Part shown: one piece after another, positions 1 through 64,000 of the stretch
Layout: the number at the start of each line of letters is the position of its first letter
Numbering within the stretch: position 1 is the first letter of the stretch
Assembly (NCBI RefSeq): GCF_902713615.1
Contig: NC_052158.1
Span: forward strand, 43,177,159 to 43,241,158
Direction of reading: 5' to 3'
DNA length: 64,000 nt
Source of the DNA: Scyliorhinus canicula
Taxonomy: Eukaryota
Notes under the pieces: model-generated
What the model was told of the DNA's origin: nothing
Databases searched by the model: none
Seen by the model: the letters and a program-made list of their open reading frames with translations, nothing else
Made by a program: the position numbers and the translations under genes

Positions 1-1090
1 CCACTTAAGGCGGGGATCGGCAGCATGGAGATGAGGCTGGAACTTCAAAGCCAGGTTATCCAGAAAGTGGAGGAGGCGGTGGGGGAGCATGAGGAGCAGC
101 TTGCTTCATTGGCTTCCCAGATGGGGATAATGCGATATACGTAGAATCAGTTTCAGGAGAAGGTGGAGAACTGCTCCAGGTGACAGATCCTGAGGTTTTG
201 TGGGGTTGCCAGAGGGCATTGAGGGAGTGATGCAGGCTCATATGTGGCCAGGATGTTTGAGAGGTTGCTGGGAGAGGGGGTCTCTGAACAGCCCCTGGAG
301 GTGGACTGGGCACACAGGGAACTGATGAGGAAACTGCAGGTAAACGAGCCGCCGAGGGCGATGGTGGTGCAGTTGCGCTGGTTTCTGGACAAGGTGCGGA
401 TCCTGAGGTGGGCCAGGTGGTGAAAGATGAGGTGATGTACCTGGGATGGCAGTGAACTTCGGGTGTACCAGGGCCTGGCCCACAGGAGAGCCGGTTTTAA
501 TAAAGTGAAGGCTGCTTTCTTTAACAAGGGGGTGAAATTTGGGATGCTGTACCCGGCTCGCCTCTGGGTGACTTACAATGTCCGTGAATTCTACTTTGGG
601 ACGCCGGAGAAAGTGGTGGAGCTTTTGAGGGACAATGGACTGGCAGGAGAAGGACATTGAACTTTGGAAGAGGTGTTCTTTTTTCTTTGGGGGCCATTGT
701 CCTGTGATCTTCTGTGGGGGATGGATGGTTGCTCTCTTTCTTTGCTTTTGGTCTTTCAATGATGGTGTTGTTTGCATAGGGATAGTGAGTGAGCGGAGAT
801 GGCGAGGTTAGTGGATGAGAGTCTGCTGGTGGATAGGAGGTACTCGGAGGCCCCGGAGGCAGGGGTGTTGAGGGAGTGGCAGAAACTACAGATGGAGTTT
901 GGGCTGATATCCATGGGTAAGGTGGTAGGGAAGTTGAGGAGAGTTAAAGGGGCGGTCTATGGATACGGGGAAAAGGCGAGTAAAATGTTGGCACATCAAT
1001 TGAGGAAGTAGGAGGAAGCGAGGGAGATCGAGAAAGTGAAGGATAGGGGAGGGAATATGGTCTTGGACCTGGTGGGGGTGAATGGAAATA
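1..1090 (+). mobile_element. Degenerate L1/Tx1-clade LINE remnant (ORF1 C-terminus plus a short ORF2 linker fragment)
   Basis: 463-660 encodes GVKFGMLYPARLWVTYN (L1 ORF1 C-terminal motif); 799-1011 encodes YGYGEKASKMLAHQLRK (ORF2 post-endonuclease linker). Many stops; the endonuclease is missing. Confidence 0.8.
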
Positions 1091-1244
1091 TGAAGTCATC
1101 TGCTTTTAATCTAGAAAAATAGATCAAAGTACTTTTTAAATAGTGAAAATCTAGAAATAGTGGAGGTACAAAAAGACCTTGGGGTCTAGGTGCATCAATC
1201 ATTAAAATGCCATGTGCAGATAAAGGAGTAATCAAAAAAGCCAA

Positions 1245-1810
1245 TTAAATAAGGGCCTTTAAACCCACAAAACTGGAATCCAAGGAGATAGAAGACATAT
1301 ATCAGCTTTACAAAGTCCTGGTTTGACCAAACCTGGAATACTGGAACAGTTCAGGACCCCTCACCATTGGAAGGATATACTAACCTTGGAGGGAGGGCAG
1401 TATAGATTGACGAGAATTATACCTGGACTGCAGAGGTTAAATGATGGAGAAAGATTAAACAGGTGAGGGTTATGTTCCCCAGATTTTTGAATGTTAAGTA
1501 GGGATTTGATTGCAGAAATGTATCTTCACTGCCTTAGCAATCTAAGACCTGGGGGGGGGGGGGCATAATCTAAAAGTTCTTTTGCATTAGAAATTTGAAA
1601 CTTGCTTCCACAAACAACAATTGATGCTAGTTGCTAGTTGAATTATCTTTTTTAAAACGAAGGTTGATACATTTTTGGCAACCATAGGTATTAAGCTATG
1701 TGGGGCAAAGGCAGGTGTATGGAGGGGAGTCACAGATAAGCCAGCAAAAAGAGTGGAATTAACAACAATTCCAGGTAGGATTTGTTGGGAACAGTAAGTG
1801 ATCCCGGCAT
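1245..1810 (+). mobile_element. Highly degenerate CR1 LINE 3' fragment
   Basis: CTTTACAAAGTCCTGGTTTGACCAAACCTGGAATACTG resembles the LYK-LVRP-LEYC motif seen intact in the CR1 at 24522-26696. Confidence 0.6.
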
Positions 1811-2898
1811 CGTTGTGACCATATGATTGCCATGTAAAGGTATGTTCATCTCCCACTCAATGCAATTAATTGAGCTTGCAGAAACTAGTTGACATTTGTT
1901 TGGTCAGTTGCTCATTTGTTACCTTTAATGTTTTTAAACTGGCAATTGATTGTCTGATTATTTGTTTTGTGAGTGAAAATTTTTCATTTGCTCAGATATA
2001 CCATAGATGTGAGCCAATCCATATGATTGCTTTGCCACTTCGTGTTACTTGAGCCATTGACAATTTTTGTTCCTACATGTATGAGAGAAAATGATATAAA
2101 CACACACATTAAGCAACCAGATGCCGAGTTGGTAGGACTCTCATCCCTGGATCAGAAGATTAGGGATCTCACTCATGAGTCTTTAGCACAAATTTCAGCT
2201 GACATTGCAACAATTTACTGAGGTTATTTCAACATCATTTCCCTCCTTTGCAACCACTGCCTTTGAGAAGACAAAATATTGTTGGAACACCATCACTTCT
2301 CAGGTGCCACTCCAGATTGCATATTAAACTGATTTGGATATTTAACACTTTCTTCATTTTCATTGAGTACATTTACTGGAATGACTGACCTAACAGTACT
2401 GTCTGAACACCATACCATCATTAGAAGGAGAAGGTCCATCTTGGGACAACTAGGGATGGGTGATAAACATGATCTTGACAGTGTCACACATTCTGAGAAG
2501 AAATAAAATTGAAAGACTACCAGATCATGTTGTTGAATTTCAGGTGTAATATTAAACTGAGTTCCTATTTGACCTCAAAGGAAATAAAAATCCCAAGGTG
2601 CTGTTGAAAAAAAAAAGTGTTTTCCAGTGTCCTGGTCAAGGCTCCAGCCAACACTCCCGGATACAGATTAATTTACTTTATATCTCTAAAACAAAACAAA
2701 ATATTCCAAATACTGGAACTTTAAAAACTGAAAATGCTGAAAATATTCAGCATGCCAGGCGGTATATATGGTGAGATAAAGAGAGTTAATGGGCTGCATT
2801 TATAGAAGGTTTCACATTCACAAGCCACATTTGTTAGCCATAATCATCGTGAGCTGGCTAAATCAGCTGACAGTGGGAGCTCTGCCCCTCCTGAAATG

Positions 2899-3019
2899 AT
2901 GTGGAGATGCCGGCGTTGGACTGGGGTGAGCACAGTAAGAAGTCTTACAACACCAGGTTAAAGTCCAACAGGTTTGTTTCAAACACTAGCATTCGGAGCA
3001 CTGCTCCTTCCTCAGGTGA
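2899..3019 (-). mobile_element. 121-bp Penelope-type terminal insert with a mutated minimal hammerhead
   Basis: Flanked by CTCCTGAAATG at 2888-2898 and 3020-3030. Minus strand reads CAC-CTGAGGA-A-GGAGC-AGT-GCTCC-GAAT-GCTA-GTG (GAAA changed to GAAT). Same family as 40698-40785. Confidence 0.7.
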
Positions 3020-3395
3020 CTCCTGAAATGGAAATTCCATCCTCCAGAGCTGCCTGCCAATCGATTGACTGGCAACACCAGCAGTGTCAAGAGCTCAGTA
3101 GTACTCACTGGCGAGAATGCGAACAGTGTCAAAAGACAGCCCAACAGATCCCGGAGTGAGGTAAGTTTGGGGTGTTGGGAAGGGAAGGTTTGGCCAGTAT
3201 CGGGAAAGGGTGGAGGGGGGTTGAGGAATAGGGAGTAGAGGCATGGGTTTTGTGAGCAGATAATATGGGGAAATGCATTATAAAGATCAACTAGCTTGCT
3301 AACAAACTCAATTGACTTGTAATTATTCATTTACATCTGGTGATTGGGCTGGAATTTTGCCAGCTACCACCTACCGTGTTATGGGGGTGAGCTGG

Positions 3396-3746
3396 AGAAC
3401 ATAGAACATAGAACAGTACAGCAGAGAACAGGCCCTTCGGCCCTCAATGTTGTGCCGAGCCATGATCACCCTACTCAACCTACGTATCCACCCTATACCC
3501 GTAACCCAACAACCCCCCCCCCTTAACCTTACTTTTATTAGGACGCTACGGGCAATTTAGCATGGCCAATCCACCTAACCCGCACATCTTTGGACTGTGG
3601 GAGGAAACCGGAGCACCCGGAGGAAACCCACGCACACAGGGGGAGGACGTGCAGACTCCACACAGACAGTGACCCAGCCGGGAATCGAACCTGGGACCCT
3701 GGAGCTGTGAAGCATTTATGCTAACCACCATGCTACCCTGCTGCCC
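3396..3746 (-). mobile_element. tRNA-derived shark SINE (HE1/V-SINE-like) with CR1-type tail
   Basis: Pol III A/B-box head (GGTTCGATTCC on minus), conserved central domain, (CTATGTT)n tail. Near-identical to 48676-49030. Confidence 0.85.
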
Positions 3747-3859
3747 CCTTGTGAGAAGGTGGTTGACTAGGCATCTGTCCTATTTTAAGTGACCCCTCTG
3801 TCAACCTAAAATACACACAGCAGGAGCACATAAAATTCAGCCCAACATTTTAGATCAAT

Positions 3860-4200
3860 GATGTTTCCTCAGAGTTCTGATGAAAGGCGATTGGCCTGAA
3901 ACATTGGGCAGAGATTTACGGCCTTGTTGCAGCAGGGGCGGGGCCACAAAATGCGATCAGCTTTTCAAATGCCGATTGGCTTCAGTGGGACCCATAAAAT
4001 TCTGTTGGCGTAAAATCTTTCCCATAAACTCTGTTTATCTCCACAGACAATAATAATAATAATCTTTATTGTCACAGTAGGCTTACATTAACACTGCAAA
4101 GTTACTGTGAAAAGATGCAGCCAGACCTGAATGTTTGCAGCAGCTTCAATTTTATTACCTTTCCTTTTATTTGCTGGTTGCAGGATCTTGTTTCTTGTTG
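3860..4200 (+). mobile_element. Second-family Penelope-type terminal remnant (decayed hammerhead) interrupted by a MITE at 3906-4023
   Basis: AGAGTT-CTGATGA-A-AGGC-GATTG-GCCT-GAAA-CATT, resuming after the MITE as AAACTCTGTTTATCTCCACAGA. MITE ends GGGCAGAGATTTACG / CGTAAAATCTTTCCC. Confidence 0.55.
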
Positions 4201-4662
4201 TCATTGTGTTGAAAGGACATGGGAATATGTTGAGGGTGTGATAAGGGTATATATAAATGTGAACTATTTCTTTAGTTAACTTGCTCTCCACTTCATGTTA
4301 AAAATGTTTCATTTTTGACCAGAGCTCGTGGTCTCCTATCAATTAGAAATGGTTATTTTTTACACTCTACAGTCAACCTATTGTACGAACATATGAAACA
4401 GGAGCAGAAGTCAGTCATTTAGTCCCTTGAGTCAGCTCTGCCGTTCAATAAGATCACTGAAAAGTTTGTGTTTTGAATGCCACATTTCCATCTAGCCCCA
4501 ATAGATTTCTATTAGGCAAGGGAATCAAAATTTATCTACCTCCACCTTAGAAATATTCAGTGACTCTGCCTGCACTGCCTTCGCGGCAGAAAATTCCAAA
4601 GTTGCACAACCCTCTGAGAGAAAATATTTCTCCCTATCTGTCCTAAAAGGACGGCTCCTAAT

Positions 4663-4845
4663 GGGCTGGTTTAGCTCAGTGGGCTAGAGAGCTGGTTTGT
4701 AATGCAGAACAAGGTCAACAGTGCGGGTTCAATTTCCGTACCAGTTTACCTGAACGAGCGCCGGAATGTGGCAACTAGGGGCTTTTCACAGCAACTTCAT
4801 ACTTATGACAATAAAAGGTTATTATTATATTATTTATTATTATTA
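4663..4845 (+). mobile_element. tRNA-derived SINE (second family) with (TTA)n tail
   Basis: GGGCTGGTTTAGCTCAGTGGG A-box, GGTTCAATTTCC B-box, AATAAA followed by a TTA microsatellite. Confidence 0.75.
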
Positions 4846-4879
4846 AAACAGTGCCCTCTAGTTCTGGACACGCACAAGA

Positions 4880-5735
4880 ACAAAGAAAAGTACAGCACCT
4901 TCGGCCCTCCAAGCCTGTGCCGACCATGCTGCCTGTCTAAAACCCTCTCTACTTCCAGGGTCCATATCCCTCTAATCCCATTATATTCATGTATTTGTCA
5001 AAACGTTCCTTAAACTATTGTACCTGCTTCCACCACCTCCTCCGACAGCGAGTTCCAGGCACCCACTACACTCTGTAAAAAAAAACTTCCCTCGCACATC
5101 TCCTCTAAAATTTGCCCCTCGCACCTTAAACATATGTCCTCTAGTAATTGACTTTTCCACCCTGGGAAAAATCTTCTGACTATCCGCTCTGTCCATGCCC
5201 CTCATAATTTTGTAGACTTCTATCAGGTCGTCCCTCAACCTCCGTCGTTCCAGTGAGAGCAAACCAAGTTTATCCAAGCCCTCCATAGCAGGCAACATCC
5301 TGGTAAATCTCTTCTGTACCCTCTACAAAACCTCCAGATCCTACTGGTAGTGTGGAGACAAGAATTGAACACTATACTCCAAGTGTGGCCTAACTAAGGT
5401 TCTATAAAGCTGCAACATGACTTGCCAATTTTTATACTCAATGCCTCGGCAAGTATGCATTTTTATACTCAATGCCGTATGCATTCTTGACTACCTTCTC
5501 CACTTACGTTGCCCTTTCAGTGACCTGTGAACTTGTATACCCAGATCCCTGGGTAAAAGAGAAAACATCCTTTCAACATCCTCCTTGTCAATACCATTCA
5601 GGGTCTTGCATATTTCAATTAAGTCACCCCTCACTCTTCAAAACTCTATTGGAGACAAGCCCAGTCATTCCAGGTATCAATCTAGTGAACCTCCTCTGAA
5701 CCACCTCCAACACATTTACATCCTCTCTTAAATCC
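4880..5735 (-). mobile_element. CR1 LINE 3' fragments
   Basis: ORF 4987-5298(-): LGLLSLERRRLRDDLIEVYKIMRG...TRGHMFKVRG is the CR1 ORF2 C-terminus. Confidence 0.85.
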
Positions 5736-5753
5736 TAGGGAATTTTCATAGTA

Positions 5754-6155
5754 ACTTCATTGCAGCGTTAATGTAAACCTACTTTAACACTAATAAAGAT
5801 TATTATCATTGTAAGGAAACCAAAACTGCACACAGTATTCAACATGTGCTCTCATCAATACTCTGTATAACTGAAGCATAGCATCCTAACCTTTATGTTC
5901 TATTTTTCTCACAACAAATGACATAGCCTTCTAATCGCTAGACCTTTTGTGACTCATGCACGAGAACACCTAGTTCCTCCTGCACCGCAGAATTCTGCAG
6001 AGTTCTCCGTCAAAGTCACACTGCATTTTTATTCTTCCTGCTCAAGGGAACAGCTTCACATTTCCCACATTATACTTCTACCAGAGTTTTGCCCACTCAA
6101 CCTATTCATATCCATCTGTCCTCTCCTTGTGTCCTTTTCACAACGCCCTTTCCTA
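5754..6155. repeat. 402-bp host duplication, left copy
   Basis: Matches 16705-17106 apart from 3 substitutions I could see, all in the first ~75 bp. Starts inside a SINE tail that is continuous with sequence to its left. Confidence 0.95.
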
Positions 6156-6813
6156 AGTAAAACACTCGAACACGTCAGTAACGAATATTCGTTTATTTAC
6201 GGCCGGGACAAATCTCTAAGCAGTCGGGTAACTACCTTCGAGAAGTGCCAAAGTCCAAAATATGGACTGTCTCTTTATACAATCACAGCTTAGAGGTGGT
6301 CCCTTTAAATTCCTAGATACACCTATGATTTGGCAAGGATCCAGAACATGTACATATATGGAATTATTCTTCGAGGTCGGGAGGTTATTTTTGACATAAT
6401 CATTAGCACAAGTCACTATCAATATTAATACAAAGGTTTTTGTATCCCATGGCCATATGGCTCAACTCACTCTAAAGACAGTCCCTCTTACATTTCAATG
6501 TTTATTCGTTCCAACTGGTCAAACGAGCTTAATTATGTTATCTCTGCAATAAAGTAACGGTTCCCATTCATTCCATTCTTTGCCTTTTTGACCTCTCTGC
6601 TTTTACAGATACGGGTCAGAACATTAATTAGTACCAATGCCACACTCCCTATATTCCATCCCATAACCTTCTGACATCTTTGCTTTTACAGATGCCGGTC
6701 AGACACACTCCCTTTATTTCATCCCTTGACCTGTTGACATCTCTTTCACAGAGCTTTTCAGAACTGTTATATTAACTCTATCAGCGAAGTTCCAAATGAA
6801 ATCCACTTCTACA
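6156..6813 (-). repeat. ERV 3' LTR (658 bp)
   Basis: Minus strand TGTAGAAG...GTTTTACT; two differences seen versus 16047-16704; U3 contains imperfect ~85-bp direct repeats. Confidence 0.95.
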
Positions 6814-6858
6814 TTCCCCCCTTTGATCATTCCTTGATCACATAACACTCAGGATACT

Positions 6859-7736
6859 TTAGATGGAAATGAGAGCGAGGCGGAGGTACTCCTCCTCTAC
6901 TAGGCTCCGGCAGGATGCCACTTCCTCATATAGGTCAGGGGTAGGTGGAACCAGTGTTTCTTTTTCGTCTAGGGCGGATCTCTGAAGCATCTGTGGTAAT
7001 GCAGTGGCACCCAAACGGTTGCATAGGCATTTCACACCAGTAGCTATGATACAGAGCAACAAACAGATGGTAACGAAGATAATGAGCCCATGGAATAGGT
7101 AAGTGGCCCAAGAATTGGACCACATCCAGCTCCACCAGTCAGCCTGACCGGCGAGTCGCAAGCGCTGTACTCCATCTCTGATATGGGTTACCAGACGCGT
7201 GATATTCTCTGAACTGTCTGGAATATAACCCATGCAGCCGTCTGTTCGATCGAGAAAGGAACAGATATCAAGGGAACGCCTCCATGGGCATGGGTCGGGA
7301 CCCGTGTACATACCCAGCAAGAGGAGACACCCACTTTCTTAGCATAGACATAGGACATAAACAGAAATGAATTCGCCGTTACATGGTGCGTTGCCCGCTT
7401 CCTTCTGGAAGGCGAGTAGGGGTGAGTAGTCCTTGGTGGTAAAATTTGTACCCTGTCCTTATCAATGCACCGGTGGTTCCACCGGCATGTGCGGCGATCG
7501 TAGATCAGAACCATGTACGTAGTCAGGAATCGGGGCTTCTGGTCGTCGGGATGAACGGTGGTCGGGCAGGTGTTGATAAGGGTGGTGATCCATCGGAGAC
7601 CTGTCGTTGTTCCACATCGTGGGGTTCCTTCTCGGCACAGGGGTGGACGTCGGCTTCCATACGGGCATCTCCTTCCTTCGGATGCAGCGAGAGAGAGCAA
7701 GGTGGCGAGTATTGTGACGGCGAAGAGGGGCCTCAT
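6859..7736 (-). pseudogene. env: Deleted gamma-type env: signal peptide and early SU joined to the TM C-terminus
   Basis: 7188-7736: MRPLFAVTILATLLSLAA signal, RRKR, then SSCWVC (CxxC). 6859-7320 frame ends with WWSWMWSNSW, the TM helix YLFHGLIIFVTICLLLCII and a cytoplasmic tail. Most of SU and the TM ectodomain are absent. Confidence 0.85.
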
Positions 7737-7780
7737 CCTGGTACTCGTGTTCCTAGGACTTAAAGGAAAAGTTTAGAACA

Positions 7781-8833
7781 TCATGGATACTTAATTAACT
7801 TACAATGGTGCATATGTACCCATGCGTTCCGGCCCTCCACTTTTACTGCAGTGGGGGTAGTGAGTAGAACCTGTAGGGGACCCTCCCATCGAGGTTCCAA
7901 ACCCTTACGTGTCCAATTTCGAATTAGGACATAATCCCCAGGGTTGATGGAGACGTCATGAGTAATGGAGGGGACTTCTTCCTGGGTGGCACGAACTCGG
8001 GAGTGTAATCCTTTCAAAATTCTAGTTAGTGTTAATATATAATTAGCCATCTCGGTAGTCATGTAATGGAATTGAACATTCCGTGGAACACTGCTGTCCC
8101 AAGGCGTTCGAAAGGGTCTGCCATATAGTATTTCCGCTGGGCTTAGGCGAGTTTTTCCTGCGGGGGTGGCACGTAGCTGGAAGAGTGCTAAAGGCAGGAG
8201 TTTGAGCCAAGTGGCCCCAGTGTCTGCTTGTAGTTTAGCGAGTTTAGTCTTTAGAGTCTGATTAGCCCTTTCCACCACTCCAGCGGCTTGTGGTCTGTAG
8301 GCACAATGAAACTGTTGCTTTATTCCAAGCAGAGCACAGAATTCCTTATTGATTTGACCTATGAAGTGGGGACCATTGTCAGAGCTCAGCCGGGCTGGAA
8401 TTCCAAATCGCGGAACAATTTCTCGCATTAACACCTTAACTACTGTCGAGGCCTTGTTATCCGTAGTCGGGTAGGCCTCGATCCATTTGCTAAAAGTGTC
8501 CACAATGACTAACACATATTTATAGCATTGACATCTTTCCAACTCAATGTAATCCATTTGTAGGGTCTCAAATGGACCCTCAGGTAAGGGGGTTGTGCCA
8601 GGATCACAGGGGACGGCCTTACCGGGGTTGTGCTGTTGACAGATTAGGCACCGACTGCTAATTTGTTGGGCCATTTCTTGCAGTCGAGGGTGCCACCAGC
8701 TTTTTAACAATATGTCCCCTGTGGCACGAGCTCCACAGTGAGTTGCAAAGTGTACACATTCGGTCACCCAGGCTGCTAATGCATCGGTCATACATGTTTG
8801 TCCTACCGGGGTGACCCACAGCTTCGATATCAT
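7781..8833 (-). CDS. pol: Retroviral integrase domain (open frame, separated from upstream pol by a frameshift)
   Basis: HFATH..CLIC zinc finger, MDYI / SDNG / GVVERANQTLK (D,D35E), C-terminal WEGPLQVLLTTPTAVKVEG. Confidence 0.92.
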   Translation of the reverse strand: MISKLWVTPVGQTCMTDALAAWVTECVHFATHCGARATGDILLKSWWHPRLQEMAQQISSRCLICQQHNPGKAVPCDPGTTPLPEGPFETLQMDYIELERCQCYKYVLVIVDTFSKWIEAYPTTDNKASTVVKVLMREIVPRFGIPARLSSDNGPHFIGQINKEFCALLGIKQQFHCAYRPQAAGVVERANQTLKTKLAKLQADTGATWLKLLPLALFQLRATPAGKTRLSPAEILYGRPFRTPWDSSVPRNVQFHYMTTEMANYILTLTRILKGLHSRVRATQEEVPSITHDVSINPGDYVLIRNWTRKGLEPRWEGPLQVLLTTPTAVKVEGRNAWVHMHHCKLIKYP

Positions 8834-9800
8834 ATATACATCCTAAGTTTTTCCACATATTTACAGCAGTTGCAGGAGCGTCCTCCTGCATTTGGATTAT
8901 GTCAGCAATGGTTGGCATAGGTTTTTCAGAGGGGGACTTTCCCGAGGGGGTTTTAGTCTGCCTCATCATTCTAGGCACCATTAGTTTGCCAGATTTAGAA
9001 ATTTCTTTTGCCTTCTCGTCCGCTCTCCTGTTGCCCGTTTCCACCAGTCCTGTGCCTTTTGTATGCGCTGCGCATTTTATCACCGCTATCTTGTCTGGGA
9101 GCATAAGGGCCTGCAATAACTGGGTTACTAACTGCTGGTGTGAGATGGGTGTACCAGCGGAGGTTAGAAATCCTCTGTTTTTCCAATCAGTTCTTGATCG
9201 ATGATTGCATAGCCAGATTGTCTATCCCCCCTTTCGCCGACGGAAGAACTTCCAGCGGTGAAAAAGGAACAATCTGCACTTGGGAGGGGTATATCGGAGA
9301 GGTCGTCTCGAACCGAGGAGACTTCCTGCAACAGTTGCAGACAGTCATGAGTTGGGTCGAGCATGTCTGTGGGAGGATGCGTCAAAAAGTTAGCAGGGTT
9401 GATAGTGGTGCAGTGGGCAAACTGGACCTTTGGGTTATTAAGGAGAGCAATCTCATATCTATTCTGACGAGCCATCGTGAGATGCTGAGTCTGTAGCTGT
9501 CCCAAAAGGGCCGTAACAGAATGGGAACTATAGACAGTGATATCTTGTTGGAGGGTACTATTAGCAGCCGATTGCAGGCTGTTGTAGATAGCTGCAAGAA
9601 TTTGGGTACAGATAGGATAGCCAAGGGCTACCGGATCGAGTTTAGAGGAGTAGTATGCAACCGGGCGACAGCGGTCGCCGTGGCGTTGGGTCAGGACAGC
9701 TGTGGCGCAGTCGGCAAGGACTGTGCAATAGAGCTGAAAAGGGCGATCATATAAGGGTCGACCAAGGGCAGGGGCCTGGAGGAGTGCCTCCTTGAGGCGG
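8834..9800 (-). pseudogene. pol: ERV pol connection and RNase H, frameshifted
   Basis: LLQAPALGRP, PVAYYSSKLDPVA, TINPANFL, FTAGSS (catalytic D lost), IAVIKCAAH...GNRRADEKAK. Protease and RT core are absent. Confidence 0.9.
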
Positions 9801-10684
9801 TTCTGCTAGTGACTGTTTGTGATCAGCGGGCACTAGGACCCTGCGGAGCCATGCAGTGTCAATTTCAACGCAGCAGTTTCGAAACTGCTCAGCACAAATT
9901 CTTTATCTGTTTATTCTGAGACCAATGTAGTTCTGAACATACTGAGTTACTCATAATACTGATTGTGTTGTTCCTCGTGTCTTAATAAAGCTCGCAGTCT
10001 CAAGTGTGGAGAAGATGCTTTATTGTGGGTTCGTTCAGTTTCCAGAGCTCGACCTAGAACTACCTTCCAGTGCTAACTACCAGCTTTGCTTGCTGTGTGT
10101 CCTGCTTACCAGCCCCCCTGCTGTGAAGAGTGTGTCCTCACTTCCTGTCCTGATCTATTTATATGGCTCTCCCGTGCTCCCTCTAGTGGTCGCTCAGTTG
10201 TGTTGCATCTGGTTAACTTGTGATCACCACATCCCCCTTTTTCTCTTAACATATTTTCTGAACATCGTTAAAGAAAATTGTACATCCTGTCCCAGTGTAT
10301 TTATAGCTCTCCCGCTCGTGTTTGCTCTGTTGTTTTTTTTTTTATCTGGTCAATCTACGATCACCACATCCCCCTTTTTCTCATTACATAGTTTCTGTAC
10401 ATCATTAAAGAAATTTTATACAAAACAGTAACTTATGATATGCGTATCTATACAAGTGATGATGCTATTGCCTTAGTTAACAAAGCCAATGTATTTATAT
10501 GTCCAATCTTAATAAAAACATTTATGAGTCCAAACTTGATGAATTTGTTCAGAGCTTTTTTTTTTTTCTTTTTGTTGTTGATGACGTGGTGATATTGATA
10601 TTGCAAGTCCGCTGTGAATGTTGTTGGTGTTCCTTGTTATCTTAAGTACCCAATGCGTCATCCCGAGGTGTCTGCATGGTCACA

Positions 10685-13600
10685 TCACTGATGTTGACTG
10701 GCATGGACTTTTTTTCTGTGCTTGTGGTGTTGATTTATTGTCTCATCCGCCTTGGATGCTGGTGTGCTTTGCCATTGTGTACAAGTCGTTGTTTCATTGC
10801 TGTTGTTTCTGTCGTTCCTGTTTTTGTTGTTTCCGTTGCCGTACTTGTCGCTGTTTTTGTCGTTTCCGTCTTTGTTGTTGTCGCTATTTCTGCTCCTGAC
10901 TTTGTTGTGTTTGTTGCCATTCTTGTTGTTTCTGTCTCTGTCGTTGTCGCTATCTTTGTTCCTGACTTTGTTGTGTTTGTTGCCATTCTTGTTGTTTCTG
11001 CCTCTGTCGTTGTCGCTATCTTTGTGCCTGACGTTGTTGTTTGTCTTGTTGCGCTTCATGTTGCTTTTATTCTTGCTGTTGTCGTTCTCGTTTCTGCTGT
11101 GCTTCTTGCTATTGTTGTTTGTCTTGTCGCGCTTCATGTTGCTTTTCTTCTTGCTGTTGTCGTTCTCGTTTCTGCTGTGCTTCTTGCTATTGTTGTTGGT
11201 CTTGTCGCGCTTCATGTTGTTTTTGTTCTTGCTGTGTTTCTTTTGACTTTTGTTTTTCTTGTTATACTCTGTGAGTGTCCCGAGTGGATAATTTGAGTCA
11301 TTGAGCATTCCGTCTCGCGAGTGGTGCGAATGATCTGATGTTGCATCGGTGCAGGTGACATCAATCAGTTGTGGAGAATTGGATTCCGCATCTTTGCTTT
11401 CTTGGTGCTCGTCTTCCGGAGTCAAAGTCTTCTCGATTACATTTGACGCGGTGTCTGTGGACTCTCGGCGCTCCTCTTCTGGAGTCCAAATCTGCATGAT
11501 TTCAGTTGACGTGGTTTCTCTAGACTCTTGGTGCTCCGCTTCTGGAGTTAAAATCTTCATGATTTCTGTTGATGTTATCTCACTGGACTCCAGGTGCTCC
11601 TCTTCTGGAGTCAAAATCTGCATGGTTTCTTTTTGTTTGATGTCTCTGGACTCCAGGTGCTCCTCTTCTGGAGTCAGAATCTGCATGGTTTCTTTCGGCA
11701 TTGTCTCTGTGGACTCCAGGTGCTCCTCTTCTGGAGTCAAAATCTGCATGTTTTCTTTTGGCGTTGTCTCTCTGGGCTCCAGGTGCTCCTCTTCTGGAGT
11801 CAAAATCTGCATGTTTTCTTTCGGCATCGTCTCTCTGGACTGTTGGGTGGCCCGACTCTGTGCTTCTGTACAGACAAGCTGAGAACTGTCAGTCTCACTG
11901 TGATCCTGTACGTCGAGTGCGAGCACCTTGTCACTGTCTTCGCATGCAGTGGGCAGAGGTGCATTGTCTTCTTCTTGTTCCTGTGAGCGTGTTGGACTTT
12001 CATAGTCTGCTCTTGCTTCTTGTTCCTGTGAGCGTGTTGGACTTTCATAGTCTGCTTTTGGTTGCTCAGGTACAGCGGGTTTACCTTCATGGTCTTGTTC
12101 ATGCTTGGTGTCCGCCCGGGAGTGTTTGCTTGCATCCCTGTTGGCGTCTTTCATCACTCGCACTGTGGAGCCTGTCATCGCTCGCTCCGTGGAGTCTTCC
12201 TGTGCTCTCTGTGTGGCGTCGTCTTCGTCTTGGGTATTGCTGTCATCCAATGTATCGACGAGCTGCCATGGCACCATGGTGTTGGATTCATCCACCATGA
12301 GTAGAGTCGTGTTGAGCTTTGCAACGGTGTCGCTGATGCTGTGATCAGCATGTCCAAATAACTCCTCCATGTCTGAGTAGTATTCTTTGAAACCCATTTC
12401 ATCTTCGTTGGCTTCTTCTACCACGAGTTGATTCGTGTTGAACTTTGCGACCGTGTCGCTGATGCTGTGATAAGCATATCCGACTGACTCAGCTGTGTCT
12501 GAGTAGTATTCTCCGAAAACCAAATCATCCTGGTTGGATTCTTCTACCACGAGTTGATTCGTGTTGAACTTTGCGACCGTGTCGCTGATGCTGTGATAAG
12601 CATATCCGACTGACCCAGTCAGGTCTGAGAGGTAATCGTCGAAAAACAAATCATCTTTTGTTGTTTCGGAATTCTTTTTGTTCGCTTCACTGTGTGTGGT
12701 GAAGGCAGCTTTTTCCAAGGTTTTGTGCAAGTTGTTTTTCACTGTTGGTTTAAGTTCAGGCGTTTTTCTGTGTTCTGAGGCAAGAAAATTTGGTTTTACC
12801 ACTTTAAGTGTCTTGTTTTCAATTTTCGGGCATTTCCCTTTTAAGTGGGCGTGGTCAGGATTCTCAGACGTCATGACGTCACGCGTAGGAACGACTTGCA
12901 CATGCGCAAATCGGCTTTCTTTCCTTGTGCGGTTCGGTGTCCATTGCGCATGCGCGGCTTGCGCATGCGCATGACGGTCCGCGACGAAGACTTTTTTTGA
13001 CTGCGCATGCGCGGCTTGCGCATGCGCATAACGATCGGCACCGCGATCTTTTGTAAACTGCGCATGCGCGACTTCCGGTTCCGGCGCACGCGCGACTTCC
13101 GGTTCCGGCGCATGCGCAACTTCCGGTTCCGGCGCATGCGCAGATGCGATTTGTAGTTCTTTGCTTACCAGAGACTGCAAAATGTGCTCCAACGCCATTT
13201 TATCGCGGATTTCAGCGTTTTTTTTTTCTAAAAGTTGTAAGTTACCTTTTCTTACCGATCTGGACTGGATTTCAGCGTTTTGGCTTTGTGAAAAATTCAT
13301 GTTATTTCTTCTTTTTGATCTGTACTGTGCATTCGCGATTTCCTGATCTTTTTGTGATTTTTTAAGTCTTGCATCACTCAGTCTCTGTGCAGGTTGGACT
13401 GTGAGCATGCCTTGCTGTTCAAATTTCTCACAGTACTCTTCAAATTTGTTTAGTAACGTTTGTAAGCTGTTCCTGTCTTCACCTTTTGAGTGTTTAAATC
13501 CATTATACACTTTCCTATTGACAGGCCCTTCGATGAGAATTGCTATTTTAATTTTGTCTGAGACTTCTGCAACATCATTAGCTATGAGATAAAAATCGAA

Positions 13601-13732
13601 CATTTGTTTAAACCTTTTCCAGACATTTCTTACATTACCAGTCGTGTCCAGCTGAGGTGGGTATCCATGCCACATCCTCGAATTAGCGATGTCTTCCCCA
13701 GTCAAATGTCCAGTAGGAGATTTCCATGCCAT
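10685..13732 (-). CDS. 1015-aa Gypsy Gag N-terminal domain fused to a tandem-repeat low-complexity tail
   Basis: PPQLDTTGNVRNVWKRFKQMFDFYLIAND...KIAIL...LLNKFEEYC resembles the Gypsy Gag N-terminus; good Kozak (AAAATGG) about 50 nt after the PBS; seven types of in-frame repeat follow. Confidence 0.85.
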   Translation of the reverse strand: MAWKSPTGHLTGEDIANSRMWHGYPPQLDTTGNVRNVWKRFKQMFDFYLIANDVAEVSDKIKIAILIEGPVNRKVYNGFKHSKGEDRNSLQTLLNKFEEYCEKFEQQGMLTVQPAQRLSDARLKKSQKDQEIANAQYRSKRRNNMNFSQSQNAEIQSRSVRKGNLQLLEKKNAEIRDKMALEHILQSLVSKELQIASAHAPEPEVAHAPEPEVARAPEPEVAHAQFTKDRGADRYAHAQAAHAQSKKVFVADRHAHAQAAHAQWTPNRTRKESRFAHVQVVPTRDVMTSENPDHAHLKGKCPKIENKTLKVVKPNFLASEHRKTPELKPTVKNNLHKTLEKAAFTTHSEANKKNSETTKDDLFFDDYLSDLTGSVGYAYHSISDTVAKFNTNQLVVEESNQDDLVFGEYYSDTAESVGYAYHSISDTVAKFNTNQLVVEEANEDEMGFKEYYSDMEELFGHADHSISDTVAKLNTTLLMVDESNTMVPWQLVDTLDDSNTQDEDDATQRAQEDSTERAMTGSTVRVMKDANRDASKHSRADTKHEQDHEGKPAVPEQPKADYESPTRSQEQEARADYESPTRSQEQEEDNAPLPTACEDSDKVLALDVQDHSETDSSQLVCTEAQSRATQQSRETMPKENMQILTPEEEHLEPRETTPKENMQILTPEEEHLESTETMPKETMQILTPEEEHLESRDIKQKETMQILTPEEEHLESSEITSTEIMKILTPEAEHQESRETTSTEIMQIWTPEEERRESTDTASNVIEKTLTPEDEHQESKDAESNSPQLIDVTCTDATSDHSHHSRDGMLNDSNYPLGTLTEYNKKNKSQKKHSKNKNNMKRDKTNNNSKKHSRNENDNSKKKSNMKRDKTNNNSKKHSRNENDNSKNKSNMKRNKTNNNVRHKDSDNDRGRNNKNGNKHNKVRNKDSDNDRDRNNKNGNKHNKVRSRNSDNNKDGNDKNSDKYGNGNNKNRNDRNNSNETTTCTQWQSTPASKADETINQHHKHRKKVHASQHQ
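12865..13145. promoter_or_regulatory. CpG-rich cluster of NRF1-, ETS/GABP- and CRE-like motifs inside the A1 ORF
   Basis: TGACGTCA at 12874-12881, about seven GCGCATGCGC cores, three ACTTCCGG in a 24-bp tandem. Same cluster in A2 near 36360-36640. Confidence 0.45.
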
Positions 13733-14067
13733 TTTGTGCTTTCTGTATCTGCAGCTGAGTTGTCCTGTCGTAAGCGTCCTGAAATCACTGCTGGTACCAT
13801 GTGTTGTTCCTCGTGTCTTAATAAAGCTCGCAGTCTCAAGTGTGGAGAAGATGCTTTATTGTGGGTTCGTTCAGTTTCCAGAGCTCGACCTAGAACTACC
13901 TTCCAGTGCTAACTACCAGCTTTGCTTGCTGTATGTCCTGCTTACCAGCCCCCCTGCTGTGAAGAGTGTGTCCTCACTTCCTGTCCTGATCTATTTATAT
14001 GGCTCTCCCGTGCTCCCTCTAGTGGTCGCTCAGTTGTGTTGCATCTGGTTAACTTGTGATCACCACA

Positions 14068-14445
14068 CTGATCACATTCCAGGGGCGGTGGCGGAGGTGG
14101 CTGTGGGGGCTGTGGAGGCTGTGGGGGCTGTGGGGGCTTTTGACGTCCCCCGCAATTGAACATGTTCCTCATCCTAATCGTCCCCCTCCCCCCCAACCTT
14201 GCTTCGCATTGCTGACCGGCGCCGGGGGGAGGAGTAGCATTCTTACATTTCTTATATTCTTTACATTCCCTTTTTAAGACCTCTACTGTTTTAACAATTC
14301 CCCCTTTGGTGAGGCCAATACCCAATTTTGAGGCATTTGCCTGCCAGCTAGCCAGTATAGATGCATCTTTCATTAACTGACAGTATTCCCTCCACAAGGC
14401 AATTAATTTCTTTGCGGTGGGTTCTTGATAATACAGAAAAATGTG
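14068..14445 (-). pseudogene. gag: ERV gag N-terminal fragment with proline-rich segment
   Basis: KKLIALWREYCQLMK...QKPPQPPQPPQPPQPPPPPP, interrupted by A1; a short remnant continues at ~9830-9963 before the deletion into pol. Confidence 0.65.
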
Positions 14446-15212
14446 TCATTTGAAACATGAAAGTCTGGCAATATCTGGTTTAAGAGGGTACAGGGAGAGA
14501 TCCCACAAAAGGTTAATAGCAGCTGCAAAGAGCAGGGTTATAAAATGCAGATTCCTGCGCACAAGCAGGCCTCAGCAGACACACAGGCTTCATGTGGTAA
14601 GCTAAAACAATGGCTCACACCTTCATGGAATGTAACTATCTCAGAAAGCATCTGAAAAGCATGGATGAGAGTTTCAATTGCATTAAGTGACGAATGTTTA
14701 AAACAGGCAAGTCTTTCAAGTCACAACCAAGTTAAATTTTAGCATACAGCTAAGAGCAAAGTTTCACACCTTAATTGAAATAAACTCTCTTAGTAAACAG
14801 CTGGAAAGAATGGAAGATGCTCAGTCGAATTTAGTGTCAATTTAAGGGGTAAAATTCTACGAACATCAAGTTAATTAAAAGAAAATTGGAGATGACCTGG
14901 CTACGAGAAACATCATTTAAGTCAAAATCAAAGGCAAAGTTATGAACTGGGGACAATTGGAAAATTAAACGATTTGAAATCACAGAAATAAAAGTTAACT
15001 ATTGAAACAAAAGCATTTTTTAAATCAAATCTGAGAGGAGACGATATGCCTGAAATGAATAACGAGTTGTAGTAAGATGTTTACATCAAAGATACTTTTA
15101 AACTATCAAAGTGAAACAAGCCCATATACAATACAGTCGTTAAAACTTAATAACTCTTCGAAAGAGAATATAAACCCAGGGAGCAGAAGCAGCAGCACTC
15201 TGTCACAGCAAC

Positions 15213-15258
<46 letters not shown>

Positions 15259-15511
15259 CGCAGCCTGCTGGAGAAAGACAAGGAAATCTGTAACTGACTT
15301 TGTAAGCAAATATCAACGATAACCCACTAGGATAGACAAGGAAAGCAGCCAAATTTAAACAGCTAATACAACTCAAGAAGACCAGATTTTAAGTGGTTAT
15401 TAGCTTACTTCACTTCCTTAATAACACAGGACCCAGGACACCAATGCTATTAAGGGGTAAGTAGGTAAAATTCTTCGGTGAAGGTATGGGTTATACCGGG
15501 GGATAGGCTCC

Positions 15512-15750
15512 GAGAACCCCGCCCGTAACTTCCAGAGAACGCTGCCTGGAATCACGGCGGCAGTCCCGTCCGGAGCCCACAGCCCGTTAACCGTCCCCTA
15601 GCAATCCTGAGAACCCCGCCCGTAACTCCAGCGAACGCTGCCTGGAATCACGGCGGCTCCTCAGGCTGCCCCTAGCAGTCCTGGCAACCCCGCCCGTAAC
15701 TCCAGCGAACGCTGCCTGGAATCACGGCGGCAGTCCCAGGCTGCCCCTAG
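15512..15750. repeat. Three imperfect tandem repeats (~45-nt core) in the ERV leader, next to a splice donor
   Basis: Core AACCCCGCCCGTAACTCCAGCGAACGCTGCCTGGAATCACGGCGG x3; minus-strand donor G|GTAAGT at 15775-15781. Confidence 0.85.
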
Positions 15751-16046
15751 AGACGATAACCACAGGGTTCACTCACTTACCCTCTTTAAAACGGGTTCGC
15801 TGGACTGACCTGGATCTCGCAGAGGCTTCTCGACAACCAACGGCAAGGCTGAGCAACGATCAAACTGGTAGTAGGCGAATACCAAGGTGGAAAACAAATT
15901 TTTACTCACGTTGGGGGCCAAATTCGTCCTCTACTTTGAACGAGCTCAGTCGATTATGCCGGTTAGTTGCGCAGACCCCTCTGGAGATCCCCATACAGGC
16001 CACCAAATGTGAATTGCGCTTTCACGTATCTGATCGTCAGTCCAGA

Positions 16047-16704
16047 AGTAAAACACTCGAACACGTCAGTAACGAATATTCGTTTATTTACGGCCGGGAC
16101 AAATCTCTAAGCAGTCGGGTAACTACCTTCGAGAAGTGCAAAAGTCCAAAATATGGACTGTCTCTTTATACAATCACAGCTTAGAGGTGGTCCCTTTAAA
16201 TTCCTAGATACACCTATGATTTGGCAAGGATCCAGAACATGTACATATATGGAATTATTCTTCGAGGTCGGGAGGTTATTTTTGACATAATCATTAGCAC
16301 AAGTCACTATCAATATTAATACAAAGGTTTTTGTATCCCATGGCCATATGGCTCAACTCACTCTAAAGACAGTCCCTCTTACATTTCAATGTTTATTCGT
16401 TCCAACTGGTCAAACGAGCTTAATTATGTTATCTCTGCAATAAAGTAACGGTTCCCATTCATTCCATTCTTTGCCTTTTTGACCTCTCTGCTTTTACAGA
16501 TACGGGTCAGAACATTAATTAGTACCAATGCCACACTCCCTATATTCCATCCCATAACCTTCTGACATCTTTGCTTTTACAGATGCCGGTCAGACACACT
16601 CCCTTTATTTCATCCCTTGACCTGTTGACATCTCTTTCACAGAGCTTTTCAGAACTGTTATATTAACCCTATCAGCGAAGTTCCAAATGAAATCCACTTC
16701 TACA
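16047..16704 (-). repeat. ERV 5' LTR (658 bp)
   Basis: Near-identical to 6156-6813; followed on the minus strand by TC-TGGACTGACGATCAG at the PBS position. Confidence 0.95.
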
Positions 16705-17106
16705 ACTTCATTGCAGTGTTAATGTAAACCTACTTTAACACTAATAAAGTTTATTATCATTGTAAAGAAACCAAAACTGCACACAGTATTCAACATGTGC
16801 TCTCATCAATACTCTGTATAACTGAAGCATAGCATCCTAACCTTTATGTTCTATTTTTCTCACAACAAATGACATAGCCTTCTAATCGCTAGACCTTTTG
16901 TGACTCATGCACGAGAACACCTAGTTCCTCCTGCACCGCAGAATTCTGCAGAGTTCTCCGTCAAAGTCACACTGCATTTTTATTCTTCCTGCTCAAGGGA
17001 ACAGCTTCACATTTCCCACATTATACTTCTACCAGAGTTTTGCCCACTCAACCTATTCATATCCATCTGTCCTCTCCTTGTGTCCTTTTCACAACGCCCT
17101 TTCCTA
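16705..17106. repeat. 402-bp host duplication, right copy
   Basis: Matches 5754-6155 and runs directly into a CR1 remnant (17107-17270, minus) on its right. Confidence 0.95.
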
Positions 17107-17320
17107 CCTATCTTTGTGTCATCTGCAAATTTAGCAACTATGCCTTCGCTCCCCTCATGTAAATCATTGATATAAATGGTAAAACGTTGAGCCCCCAGGA
17201 CAGACCCCCGCAGGACTCCACTTGTCACATCCTGCTAATCGTATGCCAATTATATTTTGTTTATTCTGTAACATCACGTTGGTTAATTGTACCCATGCTG
17301 TTTCCTGTCTCTTCTCACAG

Positions 17321-17602
17321 TTCCCCCTCAGATTGCCATCTATTCTGAAGATATTGTAGAATGGGGACAGCCCAACACGTTGATCTGTTTGGCCGATAGA
17401 TTCTTCCCTCCGCACATCTCCATGACGTGGAGAAAAAACAATGAAGAACTGACTGACGGAGTCAACCTCACAGAGTTCTATATTAAAAAGGATTATTCCT
17501 ACCAAAGATTCACATACCTGAGCTTCATCCCCAGTCCAGGAGACATGTATTCCTGTCATGTGGAACATCAAGGTCTGGAGGAGCCAACAACTGTGTTCTG
17601 GG
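17321..17602 (+). CDS. mhc2a: MHC class II alpha chain, alpha-2 (C1-set Ig) exon
   Basis: Acceptor TTTCCTGTCTCTTCTCACAG, donor GTTAGT, phase 1/1, 282 bp, open: VPPQIAIYSEDIVEWGQPNTLICLADRFFPP...W...YSCHVEHQGLEEPTTVFW. Both Ig cysteines and the Trp are present; close to nurse-shark class IIA as recalled. Confidence 0.93.
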
Positions 17603-17819
17603 GTTAGTAAGAATTTGATTATCTCGGAGCTGACTTTAATACTAATTCATGACAAGCTGCCGTGTAATACTCAAACGTCATTCTTATTCTTTCTTTTTTA
17701 ATGTATATTGGCTGCCATATTTCCTAAATAACAAAATGACTATACTGCAGAAGTACTTAATTAACTGTAAAGCACTTTGGAAATGTAGGTATGAAAAGTG
17801 CAATGTAAATGCAAATAGG

Positions 17820-18635
17820 GGGCAGAATTTAATGCTTTTTGCACAGTGATGTTGGTTGTGGTGACAAAAACTGGCATGCAGCTCCCCAACTGCACAGATG
17901 GCTTTTCCCGCCAGGTAATACAGCACTCAGTGCAAAAACAAATCTGCAGGCATGGCCCACACCACTACCCTGGTGGGATGGGGCCAGAAAAACACAGCAC
18001 TGCTGGAGGTCCCGAGATAGAGGCGTCTTTTTAAAGGGTGCCCAATCTCTAATTTTTGTGAATACGACCTCCTTGTATGCACCCCAACCCACCCCATGGC
18101 CCATGAACATGGGTACTTCCTCATGGCATTGGGAACACCCCTCCCAACCCCATGAACAAGGGGGAAACAGGACAACCTCAGCCAATGGAGCTCCCCAGTG
18201 GGGCCTCTGTTGGCAGTGGGGACTGTGACAGGTTGCCACAGGGCAGTGGCAGGTGGTAGTGCCAGAGTACTGACCAGGCATGTCTCTCCCCCAAGGGGCT
18301 GTACTTACCGATGCAGCCCCAGCACGTTTGCTTTTGCCTGGTTCCCAGTTTTTAAAAACCTGTTGTAAATCTTACAATGTGACGTCACGTCGGCGAGATT
18401 AGTGATCCGAATGTGTGGGATTATGCAGTGGGAAAGCTATTTACTAAGATGATAATTTATTTAAATGAAGTTCCTGACCTTTCTGGGCTGGAATCTCTTT
18501 GACACTGGAGGGGTCAATAGGATCACGATTCTTGTCGGCAAGATTTACGTTTTTCTGAGTTTCGCGATATTCTTCACCCATGTCGCCATTTGCCCTCGCG
18601 ATGAACGTGGATGCAAAACCGTGGCCATAATTTTA
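17820..18635. mobile_element. GC-rich non-autonomous DNA-transposon-like (Harbinger/MITE-type) remnant
   Basis: GGGCAGAATTT start like the other MITE termini in the window; no coding signal. Confidence 0.4.
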
Positions 18636-18715
18636 CTTTTTAAAAGTTAATTTGCATTGAATGAGCAAATAGAAAATCCTTCTTTAGCCAATGTTCTGCT
18701 CTTGTCAAGGTCAAA

Positions 18716-19828
18716 TACAGGTCGAGCATCCATTGTCTAAAATCCTTGGGGCTGACATTGTTTTGGATTTCAGATAAATTTGGGTTTTGGGTACCACATT
18801 TAGGACAGGATATTTATATTACAATATCAAAGCCTAAGCTGGCTATAGTCTAAAATTAATAAAATGGCTATAAAAGTAATATATATCATTGAATAATGTA
18901 TGCAGGTACTTGTAATAAGTTCCCACCCATGGCACCACCTGTGATTCTGTTTGTAGGAATGTTGATGTACTCTTCTGGGTAGAATTCTTGAATGTCTCTT
19001 CCAGCTTCATCGGCCTCATCAACAATAGTTTTTGTTTCATCAATTTGTCTTTTATTTCATAGATTAACATTATTTATTGCTCATTTATAATTGATCAAGT
19101 GCATCTATCAAGCTTTTACACACCTTGATAATATTAGGCAGAATTCTACAGGCCTTTCTGCCAGCGAGACCTTCTGGTCCCGCGGGAGCTGACCCCCTCT
19201 GCGGGTCCCCAACAGCTGCATGGGTGAGGAATGGAAATCTCCATCAACTTTGGTGGGATCATAAGATCCCACCTGCGGCCGATGGTGAGCCACCACCACC
19301 CTGGGAAAACCCACCGCTGGAAGGCTGAAGAACTCTGCCTACTGTCTAAGGGCACTTTCTCTACTGTAGTGAAGTCACTACATCACCCTCATCATCACTG
19401 TTTTTAAACAAGCTAGTCTTAATGTAACATCATTTCTGTCATCTCCCCATCAGTCAAAGAATGCCTGATGGGATTCCAGCTCATTCATGCATTCTATTGA
19501 GATACCTTTTGCAGACTTGAGTTGGTTGACTAGATTTCTTTCCTTGTTCACATAAAAACCTGCAAAGCCTTTGTCAATATTATCATCTTCAATGTACCTT
19601 GTTATGGGTCAAAGGTACTGCCAGCCATTTGCAAAGGTGTCTTTATCAAGAAGGAAGCAGGCATTAGCAGAAACATAGCTGGCATCCTGAACTGCTTTTG
19701 GAAGCCCCACGCCCAGGACCCTGTTCATAGCACCAAGCATACCATTCAAGAATAAGTCTTCATATTTACATTTCATGGACTGAAGAAAACCTTGGTCCAA
19801 CGTCAGAATTAATGATGTTACATTGGGG
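18716..19828 (-). pseudogene. Tigger/pogo (Jerky-like) transposase, C-terminal piece and 3' end
   Basis: PNVTSLILTLDQGFLQSMKCKYEDLFLNGML...DASYVSANA..LDKDTFANGWQYL; CAGGTCGAGCATCC TIR-like end near 18717; small MITE at ~19135-19325. Confidence 0.75.
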
Positions 19829-21414
19829 CCTCCGGCCTCGTTGCGCTCTGACTTGAGTGAAATGAAGCCAGTGAATAGTGGGAGAGGCCAAAACCGAGAA
19901 CTGTGCCAGGCGCCAGACAGCTTGCGATGCAGCCGGCCCATTCGTAGGCGAAATCGAGATCTTGCCATAGCGTGGTGAGAAACCAATTATCACCACTTAA
20001 GCCCTATTTCCATACAATTAACAGGAGAGGCCCCATATCCAACAGCCTCCCGTGATTCAGGCTGTCATACTGGCGCCGATTAGAATTCCTTTTTAAAAAC
20101 ATAAATCTGGTGGAAGAGCTTCTGTGGGGAGCCGAGGGGGTGAGTAGCCATATTTACTCACAGGCAAAGATCCCGGGGATGCTGGGCTTGCCACCCCAAT
20201 GCTCAGTGGAGGTGGGCTGCCATGGGAGGGTGAGGGAGTGGCACTGGGGTAGAACAACCGGGGGAGGCAACCGCACGCAGCACCACCATGCCAACCCCTG
20301 GATCATGTGCACCTTGTCCCTCCCTGTCTGTCCCACCAACTACCCATAACCCTCACTGCCTGCCAAGGCCTCTGGGCATGTGGCTGAAGGCAATTGCGAA
20401 TAGGTAATTGGCAATGGTGATTAAGTGAGCACTTGACACAACCTAAGTGGATTCCCATGGGTGGGCGGGCCATGTAGCATGTGGGAGTCATTACCTAGTA
20501 TCCCAATCACACCTTGATGCATGGACACTGTGCTTGAAAACTGGGAGGCAACACCACACATGTAGCAGCCAACATCCGAATACCCAGGGACGGGACACAG
20601 CTCCGGGGACATGTCCATGGCTGAATGGTGGGTGAGTACCACGGGGAAGGGGAGATGCATGGAGAGATGGGCCAAGGGTTTGGAGGTCAGCCGCATTGCA
20701 GAAGAAAGTGACAGAGGCGTTATACTGGTGCACAAGGGTGTTTATTTTGTTTTACAATTTCCCACACTCCCGATGGTGCCTCCCCCCCCCCCCCCCACAC
20801 TCTTTTATTACACTCCTGTATCATCTTTTATGACACTTCTTTGTATGTTTAGATACACTACAGAGTGTAATATGTGTTACTCAAACCTTGGTTGCTTATG
20901 AGGTTTCTGAACCTTGATGAAGAAGACTCAAACTTGTCCAGCAGTAATAAAAGGTTTATTGAGTAACTCTGACAATAATTGTGTGAGTTCTTTACTTTAA
21001 CATTGATACCAGTGATAAGGTTAACTAGATCTAAATACAGTAACTATGCTTAACTACACTAACCATCTGAGCTAATCTTATACTCCTGTCCTGGTCACAG
21101 TCGACCCGAAGAGAGAGAGGCACAATGCGGTTGCATTTATACTGTTGGTCTGGCCCTCTTGTGATCATCTGGTGCTACTGATTACACATTAACTCCTTAT
21201 GTACATGCGCATAGAGATGACTACATTCCCCCCTTTTTTGTTACATATTTTCTGTATGTTGCAAAGAAAATTGAACAAACATAATGGATGTAGTTTGCAA
21301 ATGCATTACATAAAATCAATGAGTTAATCTGTCAAATGTTAATACATTCAGTCTCTTAGGTTTTTTTCCCTCCGTTTGCTTGTGGTTCAGTCCCAACAAA
21401 TCATCATGAGGTGT

Positions 21415-23767
21415 TCAAATGGTTGAATCACTTTGTTGTCTGATTTTGACTTTTTTTTCTATGGTATTGTGGTAGCAATTCTGTGTTACATCTTTGTTGT
21501 CTGACCTGGACTTTTTCCTGTGCTTGCGGTATTGATTCTGTATGTCATCTGCCTTGAAAGCTGGTTTGCTTGTTTGTTGTGGGGCAGATTTGAGTTTGCG
21601 AGATTTGTTGTCATGCCATGTTATGTTTGTACTCTTGCCATTGTTTTGGACTTTGCTGCTACATTGTCCTTCATGTGCAGAGTTGTACCATTTTGTACCG
21701 GTTGTTGCTGTTGTTTTTGTTTCTGTCATTGTCTTTGTTGTTGTTTTTGTTGTGCTTGTTGTTGTTGTTTTTGTTGTGCTTCATGTTGTAGTTTTTGTTG
21801 TTCTTGTAGTGCTCAATGACTGTTCCTTGTGGATAATTTGAGTCATTCTGAAAGTTATTGGTATCCGTGTCCTTTGTGGTACCTGATGTTTCATTGAGCT
21901 TTTTGAACTGAGGTTTGTGAGAACGATCTGATGTTGCATTGATCTTGGTGACATCAGTCATTTCTGGTTGATTTTATTCCTCTTTGCTTCCTTGGTGCTC
22001 CTCTTCTGGAGTCATTTCTGGTTGATCTGCTTCATCTGTGATCTCTTGACGCTCCTCTTCTGGAGTCATTTCAGGTTCATTTGAATCATCTTTGGTTTCT
22101 TGGTGTTCATCTTCTGGAGTCAAAATCTTCACGATTTCATGTTCTTGTGGGTAGTTGAGAGTAGATGAGGTTTTAATTGACGTGGTCTCACTGGACTCAA
22201 GAGTAGTTTTACTTTGATTGTTGAGTGCTTCTGCACATACGAGCTGAGATCTGTCAGTCTCGCTGTGATCTTGCACACGTTGTATGTCGATTGTGATAAC
22301 TGTGTTACTGTTCTCATATACAGTTGGTAGACATTCATTGTCTTGCTATTGATTACATGAGCTGGGTAGACTTTCATAGACTACTGGTTGCTCAAATAAG
22401 GTGGATAGGCCTTCATAGTCGTCTTCATGCATGGTTGGCTCTCTGGAGTCTTTAATTACTTCCATTGTGGAGTCTGTCAATTATCTCTTGGAGGAGGCTT
22501 CCACCGCTCTCTCTGTGGAGTCGTGCAGTGTTCTCTGTGTGGAGACAATCAGCACTCTCAGTGGAGTCGGTCAGTACTCTCTGCGGCGTTGTTTTTTCTT
22601 GGCTATTCGACAGGTTTCTGTCATCCAATGTTTCAACGATCTGTCATTGCATCATGGTATGAGTAGAGTCATATTGACCTTTTCAACTGTGTTGCTGATG
22701 CTATGATCATCATATCCGAATAACTCCGCCATGTCTGAGTAGTATTCTTCCATATACAAAACATCTTTTTTTGTTTCGGATTTATTGTTGTGCTCTTCAT
22801 GTTCAATGAACAAATCATCTTCTTTGGTTTTGGATTTGTCATTGTGCTCTTCACTTTGGATGCTGCAAACTGCTTGTTCCAGGGTGCTGTGCAGATTATT
22901 TTCAACTGCTGGTTGAAGTTCAGGCATTGTTCTGTCTTTCGAGGTAAAACAAATTGGAAATTGTAGCTTTAAAACTCTTATTTTTAATTTTCGGGCAGTG
23001 TTGCTTTAAGTGGGAGTGGTCTGAGTCTTCTGACGCCATGACGCTCGTGACGTAAAGCGTAGAATTGCGCATACACAAATTGATTTTCCTTTACTGTGCG
23101 CTCTTTTTGAAACTGCGCATGCGCGGCTTATTGCGCATGCGCGGAACTGTATTTTGCCATTTTACTTCTTTTAGGGAAGTGCGCATGTGCGGACTGGTCA
23201 GACTGCACACACGCAAGATGGCTGCCACTCAGAACATCCATCTTCATAAGTTTCAACCCTGCCTCTGCCTCGTGGTGAGTGTTCGCGCCATTTTTACAGA
23301 TTTTGTTTTCTAGGTAATGATTCTTTGTTTGTAAAGACTCAAAGTATTGAAAAAAAAAGTTTTTGTTCATATGCAAGGCATTTTTGTATCGCGATTTCTA
23401 ATGTTAAATCCTTTTCTTTTAAAAGTGCTTGCCTTAAACGTTCATCAGCTCTTCCATAAATTATTTGGTCCATTATCATTAAGTTTCTTAAAGCAGCAGA
23501 ATTGCAGGTATTACAGTGATCTTCAAATTTTTCGAGTACAACTTTCAATTTAGTTTAGTCTTCATCTTCCAAGTAATTAAAGGAGTTATATTTTTCTCTA
23601 GCTTCATGTCCTGCTATTTCTAGCAGCAGTGCTATTTTCTCTTCTTCAGAGATCGTGTTCAAATCATTAGCTACCATATATAATTGGAATATTTGTTGAA
23701 AAATTCTCCAGTTATCACGTAAGTTATCGGTTGTTTTCAGCTGCCGTGGAGGTCGCACATGTTCCAT
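21415..23767 (-). pseudogene. Frameshifted Gag-repeat-tail ORF of element B
   Basis: PPRQLKTTDNLRDNWRIFQQIFQLY...KIALLL, KFEDHC, DQIIYG..DERLRQALLKEKDLTLE. Tail motifs shared with A: EYYSDMAELFG..HSISNTV, QDHSETD.SQLVC.EA, ILTPEDEHQE, NDSNYP.GT. Confidence 0.85.
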
Positions 23768-23828
23768 CGAATCGGTCGGTCATCGAGGATCCATATGCTG
23801 CAAAGTCTTCCACAATCAAACCGACAGT

Positions 23829-24496
23829 ACTTAATTTTCTTTCTTTTTGTCTAACCTAATCTAACTAGTTCTTTCAAAGCCAACTGTCCTGGTACCATCT
23901 TTTATTACACTCCTGTATCATCTTTTAGTACACTTTGTATGTTTTGATATACCACGGAATGTAATATGTGTTACTCAAACCTTGGTTGCTGATGAGGTTT
24001 TCTGAATCTCAAACTTGTCCAGTAGTAACAAAAGGTTTATTGAGTAACTATAACAATAATTGCGTGAGTTCTTTACTTTAACATTGATACTAGTGATAAG
24101 GTTAACCAGATCTTAACCAGATGTTATGAACCAGACTTTTTTAAAGATCTTAAAGTAAGGGAACTTAATTTTCTTTCTTTTTGTCTAACCTAATCTAACT
24201 AGTTCTTTCAAAGCCAACTGTCCTGGTACCATCTTTTATTACACTCCTGTATCATCTTTTAGTACACTTTGTATGTTTTGATATACCACGGAATGTAATA
24301 TGTGTTACTCAAACCTTGGTTGCTGATGAGGTTTTCTGAATCTCAAACTTGTCCAGTAGTAACAAAAGGTTTATTGAGTAACTATAACAATAATTGCGTG
24401 AGTTCTTTACTTTAACATTGATACTAGTGATAAGGTTAACCAGATCTTAACCAGATGTAATGAACCAGACTTTATTAAAGATCTTAAAGTAAGGGA
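23829..24496. repeat. 334-bp tandem duplication spanning the PBS, part of the LTR and the CR1 5' junction
   Basis: Units 23829-24162 and 24163-24496, nearly identical. Confidence 0.92.
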
Positions 24497-26795
24497 ACAC
24501 TTAGGAAGCAGCGATCATAATATGGTTGAGTTCAGTCTGCAGTTTGAAAGAGAGAAGGCAAAATTGGATGTAATGGTGTTACAGTTAAATAAAGGTAATT
24601 ACGAGGGCATGAGAGAGGAACTGGTGAAAATCAACTGGAAGCAGACCCTAGCAGGGAAGACAGTAGAGCAAAAATGGCAGGAGTTTGTATGCATAATTGA
24701 GGACACTGTACAGAGGTTCATCCCCAAGAAAAGAAAGATTATCCAGGGAGGGATTAGACAGCCATGGCTGACAAAGGAGGTCAGGAAATGTATCAAAGAA
24801 AAAGAGAGATCCTATAAAGTGGCCAAAAGCACCGGGAAATCAGAAGATTGGGAAGGCTACAAAAACAAACAGAGGTTAACAAAGAGACAAATAAGGAAGG
24901 AGAGGATCAAATATGAAGGCAGGCTAGCCAGTAATATAAGAAATGATAGTAAAAGTTTCTTTCAATACATAAGAAACAAACGTCAGGCCAAAGTAGACAT
25001 TGGGCCAATTCAAACTGATTCTGGAAGGCTAGTGATGGGAGATGAGGAAATGGCTGGAGAACTTAATAAGTACTTTGCGTCTGTCTTCACAGTGGAAGAC
25101 GTTAGTAATATCCCAAAAATTATAAAGGGTCAGGGGGCTGAGTTGAGTATGGTTGCCATTACAAAAGAGATGGTGCTAAAAAAGCTAAAAGGTCTTAAAA
25201 TTGACAAATCTCCTGGCCCCGATGGGCTACATCCTAGAGTTCTGAGGGAGGTGGCTGAAGAAATAGCGGAAGCGTTGGTTGAGATCTTTCAAAAATCACT
25301 GGAGTCAGGGAAAGTCCCGGACGATTGGAAGATCGCTGTTGTAACCCCCTTGTTCAAGAAAGGATCAAGACAAAAGATGGAAAATTATAGGCCAATTAGC
25401 CTAACCTCGGTTGTTGGTAAAATTCTAGAATCGATCGTTAAGGATGAGATTTCTAATTTCTTGGAAGAGCAGGGTCGGATTAGAACAAGTCAACATGGAT
25501 TTAGTAAGGGGAGGTCGTGCCTGACGAACCTGTTAGAATTCTTTGAGGAGGTGACAAGTAGGTTAGACCAGGGAAACCCAGTGGATGTGGTCTATCTGGA
25601 TTTCCAAAAGGCCTTTGATAAGGTGCCACACAGGAGGCTGCTGAGTAAGGTGAGGGCCCATGGTGTTCGAGGTGAGCTACTGGCATGGGTTGAGGATTGG
25701 CTGTCTGACAGAAGGCAGAGAGTTGGGATAAAAGGTTCTTTTTCGGAATGGCAGCCGGTGACCAGCGGTGTCCCACAGGGTTCAGTGTTGGGGCCGCAGC
25801 TGTTCACCATATATATTAATGATCTGGATGAAGGGACTGGGGGCATTCTAGCGAAGTTTGCTGATGATACGAAGTTAGGTGGTCAGGCAGGTAGTGCTGA
25901 GGAAGTGGGGAGGCTGCAGAAGGATCTAGACAGTTTGGGAGAGTGGTGCAGGAAATGGCTGATGCATTTCAACGTGAGAAAATGTGAGGTCTTGCACTTT
26001 GGAAAAAAGAATCCAAGCATAGACTACTTTCTAAACGGTGAGAAAATTCATAATGCCAAAGTACAAAGGGATCTGGGAGTGCTAGTCAAGGATTCCCTAA
26101 AGGTAAACATGCAGGTTGAATCCGTGATTAAGAAAGCGAATGCTATGTTGTCATTTATCTCAAGAGGGTTGGAATATAAAAGCAGCGATGTGCTACTGAG
26201 CCTTTATAAGGCTCTGGTTAGGCCCCATTTGGAGTACTGTGTCCAGTTTTGGGCCCCACATCTCAGGAAGGACATACTGGCACTGGAGCGTGTCCAGCGG
26301 AGATTCACACGGATGATCCCTGGAATGGCGGGTCTAGCATATGAGGAACGGCTGGCGTTCCTGGGATTGTATTCATTGGAGTTCAGAAGGTTAAGGGGAG
26401 ATCTAATAGAAACTTACAAGATTATACATGGCTTAGAAAGGATGGACGCAAAGAAACTGTTTCCGTTAGGCGAGGAGTCGAGGACCCGTGGGCACAGCCT
26501 TAGAATTAGAGGGGGTAAATTCAAAACAGAAATGCGGAGACATTTCTTCAGCCAGAGAGTGGTGGGCCTGTGGAATTCATTGCCGCAGAGTGCAGTGGAG
26601 GCCGGGACGCTAAATGGCTTCAAGGCAGAGATAGATAAATTCTTGATGTCGCGAGGAATTAAGGGCTATGGGGAGAATGCTGGGAGGTGGAGTTGAAATG
26701 CCCATCAGCCATGATTGAATGGCGGAGTGGACTCGATGGGCCGAATGGCCTTACTTCCACTCCTATGTCTTATGGTCTTATGGTCTTATGGTCTT
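24448..26795 (+). mobile_element. Young 5'-truncated CR1 LINE inserted in the LTR of element B
   Basis: (TATGGTCT)n 3' tail at ~26765-26795; ATCT on both sides; uninterrupted ORF2. Confidence 0.95.
24522..26696 (+). CDS. CR1 ORF2 reverse transcriptase (N-terminally truncated)
   Basis: 724 aa with KSPGPDG, YRPISLTS, QHGF, DFQKAFDKV, GVPQGSVLGP, FADD. Confidence 0.93.
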   Translation: MVEFSLQFEREKAKLDVMVLQLNKGNYEGMREELVKINWKQTLAGKTVEQKWQEFVCIIEDTVQRFIPKKRKIIQGGIRQPWLTKEVRKCIKEKERSYKVAKSTGKSEDWEGYKNKQRLTKRQIRKERIKYEGRLASNIRNDSKSFFQYIRNKRQAKVDIGPIQTDSGRLVMGDEEMAGELNKYFASVFTVEDVSNIPKIIKGQGAELSMVAITKEMVLKKLKGLKIDKSPGPDGLHPRVLREVAEEIAEALVEIFQKSLESGKVPDDWKIAVVTPLFKKGSRQKMENYRPISLTSVVGKILESIVKDEISNFLEEQGRIRTSQHGFSKGRSCLTNLLEFFEEVTSRLDQGNPVDVVYLDFQKAFDKVPHRRLLSKVRAHGVRGELLAWVEDWLSDRRQRVGIKGSFSEWQPVTSGVPQGSVLGPQLFTIYINDLDEGTGGILAKFADDTKLGGQAGSAEEVGRLQKDLDSLGEWCRKWLMHFNVRKCEVLHFGKKNPSIDYFLNGEKIHNAKVQRDLGVLVKDSLKVNMQVESVIKKANAMLSFISRGLEYKSSDVLLSLYKALVRPHLEYCVQFWAPHLRKDILALERVQRRFTRMIPGMAGLAYEERLAFLGLYSLEFRRLRGDLIETYKIIHGLERMDAKKLFPLGEESRTRGHSLRIRGGKFKTEMRRHFFSQRVVGLWNSLPQSAVEAGTLNGFKAEIDKFLMSRGIKGYGENAGRWS

Positions 26796-27744
26796 ATCTA
26801 AATACAGTAACTATGCTTAACTACACTAACCATCTGAGCTAATCTTATACTCCTGTCCTGGTCACAGTACACCCAAAAGAGAGACAGAGAGAGGCAGCAC
26901 AATGTGGTTGCTTTTATACCCCTGTTGGTCAGGCCCTCGAGTGATTATCTGGTGCTACTGATTACACATTAACCCATTATGTACATGCACATAGAGATGA
27001 CTAGACCCCCCACCCTCTTCCCCCCCTCCCCCGGTGCCCTCAGTGATCCTCAACATGCTTTGTCTTCCTAGCTCTACCGCTATGTCTAGGGGTGTCCCAT
27101 CAGAGATGGAGGCAGCCAGCTGCTTACTTCATCCCTGGCGGACGTCCTCTGGGGGATCTGGGGCCAGAGGGCCCCGGCGCACTTGCCAGTGGCACATGCA
27201 CATCCGTATTGCCCTGTTCCGGGTGCTGTCTGTAAGATGCAGCCTCATCAGAGAGGTGAAGTCAGGGGAGCTGATGTCCACTGTTATGACTCCATGGGAC
27301 AAGTCCAGGTTGCCACCCAGAGCTCACAGCCACCGTCGCCTCGTCTCAGGCAGCACTGGCCCTCCATGACCCTCGAGGGATCAGGACATCACTCCTGATC
27401 TCCACTGCGTCTAGGGGCTTGATCAGATTTGCATCCCCGAATCTTGGGGCCGGTCTCCTTGGTGCCATTGTTGTGAGCTGACTGGGGTTGGCTGAGTAAG
27501 TGCTACTTAAGTGCAGCTCGACCTTGTTGGCGGGGGGGGGGGGGGGGGGGGGGGGGCAGCTGACGAGCGCAGTGCTGGCAAATCAGCTTGCGAGCCTTTA
27601 TTTGCGGCGAGAAGACCGTCAGGTCTCATTAAGTGGAACAATTAATGTTGAATAACATTGCTGGCCTTGCTGGGCCGAGCGCCAGGAAGCTCACAGCAGT
27701 TCCCGCTCGCTACCACACTTTGAAATCTTTCAGGAGAATCACTG

Positions 27745-27949
27745 CCATTGTTCTTCACCAACAGTTCAGCAGAGAGTTGTGTGAAACAATTGTTCAAGAG
27801 CAAAATGATTTTACAATTTTCTTCAAGTCCAACTATCTGACAAGTGGCATGTGCCTCTGGTACAAAGCGGTGTGAAACCAATCACAAAACATTTCCCTGG
27901 TAACTCTCTTATTAGTATAATAATGAGCAGGTAATGTCAAAATACCCTT
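27745..27949 (-). pseudogene. Tigger/Jerky-like transposase, middle piece
   Basis: GILTLPAHYYTNKRVTREMFCDWF, then FVPEAHATCQIVGLEENCKIILLLNNC...AELLVKNN. Confidence 0.8.
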
Positions 27950-30385
27950 TTATTAAAAAAATCTTATTATTGGCATTTTCAATGTTATGTACATTGATGT
28001 TCGTTTTCTTTTATTGTACAATACAAAGGTTTTAAGTCCCTCTATTTGCAGTTTGTCACCGTCTGACTCAGCGTACAATCCTCCTTACCCCAGCCCGCCT
28101 CTTCCTAACCATCCTCCCCTGATACCCTCCCTGTTTTTTCTGGGGGGGGGGGGGGAGTACCCCTTCACCTCATTTCCACCCTTTCTCCCCCCTTTCTTTT
28201 CATCCCCCCCGTCAATTTTGGCCATGTCCATCTTGTGGGTAGTGGGAGGGCTTGTCCCCTCACTCCATGTTGTTTCTTTTGTCGTTCTCAGGCTCTCTCT
28301 TCTCTGCCTCCCACTCACCCTCCTCCCGCTGGGTTGTACGTCCGTGGCGTTCCTCCTTGTCTTTGTTCTTTCTCCTCTCTAATCCTTCCAGTTCCCCTCT
28401 ACTAGCTGTTGTTGGCCTCGAACAGGTCCTGGAACAGGCCGACAAATTGCCCCCTTGCAGTAAGGAAGCCTTTCTCTGACCCTCGGATGGTGTATTTGAT
28501 CTTCTCCAGGTGATCTGCCAGCCAGTCTGCAGCTGTAGGTGGTGCTGTCGATCGCCAGCCGAGCAGGATTCTCCGGCGTGCGATTAGGAAAGTGAAAGCA
28601 AGGGGGTCGGCCCCCTTCCCCATGTGGAGCTCTGGCTGCTCTGATACCCCGAAGATTGCCACTATTGGGCATGGCTTCACCCTCACCCCCATGACCTTGG
28701 ACATTGCCTCGGAGAAGGCTGTCCAGAACCCAAGTTTGGGACATGCCTAGAACATGTGGGTGTGGTTGGACGGCCCCTCTGGCACTGTTCACATTTGTCC
28801 TCCACCTCCGGGAAGAACCTGCTCATTTGGGTTCTGGTCAGGTGCACTCTGTGCACCACTTTGAACTGCATGAGGCTGAGCCTTGCGCAGGAGGAGGTGG
28901 AGTTGGCGCTGCTCAGTGCTTCGCTCCACTTCTGTCCCCAGTTTGTCCCCCCATTTCCGTCTGGTCTCGTCCAGTGGTGTTTGTGCTCTGTCCAGTAGTT
29001 GCCCATATATTTTCCCGCAGAGTCCCTCTTTAATGTCCATGTTCATTAGGTCCTCTAATAGTGTGGGCTCCGGGGCCCTGGGTCCCCTACTGTCTCTTTG
29101 CAAAGGAAGTGCTTTATTTGTAGGTGTCTCATTTCCTGTCCTGTCGGTAGTTCCCATTCCTCCGTCAGTTTGTTAAGCGTCGCTAATCTCTTTCCTATAT
29201 AGAAGTCCCGAACTGTCAGCGTTCCCCGCCCTGTGTCCATTTTGTTAAAGGTTGTGTCTAGCATGGCTGGTGGGTTTCTGCAGATGGGGGCCATGGGGGA
29301 CATCTTGGTCAGCCCGATGTGTTGTCTTGGTTGGTTCCATGTTTTCAGTGTAGCCGCTATCACTGGGCTGGATGTGTATTTTGCCGATGGGGTTGGAGGG
29401 CTGCTGTGGCCAGGGCCCAGAGGGTTGTCCCCTTGCAAGAGGCCTCCTTCATCCGCACCCACCCCGAGTTGGGTTTGTGTACCAATCCCCTCACCCTTTC
29501 CGCTGTTGCCGCCCAGTGGTAGTATGCAGATTTGGTAATGCCAGGCCTCTCTTAATTTTCCTCCATTGCAGTGTCAGTTTTGAAATTCTTTGGTTCTCAA
29601 CCCCCACACAAACGCCATGATTAGACTGTCTACGTTTTGAAAAAAAGCCTTGGGGATGAAGATCAGTGTTGATCTAAAACAGGAAGAGGAACCTCGACGG
29701 TACATTCATTTTGATCATCTGCACTCTCCCTGCCAAGGAGAGTGGAAGTGTGTCCCATCTCTGTAGATCTTGTAGATCTACCAGGCTGGTCAGGTTCCAC
29801 TTGTGGATCTGTGTCCAGTCTCTGGCTATTTGGATCCCCAGGTAATGTAATCTGTTTTGGGCTGTTTTAAACGGGAGCCCCTTCAGCTCTGTCCCTCCCC
29901 CATTGGGGTTCACTGGGAATGCCTCACTTTTGCCCAGGTTGAGTTTGTATCCCAAGAAGGTTCCAATCTCTTTCAGGATCTGTATGATTGCTTTCAGTCC
30001 CTCCTGTGGCTTCGAGATGTATCAGAGCAGGTCATCCGCATTGAGCGAAACTCTGTGCTCCCTGTCTCCTCTTTGAATGCCCTTCCAGCATTTCGAGTCC
30101 CGCAGAGCTATCACCAGGGGTTCAAATGCTAGGGCAAACTGGAGTGGGGACAGTGGGCATCCCTGCCTTGTTCCCACTTCCAGCTAGAAGTATTCAGAGC
30201 TGGTGGTGTAAGTTCGGACGCTCCTTTGGGAGCGTTGTACAGGAGCCTCACCCAGGCGGTGAACCCCGCTCCTAGTCCAAACTGTTCCAGTACCTCGAGG
30301 AGGTATTTCCATTCGACTCTGTCGAAGGCCTTTTCTTCATCTAGGGAGACGATCACTTCTAGTGTTCTCTCCCCAGGTCGGTCCT

Positions 30386-31080
30386 TCGGGGAAAACAAGA
30401 ATCAAATATGTAAGGAGATTACAGATAGCTACCGGAAAAATCGGATGGTAATAGTAGGGAACTTTAACTTTCCCAACATTAACTGGGACAGCCATAGCAC
30501 TAGCAGGTTTGGATGGAGAGACATTTGTCGAGTATAATCAGGAAGAATTCCTCATTCAATATGTGGATGGCCCTACAAAAGAGGGGGCAAAACGTTTTTT
30601 AAAAATTTAGAATACCCAATTATTTTTTCCAATTAAGGGGCAATATAGTGTGGCCAATCCACCTAACCTGCATATCTTTGAGTTGCGGGGGTGAAACCCA
30701 CGCAGTGATGGGGAAAATGTGCAAACGAACAGTGACCCAGGGCCGGGATTCGAACCCGGATCCTCAGCGCCGTAGGCAGCAATGCTAACCACTGTGCCAC
30801 CGTGCTGCCCGAGAGGGGGCAAAACTTGACCTCCTCTTGGGGAATAAGGAAGGGCAGGTGACAGAAGTGTTAGTGAGGGATCACTTTGGGACCAGTGACC
30901 ATAATTCCATTAGTTTTAAGATAGCTCTGGAGAATGATAGTTCTGGCCCAAAAGTTAAAATTCTAAATTGGGGCAAGGCCAATTTGGATGGTATTTGGCG
31001 GGAACTTTCAAAAATTGATCGGGGGAACCTATTTACAGGCAAGAGGACAGCTGTAAGTGGGAGTCTTTCAAAAGGGTGTT
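30386..31080 (+). mobile_element. CR1 endonuclease-region fragment carrying a SINE (30594-30811, minus)
   Basis: VIVGNFNFPNINW and HFGTSDHNSISF; the SINE is flanked by TSD AGAGGGGGCAAAAC (30580-30593, 30812-30825). Confidence 0.8.
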
Positions 31081-32912
31081 AACTAGGGTCCATGCTGTAA
31101 ACATTTATGCCTCTGTGATTATTATATTCATCAGCCGCCTGATGTTCACAGTGAGCTGCCTACCCTTGACAAAGCCCGTCTGGTCCTCTGCGACCACCTC
31201 TACTACAGCTCTCCAGCCTTTTGGCCAAGACCTTTGCGAGTGTTTTCGCGTCTACATTTAGCAGCGAAATGGGTCTATATGATCCTCACTCTGCCGGGTC
31301 TGTTGTACCTTGTAAACCACAATATGTATTAACCCGTATGCGATGGACAAAATACCACAAGTTGCTTGGTACAATAATACTTTATTTCACACACCGAAAG
31401 TTAATGTCAATCAATCACACACACATACATGCTGAACTCTAAGCTAACACACTAGAAAGACCTTAACTTAACTTCCAGGTGACTGGCAAATACAGAACAG
31501 ATATGGCCTTATCTGGAATCCTGTTGTCTGGTAGTGCGGGATGTCTGTTGCTGGTCGTTTGTGTCCTTGGTTCTGGTCCCTCTGTGGATGACGTTGACGT
31601 GGGTGGTCCTCTTCTTGGCTGGTGAAGGTATCACCATTGTTGTCATCGGTGATCGAGAGAGCAAGTGGTGGGCTGCTCAGTGCCTTTTATCCCTTGGGAG
31701 TTGCATGTGCTTTTGGGCGGTCCCAGGTAAATGTCCAATCGATTGAACAGGGCTTGATCACCCTGATCAATCCCAACCAATTGAGGGTGGCCACCTCGAT
31801 AGCTGGGCGGGTCCCAGTCGGCCATGGTCGTTAGTGTCCGAGGCACGTAGACCTTTCCAAATAAGGAAAACAGACGCCACCAAGTCTTCCACATATTGTT
31901 AGTTTCTACCAGGAGCCCATTGTCCCAGGATGGCCTTTTCCCTGTGTCAGTTTCTGCAAGGTCTGGGCTGCAGCTTTTGTATGTTTGCAAGCTGCAGCCT
32001 GTCTGTGTTCTGTCTTTGACCAAATTTCCCATCGATCTTTGCGGGCGCCCATTTTAGATGGCCACATATCCATCTTCTTGATCCTTAATGTAAAGTGTGG
32101 TGGATCAGAGACTCGGACCAATACCTGCCCTGCATCCCCAGTCACCTGTCAGTCAAGTAAGGCCCTCACTCTAACATACAAGTATATTCTGCATAATACA
32201 TGAACAAAGATAACTAAACATTACATAAAAGACTTAATACAATTACTAATGTAATACAAATTTGAAAATATCCTTACTCTCATACAAAAATCAAGGAATG
32301 TTCTAACGCTAGTATTAAATTACAAAATATCGAACATAACGAAATAGTCATGATACAAGTAGATAAACAAGAGAGCCTTAATAACTTACAAAAGTCAAAT
32401 ACAAGTAAACTCAGGTACTTAGTGCAAACAAGTTTGATTCCATGGTAATCTCTTTAGTTTGGCTGAATTAAAGGAGTCCGTGTTGTAAACATGGGTCCCA
32501 TGTCCTGGCGCTTAGTGATTTTCGCTTTCCACCTTCGGAATTGAACTGTGAGGACGATGAGGTAGATTAAGGTAAACAGGATCAGGACGACAGCCAGATG
32601 TGAGAGAAGGCACACAATGGGGTGAATCTGAATGTTAGAGCCCCAATCCCAGAAATCATCCCACCAAGTGGTGGCCTTATTTTCTGCGATCTGCCGGGTG
32701 ACATCCTGGGTCTGTTGGATACTTTGGTAAACGTTTTGTGTGCTGTGGCCAATTTTTGCCTAATTTGGAGCAGCTCCTCAGGTAGGAGTCTAAGTTCAGT
32801 ATCATATTCTTTGTAATAATCCCCCAGGTTTTGCTGGAGTTTGTCAGTGGCATTGATGTCCACCCTTTTCCTTCTGGATGTCAATTAAATGTGTGAGGTC
32901 CACTCTGGCTGG

Positions 32913-35900
32913 TGTGTTGTTCCTCGTGTCTTAATAAAGCTCGCAGTCTCAAGTGTGGAGAAGATGCTTTATTGTGGGTTCGTTCAGTTTCCAGAGCTCG
33001 ACCTAGAACTACCTTCCAGTGCTAACTACCAGCTTTGCTTGCTGTGTGTCCTGCTTACCAGCCCGCCTGCTGTGAAGAGTGTGTCCTCACTTCCTGTCCT
33101 GATCTATTTATCTGGCTCTCCCGTGCTCCCTCTAGTGGTCGCTCAGTTGTGTTGCATCTGGTTAACTTGTGATCACCACATCCCCCTTTTTCTCTTAACA
33201 TATTTTCTGAACATCGTTAAAGAAAATTGTACATCCTGTCCCAGTGTATTTATAGCTCTCCCGCTCGTGTTTGCTCTGTTGTTTTTGTATCTGGTCAATC
33301 TACGATCACCACATCCCCCTCTTTCTCATTACATAGTTTCTGTACATCATTAAGGAAAATTATACAAAACAGTAACTTATGATATGCGTATCTATACAAG
33401 TGATGATGCTATTGCCTTGGTTAACAAAGCCAATGTATTTATATGTCCAAACTTAATAAACACATTTATGAGTCCAAACTTGATGAATTTGTTCAGAGCT
33501 TTTTTTTTTTTTTCTTTTTGTTGTTGATGACGTGGTGATATTGATATTGCAAGTCCGCTGTGAATATTGTTGGTGTTCCTTGTTATCTTAAGTACCCAAT
33601 GCGTCATCCCGAGGTGTTTGCATGGTCACATCACTGATGTTGACTGGCATGGACTTTTTTTTGTGCTTGTGGTGTTGATTTATTGTCTCATCCGCCTTGG
33701 ATGCTGGTGTGCTTGCTTGTTCTGGAGCAGACGTGAGTTTGTGCGATTCGTTGTCATCCCATGACATGTTTGTAGTCTTGTTATCATTTTGCAGTGTGCT
33801 GTGGCATCGTCCATCATGTGCCAAGTAGTGCCATTGTGTACAAGTCGTTGTTTCATTGCTGTTGTTTCTGTCGTTCCTGTTTTTGTTGTTTCCGTTGCCG
33901 TACTTGTCGCTGTTTTTGTCGTTTCCGTCTTTGTTGTTGTCGCTATCTTTGCTCCTGACTTTGTTGTGTTTGTTGCCATTCTTGTTGTTTCTGCCTCTGT
34001 CGTTGTCGCTATCTTTGTGCCTGACGTTGTTGTTTGTCTTGTTGCGCTTCATGTTGCTTTTATTCTTGCTGTTGTCGTTCTCGTTTCTGCTGTGCTTCTT
34101 GCTATTGTTGTTGGTCTTGTCGCGCTTCATGTTGTTTTTGTTCTTGCTGTGTTTCTTTTGACTTTTGTTTTTCTTGTTATACTCTATGAGTGTCCCGAGT
34201 GGATAATTTGAGTCATTGAGCATTCCGTCTCGCGAGTGGTGCGAATGATCTGATGTTGCATCGGTGCAGGTGACATCAATCAGTTGTGGAGAATTGGATT
34301 CCGCATCTTTGCTTTCTTGGTGCTCGTCTTCCGGAGTCAAAGTCTTCTTGATCACATTTGACGCGGTGTCTGTGGACTCTCGGCGCTCCTCTTCTGGAGT
34401 CCAAATCTGCATGATTTCAGTTAACGTGGTTTCTCTAGACTCTTGGTGCTCCGCTTCTGGAGTTAAAATCTTCATGATTTCTGTTGATGTTATCTCACTG
34501 GACTCCAGGTGCTCCTCTTCTGGAGTCAAAATCTGCATGGTTTCTTTTTGTTTGATGTCTCTGGACTCCAGGTGCTCCTCTTCTGGAGTCAGAATCTGCA
34601 TGGTTTCTTTCGGCATTGTCTCTGTGGACTCCAGGTGCTCCTCTTCTGGAGTCAAAATCTGCATGTTTTCTTTTGGCGTTGTCTCTCTGGACTGTTGGGT
34701 GGCCCGACTCTGTGCTTCTGTACAGACAAGCTGAGAACTGTCAGTCTCACTGTGATCCTGTACGTCGAGTGCGAGCACCTTGTCACTGTTTTCGCTCTGT
34801 GCTTCGGTACAGACAAGCTGAGAACTGTCAGTCTCACTGTGATCCTGTACGTCGAGTGCGAGCACCTTGTCACTGTTTTCGCTCTGTGCTTCGGTACAGA
34901 CAAGCTGAGAACTGTCAGTCTCACTGTGATCCTGTACGTTGAGTGTGATCACCTTGTCACTGTCTTCGCATGCAGTGGGCAGAGGTGCATTGTCTTCTTC
35001 TTGTTCCTGTGAGCGTGTTGGACTTTCATAGTCCGCTCTTTCTTCTTGTTCCTGTGAGCGTGTTGGACTTTCATAGTCTGCTTTTTCTTCTTGTTCCTGT
35101 GAGCGTGTTGGACTTTCATAGTCCGCTCTTTCTTCTTGTTCCTGTGAGCTTGGTAGACTTTCATAGTCTGCTTGCGGTTGCTCAGGTACAGCGGGTTTAT
35201 CTTCATGGTCTTGTTCATGCTTGGTGTCCGCCCGGGAGTGTTTGCTTGCATCCCTGTTGGCGTCTTTCATCACTCGCACTGTGGAGCCTGTCATCGCTCG
35301 CTCCGTGGAGTCTTCCTGTGCTCTCTGTGTGGCGTCGTCTTCGTCTTGGGTATTGCTGTCATCCAATGTATCGACGAGCTGCCATGGCACCATGGTGTTG
35401 GATTCATCCACCATGAGTAGAGTCGTGTTGAGCTTTGCAACGGTGTCGCTGATGCTGTGATCAGCATGTCCAAATAACTCCTCCATGTCTGAGTAGTATT
35501 CTTTGAAACCCATTTCACCTTCGTTGGCTTCTTCTACCACGAGTTGATTCGTGTTGAACTTTGCGACCGTGTCGCTGATGCTGTGATAAGCATATCCGAC
35601 TGACTCAGCCATGTCTGAGTAGTATTCTCCGAAAACCAAATCATCCTGGTTGGATTCTTCTACCACGAGTTGATTCGTGTTGAACTTTGCGACCGTGTCG
35701 CTGATGCTGTGATAAGCATATCCGACTGTCTCAGCCATGTCTGAGAGGTAATCTTCGAAAAACAAATCATCTTGGTTGGATTCATCTACCACGAGTTGAT
35801 TCGTGTTGAACTTTGCGACCGTGTCGCTGATGCTGTGATAAGCATATCCGACTGACTCAGCCATGTCTGAGTAGTATTCTTTGAAAACCAAATCATCTTG

Positions 35901-37562
35901 GTTGGATTCATCTACCACGAGTTGGTTCGTGTTGTGCTTTGCGACCGTGGCGCTGATGCTGTGATAAGCATATCCGACTGACTCAGCTATGTCTGAGTAG
36001 TATTCTTCGAAAACCAAAGCATTTTGGTTGGATTCATCTACCACGAGTTGGTTCGTGTTGTACTTTGCGACCGTGTCGCTGATGCTGTGATAAGCATGTC
36101 CGACTGACCCAGTCAGGTCTGAGAGGTAATCGTCGAAAAACAAATCATCTTTTGTTGTTTCGGAATTCTTTTTGTTCGCTTCACTGTGTGTGGTGAAGGC
36201 AGCTTTTTCCAAGGTTTTGTGCAAGTTGTTTTTCACTGTTGGTTTAAGTTCAGGCGTTTTTTTTGTGTTCTGAGGCAAGAAAATTTGGTTTTACCACTTT
36301 AAGTGTCTTGTTTTCAATTTTCGGGCATTTCCCTTTTAAGTGGGCGTGGTCAGGATTCTCAGACGTCATGACGTCACGCGTAGGAACGACTTGCACATGC
36401 GCAAATCGGCTTTCTTTCCTTGTGCGGTTCGGTGTCCATTGCGCATGCGCGGCTTGCGCATGCGCATGACGGTCCGCGACGAAGACTTTTTTTGACTGCG
36501 CATGCGCGGCTTGCGCATGCGCATAACGATCGGCGCCGCGATCTTTTGTAAACTGCGCATGCGCGACTTCCGGTTCCGGCGCACGCGCGACTTCCGGTTC
36601 CGGCGCATGCGCAACTTCCGGTTCCGGCGCATGCGCAGACGCAATTTGTAGTTCTTTGCTTACCAGAGACTGCAAAATGTGCTCCAACGCCATTTTATCG
36701 CGGATTTCAGCGTTTTTTCTTTCTAAAAGTTGTAAGTTACCTTTTCTTACCGATCTGGACTGGATTTCAGCGTTTTGGCTTTGTGAAAAATTCATGTTAT
36801 TTCTTCTTTTTGATCTGTACTGTGCATTCGCGATTTCCTGATCTTTTTGTGATTTTTTAAGTCTTGCATCACTCAGTCTCTGTGCAGGTTGGACTGTGAG
36901 CATGCCTTGCTGTTCAAATTTCTCACAGTACTCTTCAAATTTGTTTAGTAACGTTTGTAAGCTGTTCCTGTCTTCACCTTTTGAGTGTTTAAGTCCATTA
37001 TACACTTTCCTATTGACAGGCCCTTCGATGAGAATTGCTATTTTAATTTTGTCTGAGACTTCTGCAACATCATTAGCTATGAGATAAAAATCGAACATTT
37101 GTTTAAACCTTTTCCAGACATTTCTTACATTACCAGTCGTGTCCAGCTGAGGTGGGTATCCATGCCACATCCTCGAATTAGCGATGTCTTCCCCAGTCAA
37201 ATGTCCAGTAGGAGATTTCCATGCCATTTTGTGCTTTCTGTATCTGCAGCTGAGTTGTCCTGTCGTAAGCGTCCTGAAATCACTGCTGGTACCATGTGTT
37301 GTTCCTCGTGTCTTAATAAAGCTCGCAGTCTCAAGTGTGGAGAAGATGCTTTATTGTGGGTTCGTTCAGTTTCCAGAGCTCGACCTAGAAATACCTTCCA
37401 GTGCTAACTACCAGCTTTGCTTGCTGTGTGTCCTGCTTACCAGCCCGCCTGCTGTGAAGAGTGTGTCCTCACTTCCTGTCCTGATCTATTTATCTGGCTC
37501 TCCCGTGCTCCCTCTAGTGGTCGCTCAGTTGTGTTGCATCTGGTTAACTTGTGATCACCACA
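32913..37562 (-). mobile_element. Non-autonomous Gag-only LTR element, copy A2 (4650 bp)
   Basis: 268-bp LTRs 32913-33180 and 37295-37562 (1 mismatch); TSD GCTGG (32908-32912, 37563-37567); same PBS and PPT as A1. Confidence 0.95.
33588..37227 (-). CDS. ~1212-aa Gag-repeat-tail protein of A2, split by a +1 nt change in an A8 run near 36257-36264
   Basis: ORFs 36250-37227 (325 aa) and 33588-36278 (896 aa) join into the A1 homologue if one base is removed from the homopolymer. Confidence 0.75.
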
Positions 37563-38521
37563 GCTGGAATGTCAGGTTTTATGCAGAAGGTCTCATTGGT
37601 GATGTCGCAGTGTGCTGTGCCGTACTGGTATTGCTTTAGGGAGGTGGTCAGGCAGTATTCTCCTGCTCTCTTGTATGCTACTCGGGTGATGTCTGTGTCC
37701 AGGCTGCATGCCTCTCCATTACATTTTAAAGTAGCGTTTGTCTGAAAGCCACACAAAGCATGCTCATTCAAATAGACTGGCTAGGAGCATGCAATGATTT
37801 TGTCAGTTTGCAGATACCTGTCGAGAGTAGTGCCTCCCTTCCTTCTCCACTGCGTACGGTAGAGTGCCGCTGTGTCCTGTCCAAATGTCATTATGAATTG
37901 TCCCTATGTTTTCTACTTCGAACACCCTCAATCCAGTCAGGTCATCTATTATGATGGGGGGCCCTAAAGTCATCCCCAAAGCTTTCCCAGGAGTTCCTCT
38001 GCAATCGTCATTTGAACCACACCTTTGTCAATTGCCTCATCTGGCAGCCAGATCATTTTGGATGTTTCCTCCGAATAAGTGTTCCATTTGCTCATCACTG
38101 ATCCACAATGGAATATGTCCCCTATGGACCTGATCTAGGTTCTCCCTTAACTGTTCAATCATCCACTGCTCATACACGATGCAAAGAGCCCAGTTCTGCT
38201 GCTGGTCATTGTCCTCTAATTTCTCTTTTATAATGTAATGAACTCCAATTGGCTTTATTGGTTGGCCAATTGGAGTATGAGCTCCCTCAATGATAGCTCA
38301 TTGAGGGGGCCCATATAATCACCTGTGTAGGCTTTGTGAGCCAGTCTTTAGTTGACTGGACTGCTAGCAGCACTGTTTGTAGCTGCTCCTGTAATATCGT
38401 TATTGTAAATAAATATTGGTGTGGTGACGGAACTACTGCCTCCTGTGGATTACTACAGTGGCGACGAGTTTTTGCGGAGACCAGCTGCCGCACTCGGAGG
38501 GTAAGCCTTGCCATTTTAAAA

Positions 38522-39067
38522 ATGCCGTTTTTTGGGAGGTTAGAGGCATTCGACCCGGCTATTGAGGACTGGTCCCAGTATGTGGAGAGAATGTGTTACT
38601 TCTTCCGGGCAAATGATATACTGACGGTCGAAAGGAGACGGCTTATCCTGCTGTCGGCGTGCGGACCCTCCGCTTTCGTCATTATACGTAGTCTGACTTA
38701 TCCCGATGCGCCGGACACGAAAACTTTCCAAGAAGTAACGGAATTGGAGAAAGAGCACTACGACCCAAAACCACCCCTCATTTTGCGTTGGTACAGATTC
38801 TACACAGCGAAGCGGGAAGACAGGGAGTCAGTCACGAATTTCTTGACCCGCCTGAGAAGGCTGGCAGAAAAATGTGAGTTCGGCCCGACGCTAAATGAAA
38901 TGCTTCGGGACCGGTTAGTGTGTGGTATAAACAACCTCACAATACAGAAACGCCTGTTGGCGAAAACTGAGCTAGACTGCAGGCAGGCGTTACAGCTCGC
39001 ACTGTCCCTAGAAAAGGCAGCAAGTGGGGCGCAGGAACTACAGGGCACGCCAGTTAGATACCTGTGA
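38522..39067 (+). CDS. gag: Gypsy Gag of element C (frameshifted at the 3' end)
   Basis: MPFFGRLEAFDPAIEDWSQYVERM...LRRLAEKCEFG..LNEMLRDRLVCGINN. Confidence 0.85.
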   Translation: MPFFGRLEAFDPAIEDWSQYVERMCYFFRANDILTVERRRLILLSACGPSAFVIIRSLTYPDAPDTKTFQEVTELEKEHYDPKPPLILRWYRFYTAKREDRESVTNFLTRLRRLAEKCEFGPTLNEMLRDRLVCGINNLTIQKRLLAKTELDCRQALQLALSLEKAASGAQELQGTPVRYL

Positions 39068-39784
39068 GAGGGACTACCACAACGGGTCCTGCTACCAGAT
39101 AGCTGCTCTCAGGAAAAACCTGAGGAATAGAGGGAAAAAGGAAAACCCCAGAACTGCCCCCAAGTCTGCCAGGACTAACTGGAGACAGAGGGAAGTACCG
39201 GCTGAGGCTCCCCCAACAGAGAAGGACCGTTTCTGGCACCAGACAGAGTGGGGTAACAACGACAGAAACCCTAGAAGGAGGTGGCAAAAGAGGAATAGCA
39301 GGTGGGGATGCAGGGAAGTACGCAACTTGGACGCCCCATCCTCCTCCGAAGGGGAACAATTATATAATATTACAACGAAGATAGCAGGCCCCATTAGGAT
39401 TACCCCACGGGTGAACGGGCAGCCGACAATAATGGAAATAGACATGGGTGCGGCCGTATCAGTAATGGGAGTGGCAGCATTTAGACTCCAGCCACTAACC
39501 CTAACAAAAACATCGACAAAACTTAAAACCTACACGGGGGAACCCCTGGAAGTTCTAGGCACGACTCATGTACCTGTGAAATATGAGAAACAATTGCTCA
39601 GATTACCGTTGACGATAGTAGAGGGCTCCGGACCGAGCTTAATTGGACGGAACTGGCTGAAAGACCTAAAATTGGATTGGATGAAGATTTTCCAGAGTGG
39701 AAGCGGGCAGTTGAGTGGAGTACTCCAAAAATACCCGGAGGTCCTCCAGGAAGGTTTGGGGGAAATCATAGGCGCCAAAGCAAC

Positions 39785-40300
39785 TTTATGGGCTCAATGT
39801 TTTTGGTGATAGTGGACGCCCACTCCAAATGGTTGGACGTCCACCGGGTAAACACGACAAGCACAGCATCGACAATTGAAAAGCTCAGGGCCTCGTTTGC
39901 AACACATGGACTTCCGGAGGTATTGGTGTTGGACAACGGAACGGCGTTCACAAGTGGGGAATTTGGAAAATTCCTGAAGGAAAACGGAGTCCATCACATC
40001 AAAACGGCCCCTTACCATCCAGCAACCAACGGCCTGGCAGAGAGAGCGGTCCAGACACTTAAAGCGGGACTCAAGAAGCAGCCGGCAGTGTCAATAGACA
40101 CAAAGCTCTCTCACTGGCTGTTTGATTACAGGACCACACCGCATTCCACAACGGGCATACCTCCAGCTGAACTCTTAATGGGAAGGCGGCTGCGAACGAG
40201 GCTTAGTCTCCTTTTCCCAAATTTAACGGGGAAAGTGGAGAAACAACAGGAGGCCCAACGCAGGGGGCATGATAATAGTCGGCAGCAGAGACATTTCTAG
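39785..40300 (+). pseudogene. pol: Gypsy integrase core of element C
   Basis: FLVIVDAHSKW...GLPEVLVLDNG...PYHPATNGLAERAVQTLK. Confidence 0.88.
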
Positions 40301-40697
40301 GTTGGGGCACCGGTTTAGGTCAAGAATTATGGGAATGGACCAACATGGGTCAAAGGCACGGTAGAGTCCCAAACAGGGCCCATATCCTATGAGGTTTCAA
40401 TAGGAGGTAAGGTGCTGAAGAAACACCTAGACCAAATAAGGGCAGCGGAAACCACACCTGGAGGCAGGCGAAGCAGGACTGCCTCAAGCTGGGATAGCCC
40501 AGACGGAAAGGATACCCACACCCCAGCCCCGAGCAATTTCTCCAGACCCCGTCATCCAGTCATCAGAGTCAGAGATGGACACACTCGACGAGGCCGCCGC
40601 GACACCTCTCCCCAAGGAGGAGAAAGAACAACTTCCAAGGAGGTCGTCAAGGAAAAGACGGGCACCTATAAGGTACACCCCTCCCACTTTGGAGAAC

Positions 40698-40881
40698 AGT
40701 AAGAAGTCTTACAACACCAGGTTAAAGTCCAACAGGTTTGTTTCAAACACGAGCTTTCGGAGCACGGCTCCTTCTTCAGGTGAACGACCTGATAGACTCT
40801 TTGGAGTCTATCTCTTTCTGACTTTGGAGTCTATCTTGGAGTTTGGAGTCTATCTAGACTTTGGAGTCTATCTGAACGACT
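40698..40881 (-). mobile_element. Penelope-type terminal insert plus templated filler, inside element C
   Basis: 11-bp TSD CTTTGGAGAAC (40687-40697, 40882-40892); first ~88 nt match 2930-3019. Confidence 0.85.
40748..40782 (-). ncRNA. Minimal type I hammerhead ribozyme (intact core)
   Basis: CAC-CUGAAGA-A-GGAGC-CGU-GCUCC-GAAA-GCUC-GUG: 3-bp stem I, 5-bp stem II, palindromic AGCU replacing stem III. Confidence 0.7.
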
Positions 40882-42282
40882 CTTTGGAGAACGACCCGGC
40901 GGACGACAAAGAGGTGACAGACCCGGACATGAGGAGCAGGAAGAAGCTCAGAGGAATGCCAGCTGGCAGGAATTCCTCAGACCTTGGGGAGGGGGGGGGA
41001 GGGGTGTAATGAACTCCAATTGGCTTTATTGGTTGGCCAATTGGAGTATGAGCTCCCTCAATGATAGCTCATTGAGGGGGCCCATATAATTACCTGTGTA
41101 GGCTTTATGAGCCAGTCTTAAGTTGACTGGACTGCTAGCAGCACTGTTTGTAGCTGCTCCTGTAATATCGTTATTGTAAATAAATATTGATGTGGTGACG
41201 GAACTCCTGCCTCCTGCTTACTACATATAATTTGATTGATGGTCCAAGCATGTCCTTCTAACATGGCTACTATGTGGCTGTTAGCTGCGTTCCCTGTCAG
41301 TTCTCCCTCAGCATGTTGTTGGTTGTTTTTGTTTATTAAATCTAGAGTCTGTTTAACCTGGCGGGTCAGCACCTGAGTTTGTTGTCTAAATTTGCCAAAT
41401 CGAGGGAGTTAATGGTTGAGATTCCTGCTCCATAAGCTGTAGCTGCGTCATTTACCAATCCGCTTTTCACCCTGTCCTGCCTTTCGTCCATCCCAATCTT
41501 GCGTCCTAGTAGCCTACGGATCGAGTGGAAGTATAATCGTTTCAGTTGGGGAGAGCATCACTCTGGTAGTTGAGTCCCAGCTATACCACCACAGGTACCA
41601 ATTAGTGGTGGATTTTGTCGGACAGGATTTTCCCTGTGGGTTTTAGCACCAATCCATTTTGTGGCCCGTGGGTGGTCTCAGGACAAATGGAGTGTGGGGT
41701 GTCTGGGGCTGACTTACGTCCTGTCTTGATTTTCGTACAGGGCAAAATTACCCTCTATGAGTGTCTGGGGACATCTTTGCCCAAGTTCCAATCCTTTCTC
41801 GGAGCTATTAGCTAAACATCTAATTTTGGGACACCAATTACTTGAAAATCCTCACCAATTCCCTTTTTCTGTGACACTTATGTAACATTCCGATGAGGTC
41901 CCGTTGGGGTTTTGTATATTGCCGTTTGATTGGGGCACCCGAACATAATACTTTTATTGGCTGTATCCACAGCAGACCATGCTCACATTTCCCTGCACTA
42001 GGTGGAGCAAACATAGACACCCTGGGTACAGAAAGTTCATATTGCCCTGGGGTCTGAGTCCAACGATTCCGGTGATGAAGATTGTGATGATGATGACTCC
42101 AGGCTTCATCCTGTGTTTATCGTCCGTGGGTGTGCTGGGAGATCAAGCATAGTGTCTGTTATTATCGCACGCTTAATGTCTGCATTTTATTTCATTCATT
42201 CCATGTTGTCACTATGTGTGACTCCCCTTTTTGAAATATGTTTCTGAACCCAACACAGCCTTTTTATGGCTGAGGCTTAGAG

Positions 42283-42622
42283 TGGTCAGTAGCACAGTGG
42301 TTATTACAGTTGCTTCACAGCTCCAGGGTCCCAGGTTCAATTCCCAGCTTGGGTCACTGTCTGTGCAGAGTCTGTACGTACTCCCTGTGTGTGCGTGGGT
42401 TTCCTCTGGGTGCTCTGGTTTCCTCCCACAGTCCAAAGATGTGCGGGTTAGGTGGTTTGGCCATGCTAAATTGCCCTCAGTGTCCAAAAAAGTTGGGTGG
42501 GGTTGCTGCTTTAAGGGGATGGGGTGGAGGCGTAGGCTTAAGTGGGGTGCTCATTACAGGGGCCAGTGCAGACTCAATGGGCTGAGTGGCCTCCTTCTGC
42601 ACTGTAAATTCTATGATTCAAT
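42283..42622 (+). mobile_element. tRNA-derived SINE (HE1/V-SINE-like)
   Basis: Head and core similar to 48676-49030; CR1-type tail. Confidence 0.8.
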
Positions 42623-44894
42623 GGTCAGAGACTGTCTTCAACCAAATCCATCTTTAACAAAACCGCAGAGTGGTTGAGGTTTTTGGCTTAACCAGCCGAA
42701 TTTCAGGGCGGCCGGTTTTATAAAGTTTCATCCTGGGAGCACAGAGGCTTTGATTTAAAGAACCAAATTTTAGGGCAGCCTGATTTTTGTGTAGCAGCAA
42801 TCCCCAATGTGTTTTAAAGGTAAATGTGGGATTGTCCCCAAGGGACCTTTTAAGAGGGGAAGAAAGAGAAAGGGGTGTGAGACAAATAAGTCGGGAATGT
42901 GGGAAAAATACATTTTTCAGCCCACGACCAACCGTGCACTATGAAGTAAGGGATAGAAGGTTAAGACCTGCCCAGGTAGTTTGGTATATAAGTAGCTATT
43001 CCAGACAGTGGAATGTCCAGGGAGCCAAAGGGAATTGTGTGGGATAGAAGAGGTGCGTATAGACTGCGGCGGGTGATGAATTTCATATCGATCCTAGTGG
43101 GTGGCCATTTTAGATGGCCATAGGTCTTTGTCTTTTTGGGTATCAATGAAATTGTGGCCTGCGATAGTGTAGGAAGCCCATTGCCAGTAAGTCTACGAAC
43201 ATGTCCCTTAGATGTCGGGCCAGAGTCTACGCAAATCATTTATAGAAGTTCACCAGGAACCTGTTGGGTCCTGGACCCTTTCCCGCCTGCATGAAGCTGA
43301 TGCTCTCTGATGATTTCTCCCAGGTCCATTGATGTTTCCAGCTCCCCCCATCTGTCTTCCTCCACAACTGGTATTTCCGGTCTGTCCAGGAACTGTTTCA
43401 TCCCCGTGTCCCTGTCGAGGGGGCTTGGAGGTGTACAGCCCTCGGTAGAAGATCTCAAATGCTCGATTTACCTTTTTTTGGTCTGCTACCAGTCTCCCTC
43501 TGTCATCCTTTATCTGTGCTATTTCCCTCGTGGCTGCCTGCTTTCTCAGTTGGTGAGCCAGTAGGCAGCCAGCCTTTCCCCGTGTTCGTCGAAGGTCCCC
43601 CGTGTCTGGTAGAGTTGGTACACTGCTTTCCTAGTGGATAGCAGGTTAAAGTCCATTTGCAGCTTTTTCCTCTCCGCCAGCAGCCCTACGGTCGGGGCCT
43701 TGGAGTACTTTGTCGATCTCCAAGATAGAGTCAATCAGCTGTTGCCTGGCTGCCCTTTCTACCATGTCTGTACATGCCTTGTAGGCTATTATTTCCCCTC
43801 TGACCACAGCCTTCAGTGCATCCCAGAACGTGGAGGGTGAGACCTCCCCGTTTTGGTTGTTACTCACGTAGTCGCCTATGGCCTGTGATATTTTCTGGCA
43901 GAATGCCTTGTCGGCCAGGAGATCCGTATCCAGCCTCCATGTGGGGCACTGGGCATGGCCCGATTCCAACTTCAAATCTACCTGGTGTGGAGCATGGTCG
44001 GAGATGACTATTGTCGATGTATCCGCTCCTACAATTCCTTGAAGCATCGATTTCCCCACTGCAAAGAAGTCAATATGGTTGTATACTTTGTGTTCTTGCA
44101 AAAAGAACGAGAATTCCTTTTCTCCTGAGTGCAGGAACTTCCATGGGTCCACAGCCCCATCTGCTACATAAATGCCCCCAGCTCCTTGGCCACGGCTGAC
44201 TTTATCCCCATTCTGGGGTTCGATCGGTTGGTCAGCGGGTCCTGTATGCAGTTAAAGCCGCTTCCCATTATCAGTTGGTGTGTGTAAATGTTGGGGATTT
44301 CTGCCATGCTCTTTTTTATAAAGTCTGTGTCATCCCAGTTGGGAGTGTACACATTTACCAGCACCACTGGTGCCCCTTCCAGGACACCGCTGACCATGAC
44401 GTACCGTTCCCCCTGGGTCCATGACCGTCCTAGTCTGTATAAATCACGTCCTCTTGCTGATCAGTATGGCTACTCCCCTAGCCCTTGTCCCATAGCATGA
44501 ATCTGTCCCACCCAGCCCTTCCTTACCAGCAGTCTGTCCTTCTCCCTCAGATGTGTCTCCTGTCAGTAGACTATGTCAGCCTTCAGGCTTCTCAGGTGGG
44601 CGAAGACTCTGGATATTTTCACTGGGCCGTTGAGTCCCCTTACGTTCCAGGTAACAATTCTGTTGGGGGGTTTCTGACTCCCCGGTCCTACTGGGTTCCC
44701 CATACTTACCCATACCCATTGCACTCCGGGGTTTTCCTTTGTTAGGAGGCCGGCCAAAATGGCCACGGTCGCAACTCTCACCATAAGGTCGGGCCCCAGC
44801 ACTCCAGGGTTTCCCTTTGTCCAGGGGCACCCAACATGGCTGCCAACTGTGGGAACGTCGTGTGGGTGTGCCCCTGCACTCTGGGGTTTCCCTT

Positions 44895-45262
44895 TATTTA
44901 GGTCTGTAAAATAATGAGGAGCATCGATAAGGTAGATAGTCAACATATTTTCCCAAAGGTAAAGGAGTCTAGAACTAGAGGGCATAGGTTTAAGGTGAGA
45001 GGGGAGAAATACAAAAGAGACCAGAGGGGAATATTTTTCACACACAGGGTGGTGAACATCTGGAACGAGCTGCCAGAGGCAGTGGTAGAGCCGGATATAA
45101 TTTTTTCTTTTAAAAATGTTAGACAGTTACATGGGCAGAGTGGGTATAGAGGGATATGGGCCAAATGCAGGCAAGTGGGTCTAGCTTAGTGATAGAAAAT
45201 GGACGGCATGGACAAGCTGGGCCAAAGGGCCTGTTTCCATGCTGTAAACATCTATGTCTCTA
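44895..45262 (+). mobile_element. CR1 3'-end fragment
   Basis: IFPKVKESRTRGHRFKVRG...FFTHRVVNIWNELP, followed by a 3' UTR. Confidence 0.85.
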
Positions 45263-46505
45263 TGATACTCCAAGGTGGCTGCTTGCGACGCCATCTTGAT
45301 TTCTCAGCCAGTTCTATGCCCGTGTCTGTATAGCTGCCAACCCTTTCCAATCTTACTGCCTGTCTGCTATGTGAGTTCCCTTCATCCCCCCCACTCCTTG
45401 TCTCCCCCTCCTCCTTGTCCCCCCCCATATTCTCCCTCCCTTTTGCCCTATTCCCCCGTCCCCTTGGCCAGACACTCCCTCTTCGCAGAGAGGTTTGCAA
45501 CGGCCCCATTTTACTGACTGTCTTCCCGTGCTAGCCCTCCCTGCTAGTTTGGTGGTTCCCCTCCCTGGGCTGGTTTAGCCCTGTCTCCCTTCCCTTCCTC
45601 GCCCCCTCACCTGCTTCCCCTGTCATGGCTCCCTTCTCTCCCTGTCTTCCAACTTTAAACTGAGAACGAGGGAGCACAGTCCCGCGCAAACACAGAGTCC
45701 ACACAGTTGTTCCTAGTTCCATTCTATCTTTCGCTTGCAGACCTTTTTTCCAGCTGCCTTCACTGCTGCCAGTTTTATTCCCTCTACAAATTGTTCGCTT
45801 TTGCCAACTTGTCGGCCTCCGCTGGGGTGCTGAAGTATTATTCCTCCCCCTGGCACGTAACCCAGAGTCTGGCTGGGAACAGCATGCTGAACCTCACCCC
45901 GTTCTCATACAGCGCCGATTTTGCCCTATTGAACTCGGCCCTCTTCTTTGCAAGGTCCATCCCAATGTCCTGATACACCCTGATTCTATGTCTTTCCCAT
46001 GAGCACGACTTTGTTTGTAGGGCCCATATAGGGACCTTTTCCCCTGTCCTGGTACCGATGCAACTTTGCGATTATCGCTCTCGGCGGCTCTCCAGTTTTG
46101 GGTTTTGGCCGGAGCGACCTGTGTGCCCTGTCGAGTTCTGGGGGGCTGGGGAAGCTGTCTCTCCCGACTAGGTTGCCCAATATTTGGGTGATGTAGTCTG
46201 TGGGTCTGTTCCCTCAATTCCCTCTGGTAAGCCCACAATACGGACATTTTGCCATCAGGACCTGTTTTCCTGGTCCTTGACCTTCCCCTTCAAATTTCCC
46301 TGGGCCACCACCAACCTCTTTACCTCTGACACCAGAGACACGATCCTGTCGCTCTGATCCGATGACGTCTTTTCCAGGTCCAGGATCGTCTTTTCCTGTG
46401 CTCCATCTTCTTCCCGAAGCCATCTATTGTGCGCTGGAGGGCGGCCATCGCTTCCATCGCCACTTCCTTCACCACCACCTAGAATTTCATTTTAATCGCC
46501 TCCCT

Positions 46506-49500
46506 CATAGAACATAGAACATTACAGCGCAGTACAGGCCCTTCGGCCCACGATGTTGCACCGTCCTGTGAAACCTCTCTAAAGTCCCTCTACACTATTC
46601 CCTTATCGTCCATATGCCTATCCAATGACCATTTGAATGTGTTTAGTGTTGGCGAGTCCACCACTGTTGCAGGCAGGGCATTCCACGCCCTTACTACTCT
46701 CTGAGTAAAGAACCTACCTCTGACATCTGTCCTATATCTATCTCTCCTCAATTTAAAGCTATGTCCCCTCGTGCTGGACATCACCATCCGAGGAAAAAGG
46801 CTCTCACTGTCCACTCTATCTAATCCTCTGATCATCTTATATGCCTCAATTAAGTCACCTCTTAACCTTCTTCTCTCGAACGAAAACAGCCTCAAGTCCT
46901 TCAGCCTTTCCTCATATGATCTTCCCTCCATACCAGGCAACATTCTTGTAAATCTCCTCTGTACCCTTTCCAATGCTTCCACATCCTTCCTATAATGTGG
47001 CGACCAGAACTGCACACAATACTCCAAATGCGGCCGCACCAGAGTTTTGTACAACTGCAACATGACCTCATGGATGCGAAACTCAATTCCTCTACCAATA
47101 AAAGCTAATACACCGTACGCCTTCTTAACAACCCTCTCAACCTGGGTGGCAACTTTCAGGGATCTATGGACATGGACACCGAGATCTCTCTGCTCGTCCA
47201 CACTACCAAGAATCTTACCATTAGCCCAGTATTCTGCCTTTCTGTTATTCCTTCCAAAATGAATCACCCCACACTTTTCTGCATTAAACTCCATTTGCCA
47301 CCTGTCAGCCCAGCTCTGCAGCTTATCTATGTCCCTCTGTAACTTGTAACATCCTTCTGCACTGTCCACAACTCCACCGACTTTAGTGTCACCTGCAAAT
47401 TTACTCACCCATCCTTCTACGCCCTCCTCCAGGTCATTTATAAAAATGACAAATAGCAATGGCCCCAAAACAGATCCTTGTGGCACACCACTAATAACTG
47501 GACACCAGTCAGAGCATTTCCCATCAACCACCACTCTTTGCCTTCTATCAGCTAGCCAATTTCTGATCCAAACTGCTAAATCACCCTGAATCCCATGCCT
47601 CTGTATTTTCTGCAATAGCCTACCGTGGGGAACCTTATCAAACACTTTACTGAAATCCATATACACCACATCAACTGCTTTACCCTCATCCACCTGTTGG
47701 GTCACCTTCTCGAAGAACTCAATGAGGTTTGTGAGGCACGACCTACCCTTCACAAAACCATGTTGACTATCTCTAATCAAATTATTCCTTTGCAGATGAT
47801 TATACATCCTATCTCTTATAAACCTTTCCAAGACTTTTCCCACAACAGAAGTAAGGCGCACTGGCCTATAGTTACCGGGGTTATCTCTACTCCCCTTCTT
47901 GTAGAAGGGGACAACATTTGCTATCCTCCAGTCCTCTGGCACTATTCCTGTAGACAAAGATGACTTAAAGATCAAAGCCAAAGGCTCAGTAATCTCCTCC
48001 CTAGCTTCCCAGAGAATCCTAGGATAAATCCATCCGGCCCAGGGGACTTATCTATTTTCACACTTTCCAGAATCGCTAACACCTCCTCCTTATGAACCTC
48101 AGCCCTTCTAGTCTAGTAGCCTGTATCTCAGTATTCTCCTCGACAACTTTGTCTTTTTCCTGTGTGAATACTGACGAAAAATACTCATTTAGCACCTCTC
48201 CTATCTCCTCGGACTCTACGCACAACTTCCCACTACTGTCCTTGACTGGCCCTACTCTTACCTTAGTCATTCTTTTATTCCTGACGTACCTATAGAAAGC
48301 TTTAGGGTTATTCTTGATCCTACCTGCCAAAGACTTCTCATGTCCTCGCTTGGCTCTTCTTAGCTCTCTCTTTAGAGCCTTCCTAGCTAACTTGTAACTC
48401 TCAAGCGACCCAACTGAACCATCATGTCTCATCTTCACATAAGCCTCCTTCTTCCTCTTGACAAGTGATTCAACTGCTTTAGTAACCCATGGTGCCCTCA
48501 CTCGACCACTTCCTCCCTGCCTAACAGGTACATACTTATCAAGGACACGCAGTAGCTGTTCCTTGAACATGTTCCACATTTCCATTGCGTCCATCCCCTG
48601 CAGTTTTCCGCTCCAGGCGATGCATCCTAAGTCTTGCCTCATCGCATCATAATTGCCTTTCCCCCAGCCTTTCCTGGGCAGCAGGGTAGCATGGTGGTTA
48701 GCATAAATGCTTCACAGCTCCAGGGTCCCAGGTTCGATTCCCGGCTGGGTCACTGTCTGTGTGGAGTCTGCACGTCCTCCCCCTGTGTGCGTGGGTTTCC
48801 TCCGGGTGCTCCGGTTTCCTCCCACAGTCCAAAGATGTGCGGGTTAGGTGGATTGGCCATGCTAAATTGCCCGTAGTGTCCTAATAAAAAAAAGTAAGGT
48901 TAAGGGGGGGGTTGTTGGGTTATGGGTATAGGGTGGATACGTGGGTTTGAGTAGGGTGATCATGGCTCGGCACAACATTGAGGGCCGAAGGGCCTGTTCT
49001 GTGCTGTACTGTGCTATGTTCTATGTTCTATAACTCTTGCCCTGCGGTTTATACCTATCCCTTTCCATCGCTAAAGTAAACGTAATCGAATTGTGGTCAC
49101 TATCACCAAAATGCTCACCTACCTCCAAACCTAACACCTGTCCTGGTTCATTATGCAGTACCAAATCCAATATGGCCTCGCCTCTTGTTGGCCTATCTAC
49201 ATACTGCATCAGGAAACCCTCCTGCACACATTGGACAAAAACGGACCCATCTAAAGTACTCGAACTAAAGTGTTTCCAGTCAATATTTGGAAAGTTAAAG
49301 TCCCCCATAACAACTGCCCTGTTATTTTCGCTCCTATCCAGAATCATCTTTGCAATCCTTTCCTCTACATCTCTGGAACTTTTCGGAGGCCTATAGAAAA
49401 GCCCTAACAGGGTGACCTCTCCTTTCCTGTTTCTTAACTCAGTATTCGAGTCCTCATCAAATGTCCTCTCAGCCACCGTAATACTGTCCTTGACTAACAA

Positions 49501-50455
49501 TGCCACCCTCCCCTCTCTTACCACCTTCCCTGAACTTACTGAAATATCTAAACCCCGGCACCTGCAACAACCATTCCTGTCCCTGCTCTATCCATGTCTC
49601 CGAAATGGCCACAGCATCAAAGTCCCAGGTACTAACCCATGCCGCAAGCTCACCCACCTTATTCCGGATGCTCCGGGCATTGAAGTAGACACACTTTAGA
49701 CCACCTTCCTTCCTTCCGGTACACTCCTGCAACTTTGGAACCTTACTCATGACCTCACTACTCTCAGCTTCTTGTGTACTGGAGTTACAATTCAGGTTCC
49801 CAATCCCCTGCTGAACTAGTTTAAACCCTCCCGAAGAGCATTAGCAAACCTCCCCCCGAGGATATTAGTACCCCTCTGGTCCAGGTGTAGACCATCCCGT
49901 TTGTAGAGGTCCCACCTACCCCAGAATGAGCCCCAATTGTCCAGGAATCTGAAACCCTCCCTCCTGTACCATCCCTGCAGCCACGTGTTCAACTGCTCTC
50001 TCTCCCTATTCCTCGACTCGCTAGCACGTGGCACGGGTAACAACCCAGAGATAATAACTCTTGTTTGTTCTAGCTCTAAGTTTCCACCCTAGCTCCCTGA
50101 ATTCCTGCCTTACATCCCTATCCCTTTTCCTACCTATGTCGTTGGTACCTATGTGGACCACGACTTGGGGCTGCTCCCCCTCCCCCTTAAGGACCCCGAA
50201 AACACGATCTGAGACATCGCGGACCCTGGCACCTGGGAGGCAACACACCAACCGCGAGTCTCTCTCATTCCCACAGAATCTCCTATCTATCCCCCTAACT
50301 ATGGAGTCTCCAATGACTAATGTTCTACTCCTTTCCCCCTTCCCTTCTGAGCAACAGGGACAGACTCTGTGCCAGAGACCTGTACCCCATGGCTGACCCC
50401 TGGTAAGTCCACCCCCCCAACAGTATCCAAAGCGGTATACCTGTTACATGGCGGT
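46506..50455 (-). mobile_element. Long CR1 LINE: partial ORF1 (SGNH esterase-like) and near-complete ORF2 with a few frameshifts
   Basis: CCLPGARV...VVHIGTNDIG (ORF1); YFNARSI, GDFNFP, SDHN (EN); RT frame 46590-47981; (CTATGTT)n tail. Confidence 0.92.
48676..49030 (+). mobile_element. tRNA-derived SINE inserted in the CR1
   Basis: Near-identical reverse complement of 3396-3746. Confidence 0.88.
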
Positions 50456-50806
50456 TAGTTCCTTTTTTAGGAAACTCTTCTATCCGTCCCCTGGTGTGGG
50501 GGAAAATATCGCTGTTCGCTCCTGTTCCGCCGTTCGAGTTGCCGGTCTTCCTGCTCCTGGTTCGCCGGGGCTTCCACCTCACCTCGTGGGTCCATTGGTC
50601 TGTCCGCCTGTTGCTCATGCCCCTTTCCGCCACTTCTGCCTTCTCGCCGGCTCTGCCGGCATGTTCTACTCCACTTCGTTGTTGTTCGCCCCGTTTGGGT
50701 TTGGGAGGGTTTTGGGTGGCCTTGTCGGCCAAAAATCTCAACAAATTCACTATTTTGGGTCTGATTGGGAGGAGAGCACATCACCGTCACCGGAAGTCCA
50801 TGTCCG

Positions 50807-51610
50807 AATACCCTTGAAGAACTTGGGACATTTGCTCTTCCCGATTACAGCCAATTTATAATTGTGTGTATCAGCTGCATAGGCACAACCAAGGAGAGTC
50901 AACTTATCACCCATTGGTGCATTCTCCCCAGCTATTGCTAGCATTTTCCGAGGGAGATATTGCCAGAACAAACTTGCTTCATCAGTTCTGTAAATTTGCT
51001 CAGGCAGAGAGTTGGCATCTGAAATGAACATTGCAAACTCATCAATAAATTTTTCAGCAGACGCTTTATCACCACAAACTTTTAAAACTTGATACCATGA
51101 CGCTTCTTGTATTTCTACAAGCAAACTGTCATATATGCCCACTCACTTCAAGCCTCAGTTCTTTGTTGTAGATCGTGCCTTGCTGCAGGATGAATGGGCC
51201 AGTCAGCAAAAACCTTTCACTCCTGTACTGACAAATCCAGTCCATCATGTTCATCATTTTTCAGTGAATTCAAAGACTTCCTATTATTCATTAACTTGTG
51301 TGAATCACTTTCAACATTAAGGGTGGAATTTTTCGGCTGTGCCCACACAGCATCCAGAAATTCCCACCCCACGTCACAGACTTTTACATGGTCCTCGTCC
51401 CATCCGTGGAGATCTAGCAACAGGTGCAGCCGAAGAATCCAGCTGAAAATTTCAACAATTTGCCTTTTTGCTTCTTTAAATTGTTTATGATGGTGATACC
51501 CATCCTCACTCAATTGCTTCATATACATCAAGTTACTGCAACAACATTTGATAACAAATTATGTTTCCTTTTCCTTTTCTCATTGTTAGCTTTGGTACAC
51601 GATGTTCACC
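50807..51610 (-). pseudogene. Tigger/Jerky-like transposase, N-terminal piece (HTH and start of DDE)
   Basis: NNEKRKRKH, MGITIINNLKKQKGKLLKF, PEQIYRTDEASLFWQYLPRK, KLTLLGCAYAADTH.YKLAVIGKSKCPKFFKG. Confidence 0.8.
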
Positions 51611-51654
51611 ACAAATATTGCAAGGCAAACAGTGCAGACAAACAGCAAGACTTT

Positions 51655-54640
51655 TAAGTTCATAAGATATAGGAGCAGAATTAGGCCATTTGGCCCATCG
51701 AGTCTGCTCCACCATTAGATTATGGCTGATATTTCCTCTTCCTCACTCTTCTGTCTTCTCCCTTTAGCCCCTGATCTCCATATAAATCAAGAAATCCCCA
51801 TATTGATCATGAACACCATATTTGTGCGTGGGGTGCTGTTACAGGGCTACAGACCAAGTGCTGGATGATGAAATCAGTCAGAATAGTTCTTCCTTAGAAC
51901 GAGGAGCGGGAGTAGCCAATTTACCCCCTCGAGCCTGCTCTACCATTTAATATGATCCTGGCTGATCTGATCATGGCCTCAACTCCACCGTGATGCCCGT
52001 TCTCCATAACCCTTCAACACATTACCAATTAAAAATCTGTCCAACTCCTCCTTAAATTTACTCACTGTCGCAGCATCCACCGCAGTCTGGGGGAGTGAAT
52101 TCCACAGATTCACAACTCTTTGGGTCCTGTTTCAAATTTGCTACCCCTTATCCTAAGACTATGACCTCTTGTCCTAGAATGCCCCATAAGAGGAAGCATC
52201 TGCTCCACATCTATTTTTCCATACCTTTTAGCATCTTGTATACCTCAATTTGATCTCCTCTCATTCTTCTAAATTCTAGAGAGTATAGGCCTAAACTGCT
52301 CAATCTCTCTTTGTACTCTCCTCACCACTGGAATCAACCAAGTAAACCTCCTCTGAACTGCCTCCAAAGCCACTACATCTTTTGTCAAATAAGGGAACCA
52401 AAACTGTGCACAATACTCCAGGTATAGTCTCACCAAATACCTGTAAAGTGGCAACAACATTTCCTTACATTTATACTCAATTCCTTTAGCTTTTAATGCC
52501 AGCAATCCATTTGCTTTCTTTATTACCTGCTGTACCTGCTTGCTAGTTTTCTGTGACTCCTGCATGAGGACACCCAGATCCCTCTGCACCAAAGCACCCC
52601 AAAGTCTGTTCCCATTTAGATAATAAGTTGCCTTTCCATTATTCCGACCAAAATGCATAACTTCACATTTATCCACATCAACTCCATCTGCTACATTTTG
52701 GCCCACTCTCCTAGGCTGTCTGTATCCTAACCATATATGGGCCAAAAGCACAAAAATGTGGTTAACTTAGATGAGCTTTCTGTTGGCATGGACCAATTTG
52801 GGCTGAAGGTCCTGTCTCCGTGCAGTAGATTCTATGATTCTATGTCCAAGGTAAGGTTCTTACTTCCTTATCGCAACTTACTGTCCCGACTTCCCACTCT
52901 AAAGGTTGGGTGCGCAGCTAGTGAGGTTTGTGCCTGCACAGGTCATGTCAGCTTAATTCAGGGACTTCCCGCACTAATGGCCGGGTGCGGTTGGCAAGGT
53001 TTGTTTCAGCTCGGGTCAGAGACCTCCTGTCCTTAATATCGATAACAAAGAACAAAGAAAATTACAGCACAGGAACAGGCCCTTCGGCCCTCCCAGCCTG
53101 CGCCGATCCAGATCCTTTATCTAAACCTGTTGCCTATTTTCCAAGGTCTACTTCTCTCTGTTCCCCACCCGTTCATATATCTGTCCAGATGCATCTTAAA
53201 TGATGCTATCGTGCCCGCTTCTACCACCTCCGCTGGCAAAGCGTTCCAGGCACCCACCACCCTCTGCGTAAAAATCTTTCCACGCACATCTCCCTTAAAC
53301 TTTCCCCCTCTCACCTTGAAATCGTGACCCCTTGTAACTGACACCCCTACTCTTGGGAAAAGCTTGTTGCTATCCACCCTGTCCATACCTCTCATACTTT
53401 TGTAGACCTCAATCAGGTCCCTCCTCAACCTCCGTTTTTCCAACGAAAACAATCCTAATCTACTCAATCTTTCTTCATAGCTAGCACCCTCCATACCAGG
53501 CAATATCCTGGTGAACCTCCTCTGCACCCTCTCCAAGGCATCCACATCCTTCTGGTAATGTGGCGACCAGAACTGCACGCAGTATTCCAAATGTGGCCGA
53601 ACCAAAGTCCTATACAACTGTAACATGACCTGCCAACTCTTGTACACAATACCCTGTCCAATGAAGGCAAGCATGCTGTATGCCTTCTTGACCACTCTAT
53701 CAACCTGCGTTGCCACCTTCAGGGTACAATGGACCTGAACTCCCAGATGCCTCTGCACATCAATTTTCCCCAAGACCCTTCCATTGACCATATAGTCCGC
53801 TCTTGAATTTGATCTTTCAAAATGCATCACCTCGCATTTGTCTGGATTGAACTCCATCTGTCATTTCTCTGCCCAACTCTCCAATCTATCTATATTTTGT
53901 TGTATTCTCTGACAGTCCTCCTCGCTATCTGCAACTCCACCAATCTTAGTATCATCTGCAAACTTGCTAATCAGGCCACCTATACCTTCCTCCACGTCAT
54001 TTATGTAGATCACAAACAACAGTGGTCCGAGCACGGATCCCTGTGGAACACCACTAGTCACCCTTCTCCATTTTGAGACACTCCCTTCCACCACTACTCT
54101 CTGTCTCCTGTTGCCCAGCCAGTTCTTTATCCATCTAGCTAGTACACCCTGAACCCCATACGACTTCACTTTTTCCATCAACCTGCCATGGGAAATCTTA
54201 TCAAACGCCTTACTAAAGTCCATGTATACGCCATCTACAGCCCTTCCCTCATCAATTAACTTTGTCACTTCCTCAAAGAATTCTATTAGGTTTGTAAGAC
54301 ATGACCTTCCCTGCACAAAACCATGTTGCCTATCACTGATAAGTCTATTTTCTTCCAGATGTGAATAGATCCTATCCCTCAGTATCTTCTCCAACAGTTT
54401 GCCTACCACTGACGTCAAGCTCACAGGTCTATAATTCACTGGATTATCCCTGCTACCCTTCTTAAACAAAGGGACAACATTAGCAATTCTCCAGTCCTCC
54501 TGGACCTCACCCGTGCTCAAGGATGCTGCAAAGATATCTGTTAGGGCCCCAGCTATTTCGACTCTCGCTTCCCTCAGTAACCTGGGATAGATCCCATCCG
54601 GTCCTGGGGCCTTGTCCACCTTAATGTCTTTTAGAATAAG
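51655..54640 (-). mobile_element. Cluster of CR1 fragments (51655-52730 older; 53045-54640 younger RT and 3' end)
   Basis: ORFs 52269-52751, 53117-53857 and 53861-54646 with CR1 RT motifs (GVPQGSVLGP, FADD). Confidence 0.88.
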
Positions 54641-54919
54641 GTCCAAAAGAAGTTTAGTTTTTGGATGTGCTCAGTTTTTGGATTTATGAACTTGACCCAT
54701 AGCAGCAAGATGGAATCCAGGAGACTTTCAAACAGTGCAAGTAAACATAAATTGACATGTGTCAAAACTATATACAATAGTTGTACATCTGTGCCACCTG
54801 TATGCTTGTGATTTTTCGTAATCTTTCTTTTCTTAGCACTACATGTAGGTACTGCCCTGACATCTACAACTGAGGTGGAGGCAACCTATTGATTGCTATG
54901 CCTAGTTGACTGTGAGAAC

Positions 54920-57900
54920 ATTAATGTACATATTCTAGAGGCCTAAGGCATGGAGGGCTTTGGCCTATTAAGGGTCTTCTGCTCAGGCACAGACCTGACC
55001 CACTGGAGGCAATACGATTTGACAGAGGGGAGATGGAGTGTCAGGGCACCCTTGGAGTGTCCTGGAATGGAACACTCCCACCTAGAAACTCTCCAACTTT
55101 TTGCAGCTCCAGAACATAAGCGCGTGATTCGCTGGTCCCTACCCACACCTCTCACACTCGTCTGTCGCCCCTGAAAGAACCCACTCATTCTTGCCCGAGT
55201 CATATGTACCCTGTGTACCGCCTTGAACTGTATCAAGCTCATCCTTGTGCACAAGGAGGTTGAGTTTGCCCTTCACAGTGCCTCACTCCATACTCCCCAA
55301 TTTATCTCCCCTCCTAGCACACCTTCCCATTTTTCCTTAATCTTCACCACCCGCTCACCTCCCTGTTCTCCCAGCCACCCATATATGTTTCTGGTCCTGC
55401 CCTCCCCATCCACATCTGAAAGCAACAGTCGCTCCAGCAGGGTGTACCTCGGCAATCTGGAGAACTGCTTCCAAACCTTCCATGTGAAGTTCCTTACCTG
55501 CAGGTACCTAAACTCACTCCCTCTTGGGAGCTCTCTCCTCTCCCTCAATTCCTCCAGACACAAATCCCTCACTTTGACCAGCCCCATTTCTCTCCAACTC
55601 CTATACATGCCATCCACCCCTCCGGCTCAAATGTGCGATTCTCACACAATGACGTTAACACCGACACCCCCTCCATCCTAAAATGCCTCCTCAACTGGTT
55701 CCAGATCTTCACCGTGGACTGCAGCACTGGTTCCCTGAGTACCTGTTTAGCATCATTGGCAACTCCACCATCACCATAGCCCTTAAGCTGGACTCCCTAC
55801 AGGATTCTACCTCCATCCTGACCCATTCCACCCCTTCTCCTTCCCACCATCGCCTCACCTTCTCCACATTAGCCATCCAATAGTAATGAAGCAGGTTCAA
55901 CAACGCTAACCCTCCCTGCTGCCTCTGCCTTTGTAGCAGGTCCTCCTAACCCTTGGCACCTTCCCTGCCCATACAAAGTCCGAAATAATTGTGTCCAGTT
56001 TCTGAAAAAGGCCTTTGGAACAAATATTGGGAGTGTCTGGAAAATGAACAGGAACCTCAGGAGAATATTCATCTTTACCACTTGAATCCTCCCTGCCAAA
56101 GTCAATTGCGATGTATCCCACCTCTTGAGATCCTCCCTGGCCTCCTCCACCAGCTTCATTAATTTCTACTTGTGAAGCATTGCCTATTCCCTCACTACCT
56201 GAATCCCTAGGTATCTGAACCTGTCACCAGCACCTTGAATGGCACCCCCCCCTAAATTGGCTCACCATCCCAACTTAATCACCTGGGAACACTTTGCTTT
56301 TCCCTACATTCAACTTCTACCCCGAGAACGCCCCAAACCTCCCCAATGGGCCCATGGTCCTCTCCATACTCTCCAATGGGTCCGAAACATGCAACAGTAC
56401 ATCGTCAGCATAAAGCGACACCCGATGCTCCCTCCATCCCTGAAATTTCCCTGACACTCTGCCGATTCCCCAAAGAGCCATTGCCAGAGGCTCTATAGCC
56501 AGTGCAAACGGCAGGAGTGACAGTAGGCGCCTTGTTCCCCTGTGCAATTCAAAGTTCCGTGAGCACATGTCATTAGTCCGCACACTCGTATAACAGGCGG
56601 ACCCACGCCACAAACTTCGGCCCAAACCCAAACCTTCCCAGGACCTCAAAAAGGTACCACCACTTCACCCGATTGAATGCCTTCTCCGCGTCCGTGGACA
56701 CCTCTACCTTCAATACTTGAGTTCCCGAAGGGGTCAAAATCACATTTAACAGCCTCCTTATATTGCTAGAGAGCTGCCGGCCCTTTATGAAGCCTGTTTG
56801 GTCCTCCGCAACTATCCCCAGGACACAACCTTCCATCTTTCCCACCAACAGCTTAGCCAGCACTTTCACGTCTGTGTTTAACAGCGATATGGGTGTATAC
56901 GACCCACATTCCACCGCGTCCTTCCCCTTTTTCGGTATTAACGTGATCTCTGCCTGCATCATCGTTTCCAACAGTTCCCCCTTCTCCAATGCCTCGTTAA
57001 ATGCCCCCAAGATATGTGGTGCCAGGTCCGTCGCAAACTCCTTATAAAATTCCACCGGATATCCATCTGGCCCCGGAGCCTTCCACGACTTCACCCCTTA
57101 TACTGTCCAATATCTCCCTCAACTCCAGGGGCTTCTCTCGTGCCTGCTTCTAAAAATCCTGACCCATGACCACCTCTTCACCCTTCCTGTCCACCCTGTA
57201 CGTCCTTATCGTACTCCTTATCTTCCCTGGCTCTGACACCACATCCCCAGCCCCAGTCCGTATCCTCAATATTTCCCTGGACGCAGCCTGCCTCCATAGC
57301 TGGTGTGCTAGCATTCGATTCGCCTTCTCCCTGGATTCATACTGCACTCCTCTTGCCCTACGCAACTGTCCTATCGCCTTCCCCGTTGTCAACCTATCAA
57401 ATTGCCCCTGAAATGTTTTCCTCCTCGCCACTTCCTCCGTGGTGGGCACACTCGAGAACTCCCTATCTTCTTCCACTATCTTTTTCATGAGCTGGTCATA
57501 TTCCTCCCTCCTTTTCCTATCCGCATGAGCCTTGAACGAAATAATCTCCTCCCGGACATAGTTGCCGACATCTCCCGATCTGGTTCAACTCCACATAATC
57601 TTTAATCGCCGCCCACACCTTATCACAGAAACCTCCATCCGCAAAATAACCCCGAATCAAGCCTCCATCCTGGCCTCTGCTCTCGTCCCGATCTAAACCG
57701 AATCTCCAGCCGGTGGGGCGGCTGGTCTGAGATAATTATTCCCGCATACTCTGCCCCCTCCACCCCAACCAAAATCTCCCGACTCACCCCAAAAAAGTCA
57801 ATTCTGGAATACACCTTATAGACGTGTGAAAAAAAGAATACTCACTTCCCCCTGGGTTCTTAAAGCGCCATGGGTCTGCCATACCCATCTTTTCCATAAA

Positions 57901-58574
57901 CCCACCCAGCTTCTTTGCCATTCATACCCTACCCATCGACCTGGGGCTTGACCATCCACCCTCGGCTCCAGGTCACAGTTAAAATCTCCTCCCATGATCA
58001 GCTGGTGCGTGGCCAAATCTGAGGTCGCTGCCAACAACCCCCTCATAAAACCCACATCATCTCAATCTGGTGCATACGCATTCACCAGTACTACTGGCAT
58101 CTCTTCCAATACCCCAGTCACAATTATATATCTCCACCCGGGTATATCACTTCCTTCACACTTAAAAACTCCGTTTTCTTACTCATTAAAATTGCCATTC
58201 CCCACGACTTTGAATCAAACCCGTATTGGAAAACCTGACCAACCACCCCTTTCTTAGGCTAACCTGGTCCTTCACGTGGAGGTGTGTCTCATGCAGAAAG
58301 ACCACCTCCGCTTTCAAGCTCCCAAGGTGCACCAAAACCCAATATCTTTTAACTGGTCCACTGAGCCCTTGCGCGGTCCACATTATCAGCCTTACCGAAG
58401 GCTTATGCCTCCATTCCTCTCTACTGTCTGCCATCCTCCCCTTTTAGCTATAGCTGCGTTAACTCCACCCTGTACCTGCCCCCCCCAAGATGGTCCCCTT
58501 CTATGCCCCTGACCATGTCTCTTTTCTCCCACCTCACCTCGTCGCATTACCCTCCCTATTCAACCACCCCCCCC

Positions 58575-58605
<31 letters not shown>

Positions 58606-60090
58606 ACACACACTCGACCTTCTCCCCTACCACCTCACTGCCGCTCACCAGCATCACTTGCTAGCATGGCTACCTCTGCCCAAAAGCCTCCTCCCTTTGA
58701 CCTCCCCCGCTCCACCCACTCCTCCGCTCAGTGAAGAAGGCTCCGTGCTGACATTACCCTCCCCAACCCAAACTAAGACTCAACTCCAGGTCACCTCCCC
58801 AAGAGAAAACAAACAAGAGATAAAACACACACAAGCCCAGGAAACAGGAGGGGAGGAAATGAGGACAGCCATCCCAGCATAAACATTTACCCCTGCTACA
58901 CTTTGTCAACCTAACAGTAAATAATAAACATGAAGAATAACCCATTCCAGTTGGGAGGAAAATAACCCCACCCCCACCCACCCCCCGGCACTACCTACCC
59001 CCATTCTACCCGTATTCCCAATCATCTCAAAGTGCCAGCACCTCAATCCCCCAGAGTTGTTCAATTCAGTTCTCCCCCAATTTATGCTCCTTGATGAAGT
59101 CCTCGGCTGCTTCTGAGGTCTCAGAGTAATATTTCCAGCCTTCAAACGTCACCCATAATTTCACCGAGTAGAGCACCCCAAACCTGATCTGCTGCTGATC
59201 CTGCACCGCCTTGGTCTTGTTGAATCCAGCACACCGTTTCATAAGCTCGGCTCCAATGTCCTGGTATATTCCTTGTTCCGCTCCCATTCAGTTCCGCTCT
59301 TCCCTGGCCCACCGCAAGATCTTCTCTTTCTCCACAAACTTATGGAGTCTCTCGATCACCGCCCGTGGCGGCTCCCCTGCTCTAGACTTCTGCCTCAGAG
59401 ACTGTGAACTCTATCCACTTCAGGGGCCTTGTCCAGCACTCCCTCTGCCACCAGCATCCTTGACACGTATCTCGTGGCACTCACACCTTCCACTCCTTCA
59501 GAGAGGTCCACTATCCACACGCTCTGCCTTCTCAAACTGTTTTACTGTTCCTCCACCTTTGCTCTCAACGTCTTGCAAAGGTCTCCTAACTTCGCCTCCA
59601 ATGCCACCACCTGATCGCTGTGGTCCGACATCACCCTCTCAATATCCCGGATCTGTGACCCATGTGCCTCCAAACATTTCTCCACCCTTTCCATTGAGCC
59701 CTTCAGGGGTGCAGTTATTTACTGCAATGGCCTTCGAGTGATCCTCCTGCATCCCCTTCCTCTGCTGGCAGAACTCATCCTTGATAAAAGCCATCAACTG
59801 CTCCATCTGGGGCTTTCCAACTTGCACTAACCCTTTCCCCTCCGCCATCCTTCCACTGGCTGCTGCGCCACAGGTCTCCTCCAACTCCTTGGCCAGGTCT
59901 TTCACCGTCTTCTGTCGGGTTTGGTAACCAGCAGACATACCACTCCCGGGAGGAACTGCTCCTCCGACCTTCAACTACACCTTTATGTCAAGTTGCACCC
60001 AATTTTGGGTAAAAAGAGCTCTTTTCTGTGCCTTCATGCAGGAACTGCCCTTTGTGCGACCACTCACACCATGGCCATCACCGGAAGTTC
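54920..60090 (-). mobile_element. Near-full-length degenerate L1/Tx1-clade LINE
   Basis: Colinear ORF1 (YQDIGAEL, VRFGVLYSVKLWVTFEG), EN (WTAQGLSGPVKR, GGDFNC), RT (KAPGPDGYP, PISLLNTD, AEKAFNRV, YADD) and C-terminus. Confidence 0.88.
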
Positions 60091-60901
60091 CAGCAGTTGT
60101 CCTACCTGAGGGTGTTGATACAATCGCCTTGATTATTTGAGGAGAAGGATACCTGGAAGGATGTTGAGGTTCCCTATATCCTTTTGCCTTGTCACTACTG
60201 CACTGCAGCCAAGGCTAGAATGGTGGAGTGCAGATCTGAGCTATCCCTGCTGGACATAGATCTCTTAAGGTGTCACCACCCTTTTAAGGCAGCTAAACGT
60301 TTGCATGCCGAGCAACACCAGCAGACAGAACGTGGCTGGACACCTTCAGCCTTTGGGCCTGTCTGCACTGGCACCTCTATCTGATTTTCCACTACTTGTC
60401 TCTGCATCTCCAACAAGTCTCTTACGGCCAAGACCAGAGGCTCCTCATCTGCATGGGGCTCAACAGGGTCCGGGCTCCAGTAGTCTTTTGAGTATCAGAG
60501 ACCTTGGCTGTCACTGCCTCAGTTATAGGCTCATATCAGTGTTTTGCTCACTAGATTGTGAACCCGAGCCTACTCTAGAATATGCAGCCGCCGAGGTGAA
60601 TGTATCTGTGCTGGTGAGGTATACAGGTAAACACCCTGATAGTGCATTCTCTGAGGATTCTGCGGCATCATCCTCAGAGGTAGGTTGGACATGAAGCCAT
60701 GATGATCTTGTTAGCCTTTCGCTTTCTTCACTGGTACATGGAATGAAAAAATAGAAAGATATAATGGGTACCTATCAGCAGGCTCTTTAATTAATGCATT
60801 GTGTTTATCTGTGGAAACACCTGACAACTGCAGACTTGGGGCATCCTCACTGGCTTTCTGGAGGAGTCTTATTTGCTCCCAGCACAGGCGTGGTCATATT
60901 C

Positions 60902-61149
60902 TGTATTAACCGACATGGGACACACTGGTGGGATGATTGTTTTCCCCGTGTTACTCGGTGAGTGTGCGCTCCCCCTCCCCGAGAGCAGGGTTGCTCCACT
61001 ACTTGTATAAAAGGTCAGTCAGTCTGGAACCAGCCAACAGAGAGAGAGGACCCGGTGAGATTCAACCTGTCCTCTTATAAATACCTGTTTGTTTAATAAA
61101 AATATCTGACTATTCAACTCGCTGGACTCCCAACATATTGTTAAATACT
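60902..61149 (+). repeat. Probable solo LTR
   Basis: TGTATTAAC...GTTAAATAC(T) inverted termini, TATAAAA and AATAAA; no matching TSD found. Confidence 0.55.
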
Positions 61150-62100
61150 CCTCCCCAGCTACCTCACAGTTTTCTCCTCATCAATCTGGAATACCTCCAG
61201 TCATGGACCAGGGCATTCTTTCCTGTAGTAAGACACAAGGATTGACTATTATCCAATTGGTTGCATGCCCATGGCAACTGCTGATTAACAAACATTGGGC
61301 TGGATTCACCGAGACATTGTGCCAAAATCAAGAAATATAATCTGCCGCAGAATAGACTCCGACACCGGAATCGGGCTTGAAGCCGGCTTCGTGCCAATTT
61401 TGAATTCTCTGGACCCTCAACTCGCCGAAATTGCAGCTCCCGCCGCGCGGCCCAGAAGTACAGTGTGCACCTCATTATCTGTCCTGACGACTGATTCTCC
61501 GAGGCCTCAGCGATTCTGCACCCCGGATGGGCCGATTTCCCGACGTTGTGTTTCTAACCACCTATAAAAATTGGTGAAGCCGGCGTGCTGGCTGAGGCGG
61601 CTGCGAGAGGAGGTAGGAGTTGGCGTGGGAGGGACTGCGGGCTCCCGTATTGGAGACCAGCTGTGCTTCCTGCGTGGAGGGGGGCCCTGCCGGGGCCGGG
61701 GGAGGGGAAGGAAGGGGAACAGTCTGAGCGGCCGGGGTGCTCCCAACATGACAGAGCGGTGCCCACGTACCAAGCCCCATTACGGTGGCCATTTTGTTGG
61801 CCACCCACCCCAGCCCCTGGGTGGATACCAAGAAAACGGCCTTATGGATGGGTGCTGCCCCCCTACCTGGCCACCCCACTCAACCGGCGATGCCCACCAG
61901 GGGGTCCACCCAGGGCCACACCGAAGGCAGCCCCCAGTGAGGGCAGTGCCATCAAACGGTGGCCCTGGCAGCAGGGATGGGCACCAGGAACGAAGGCACC
62001 GATGGGACCGGGATGCAGGGGTGGGGGACATGCGTGGCTGGGGCGCGCGGTGACAACCGGGGCCACCATGTACCTGGTTAGGTATGGGCCATGATAACAT

Positions 62101-62141
62101 GAGCTTTGACAAAGGGTCATCTGGACTCGAAACGTTAGCTC
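62101..62141 (+). ncRNA. Decayed minimal hammerhead in a Penelope-type remnant
   Basis: GAGCT-TTGACAA-A-GGGTC-ATCTG-GACTC-GAAA-CGTT-AGCTC. Stems and the AACGTT palindrome are kept; the CUGAnGA core is mutated. Confidence 0.5.
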
Positions 62142-63424
62142 TTTTTCTCCCTACAGATGCTGCCAGATCTGCTGAGATTTTCCAGCATTTCCTCTTTAGT
62201 GCCATGATAACATTCTCTGCTCTCACCCCCTTCAGAATATCATATGTGGTAACCAGCCAGTGATGTTGGCTGCCGTGGCGGGAGCAACTGCCTGGCATGC
62301 AGCCCTGTGGCAGCATCAGTGCAGGCGGCTCAGAGATGAGGCAGAGGTTGCAGCAGAGGAGCAGGCTGCACGGGGGCGGACTATGGACACATGGCCATTC
62401 AACGTGGCTCGCGTTGTATATGGGGCCTGAACGGGGACACACGGCTGAGGTCGCATATAGCACTGTTTTGTACAGTAGGGAGCTCTGCTCGCCGGAATTC
62501 CCCAGTGTAGCGAGAGATCAGGAAACCATTATTAAATGGGATCCCAATCTCCAAGGCCTCCGAAATGATCCACGACCTCCTCCCCACCCCACCCAGCCGA
62601 ACGCACTATTGGAGGATCCCCCCCGCCCCTCCCCACCCCCTCCCAACACCCACCTGGGCATCCTTAGCCTGATGGTACGTGTTGAATAATTGTCAGCATG
62701 GCACCTTGGCAGCATCAACCTGGCACCTGGCAGTGCCACCTGAGCACCTTGGTAGTGCCAGGCTGGCCTAGGTGGCACTGCCAGGGTGCCAAGGTGTGGG
62801 TGTTGGAGGGGTGCCGGGGGGTGGGGGGCTGGGGGAATTCTCCGATAGTGCGTTGGGCTGGGGGGAGGAGGTTGCGGTAGTGCGTTTTGGGGGCCTCCGA
62901 GATCGGGGTGCCATTTAAAAATGACATCCTGATCTCGGTGTTCCGTCGAGTGGATCTCCAGAATGTTCAAAACAGGGCTGTGAGCGGCCTCGGCCATGTG
63001 TTCCCCATTCAGGTCTTTTGTACAATACGCATCGCATTGAAAACCATGGCCGCGATTCTGCAACCAGGCGCCGGGTCAGAGAATCGTTGGGGTGGGGGGG
63101 GGGGGGGGGTGGCGTGGGGATCCGACCCCGGGGGGGCTCCCACGGTGGCCTGGCCCGCGATCGGGACCTACCGATCGGCGGGCGGGCTGGATCCATGAGG
63201 GCCTACTTTACTCCACGCCGGGCCCCTGTAGGGCTCCGCCATTTTGACCGGGGGGGCTGACACGGAGGAGGGAACCCCCGCGCATGTGCAGAAGTACGCC
63301 GGCCTTTCTGCGCATATGCGAAATCACGCCCACCGTTGTACGCCTGCGCGAACTCGTGCGGGCCGTTCAGCGCCGGCTGGAGCTGCGGGAATCACTCCGG
63401 TGTCAACCTAGCCCCCTAGAAAGG

Positions 63425-63678
63425 TGATGTACCATCGATTGTACGCGAGGCGAGTGATTTACCAAAGTCTGGCTTTAATTAACTAGAACACAGCTCTGCG
63501 ATCGTCTACAGTGGAAAGGGACGATCATCAGGCGTCTGAGCATTTATACCTCGTTAATAGAGGCGTGGTTAACTCAGCCTCTCGGCCAATCGGTCGAGAG
63601 GCACATGACCGACCAGGGCCAATGGTAAGCCGACGTTCTGGCCCAATGGCAGACGAGTATGCAGATCATATCACCACA
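63425..63678 (-). repeat. Solo LTR (254 bp)
   Basis: TG...CA with 5-bp TSD AAAGG (63420-63424, 63679-63683); minus strand starts TGTGGTGAT, like family A. Confidence 0.85.
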
Positions 63679-64000
63679 AAAGGTGAGAATTCCTCACTTT
63701 TGGGGGCCGTTGACGCTGGACTGGTTGGTGTCGGTTTTCACGCCGGCGTGGGGACATAGCCCCATTATTAGAGAATCCCACCACTTGTGTTTCTCGGAAA
63801 CATGCGACTGAACAGGCTTGCCGAGGGACTTCGGGTGCGATTCTCCGCTGCCCACGACGGGTCGGAGAATAGCGGGAGGGCCTTCCCGACAATTTTCCCG
63901 CCCTCCCACTATTCTCCCCCCCCCCCCCCCCCCCCCCCCACGGCCGCCCCACGACACGAATCGCTGCTCGCCGTTTTTTACGGCGAACAGCGATTCTCCC

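Follow-up and report, generated by a model that had tools for sequence, protein, structure and literature searches.

A 402-bp host duplication around an endogenous retrovirus in an MHC class II alpha intron, probably left by one-ended integration

How could a retrovirus have entered a germline chromosome so as to leave a host segment of 402 bp on both of its sides? The question arises from a provirus located in the window analysed in this work (the whole stretch of DNA, 64,000 nucleotides in length). The duplicated segment, termed X, occupies two positions:

5754..6155, plus strand: X1, left copy of the 402-bp host duplication, which joins the left flank and ends at the aberrant junction
16705..17106, plus strand: X2, right copy of the 402-bp host duplication, which joins the right flank

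Comparison of the copies bore out the duplication described in the initial annotation: both are 402 bp long and differ by three mismatches, at 5766, 5799, and 5815 (X1 numbering). Base 6155, at the aberrant junction, is compatible with either host or LTR. Genome searches, with the best 40 candidates of each scored, revealed only two near-identical copies of X and no third copy exceeding ~94% over short repeat pieces. The sequences at the edges of X proved to be high-copy host repeats, in line with an earlier description of the edges as lying within a SINE and a CR1 element; the names SINE and CR1 are those of the initial annotation. At the left edge, host repeat relatives aligned through the context of X1 only (both of the two relatives tested), and at the right edge through the context of X2 only (all five relatives tested). 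This continuity confirmed the claim that X is host DNA and indicated that the order before insertion was left flank, X, right flank. Judged by the same repeats, the pre-insertion allele would have carried a single X.

Beyond X2 lies an exon of a host gene:

17321..17602, plus strand: MHC class II alpha, alpha-2 (C1-set) exon

This gene has its alpha-1 exon ~12 kb before the window start and its TM/cytoplasmic exon ~1.6 kb past the window end; all three exons have open frames. The provirus had been described as adjoining an MHC exon; its position is more exactly within intron 2 of the gene, on the minus strand and thus antisense to it. With the exons open and the provirus intronic and antisense, no effect on the gene is seen in the sequence. 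This genome of 4.2 Gb contains several MHC class II alpha genes, with four alpha-1 exons on contig C13. The paralogous genes were considered as proxies for the empty site and rejected, being too diverged and containing no homologue of X in the stretches compared.

The ends of the provirus are defined by four features:

16008..16704, minus strand: 5' LTR, complete, 697 bp, TG...CA, with its U3 end at a normal integrase-type junction
6156..6813, minus strand: 3' LTR, 658 bp, lacking the U5-terminal 38–39 bp including the terminal CA
6814..6825, minus strand: polypurine tract preceding the 3' LTR; an identical sequence precedes the 3' LTRs of relatives
15988..16005, minus strand: primer-binding site, two bases past the 5' LTR end, which we take to be of the tRNA-Ile type

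The full LTR length of 697 bp was the span found in all of the best 40 genome matches. The earlier count of two differences between the LTRs held over the 658 aligned sites (656 identical between 6156–6813 and 16047–16704), and two LTRs indeed bound the provirus; however, they are unequal, the 3' LTR having lost the last part of its U5. The U3 end is complete and abuts X2 at 16704/16705, as in relatives. At the aberrant junction, the clipped U5 end is joined to X1 with a microhomology of 1 bp; a search for concealed imperfect homology at this junction found none past 1 bp, and the longest word that both sides share in its vicinity, of 6 bp, lay off the breakpoint. A defective U5 end in the virus itself was considered and rejected, since the 5' LTR has a normal CA end. 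The locus departs from canonical concerted integration in that its duplication is 402 bp long, against 4 bp in the family, and in that the outer U5 end is incomplete. It has the features of one-ended integration, namely one exact integrase-type end and another end that is clipped and lies on a long host duplication.

An arrangement of this kind could also be a pseudo-duplication: the provirus would have inserted into one member of a pair of near-identical MHC segments, and a deletion reaching from within the other member into the LTR would then have left a 402-bp overlap. Such models were raised for HML-2 (in the part of PMC5488345 available), and the multicopy nature of the MHC class II alpha genes would provide the required setting. 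However, no third X was found at the level given above, and identity between the paralogous alpha-2 exons is only 83%. The model requires a very young and otherwise traceless duplication, together with a deletion whose end falls no more than 402 bp from the homologous point, and its recombination version would keep the LTR ends intact, whereas one of them is clipped here. We consider this explanation very improbable.

The interior of the provirus was resolved into the following parts:

6859..7772, minus strand: env-like remnant in two reading frames, with no Pfam match
7781..8842, minus strand: integrase reading frame (H2C2, rve, MLVIN_C)
8658..9805, minus strand: RNase H and RT-RNase H tether remnants in separate frames
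9964..14067, minus strand: nested unrelated LTR element, a later insertion, with 268-bp LTRs and a 5-bp target duplication
14068..15987, minus strand: leader and gag-like remnant; the frame tested has no Pfam match

The frames at 6859–7772 are presumed to be env from their position and resemblance. Among solved structures, the integrase core matched foamy virus integrase best (E 2e-23). From the RNase H/tether region, ~160 bp found in relatives are missing, and no reverse-transcriptase core was recognised in this copy of the provirus. The LTR pair of the nested element has one difference, and its 1056-aa frame has no Pfam match. The LTRs, primer-binding site, polypurine tract, integrase, and env position identify the provirus as a class I ERV. 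With class I (gamma/epsilon-like) ERVs, it shares the MLVIN_C integrase, the RNase H with its tether, and the 4-bp duplication of its family, which is also the length of the target duplication of XMRV (PMC2857682, consulted in part). It differs from them in that the integrase core is nearest to that of foamy virus and this copy lacks the RT core; the genus is left unassigned.

The comparison of target-duplication lengths at other loci, proposed with the initial annotation, was made in two samples of the family. An LTR 35-mer had 517 exact matches in the genome, of which the first 100 in contig order, unselected for end state, were used. They represented 70 insertion sites, all on contigs C1–C3, at which flanks of ~1–6 kb were compared. 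An exact 4-bp duplication was found at 60 sites and a 4-bp duplication with one mismatch at five more, one of which also lacked the first LTR base. One site had a long duplication, two had a broken end without an abutting duplication, and two ran into N and were excluded, which left 68 resolved sites. Thus, 4 bp is the standard length in the family (65/68), and long duplications occurred at 1/68, with a 95% interval of ~0.04–8% (computed for 1/67). The second sample, biased to full-length LTRs, contained 28 sites after L012 was dropped as a duplicate of L063. It comprised 22 exact 4-bp duplications, one with a single mismatch, one intact solo LTR without duplication, three broken ends without duplication, and one site with ends not resolvable. 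Over both samples, an abutting long duplication was present at none of the 89 sites with intact ends and at one of the six with a broken end.

The site with the long duplication, on contig C2 (L110/L111), mirrors the present locus: its U5 end is exact, and its U3 end is clipped by 49 bp. The duplication there is 46 bp long with one difference, the microhomology is 0 bp, and the LTR pair has three mismatches in 644 aligned sites in addition to a repeat expansion. The LTR divergence of the present provirus (two differences) equals the median of 30 LTR pairs of the family.

The copies of X and the LTRs had been claimed to be of similar age. Their divergences are compatible with this (3/402 vs 2/658; Fisher P = 0.37, with wide intervals), but the support is weak, since all three X differences lie within the first 62 bp of X. 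The simulated chance of such clustering was 0.0035 at that end and 0.007 at either end, for a region picked post hoc; the identity of the last 340 bp agrees with what the LTR divergence predicts (P = 0.36). The polarity of the three differences against repeat relatives (2, 2, and 13 relatives) was mixed. The clustering makes X a poor clock. It would be explained most simply by later allelic exchange or gene conversion in X, or by a haplotype switch in the assembly.

The latter option leads to the question of whether the duplication is real. In an assembly artefact, an empty haplotype (left flank and X) would have been falsely joined to a haplotype bearing the provirus. The clustered differences could then mark a haplotype switch within X1, and the intron also contains a run of N, either an assembly gap or a withheld stretch, >10 kb upstream of X1. 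The window itself, however, has no N, and comparison of the window with the 17 kb upstream of it found no other duplicated sequence of at least 95%. Short-read contigs of four of 13 runs (run X1, run X2, run X9, and run X10) were placed on 4300–6500. In run X9, one contig covers 5767–6155, from just after the first X difference exactly to the breakpoint. It carries two other letters, the same number as X2 carries there, and its depth is 11.9 against 5.9 in a single-copy contig. The depth that remains is about that of one single-copy contig beginning at 6126 (implied 6.2 vs 5.9), although other repeats could add to it. This is the pattern expected of two collapsed X copies that fork after 6155, and it supports the duplication indirectly. 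Run X9 may derive from the assembled individual. In run X10, a contig at 5756–6096 carries two other letters at a depth of 6.2 against 4.6–4.9 and is not assignable to an allele; the same run has three other letters over 206 bp of the left flank. Within X, no informative contig came from run X1 or run X2. Matches to host repeats and family LTRs dominated the short-read contig tables. Among the matches listed for the four runs (32 pieces, 4300–6500), there was no contig bridging the aberrant junction, a point in favour of an artefact, and no empty allele was identified. On the other side, the fork in run X9 with its doubled depth falls at the exact breakpoint, and the C2 site independently couples a clipped end with a duplication. 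An assembly artefact is thus unlikely, and we give it hardly any weight.

In experimental one-ended integration, one end of the provirus is normal, the other is often truncated, and host repeats extend over hundreds to thousands of base pairs; a short homologous segment at the aberrant junction is usual but not always present (PMC5041404, in the part available). The model described there covers RSV/ASLV end mutants and HIV-1 with suboptimal integrase inhibitors or weak integrase. The present provirus has in common with these cases an integrase-type end, a truncated end, and a host duplication of hundreds of base pairs. In contrast to them, as far as that part of the source describes them, it is natural and inherited, has no mutated end in evidence, shows a microhomology of 1 bp, and its timing is one that we infer. 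As the model predicts an exact end and often a truncated one, the truncation of U5 supports it; the 4-bp norm of the family and the clipped end with a long duplication at the C2 site support it as well. These three lines agree with the initial proposal of an aberrant single-end integration completed by host repair, and we regard one-ended integration in the germline as the probable origin of the provirus. The integrase would have made a normal joint between the U3 end and the first base of X (16704/16705), whereas the U5 end would have escaped joining by integrase and lost 38–39 bp. Host enzymes would then have joined the clipped U5 end 402 bp away, on the target-duplicating side: at the far edge of X, the free viral 3' end would have been either ligated to host DNA or elongated with host DNA as template. 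Repair would have copied X, so that X came to flank both ends of the provirus. The order of these steps, the enzymes, and the timing at integration are presumptive.

Several observations count against this model. The microhomology is just 1 bp here and 0 bp at the C2 site, short homology being usual at such junctions. With its normal CA end, the 5' LTR does not point to a faulty U5 substrate such as that of the RSV mutants. Five of the six broken-end sites have no abutting duplication, which indicates that LTR ends of the family also break in other ways. Finally, the clustering and mixed polarity of the X differences suggest that X has a history of its own.

These points bear on an alternative in which a normal integration with a 4-bp duplication came first and a break at the U5 junction followed later. 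Repair of that break would have started in the left flank and copied through X, with the empty homologue or the sister chromatid as template; end-joining to the resected LTR would then have put ~398 bp of X in place of 38–39 bp of U5. This course would presumably yield an identical anatomy. The near-blunt junction suits it, as do the broken ends without duplication that are common in the family (five sites). The divergence of the copies of X is no smaller than that of the LTRs, which a partial origin of X1 from another haplotype would predict, and the left-flank letters in run X10 indicate that alleles differ that much. However, had X1 come wholly from the other haplotype, the differences would be spread rather than confined to 62 bp. 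A second, independent break would also be needed, no more than 39 bp from the provirus end at this locus and no more than 49 bp from it at the C2 site. Retroviral integration itself makes a DNA lesion at the provirus ends, so that integration already provides one at this very place. Repair after a normal integration appears to be a rather unlikely course, but it is the strongest of the rival explanations.

One-ended integration, as preferred here, is a kind of event already known from HERV-K(HML-2), where long direct repeats of 61–450 bp were ascribed to inefficient integration like that of RSV U5 mutants (PMC4422153, available in part). They include a 450-bp duplication with a 3'-truncated provirus at 21q21.1 (same part of PMC4422153), duplications of 250 bp at 7p21.2 and 111 bp at 6p25.2, and others of 13–206 bp (PMC4422153 and PMC5488345, parts available). 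The present case has in common with those described there a germline insertion within a long, near-identical host duplication, and some HML-2 proviruses are likewise truncated at one end. It differs in virus lineage and host (probably a cartilaginous fish, with a fish-type MHC gene) and in the 4-bp norm of its family; both LTRs are kept, which allows an exact reading of the clipped length. The single-X allele is deduced here from repeat continuity, whereas empty alleles were confirmed for the duplications at 7p21.2 and 6p25.2 (PMC5488345, in the part available). According to the same part of that source, 8 of 451 putative HML-2 TSDs exceeded 10 bp, a frequency similar to the 1/68 of the present family. 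No long target duplication in a fish or shark ERV was found among the titles listed in the literature searched, which covered few subscription journals. To the known cases the present locus adds an exact clipped end, a family member with the mirror-image structure, and a copy number large enough for such events to be counted. We tentatively suggest, as a possibility, that one-ended integration is a regular by-product in this young germline family of several hundred copies, at ~1–3% of insertions, with either LTR end and near-blunt joins. The rate may perhaps be higher, if broken ends without duplication represent a deletion-type outcome.

Annotation tools that demand a 4–6-bp duplication will miss such copies or set their bounds wrongly. 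Recombination between X1 and X2 would excise the provirus without a scar and produce false "empty" alleles, which would make presence or absence at this MHC locus ambiguous; excision by recombination between repeats is treated, together with pseudo-duplication models, in the available part of PMC5488345. The hundreds of family sites with a fixed 4-bp norm form a background against which such events can be counted. If our reading is true, a rearranging outcome of cell-culture experiments is heritable in a distant vertebrate, and a full census of the family would lend itself to testing the host-repair model at a great distance from the mammals.

A second provirus of the ERV family with a clipped end was found on contig C2 of the host genome (G000:C2, ~54.696–54.704 Mb; genome stretches L110 and L111). 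This provirus had lost 49 bp from its U3 end and was flanked by a host duplication of 46 bp, and its 5' LTR contained a tandem-repeat expansion that was missing from the 3' LTR. A broken or doubled end, with no abutting host duplication, was observed in five family copies (stretches L179, L184, L180, L107, and L166), which could have originated from deletion-type aberrant integrations or from later deletions. The complete solo LTR in L170 (G000:C2:274183689-274184385) had unrelated flanks and lacked the 4-bp duplication; it is possibly a product of recombination between the LTRs of two loci. On contig C7 (L183/L191), the 3' LTR of a family copy was split by a ~9.8-kb insertion, and the copy's own 4-bp duplication was still intact.

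The MHC class II alpha gene that carries the window provirus had long introns (~29 kb and ~48 kb). Intron 3 contained a 336-bp head-to-tail duplication (window 23829-24498) with 99.4% identity. On G000:C13 (42.06-43.24 Mb), the alpha-1 exon of MHC class II alpha genes occurred four times within ~1.1 Mb.

The window also held two young copies of an unrelated LTR element, with one difference per LTR pair:

9964-14067, copy 1, LTRs of 268 bp, 5-bp duplication
32913-37562, copy 2, LTRs of 268 bp, 5-bp duplication

Copy 1 contained a 1056-aa frame with internal tandem repeats, for which Pfam gave no match, and no pol was recognised in this copy. A further, more diverged copy of the element was present in L196.

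The primer-binding site of the window provirus (15988-16005) differed from most relatives at 2 positions within 18 bp, despite the young LTRs. In L179-L184, the two LTRs of an ERV family copy were mostly spaced 5.5-7 kb apart, and only ~0-50 bp separated the gag-like part from the tether in the copies compared. Protease and RT thus appear to be missing from the common form of the family, which must then have been mobilised in trans.

What the first reader, a model, noticed from the sequence alone, without database searches (positions are those of the whole stretch)
9964..14067. Pol-less LTR element family encoding a ~1000-1200 aa Gag-N-terminal/repeat-tail protein
Seen: complete cis-elements (268-bp LTRs with 1 mismatch, Leu-like PBS, PPT, 5-bp TSD) and one ORF filling the interior. 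Only ~80-100 N-terminal residues resemble Gypsy Gag; there is no zinc knuckle, protease, RT, RNase H or integrase. About 900 aa of low-complexity sequence follow, with an acidic block then an Asn/Lys/Arg block. A second young copy (32913-37562) has its own TSD, so the family was recently mobile. Known: Gag-only non-autonomous elements exist (plant TR-GAG, mammalian MaLR), and Gag-derived proteins can co-assemble with or block capsids (Fv1, Arc). I know of none with such a tail. Inference: a parasite of an autonomous Gypsy whose protein docks on the helper capsid, while the charged disordered tail binds RNA or forms condensates, aiding its own packaging or restricting the helper.
Basis: partly seen in the sequence, partly recalled or inferred. 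Interest (0 to 1): 0.9.

Follow-up and report, generated by a model that had tools for sequence, protein, structure and literature searches.

The report
Gag-only shark retrotransposon with repeat tail
A recently mobile jumping gene in a shark-type genome has lost all its enzymes. It keeps one long gene: a fragment of a virus-like coat protein fused to about 700 residues of in-frame repeats, and selection has preserved the reading frame but hardly the individual residues.

Summary
Window 9964-14067 (minus strand) is a complete LTR retrotransposon. It has 268-bp LTRs differing at one base, TG...CA ends, a 5-bp target duplication, a primer-binding site and a polypurine tract. Its single ORF has 1015 codons where about 50 stops are expected from composition.

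Residues 25-104 match the N-terminus of Ty3/Gypsy Gag-Pol proteins (327 hits). About half of the capsid N-terminal domain is deleted. A double zinc knuckle survives only as a relic lacking six of eight ligands. There is no protease, RT, RNase H or integrase. The tail is about 465 acidic, then about 165 basic Asn/Lys-rich residues, built from tandem repeats.

A second young copy has its own TSD but a frameshift. An old, decayed copy of a diverged subfamily (20801-24498) and a catshark gene model share the same colinear layout.

All 12 repeat arrays and all 7 large indels are multiples of three, so the frame is under selection. Residue-level constraint on the tail is not detectable, but its charge pattern is conserved.

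Best reading: a Gag-retaining, non-autonomous Gypsy derivative (compare plant TR-GAG) that needs an unidentified helper. This is a new variant of a known kind and moderately interesting.

The parts
14068..14072 (.). Copy A target-site duplication, upstream copy (ATCAG read on the minus strand)
13800..14067 (-). Copy A 5' LTR, 268 bp, TGTGG...ACACA, with a TATA-like CATATAAATAG and an AATAAA
   Evidence: one mismatch to the 3' LTR
13782..13799 (-). Copy A primer-binding site, TGGTACCAGCAGTGATTT
   Evidence: TGGTACCAG occurs in the window only at copies A, B and C
10685..13732 (-). Copy A single ORF, 1015 aa (116 kDa, pI 6.0)
13403..13660 (-). aa 25-110: region homologous to the N-terminus of Ty3/Gypsy Gag (first half of the capsid N-terminal domain); four predicted helices
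13136..13402 (-). aa 111-199: basic segment predicted as one long helix; its start aligns with a relic of the Gag 'RERLL..DLTL..A' motif seen in copy C
12767..12877 (-). aa 286-322: relic of the double CCHC zinc knuckle, keeping HLKGKCP but lacking six of eight zinc ligands
   Evidence: weak scores, but the same register against about 10 Gag homologues; no zf-CCHC hit
11267..12661 (-). aa 358-822: acidic block (net -76) made of in-frame arrays with 126-, 45- and 63-nt units plus unique acidic stretches
10778..11266 (-). aa 823-985: basic Asn/Lys/Arg/Ser block (net +30, 50 Asn) made of 78- and 66-nt arrays
10232..10246 (-). Copy A polypurine tract, AGAGAAAAAGGGGGA
9964..10231 (-). Copy A 3' LTR
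9959..9963 (.). Copy A target-site duplication, downstream copy
32908..37567 (-). Copy B with its TSD (CCAGC). LTRs are 32913-33180 and 37295-37562, with one mismatch. ORF pieces are 36250-37227 (325 aa) and 33588-36278 (896 aa), split by a 1-bp change near 36264. It has more 126-, 45- and 87-nt units than A and fewer 63-, 78- and 66-nt units.
20801..24498 (-). Copy C: an old, decayed member of a diverged subfamily with the same colinear protein layout. The 3' LTR is 20801-21225, the PPT 21226-21239 and the PBS starts at 23897. The 5' LTR is partial and is followed by a 334-bp tandem duplication. There are about 6 in-frame stops and at least 2 frameshifts.

Best explanation
Shown. This is a family of non-autonomous LTR retrotransposons derived from a Ty3/Gypsy element, in an elasmobranch-type genome. 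It kept the LTRs, PBS, PPT and a remodelled gag, and lost protease, RT, RNase H and integrase. It can therefore move only with enzymes supplied by another element, which is not in this window.

The single ORF encodes three parts. First, a conserved N-terminal piece of the Gag capsid domain. Second, degenerate relics of the rest of Gag, including a ligand-less double zinc knuckle. Third, in the place where pol used to be, about 700 residues of tandem repeats arranged as a long acidic stretch followed by a basic Asn/Lys-rich stretch. Selection has kept the frame open through repeated expansions and contractions of these repeats.

Inferred. Defective copies could in principle be rescued in trans, so persistent frame maintenance implies a benefit in cis: RNAs that are translated to the end are the ones that get copied. 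I think the protein most likely acts on or near its own RNA. The Gag N-terminal fragment would give the link to helper Gag particles. The basic tail would substitute for the lost zinc-knuckle nucleocapsid as a non-specific RNA binder. The acidic stretch would act as an overgrown spacer whose charge, not its sequence, matters. Copy-number changes in the repeats probably arise by template switching during reverse transcription.
For: Structure of a mobile LTR element with TSDs in two young copies.

Gag homology. Residues 25-104 hit 327 proteins at E<=1e-3, best 1e-11. The hits include polyproteins with PR-RT-RNaseH-IN order. All nearly invariant residues of that Gag N-terminus are kept except one conservative Leu-to-Ile change at position 67. 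No pol domains are present.

Frame selection.
- 0 stops in 1015 codons against about 50 expected.
- All tandem arrays inside the ORFs of A, B and C have periods divisible by 3 (24, 57, 60, 126, 45, 87, 63, 78, 66; in C 54, 12, 24). Arrays elsewhere in the window have periods 2, 74, 334 and 18.
- All 7 large A/B indels in the ORF are multiples of 3, while the 3 indels outside it are 2, 1 and 4 nt.
- Between A and B the ORF diverged 0.60%, against 1.43% for the LTRs plus UTRs (P=0.016).

Age of the design. Copy C shares every block in the same order and the same ~45-residue capsid deletion, at about 28% DNA divergence in alignable parts and 31-36% aa identity. Its ~6 stops fit about 4% post-insertion decay, so it was probably open when it inserted. 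A Scyliorhinus torazame gene model (P0154) contains about 350 open residues of the same tail.

Charge pattern. The acidic-then-basic layout is conserved in A, B, C and P0154 despite independent repeat units of 63 versus 54 nt.

Structure prediction. The N-terminus is confidently helical (pLDDT 85), and the tail shows no predicted fold.
Against: Residue-level purifying selection on the tail is not demonstrated. A vs C gives omega 0.64 and B vs C 0.73, against 0.77-0.79 expected under stop-free neutrality (P=0.09 and 0.41). The 126-nt units give omega of about 1.05-1.3. A vs B gives omega 0.52, from only 17 differences (P=0.23).

Neither young copy encodes the full inferred ancestral protein. 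B is frameshifted. A lacks 38 residues of the C-terminal block shared by B, C and P0154, and its last ~9 residues are changed by a 1-bp indel.

The capsid piece is only half a domain, and no significant structural match to a capsid was found.

There is no helper, no transcript, no peptide and no genome-wide copy census. Only three copies and one gene model were available.
Confidence: 0.55

Rival explanations
1. The frame is kept for an RNA-level reason only. Ribosomes must read to near the 3' end so that the genomic RNA is not treated as carrying a premature stop with a long 3' UTR (nonsense-mediated decay), or so that it stays ribosome-covered. On this view the protein beyond the N-terminus has no function of its own.
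For: The tail evolves at a rate indistinguishable from stop-free neutrality. Repeat copy number changes very fast: 7 large indels against 17 substitutions between A and B. Copy A has lost part of the only well-conserved C-terminal block. That retroelement RNAs are exposed to decay after early termination is established knowledge recalled from memory (for example the Rous sarcoma virus stability element); I did not check it here.
Against: It does not explain why the tail arose and grew instead of being deleted. It does not explain why the acidic-then-basic charge layout is the same in four lineages with independently expanded units. It does not explain why the Gag N-terminus keeps the family's invariant residues.
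Confidence: 0.25
2. One reading: the protein is a parasite's weapon. It docks on the helper's capsid lattice through the Gag fragment, and through its charged disordered tail it forms condensates or blocks helper assembly, acting as a dominant-negative or restriction-like factor.
For: The Gag N-terminal homology is real. The tail is a long polyampholyte with no predicted fold. Gag-derived inhibitors such as Fv1 are known; this is from memory.
Against: Half of the capsid N-terminal domain and almost all of the C-terminal domain, which make the lattice contacts in known capsids, are deleted or degenerate. No significant capsid fold match was found. An element that harms its helper harms itself. 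Nothing here bears on condensates.
Confidence: 0.1
3. The tail is captured or domesticated host coding sequence, and the ORF reflects a host gene rather than an element gene.
For: The only database relative of the tail is an annotated 'uncharacterized protein' of Scyliorhinus torazame.
Against: That 583-aa model spans 53 kb inside another gene. It joins an RT fragment, the tail and an integrase end, so it is a chimera of repeats. In the window the tail always sits between LTRs with TSDs and occurs in three copies. No other homologue exists among 5.8 billion proteins.
Confidence: 0.03
4. The long ORF is a by-product of T-poor composition and repeat expansion, without any selection.
For: The sense strand is only 15% T, and about 40% of the ORF is made of tandem arrays.
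Against: With that same composition about 50 stops are expected, the two other sense frames carry 34 and 58, and shuffles never exceeded 193 open codons. The unique, non-repeat parts (about 580 codons) are open too. Array periods are 12 of 12 divisible by three.
Confidence: 0.02

Closest known systems
TR-GAG elements of plants (Chaparro et al. 2015, PMC4350172)
   Same: Non-autonomous LTR retrotransposons with LTRs, PBS and PPT and a single ORF derived from gag, without pol; presumed to be mobilised in trans by an autonomous partner.
   Different: TR-GAGs are under 4 kb. The detailed example (TR-GAG1) encodes a recognisable full GAG with a Pfam domain and an intact zinc finger, of Copia type, in plants. 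Here gag is half deleted, the knuckles are ligand-less, two thirds of the ORF is an in-frame repeat tail, the ancestry is Ty3/Gypsy, and the host is a cartilaginous fish.
BARE-2 of barley and LARD/TRIM derivatives (from memory, not checked here)
   Same: Deletion derivatives of LTR retrotransposons that parasitise an autonomous relative; LARDs have long internal regions without pol.
   Different: LARD and TRIM interiors are non-coding, and BARE-2 is described as defective in its own Gag. Here an ORF is maintained.
Ty3 Gag3 architecture: capsid, acidic spacer, basic nucleocapsid (from memory, not checked here)
   Same: The order of a capsid piece, then an acidic stretch, then a basic stretch at the C-terminus resembles an enormously expanded spacer-nucleocapsid arrangement.
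   Different: In this family the zinc-knuckle relic lies before the acidic block, not after it. The tail therefore sits where the NC-protease linker and pol were, and homology of the tail to any Gag part was not found.
Mammalian non-autonomous LTR elements (MaLR, ETn/MusD, VL30; from memory)
   Same: Vertebrate LTR elements that lack pol and rely on helpers.
   Different: These derive from endogenous retroviruses, and ETn and VL30 interiors are non-coding. None is known to me to carry a repeat-built ORF of this kind.
Domesticated Gag genes (Arc, PEG10, PNMA/MOAP1, Fv1)
   Same: Proteins built on Ty3/Gypsy or ERV Gag. The best, non-significant, fold match was MOAP1 CA-like domain.
   Different: Those are single-copy host genes without LTRs. 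This one is flanked by LTRs and TSDs and is multicopy.

Membership tests
LTR retrotransposon (structural definition) | Two direct long terminal repeats with TG...CA ends | tested here: met
   268-bp LTRs, 267/268 identical, TGTGG...ACACA
LTR retrotransposon (structural definition) | Target-site duplication of 4-6 bp | tested here: met
   ATCAG for copy A and CCAGC for copy B
LTR retrotransposon (structural definition) | PBS next to the 5' LTR and PPT next to the 3' LTR | tested here: met
   TGGTACCAG... and AGAGAAAAAGGGGGA. The tRNA identity (Leu) rests on memory only.
Ty3/Gypsy (Metaviridae) lineage | Gag homologous to Gag of elements with PR-RT-RNaseH-IN order | tested here: met
   aa 25-104 hit 327 proteins. 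The long ones carry RVT_1, RT_RNaseH_2, Integrase_H2C2 and rve in Gypsy order.
Ty3/Gypsy (Metaviridae) lineage | RT/IN phylogeny placing it in a Gypsy clade | not testable with these tools
   The element has no pol.
TR-GAG | Single ORF, no pol, complete cis-elements | tested here: met
TR-GAG | ORF encodes a recognisable complete GAG (Pfam gag domain, intact zinc finger) | tested here: not met
   No Pfam gag or zf-CCHC hit. About 45 conserved capsid residues are deleted. The knuckles lack 6 of 8 ligands.
TR-GAG | Short element (<4 kb) | tested here: not met
   4104 bp (A) and 4650 bp (B)
LARD | Long internal region without coding capacity | tested here: not met
   1015-codon ORF with a maintained frame
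Domesticated Gag host gene | Single-copy, LTR-less, syntenic locus under purifying selection | tested here: not met
   Three copies in 64 kb, each with LTRs, two with TSDs. Synteny could not be examined.
Autonomous helper / non-autonomous pair | An autonomous element sharing LTR termini, PBS and PPT | tested here: inconclusive
   None in the window. The PBS word occurs only in A, B and C. The neighbouring ERV and the Gypsy remnant at 38234-41216 are unrelated. The rest of the genome was not available.

The most novel reading that the evidence does not exclude
A lineage of helper-dependent retrotransposons has, over a long time, evolved its own protein: half a capsid domain driving a giant, fast-evolving acidic-then-basic disordered region built by in-frame minisatellite growth. 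Selection would act on frame and charge pattern, and the protein would act in cis on its RNA to capture the helper's particles. That would be a retroelement counterpart of a satellite virus's own packaging protein, and a natural case of a transposon evolving a condensate-type or polyampholyte RNA-handling module de novo.
Probability: 0.2. Interest if true: 0.7.

Novelty: new variant of a known kind. Interest (0 to 1): 0.5.

Why it matters
Non-autonomous LTR elements that keep a gag gene are documented mainly in plants. I found no description of one in cartilaginous fishes, or of one whose ORF is mostly in-frame minisatellites (literature searches; no repeat catalogue could be consulted).

The family offers a clean natural experiment on what selection can 'see' in a parasite of a parasite. 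The reading frame and the charge layout are preserved, while residues drift and repeat numbers change faster than substitutions accumulate. If the protein proves functional, it would show how a defective element can build a new RNA-handling or assembly module from scratch. If only the frame matters, it would be a clear case of RNA surveillance shaping transposon sequence.

It also matters practically. Such ORFs end up in chimeric gene models, as in the catshark protein P0154.

Tried and rejected
1. My first A-versus-B dN/dS of 1.00 was an artefact. BLAST blocks had paired paralogous repeat units. An orthology-respecting global alignment gave 17 differences and omega 0.52.

2. The nominal omega of 0.64-0.73 between A/B and C looked like purifying selection. 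A stop-free neutral simulation with the observed mutation spectrum gives 0.77-0.79, so the result is not significant. Protein-guided alignments are biased and were not used for the conclusion.

3. Searches for family members found none apart from P0154:
- Word-indexed search with aa 1-340: none.
- Exact look-ups of the window's proteins: none.
- The metagenome scans, by protein and by the LTR-PBS junction: none.
- The DNA around P0154 could not be fetched.

4. A Gag profile against PDB sequences gave only chance hits. Foldseek of the N-terminal model against PDB and against viral models gave nothing significant.

5. The tail, the C-terminal block and aa 105-357 gave no significant match against the collected Gag-Pol proteins.

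6. I first read 'CTQWHYLAHDGRC' near the C-terminus of copy B as the second zinc knuckle. The alignments place both knuckle relics side by side at aa ~288-320, so I dropped that idea.

7. 'YPLGTL' (aa ~815) resembles a YPxnL late-domain motif, but it reads YPQGTV in C and HPHGTL in P0154, so I do not claim it.

8. Rfam found nothing in the window.

9. The ERV in which copy A is nested is not a candidate helper: it has an MLV-type integrase and a different PBS.


Full report
**Observation**

The element at 9964-14067 lies on the minus strand.
- Its LTRs (13800-14067 and 9964-10231) are 268 bp and differ at one position. They start TGTGG and end ACACA, and carry a TATA-like motif and an AATAAA.
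- The five bases ATCAG flank both ends.
- TGGTACCAGCAGTGA follows the 5' LTR directly, and AGAGAAAAAGGGGGA precedes the 3' LTR directly. Calling the PBS 'Leu-like' rests on my memory of the tRNA-Leu(UAA) 3' end.
- One ORF (10685-13732, 1015 aa) fills the interior.
- The sense strand is only 15% T, so long ORFs are somewhat favoured. Even so, about 50 stops are expected from composition, the two other sense frames hold 34 and 58 stops, and 500 shuffles never gave more than 193 open codons.
- Pfam finds no domain at all.

The second copy (32913-37562) has LTRs with one mismatch and its own TSD, CCAGC. Its ORF is split into 325 + 896 aa by a 1-bp change in an A-run near 36264.

**Genomic setting**

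- The closest named relatives of a CR1-like LINE in the window come from Mobula and Chiloscyllium.
- The only relative of the tail comes from Scyliorhinus torazame. An elasmobranch origin is therefore likely.
- Copy A is nested inside a young ERV-like provirus whose LTR pieces are 99-100% identical. This independently argues that A inserted recently.

**What the protein is made of**

A full scan of 1.84 billion representative proteins with aa 1-200 gave 327 hits at E<=1e-3, all to aa 25-104. The best hit had E=1e-11 and 45% identity.
- The long hits are polyproteins with protease, RT, RNase H, H2C2 zinc finger and integrase core in Ty3/Gypsy order.
- The named hits are arthropod 'K02A2.6-like' proteins.

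An alignment with 29 of these Gag N-termini shows how far the similarity runs.
- The query follows the family consensus up to 'KFEEYC' and then departs.
- The strongly conserved next ~45 residues (consensus P.KN...ER.KF..R.Q...E...FVT.L..L...CEF) are missing.
- Sub-threshold Pfam matches of two homologues (Retrotrans_gag, Ty3_capsid) place the retained part in roughly the first half of the capsid N-terminal domain.

Structure prediction with 88 aligned sequences gives confident helices at 34-51, 59-66, 70-77 and 90-106, and a long helix at 114-199 (pLDDT 85). Fold searches gave no significant match. The top PDB hit was the MOAP1 capsid-like domain at E=0.77.

Further along, aa ~288-320 align in one consistent register with the double CCHC knuckle of about ten homologues (HLKGKCP...K...N..AS). 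Six of the eight zinc ligands are replaced. Each score is weak (E=0.08 at best, in a database of 153 sequences), so this is a moderately supported relic, not a domain.

The Gag-derived part is therefore about 320 residues, not 100, and it is heavily eroded.

**The tail**

- Residues 358-822 are strongly acidic (net -76). They are built of 42-, 15- and 21-residue units plus unique stretches.
- Residues 823-985 are basic and Asn-rich (net +30, 50 Asn), built of 26- and 22-residue units.
- A single-sequence structure prediction shows no fold beyond residue 200 (pLDDT 37). This is weak evidence for disorder.
- The tail has no relative among 5.8 billion proteins except P0154, a 583-aa model from S. 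torazame. That model spans 53 kb inside another gene and joins an RT fragment, about 350 residues of tail and an integrase end. It is a chimera of repeats, not a host gene.

**A third copy shows the design is old**

BLAST of copy A against the window found a diverged relative at 20801-24498. It has:
- a different 425-bp LTR;
- the same PBS start (TGGTACCAGGA) and a similar PPT;
- every protein block in the same order as in A and B, at 31-36% amino-acid identity: the Gag N-terminus, the knuckle-relic block, one 42-residue unit, the acidic blocks, 'ILTPE[DE]EH'-type units (18 instead of 21 residues), the Asn/Lys block and a C-terminal block.

It shares the ~45-residue capsid deletion, so that deletion is ancestral to the family.

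Its LTRs differ by 7-9%. Its ~6 in-frame stops are about what 4% neutral decay would produce, so it was probably open when it inserted.

P0154 is 56-60% identical to C and 45% to B, which makes it a further lineage.

**Selection on the frame**

- Every tandem array inside the ORFs of A, B and C has a period divisible by three: 24, 57, 60, 126, 45, 87, 63, 78, 66 in A and B, and 54, 12 and 24 in C.
- The four arrays elsewhere in the window have periods 2, 74, 334 and 18.
- A global alignment of A and B finds seven large indels in the ORF (378, 90, 174, 63, 78, 66 and 114 nt), all multiples of three. It also finds two 1-bp changes.
- The three indels outside the ORF are 2, 1 and 4 nt.
- The ORF diverged 0.60% between A and B, against 1.43% for LTRs plus UTRs (P=0.016).

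The frame has therefore been under selection throughout the family's history.

**Selection on residues**

My first estimate (omega 1.0) was wrong because paralogous units had been paired.
- With orthologous pairing there are only 17 differences between A and B (5.5 synonymous, 11.5 not). This gives omega 0.52, which is not significant.
- Against copy C, DNA-guided alignments give omega 0.64 (A) and 0.73 (B).
- A neutral simulation that only forbids stops and uses the observed mutation spectrum gives 0.77-0.79. The observed values are therefore not significantly low (P=0.09 and 0.41).
- Within arrays, the 126-nt units give omega of about 1.05-1.3, and the 63-nt units about 0.5-0.6.

Residue-level constraint on the tail is thus at most weak.

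Two things are conserved.
- The Gag N-terminus still carries the nearly invariant residues of a family spread across animal phyla, apart from one conservative Leu-to-Ile change at position 67.
- The acidic-then-basic charge profile is the same in A, B, C and P0154, although their repeat units expanded independently.

**Mechanism**

Shown: the element is a pol-less Gypsy derivative that must use foreign enzymes, and its ORF frame is maintained.

Inferred: defective copies could be complemented in trans. Maintenance of the frame in the lineages that actually transposed (all three copies fit being open at insertion) therefore points to a benefit in cis.

My preferred reading (confidence about 0.55) has these parts:
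- The translated protein works on or near its own RNA.
- The Gag N-terminal fragment is the link to helper Gag.
- The basic tail replaces the lost zinc-knuckle nucleocapsid as a non-specific RNA binder.
- The acidic stretch is a composition-constrained spacer.

The main rival (about 0.25) is that only translation to the end matters, for example to avoid decay triggered by early termination. It fits the near-neutral residues. It does not explain why the tail exists or why its charge layout is conserved.

Chance and host-gene capture are excluded for practical purposes.

**Comparison and verdict**

In function the family resembles plant TR-GAG elements (PMC4350172) and other gag-bearing non-autonomous elements. 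It fails two of their defining features: a complete GAG with a zinc finger, and length under 4 kb. It is of Gypsy ancestry in a cartilaginous fish. It is not a LARD, because its interior codes, and it is not a domesticated Gag gene.

Literature searches found no description of such a family. Repbase and Dfam could not be consulted.

I rate it a new variant of a known kind, of moderate interest. The conclusions rest on three copies and one gene model.

Noticed in passing
window 5753-17003 (minus strand), interrupted by copy A: Young class-I ERV-like provirus hosting copy A. Long LTR pieces 5753-6052/16704-17003 (99%) and 6155-6454/16046-16345 (100%) have different spacings, which implies an extra ~1 kb in one LTR. 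It has an MLV-type integrase ORF at 7781-8833 (rve + MLVIN_C), a gag-like ORF just upstream of A, and a PBS different from the family's.
   Followed up: partly
window 17287-17607 (+): ORF with a strong immunoglobulin C1-set domain (PF07654, E=4e-22). Its sequence looks like a membrane-proximal domain exon of an MHC class II-type chain, so the window may lie in or near an MHC region.
   Followed up: partly
window 23829-24498: At the 5' end of copy C, a 334-bp unit comprising part of the LTR, the PBS and the leader is tandemly duplicated at 99% identity. It is far younger than the 7-9% divergence between C's LTRs.
   Followed up: no
window 10335-10416 and 33285-33366: Copies A and B both carry, inside the 3' UTR about 135 bp upstream of the real junction, a second diverged copy (82-83%) of the PPT plus the first ~35 bases of the LTR. 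It may be a relic of a rearrangement or a second plus-strand priming site.
   Followed up: no
window 38234-41216 (+): Another internally deleted Gypsy-like element with 212-bp LTRs (98% identical). It has Gag, protease and integrase ORFs but no RT. Its Gag is only 19% identical to the family's over 54 residues.
   Followed up: partly
window 24522-26696 (+), 46590-47981 (-), 53117-54646 (-): CR1-like LINE reverse-transcriptase ORFs. The first is 84% identical to an unnamed ENA protein and 64-65% to proteins of Mobula birostris and Chiloscyllium punctatum. The 46-60 kb stretch has a strong negative GC skew.
   Followed up: partly
whole window: Apart from four arrays (periods 2, 74, 334, 18), every minisatellite found by TRF in the 64 kb lies inside the three copies of this family. 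Repeat copy number differs between A and B at six arrays although they differ by only 0.6% in substitutions.
   Followed up: yes
window 4663-4750 (+): A tRNA-Ile-like sequence (anticodon AAT) called by ARAGORN. It could be a tRNA gene or a tRNA-derived SINE head.
   Followed up: no
protein P0154 (Scyliorhinus torazame, GCA_047496885.1): The annotated 583-aa 'uncharacterized protein' is a chimeric model spanning 53 kb within a RhoGEF-type gene. It joins an RT fragment, about 350 residues of this family's tail and an integrase end.
   Followed up: partly

What the first reader, a model, noticed from the sequence alone, without database searches (positions are those of the whole stretch)
33588..36278. 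Accordion evolution: all repeat units are multiples of 3 nt and copy numbers differ between A1 and A2
Seen (A1 vs A2): 126-nt/42-aa unit 3 vs 6; 45-nt ADYESPTRSQEQEER 2 vs 4; 87-nt SDKVLALDVQDHSETDSSQLVCTEAQSEN 1 vs 3; 63-nt ...QILTPEEEHLES 7 vs 6; 78-nt and 66-nt Asn-rich units each one extra in A1; 24-nt AHAPEPEV 3 vs 3. The LTRs of the two copies differ at only a few sites, so repeat turnover far outpaces point mutation. Seven unit lengths all divisible by three is unlikely for non-coding satellite DNA. Inference: the tail is translated and under frame-preserving selection, with RT template slippage generating length variants, possibly in an arms race.
Basis: partly seen in the sequence, partly recalled or inferred. 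Interest (0 to 1): 0.72.

Follow-up and report, generated by a model that had tools for sequence, protein, structure and literature searches.

The report
Accordion Gag tail in parasitic retrotransposon
A young, high-copy Gypsy retrotransposon that has lost its enzymes carries one long reading frame, a worn-down Gag followed by tandem repeats whose copy numbers differ between almost every insertion; the repeats are likely reshuffled during reverse transcription, and selection likely keeps the frame open more than it keeps the protein sequence.

Summary
A1 (9964-14067) and A2 (32913-37562) are two copies of a young, pol-less Gypsy (K02A2.6-like) LTR family with at least 1,500 search candidates in the genome. 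All seven unit counts check out, and 77 full copies show 72 different unit-count profiles. Independent RNA reads carry several of the same junctions. Triplet copy-number changes prove nothing by themselves, since the units are triplets. Frame selection shows elsewhere: 24 of 24 shared length events of 3 nt or more in the ORF are triplets, the 3' UTR duplication is 133 nt, and shared or fixed stops number 1 against about 16 expected. The lineage is a Gag-pol deletion derivative that swapped pol for repeats in steps. A2 itself is frameshifted, and only 30 of 77 copies are open to the end. Recent dN/dS is about 1 (1.36, not significant). Array lengths vary independently. Best reading: template switching reshuffles the units, and end-to-end translation gives a cis advantage, as in mouse IAP IΔ1. 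An arms race is not supported. This is a new variant of Gag-only non-autonomous LTR elements.

The parts
32913..37562 (-). Element A2, 4,650 bp, two-LTR pol-less Gypsy derivative; 5-bp target duplication (GCTGG on + at 32908-32912 and 37563-37567)
37295..37562 (-). A2 5' LTR, 268 bp, TG...CA
37281..37294 (-). Primer-binding site; 13 of 14 bases complementary to the 3' end of a genomic tRNA-Leu(TAA)
   Evidence: sequence; tRNA genes L216, L217
36250..37227 (-). A2 ATG frame, 325 aa: degenerate Gag (capsid N-terminal helices kept, capsid C-terminal part eroded, most zinc-knuckle cysteines lost), ends early
36555..36636 (-). 24-nt array (AHAPEPEV); 0-4 units across 77 copies
36440..36569 (-).
36257..36264 (-). 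A-run where A2 is frameshifted, separating Gag from the tail frame
33588..36290 (-). Tail frame, 900 codons stop to stop; acidic arrays followed by a basic Asn/Lys-rich part (charge profile measured on A1)
35397..36151 (-). 126-nt array, 6 units (2-6 in copies that have it)
34995..35172 (-). 45-nt array, 4 units (1-7 in copies that have it)
34708..34969 (-). 87-nt array, 3 units (1-4 in copies that have it)
34315..34693 (-). 63-nt array, 6 units (3-8 in copies that have it); an adjacent 102-nt segment is doubled in 24 of 70 full-length copies
33890..34150 (-). Asn-rich 78-nt and 66-nt arrays (1-4 units each)
33715..33828 (-). 114-nt in-frame segment absent from A1 and from at least 9 other copies; the skip is also in RNA reads
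33654..33662 (-). C-terminal A-run of free length; gives three alternative C-termini, so the last codons are not frame-constrained
33181..33323 (-). 3' UTR 133-nt duplication carrying two polypurine tracts; non-triplet control
32913..33180 (-). A2 3' LTR with AATAAA (32969-32974); poly(A) loose ends at about 32954 in RNA reads
9964..14067 (-). Element A1, 4,104 bp; LTRs 9964-10231 and 13800-14067; ATG frame 13732-10685, 1,015 aa, open
20800..24500 (-). Older, decayed sister element (lineage B) with its own 54-nt array at 21956-22122 and a 334-bp duplication at its 5' LTR

Best explanation
This is a young non-autonomous Gypsy LTR family whose pol has been replaced by an in-frame tail of tandem repeats; the repeat units are likely gained and lost by template switching of a borrowed reverse transcriptase, and source copies whose frame stays open end to end likely spread better because translation helps the RNA in cis. 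Shown: LTR/PBS/PPT/TSD anatomy, no pol, Gag homology, copy-number mosaicism, recombination between copies, polyadenylated sense RNA, triplet-only shared length events, missing shared stops. Also shown: the lineage series from intact gag-pol, to lineage C (capsid intact, RT and integrase remnants kept), to B, to A. Inferred: that a resident 5-kb gag-pol family is the helper; that reshuffling happens during reverse transcription rather than in chromosomal DNA; that the RNA is translated. The cis benefit is also inferred, most likely protection from decay of RNAs with early stops and/or delivery to assembling particles. The filter is leaky: most new copies are broken, and some broken sources seem to have spread.
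For: Anatomy: 77 of 77 fetched copies have two LTRs; 66 have an exact 5-bp TSD next to the 268-bp LTR, and 4 more begin at the upstream PPT with a TSD. Gag: 368 relatives at E<=0.001, matching mainly residues 25-103; 8 of 14 relatives scanned carry RT, RNase H and integrase domains; residues 25-334 align to resident gag-pol at 25%, E 5e-21. Lineage C keeps an RT N-terminal remnant (9 of 9 copies, E 2e-4 to 0.07) and an integrase C-terminal remnant (9 of 10); A1 has neither. Frame: 24 of 24 shared ORF length events of 3 nt or more are triplets (hand tally; P=4e-12 against 1/3). The UTR repeat spacing is 133 in 58 of 72 and a triplet in 7 of 72. Subfamily-wide 1-nt shifts occur at three UTR sites and none in the ORF. 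Shared plus fixed stops: 1 vs 15.8 expected, P=2e-6. Tail vs lineage C pN/pS about 0.58, P=0.001. RT timing: copies with identical LTRs are already 2.95 arrays off the mode (older ones 3.3-3.7); four-gamete violations reach 36-85% and r2 falls from 0.16 to 0.04 with distance. A chromosomal duplicate pair in lineage C, 1.6% diverged, shows no unit change. A 110-bp direct repeat is deleted in 41% of single retroviral cycles (PMC3187697, passages). The IAP IΔ1 fusion acts in cis (PMC6466679, passages). Most A-run frameshifts seen in several copies lie on different haplotypes, so they recur.
Against: Only 30 of 77 copies (11 of 21 in the sister subfamily, 4 of 18 in the variant-Gag set) are open to the end, and only 13 of 37 with identical LTRs. 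A2, L084 and L094 share rare alleles and are all shifted at the same A-run, while L039 of that clade is in frame, so a frameshifted source may have had offspring. L035/L048/L105 and L047/L048 share late frameshifts on matching local haplotypes. One-off indels are also triplet-biased (12 of 18), so shared vs one-off gives only P=0.057. One-off stops are also fewer than expected (6 vs 11.5, P=0.06). The copy samples were best hits, not random draws. No ribosome or protein data. The chromosomal-duplicate control rests on older, less uniform arrays. No link to RNA decay was tested.
Confidence: 0.55

Rival explanations
1. The protein itself has a job: the capsid-like N-terminal helices co-assemble with helper Gag, and the long acidic/basic disordered tail binds RNA or acts as a spacer. 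It works either to favour its own RNA or for the host, like zebrafish Bik Gag.
For: Residues 11-90 of the Gag are predicted as a confident helical bundle (pLDDT 90-97). Tail pN/pS is below 1 at depth (0.35-0.67 per segment vs C, 0.20-0.71 vs B). The charge pattern is ordered: -13 to -20 per 100 aa, then +19. RNA is expressed.
Against: The N-terminal domain is not conserved at amino-acid level against lineage C (w=1.09) or between young subfamilies (0.91). Most zinc-knuckle cysteines and part of the capsid are lost. Foldseek found no match at E<=0.001 in PDB or BFVD. Unit numbers vary freely.
Confidence: 0.22
2. Neutral relic: the frame is left over from gag-pol. Triplet units arise from in-frame microhomology in codon-periodic sequence, and any copy with LTRs, PBS and PPT is mobilised whatever its frame.
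For: 47 of 77 copies are broken. A2's clade is frameshifted. One-off indels are 67% triplet. Synonymous divergence (0.049) equals UTR divergence (0.051) and dN/dS is about 1 between young subfamilies.
Against: A-run slips hit about a quarter of copies, and +1 variants are at 5-6% in RNA reads. Yet subfamilies about 5% apart have no fixed shift or stop before the last codons, while the UTR has fixed 1-nt shifts. Deep tail pN/pS is below 1.
Confidence: 0.13
3. Arms race: length variants are selected to escape host silencing or restriction.
For: Extreme mosaicism (72 of 77 profiles). The capsid-C-derived segment shows 25 nonsynonymous vs 3 synonymous fixed changes (ratio 3.1). LTR lengths also vary, 251-316 bp.
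Against: Pooled dN/dS 1.36 is not different from 1 (P=0.15), and the 3.1 is one of eight segments, untested on its own. Changing the number of near-identical units does not change small-RNA target sequence (reasoning). Array lengths vary independently (variance of the sum equals the sum of variances, P=0.55). No host factor is implicated.
Confidence: 0.07
4. The copy-number differences are assembly errors, or arise by slippage or unequal exchange in chromosomal DNA after insertion.
For: Long near-identical arrays are hard to assemble and are unstable in DNA (general knowledge). Long-read confirmation was not possible.
Against: Illumina reads from another study show the same junction types. Spacings are exact in 1,310 of 1,323 cases. 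Deviation does not grow with LTR age (rho 0.17, P=0.16).
Confidence: 0.03

Closest known systems
Mouse IAP IΔ1 non-autonomous ERV (PMC6466679, passages; the original Saito 2008 paper was not held, seen only as cited there)
   Same: In-frame gag-pol deletion derivative; needs helper enzymes; dominates new insertions; the fusion ORF acts in cis.
   Different: IΔ1 is an ERV with a single fixed 1.9-kb deletion. Here pol is replaced by about 700 aa of hypervariable repeats in a Gypsy element, and the cis effect is inferred, not tested.
TR-GAG elements of plants (PMC8704663, PMC13570524; passages)
   Same: Two LTRs, a single Gag ORF, no pol, transposition with an autonomous partner.
   Different: Animal Gypsy host. 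The Gag is eroded (knuckles lost) and extended by eight or more tandem arrays. No such tail appeared in the passages read.
Zebrafish Bhikhari Bik-1/Bik-2 and chicken ENS-1/ERNI (PMC12067270, passages)
   Same: Young, multicopy, Gag-only LTR elements in vertebrates, with a minority of intact copies.
   Different: Those are retroviral (loki/ERV-L-like) Gags with tested host roles. This family descends from a K02A2.6-like Gypsy, and no host role was tested.
Direct-repeat deletion by RT template switching (PMC3187697, passages)
   Same: Precise gain or loss of whole repeat units at very high rates.
   Different: Measured in retroviral vectors, mostly as deletion. Here arrays persist and also grow in a natural family.
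Tandem repeats inside LTR elements, e.g. Ogre 3' UTR (PMC9659126, passages)
   Same: Hypervariable internal arrays in Ty3/Gypsy elements.
   Different: The Ogre arrays are non-coding; here they lie in the reading frame and keep it.

Membership tests
Non-autonomous Ty3/Gypsy LTR retrotransposon | Two direct LTRs with TG...CA ends and 5-bp TSD | tested here: met
   77 of 77 with two LTRs; 70 of 77 with TSD, counting 4 extended-LTR copies
Non-autonomous Ty3/Gypsy LTR retrotransposon | PBS and PPT | tested here: met
   PBS 13/14 to tRNA-Leu(TAA); PPT same as in resident gag-pol elements
Non-autonomous Ty3/Gypsy LTR retrotransposon | Gag related to Gypsy gag-pol (PR-RT-RH-IN order in relatives) | tested here: met
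   the resident gag-pol RT is 60-63% identical to fish proteins named K02A2.6-like
Non-autonomous Ty3/Gypsy LTR retrotransposon | No intact pol | tested here: met
   No Pfam pol domain in A1/A2 ORFs; no pol match by tblastn
Non-autonomous Ty3/Gypsy LTR retrotransposon | Mobilised in trans by a named helper | tested here: inconclusive
   Young 4.9-5.0-kb gag-pol elements share the LTR start, PPT and LTR landmarks, but other gag-pol families exist and their PBS differs by a base
TR-GAG-type (Gag-only) element | Single ORF encoding Gag between LTRs | tested here: met
TR-GAG-type (Gag-only) element | Full-length Gag with capsid and nucleocapsid | tested here: not met
   Most zinc-knuckle cysteines replaced; capsid C-terminal part eroded. 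It works like TR-GAG but is not filed as one
IAP IΔ1-like cis-acting fusion | Translation of the ORF raises transposition in cis | not testable with these tools
   Only indirect: stop and frameshift deficit among shared variants
Co-opted Gag (Bik/ERNI type) | Host phenotype on loss of the protein | not testable with these tools
   No data
Co-opted Gag (Bik/ERNI type) | Retroviral (loki/ERV) ancestry | tested here: not met
   Ancestry is Gypsy K02A2.6-like

The most novel reading that the evidence does not exclude
A 'translate-me-only' parasite: a Gypsy lineage that, over several waves, replaced pol with self-renewing in-frame repeat filler of about helper length. Ribosomes covering the whole RNA are what is selected, and the 1,000-1,200-aa product is almost free to change. 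Each reverse-transcription cycle would rewrite the unit counts, giving nearly every insertion a unique barcode and a natural read-out of RT duplication and deletion rates.
Probability: 0.35. Interest if true: 0.7.

Novelty: new variant of a known kind. Interest (0 to 1): 0.48.

Why it matters
Gag-only and gag-pol-deletion parasites are known, and so is repeat loss by RT. What I did not find in eight literature searches (open-licence PMC and bioRxiv only; Repbase and Dfam not searched) is a family whose pol has been replaced by many independent in-frame arrays, with intermediate lineages preserved in the same genome. It separates selection on an open frame from selection on protein sequence in a family of more than a thousand copies. 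That makes a standing question testable by observation: why do non-autonomous LTR elements keep ORFs? The unit-count barcodes could also serve to trace parent-offspring chains of insertions.

Tried and rejected
Pfam finds no family above cut-off in the A1/A2 proteins. Two word-based homolog searches of the Gag part found nothing; the HMMER library search did. The ESM Atlas gave Retrotrans_gag clusters at 0.89 or below, a lead only. The AlphaFold model had no Foldseek match at E<=0.001 in PDB or BFVD, and the wide VIA search could not be run, so the capsid fold was not confirmed structurally. The profile hit to retroviral Gag (6t61, E 3.5e-5) covers profile positions 116-276, which include parts kept by relatives and eroded in A. 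Stabilising selection on total length: not found. Tandem (shared-LTR) elements as a DNA-level control: the suspected cases turned out to be LTRs extended from the upstream PPT. An apparent shared stop at element position 387 was a double substitution. The script classed L053 as nonsense; one search shows an A-run shift, so the corrected split of the 47 broken copies is 20 A/T-run, 9 other small, 8 larger non-triplet, 8 nonsense, 2 without ATG. The ORF vs non-coding Fisher tests rest on rough hand lists with dinucleotide noise and are not relied on. No listed holder run is on record as RNA; X24 was added by species label. Earlier scan findings: none. Programmed -1 frameshifting at A2's A-run was considered and dropped, because that slip does not reach the tail frame (read from the sequence). 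Supplements of the papers were not read.
Full report
WHAT IS THERE. The window holds two copies of one LTR element on the minus strand: A1 (9964-14067) and A2 (32913-37562). Each has 268-bp TG...CA LTRs, a 5-bp target duplication, a PBS and a PPT. The PBS matches the 3' end of a genomic tRNA-Leu(TAA) at 13 of 14 bases. The genome is 4.22 Gb. It holds retrovirus-like integrase remnants, so it is a vertebrate by established knowledge; I did not determine the species. Searches with the Gag part and the 3' UTR gave 1,874 and 1,528 first-look candidates, of which the best 40 were scored each time. I fetched all 75 new top hits. With A1 and A2 that makes 77 copies, all with two LTRs, 74 of them 4.1-4.8 kb... 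more exactly, all but four (L052, L074, L091, L099) lie between 4,086 and 4,777 bp. LTR pairs differ by 0.74 sites on average, so the family is young.

CHECK OF THE OBSERVATION. The seven unit counts are right. A1 and A2 differ at 32 of 3,890 aligned bases and by six array-length changes plus a 114-nt segment. Over 77 copies there are 72 distinct count profiles, and 1,310 of 1,323 unit spacings are multiples of 3. Pairs under 0.2% divergent outside the arrays (11 pairs) still differ in 2.8 of 7 arrays on average, against 4.2 for all pairs. Poly(A) RNA reads from run X24 (about 1 in 100 of the run read) cover the element, mostly in the orientation expected for sense RNA. They show poly(A) ends near 32954 and junctions of -114, +78, +102, +126 and -48 nt, so the variation is not an artefact of this assembly.

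WHAT THE ORF IS. Residues 25-103 match the N-terminus of Gypsy Gag (368 hits at E<=0.001; 8 of 14 scanned relatives carry RT, RNase H and integrase). Residues 25-334 align at 25% (E 5e-21) to resident gag-pol elements, and most zinc-knuckle cysteines are replaced. Those resident elements are 4.9-5.0 kb with LTRs 98-99.6% identical. They share the LTR start and the PPT with A, and their RT resembles fish K02A2.6-like proteins. They are the likely helper; this is inferred. Sister lineages in the genome record the history. Lineage C keeps a whole capsid, an RT N-terminal remnant (9 of 9 copies tested) and an integrase C-terminal remnant (9 of 10), around arrays of 24, 63 and 54 nt. Lineage B, one copy of which lies at about 20800-24500 of the window, has arrays of 54, 24, 42 and 57 nt. 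A young sister subfamily has its own 120-, 24-, 27- and 69-nt units. So A is a gag-pol deletion derivative in which pol was replaced step by step by repeats. The predicted structure has confident N-terminal helices but no Foldseek match.

IS THE FRAME SELECTED? Gains and losses of triplet units keep the frame whatever selection does, so I tested origins instead. Counting each unit period and each shared non-unit indel of 3 nt or more once, 24 of 24 in the ORF are triplets (hand tally; P=4e-12 against one third). The one large UTR duplication has a spacing of 133 nt in 58 of 72 copies, and only 7 of 72 spacings are triplets. Between A and the sister subfamily, 1-nt shifts are near-fixed at three UTR sites (11, 20 and 19 of 21 copies) and absent from the ORF apart from A2's own break. 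Fixed plus shared stops number 1 against 15.8 expected. Against lineage C the tail has pN/pS of about 0.58 (P=0.001), while the capsid N-terminal part does not differ from neutral. Between the young subfamilies dN/dS is 1.36 (112 vs 29 changes in 784 codons; P=0.15), and synonymous divergence equals UTR divergence. The frame is kept; the amino acids are only weakly kept.

AGAINST THIS READING. Only 30 of 77 copies are open to the end, and 13 of 37 with identical LTRs. A-run slips are real, since +1 variants appear in 5 of 84 and 3 of 59 RNA reads. Most repeated slips lie on different haplotypes. But A2, L084 and L094 share rare alleles and a shift at the same run, while their relative L039 is in frame, so a frameshifted source may have spread. 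One-off indels are triplet in 12 of 18 cases, so the cleanest contrast, shared vs one-off, gives only P=0.057. One-off stops are also somewhat scarce (6 vs 11.5). All samples are best hits to chosen queries, and the first was enriched for A2's kin. Translation was not observed.

HOW THE ACCORDION MOVES. Copies with identical LTRs already sit 2.95 arrays from the modal profile, and the distance does not rise with LTR age (P=0.16). Shared SNPs break the four-gamete rule in 36-85% of pairs, and linkage decays with distance. Four of 77 copies were primed at the upstream PPT, which shows RT at work on these RNAs. One chromosomal duplicate pair of lineage C, 1.6% diverged, shows no unit change, and a second pair differs by a single 387-nt insertion; this is a weak control. 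Retroviral RT deletes a 110-bp direct repeat in 41% of cycles (PMC3187697, passages). Template switching during reverse transcription is therefore the likely engine. Gene conversion and a large pool of source copies are not excluded. Array lengths vary independently (P=0.55), so neither selection on total length nor an arms race is indicated.

MECHANISM I COMMIT TO (0.55). Helper RT reshuffles the units. Source copies whose RNA is translated end to end leave more offspring, by escaping decay of early-stop RNAs and/or by being handed to assembling particles, as reported for the IAP IΔ1 fusion (PMC6466679, passages). New repeats therefore survive only when they are triplets, and after that their number is free. 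Rivals: a functional protein (0.22), a neutral relic (0.13), an arms race (0.07), artefact or DNA-level instability (0.03).

COMPARISON AND VERDICT. It is a member of the non-autonomous Gypsy LTR elements. It works like TR-GAG (PMC8704663, PMC13570524; passages), Bik/ENS-1 (PMC12067270; passages) and IΔ1, but it fails the full-Gag and retroviral-ancestry tests for the first two. Tandem arrays in Gypsy elements are described, e.g. in the Ogre 3' UTR (PMC9659126; passages). I found no report of an in-frame multi-array tail replacing pol in eight searches; repeat databases were not searched and supplements were not read. Verdict: new variant of a known kind, interest 0.48.

Noticed in passing
L042, L046, L073, L086 (also L176, L197, L199); window 33181-33323: In 4 of 77 copies the 5' end starts at the upstream copy of the duplicated PPT, giving an LTR about 133 bp longer. 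The TSD matches there in the five cases read (L042, L046, L073, L086, L176). This is direct evidence of alternative plus-strand priming.
   Followed up: partly
window 6859-9805 (-) and about 31340-32900: A1 sits in a retrovirus-like remnant (RNase H, integrase with MLVIN_C). A2 sits beside what reads as an LTR and a transmembrane-like env end; that label is by eye and was not tested.
   Followed up: no
L136-L139: Young 4.9-5.0-kb K02A2.6-like Gypsy elements with one gag-pol frame of 1,339-1,434 codons; about 40 close matches against 1,500-1,900 candidates for the parasite family.
   Followed up: partly
L090, L097, L101, L102, L176-L195: Recombinants carrying the Gag 5' part of the sister subfamily, with a 27-nt duplication of the start region, on an A-type tail.
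   Followed up: partly
window 38234-41216: A different, broken Gypsy element with 212-nt LTR-like repeats and PNMA-like gag, protease and integrase pieces.
   Followed up: no
window 5753-6454 and 16046-17003: Direct repeats of 99-100% identity about 10 kb apart that bracket A1 and the retrovirus-like remnant; possibly the LTRs of that host element.
   Followed up: no
window 24402-26696 (+), 46590-48047 (-), 53861-54670 (-): LINE-type reverse transcriptase frames.
   Followed up: no
window 35300-35500; A2 element positions about 2060-2270: The segment after the last 126-nt unit is the best conserved part against lineage C in DNA (82-88%) and protein (82%), better than the capsid domain; a candidate cis-acting RNA element or functional motif.
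   Followed up: partly
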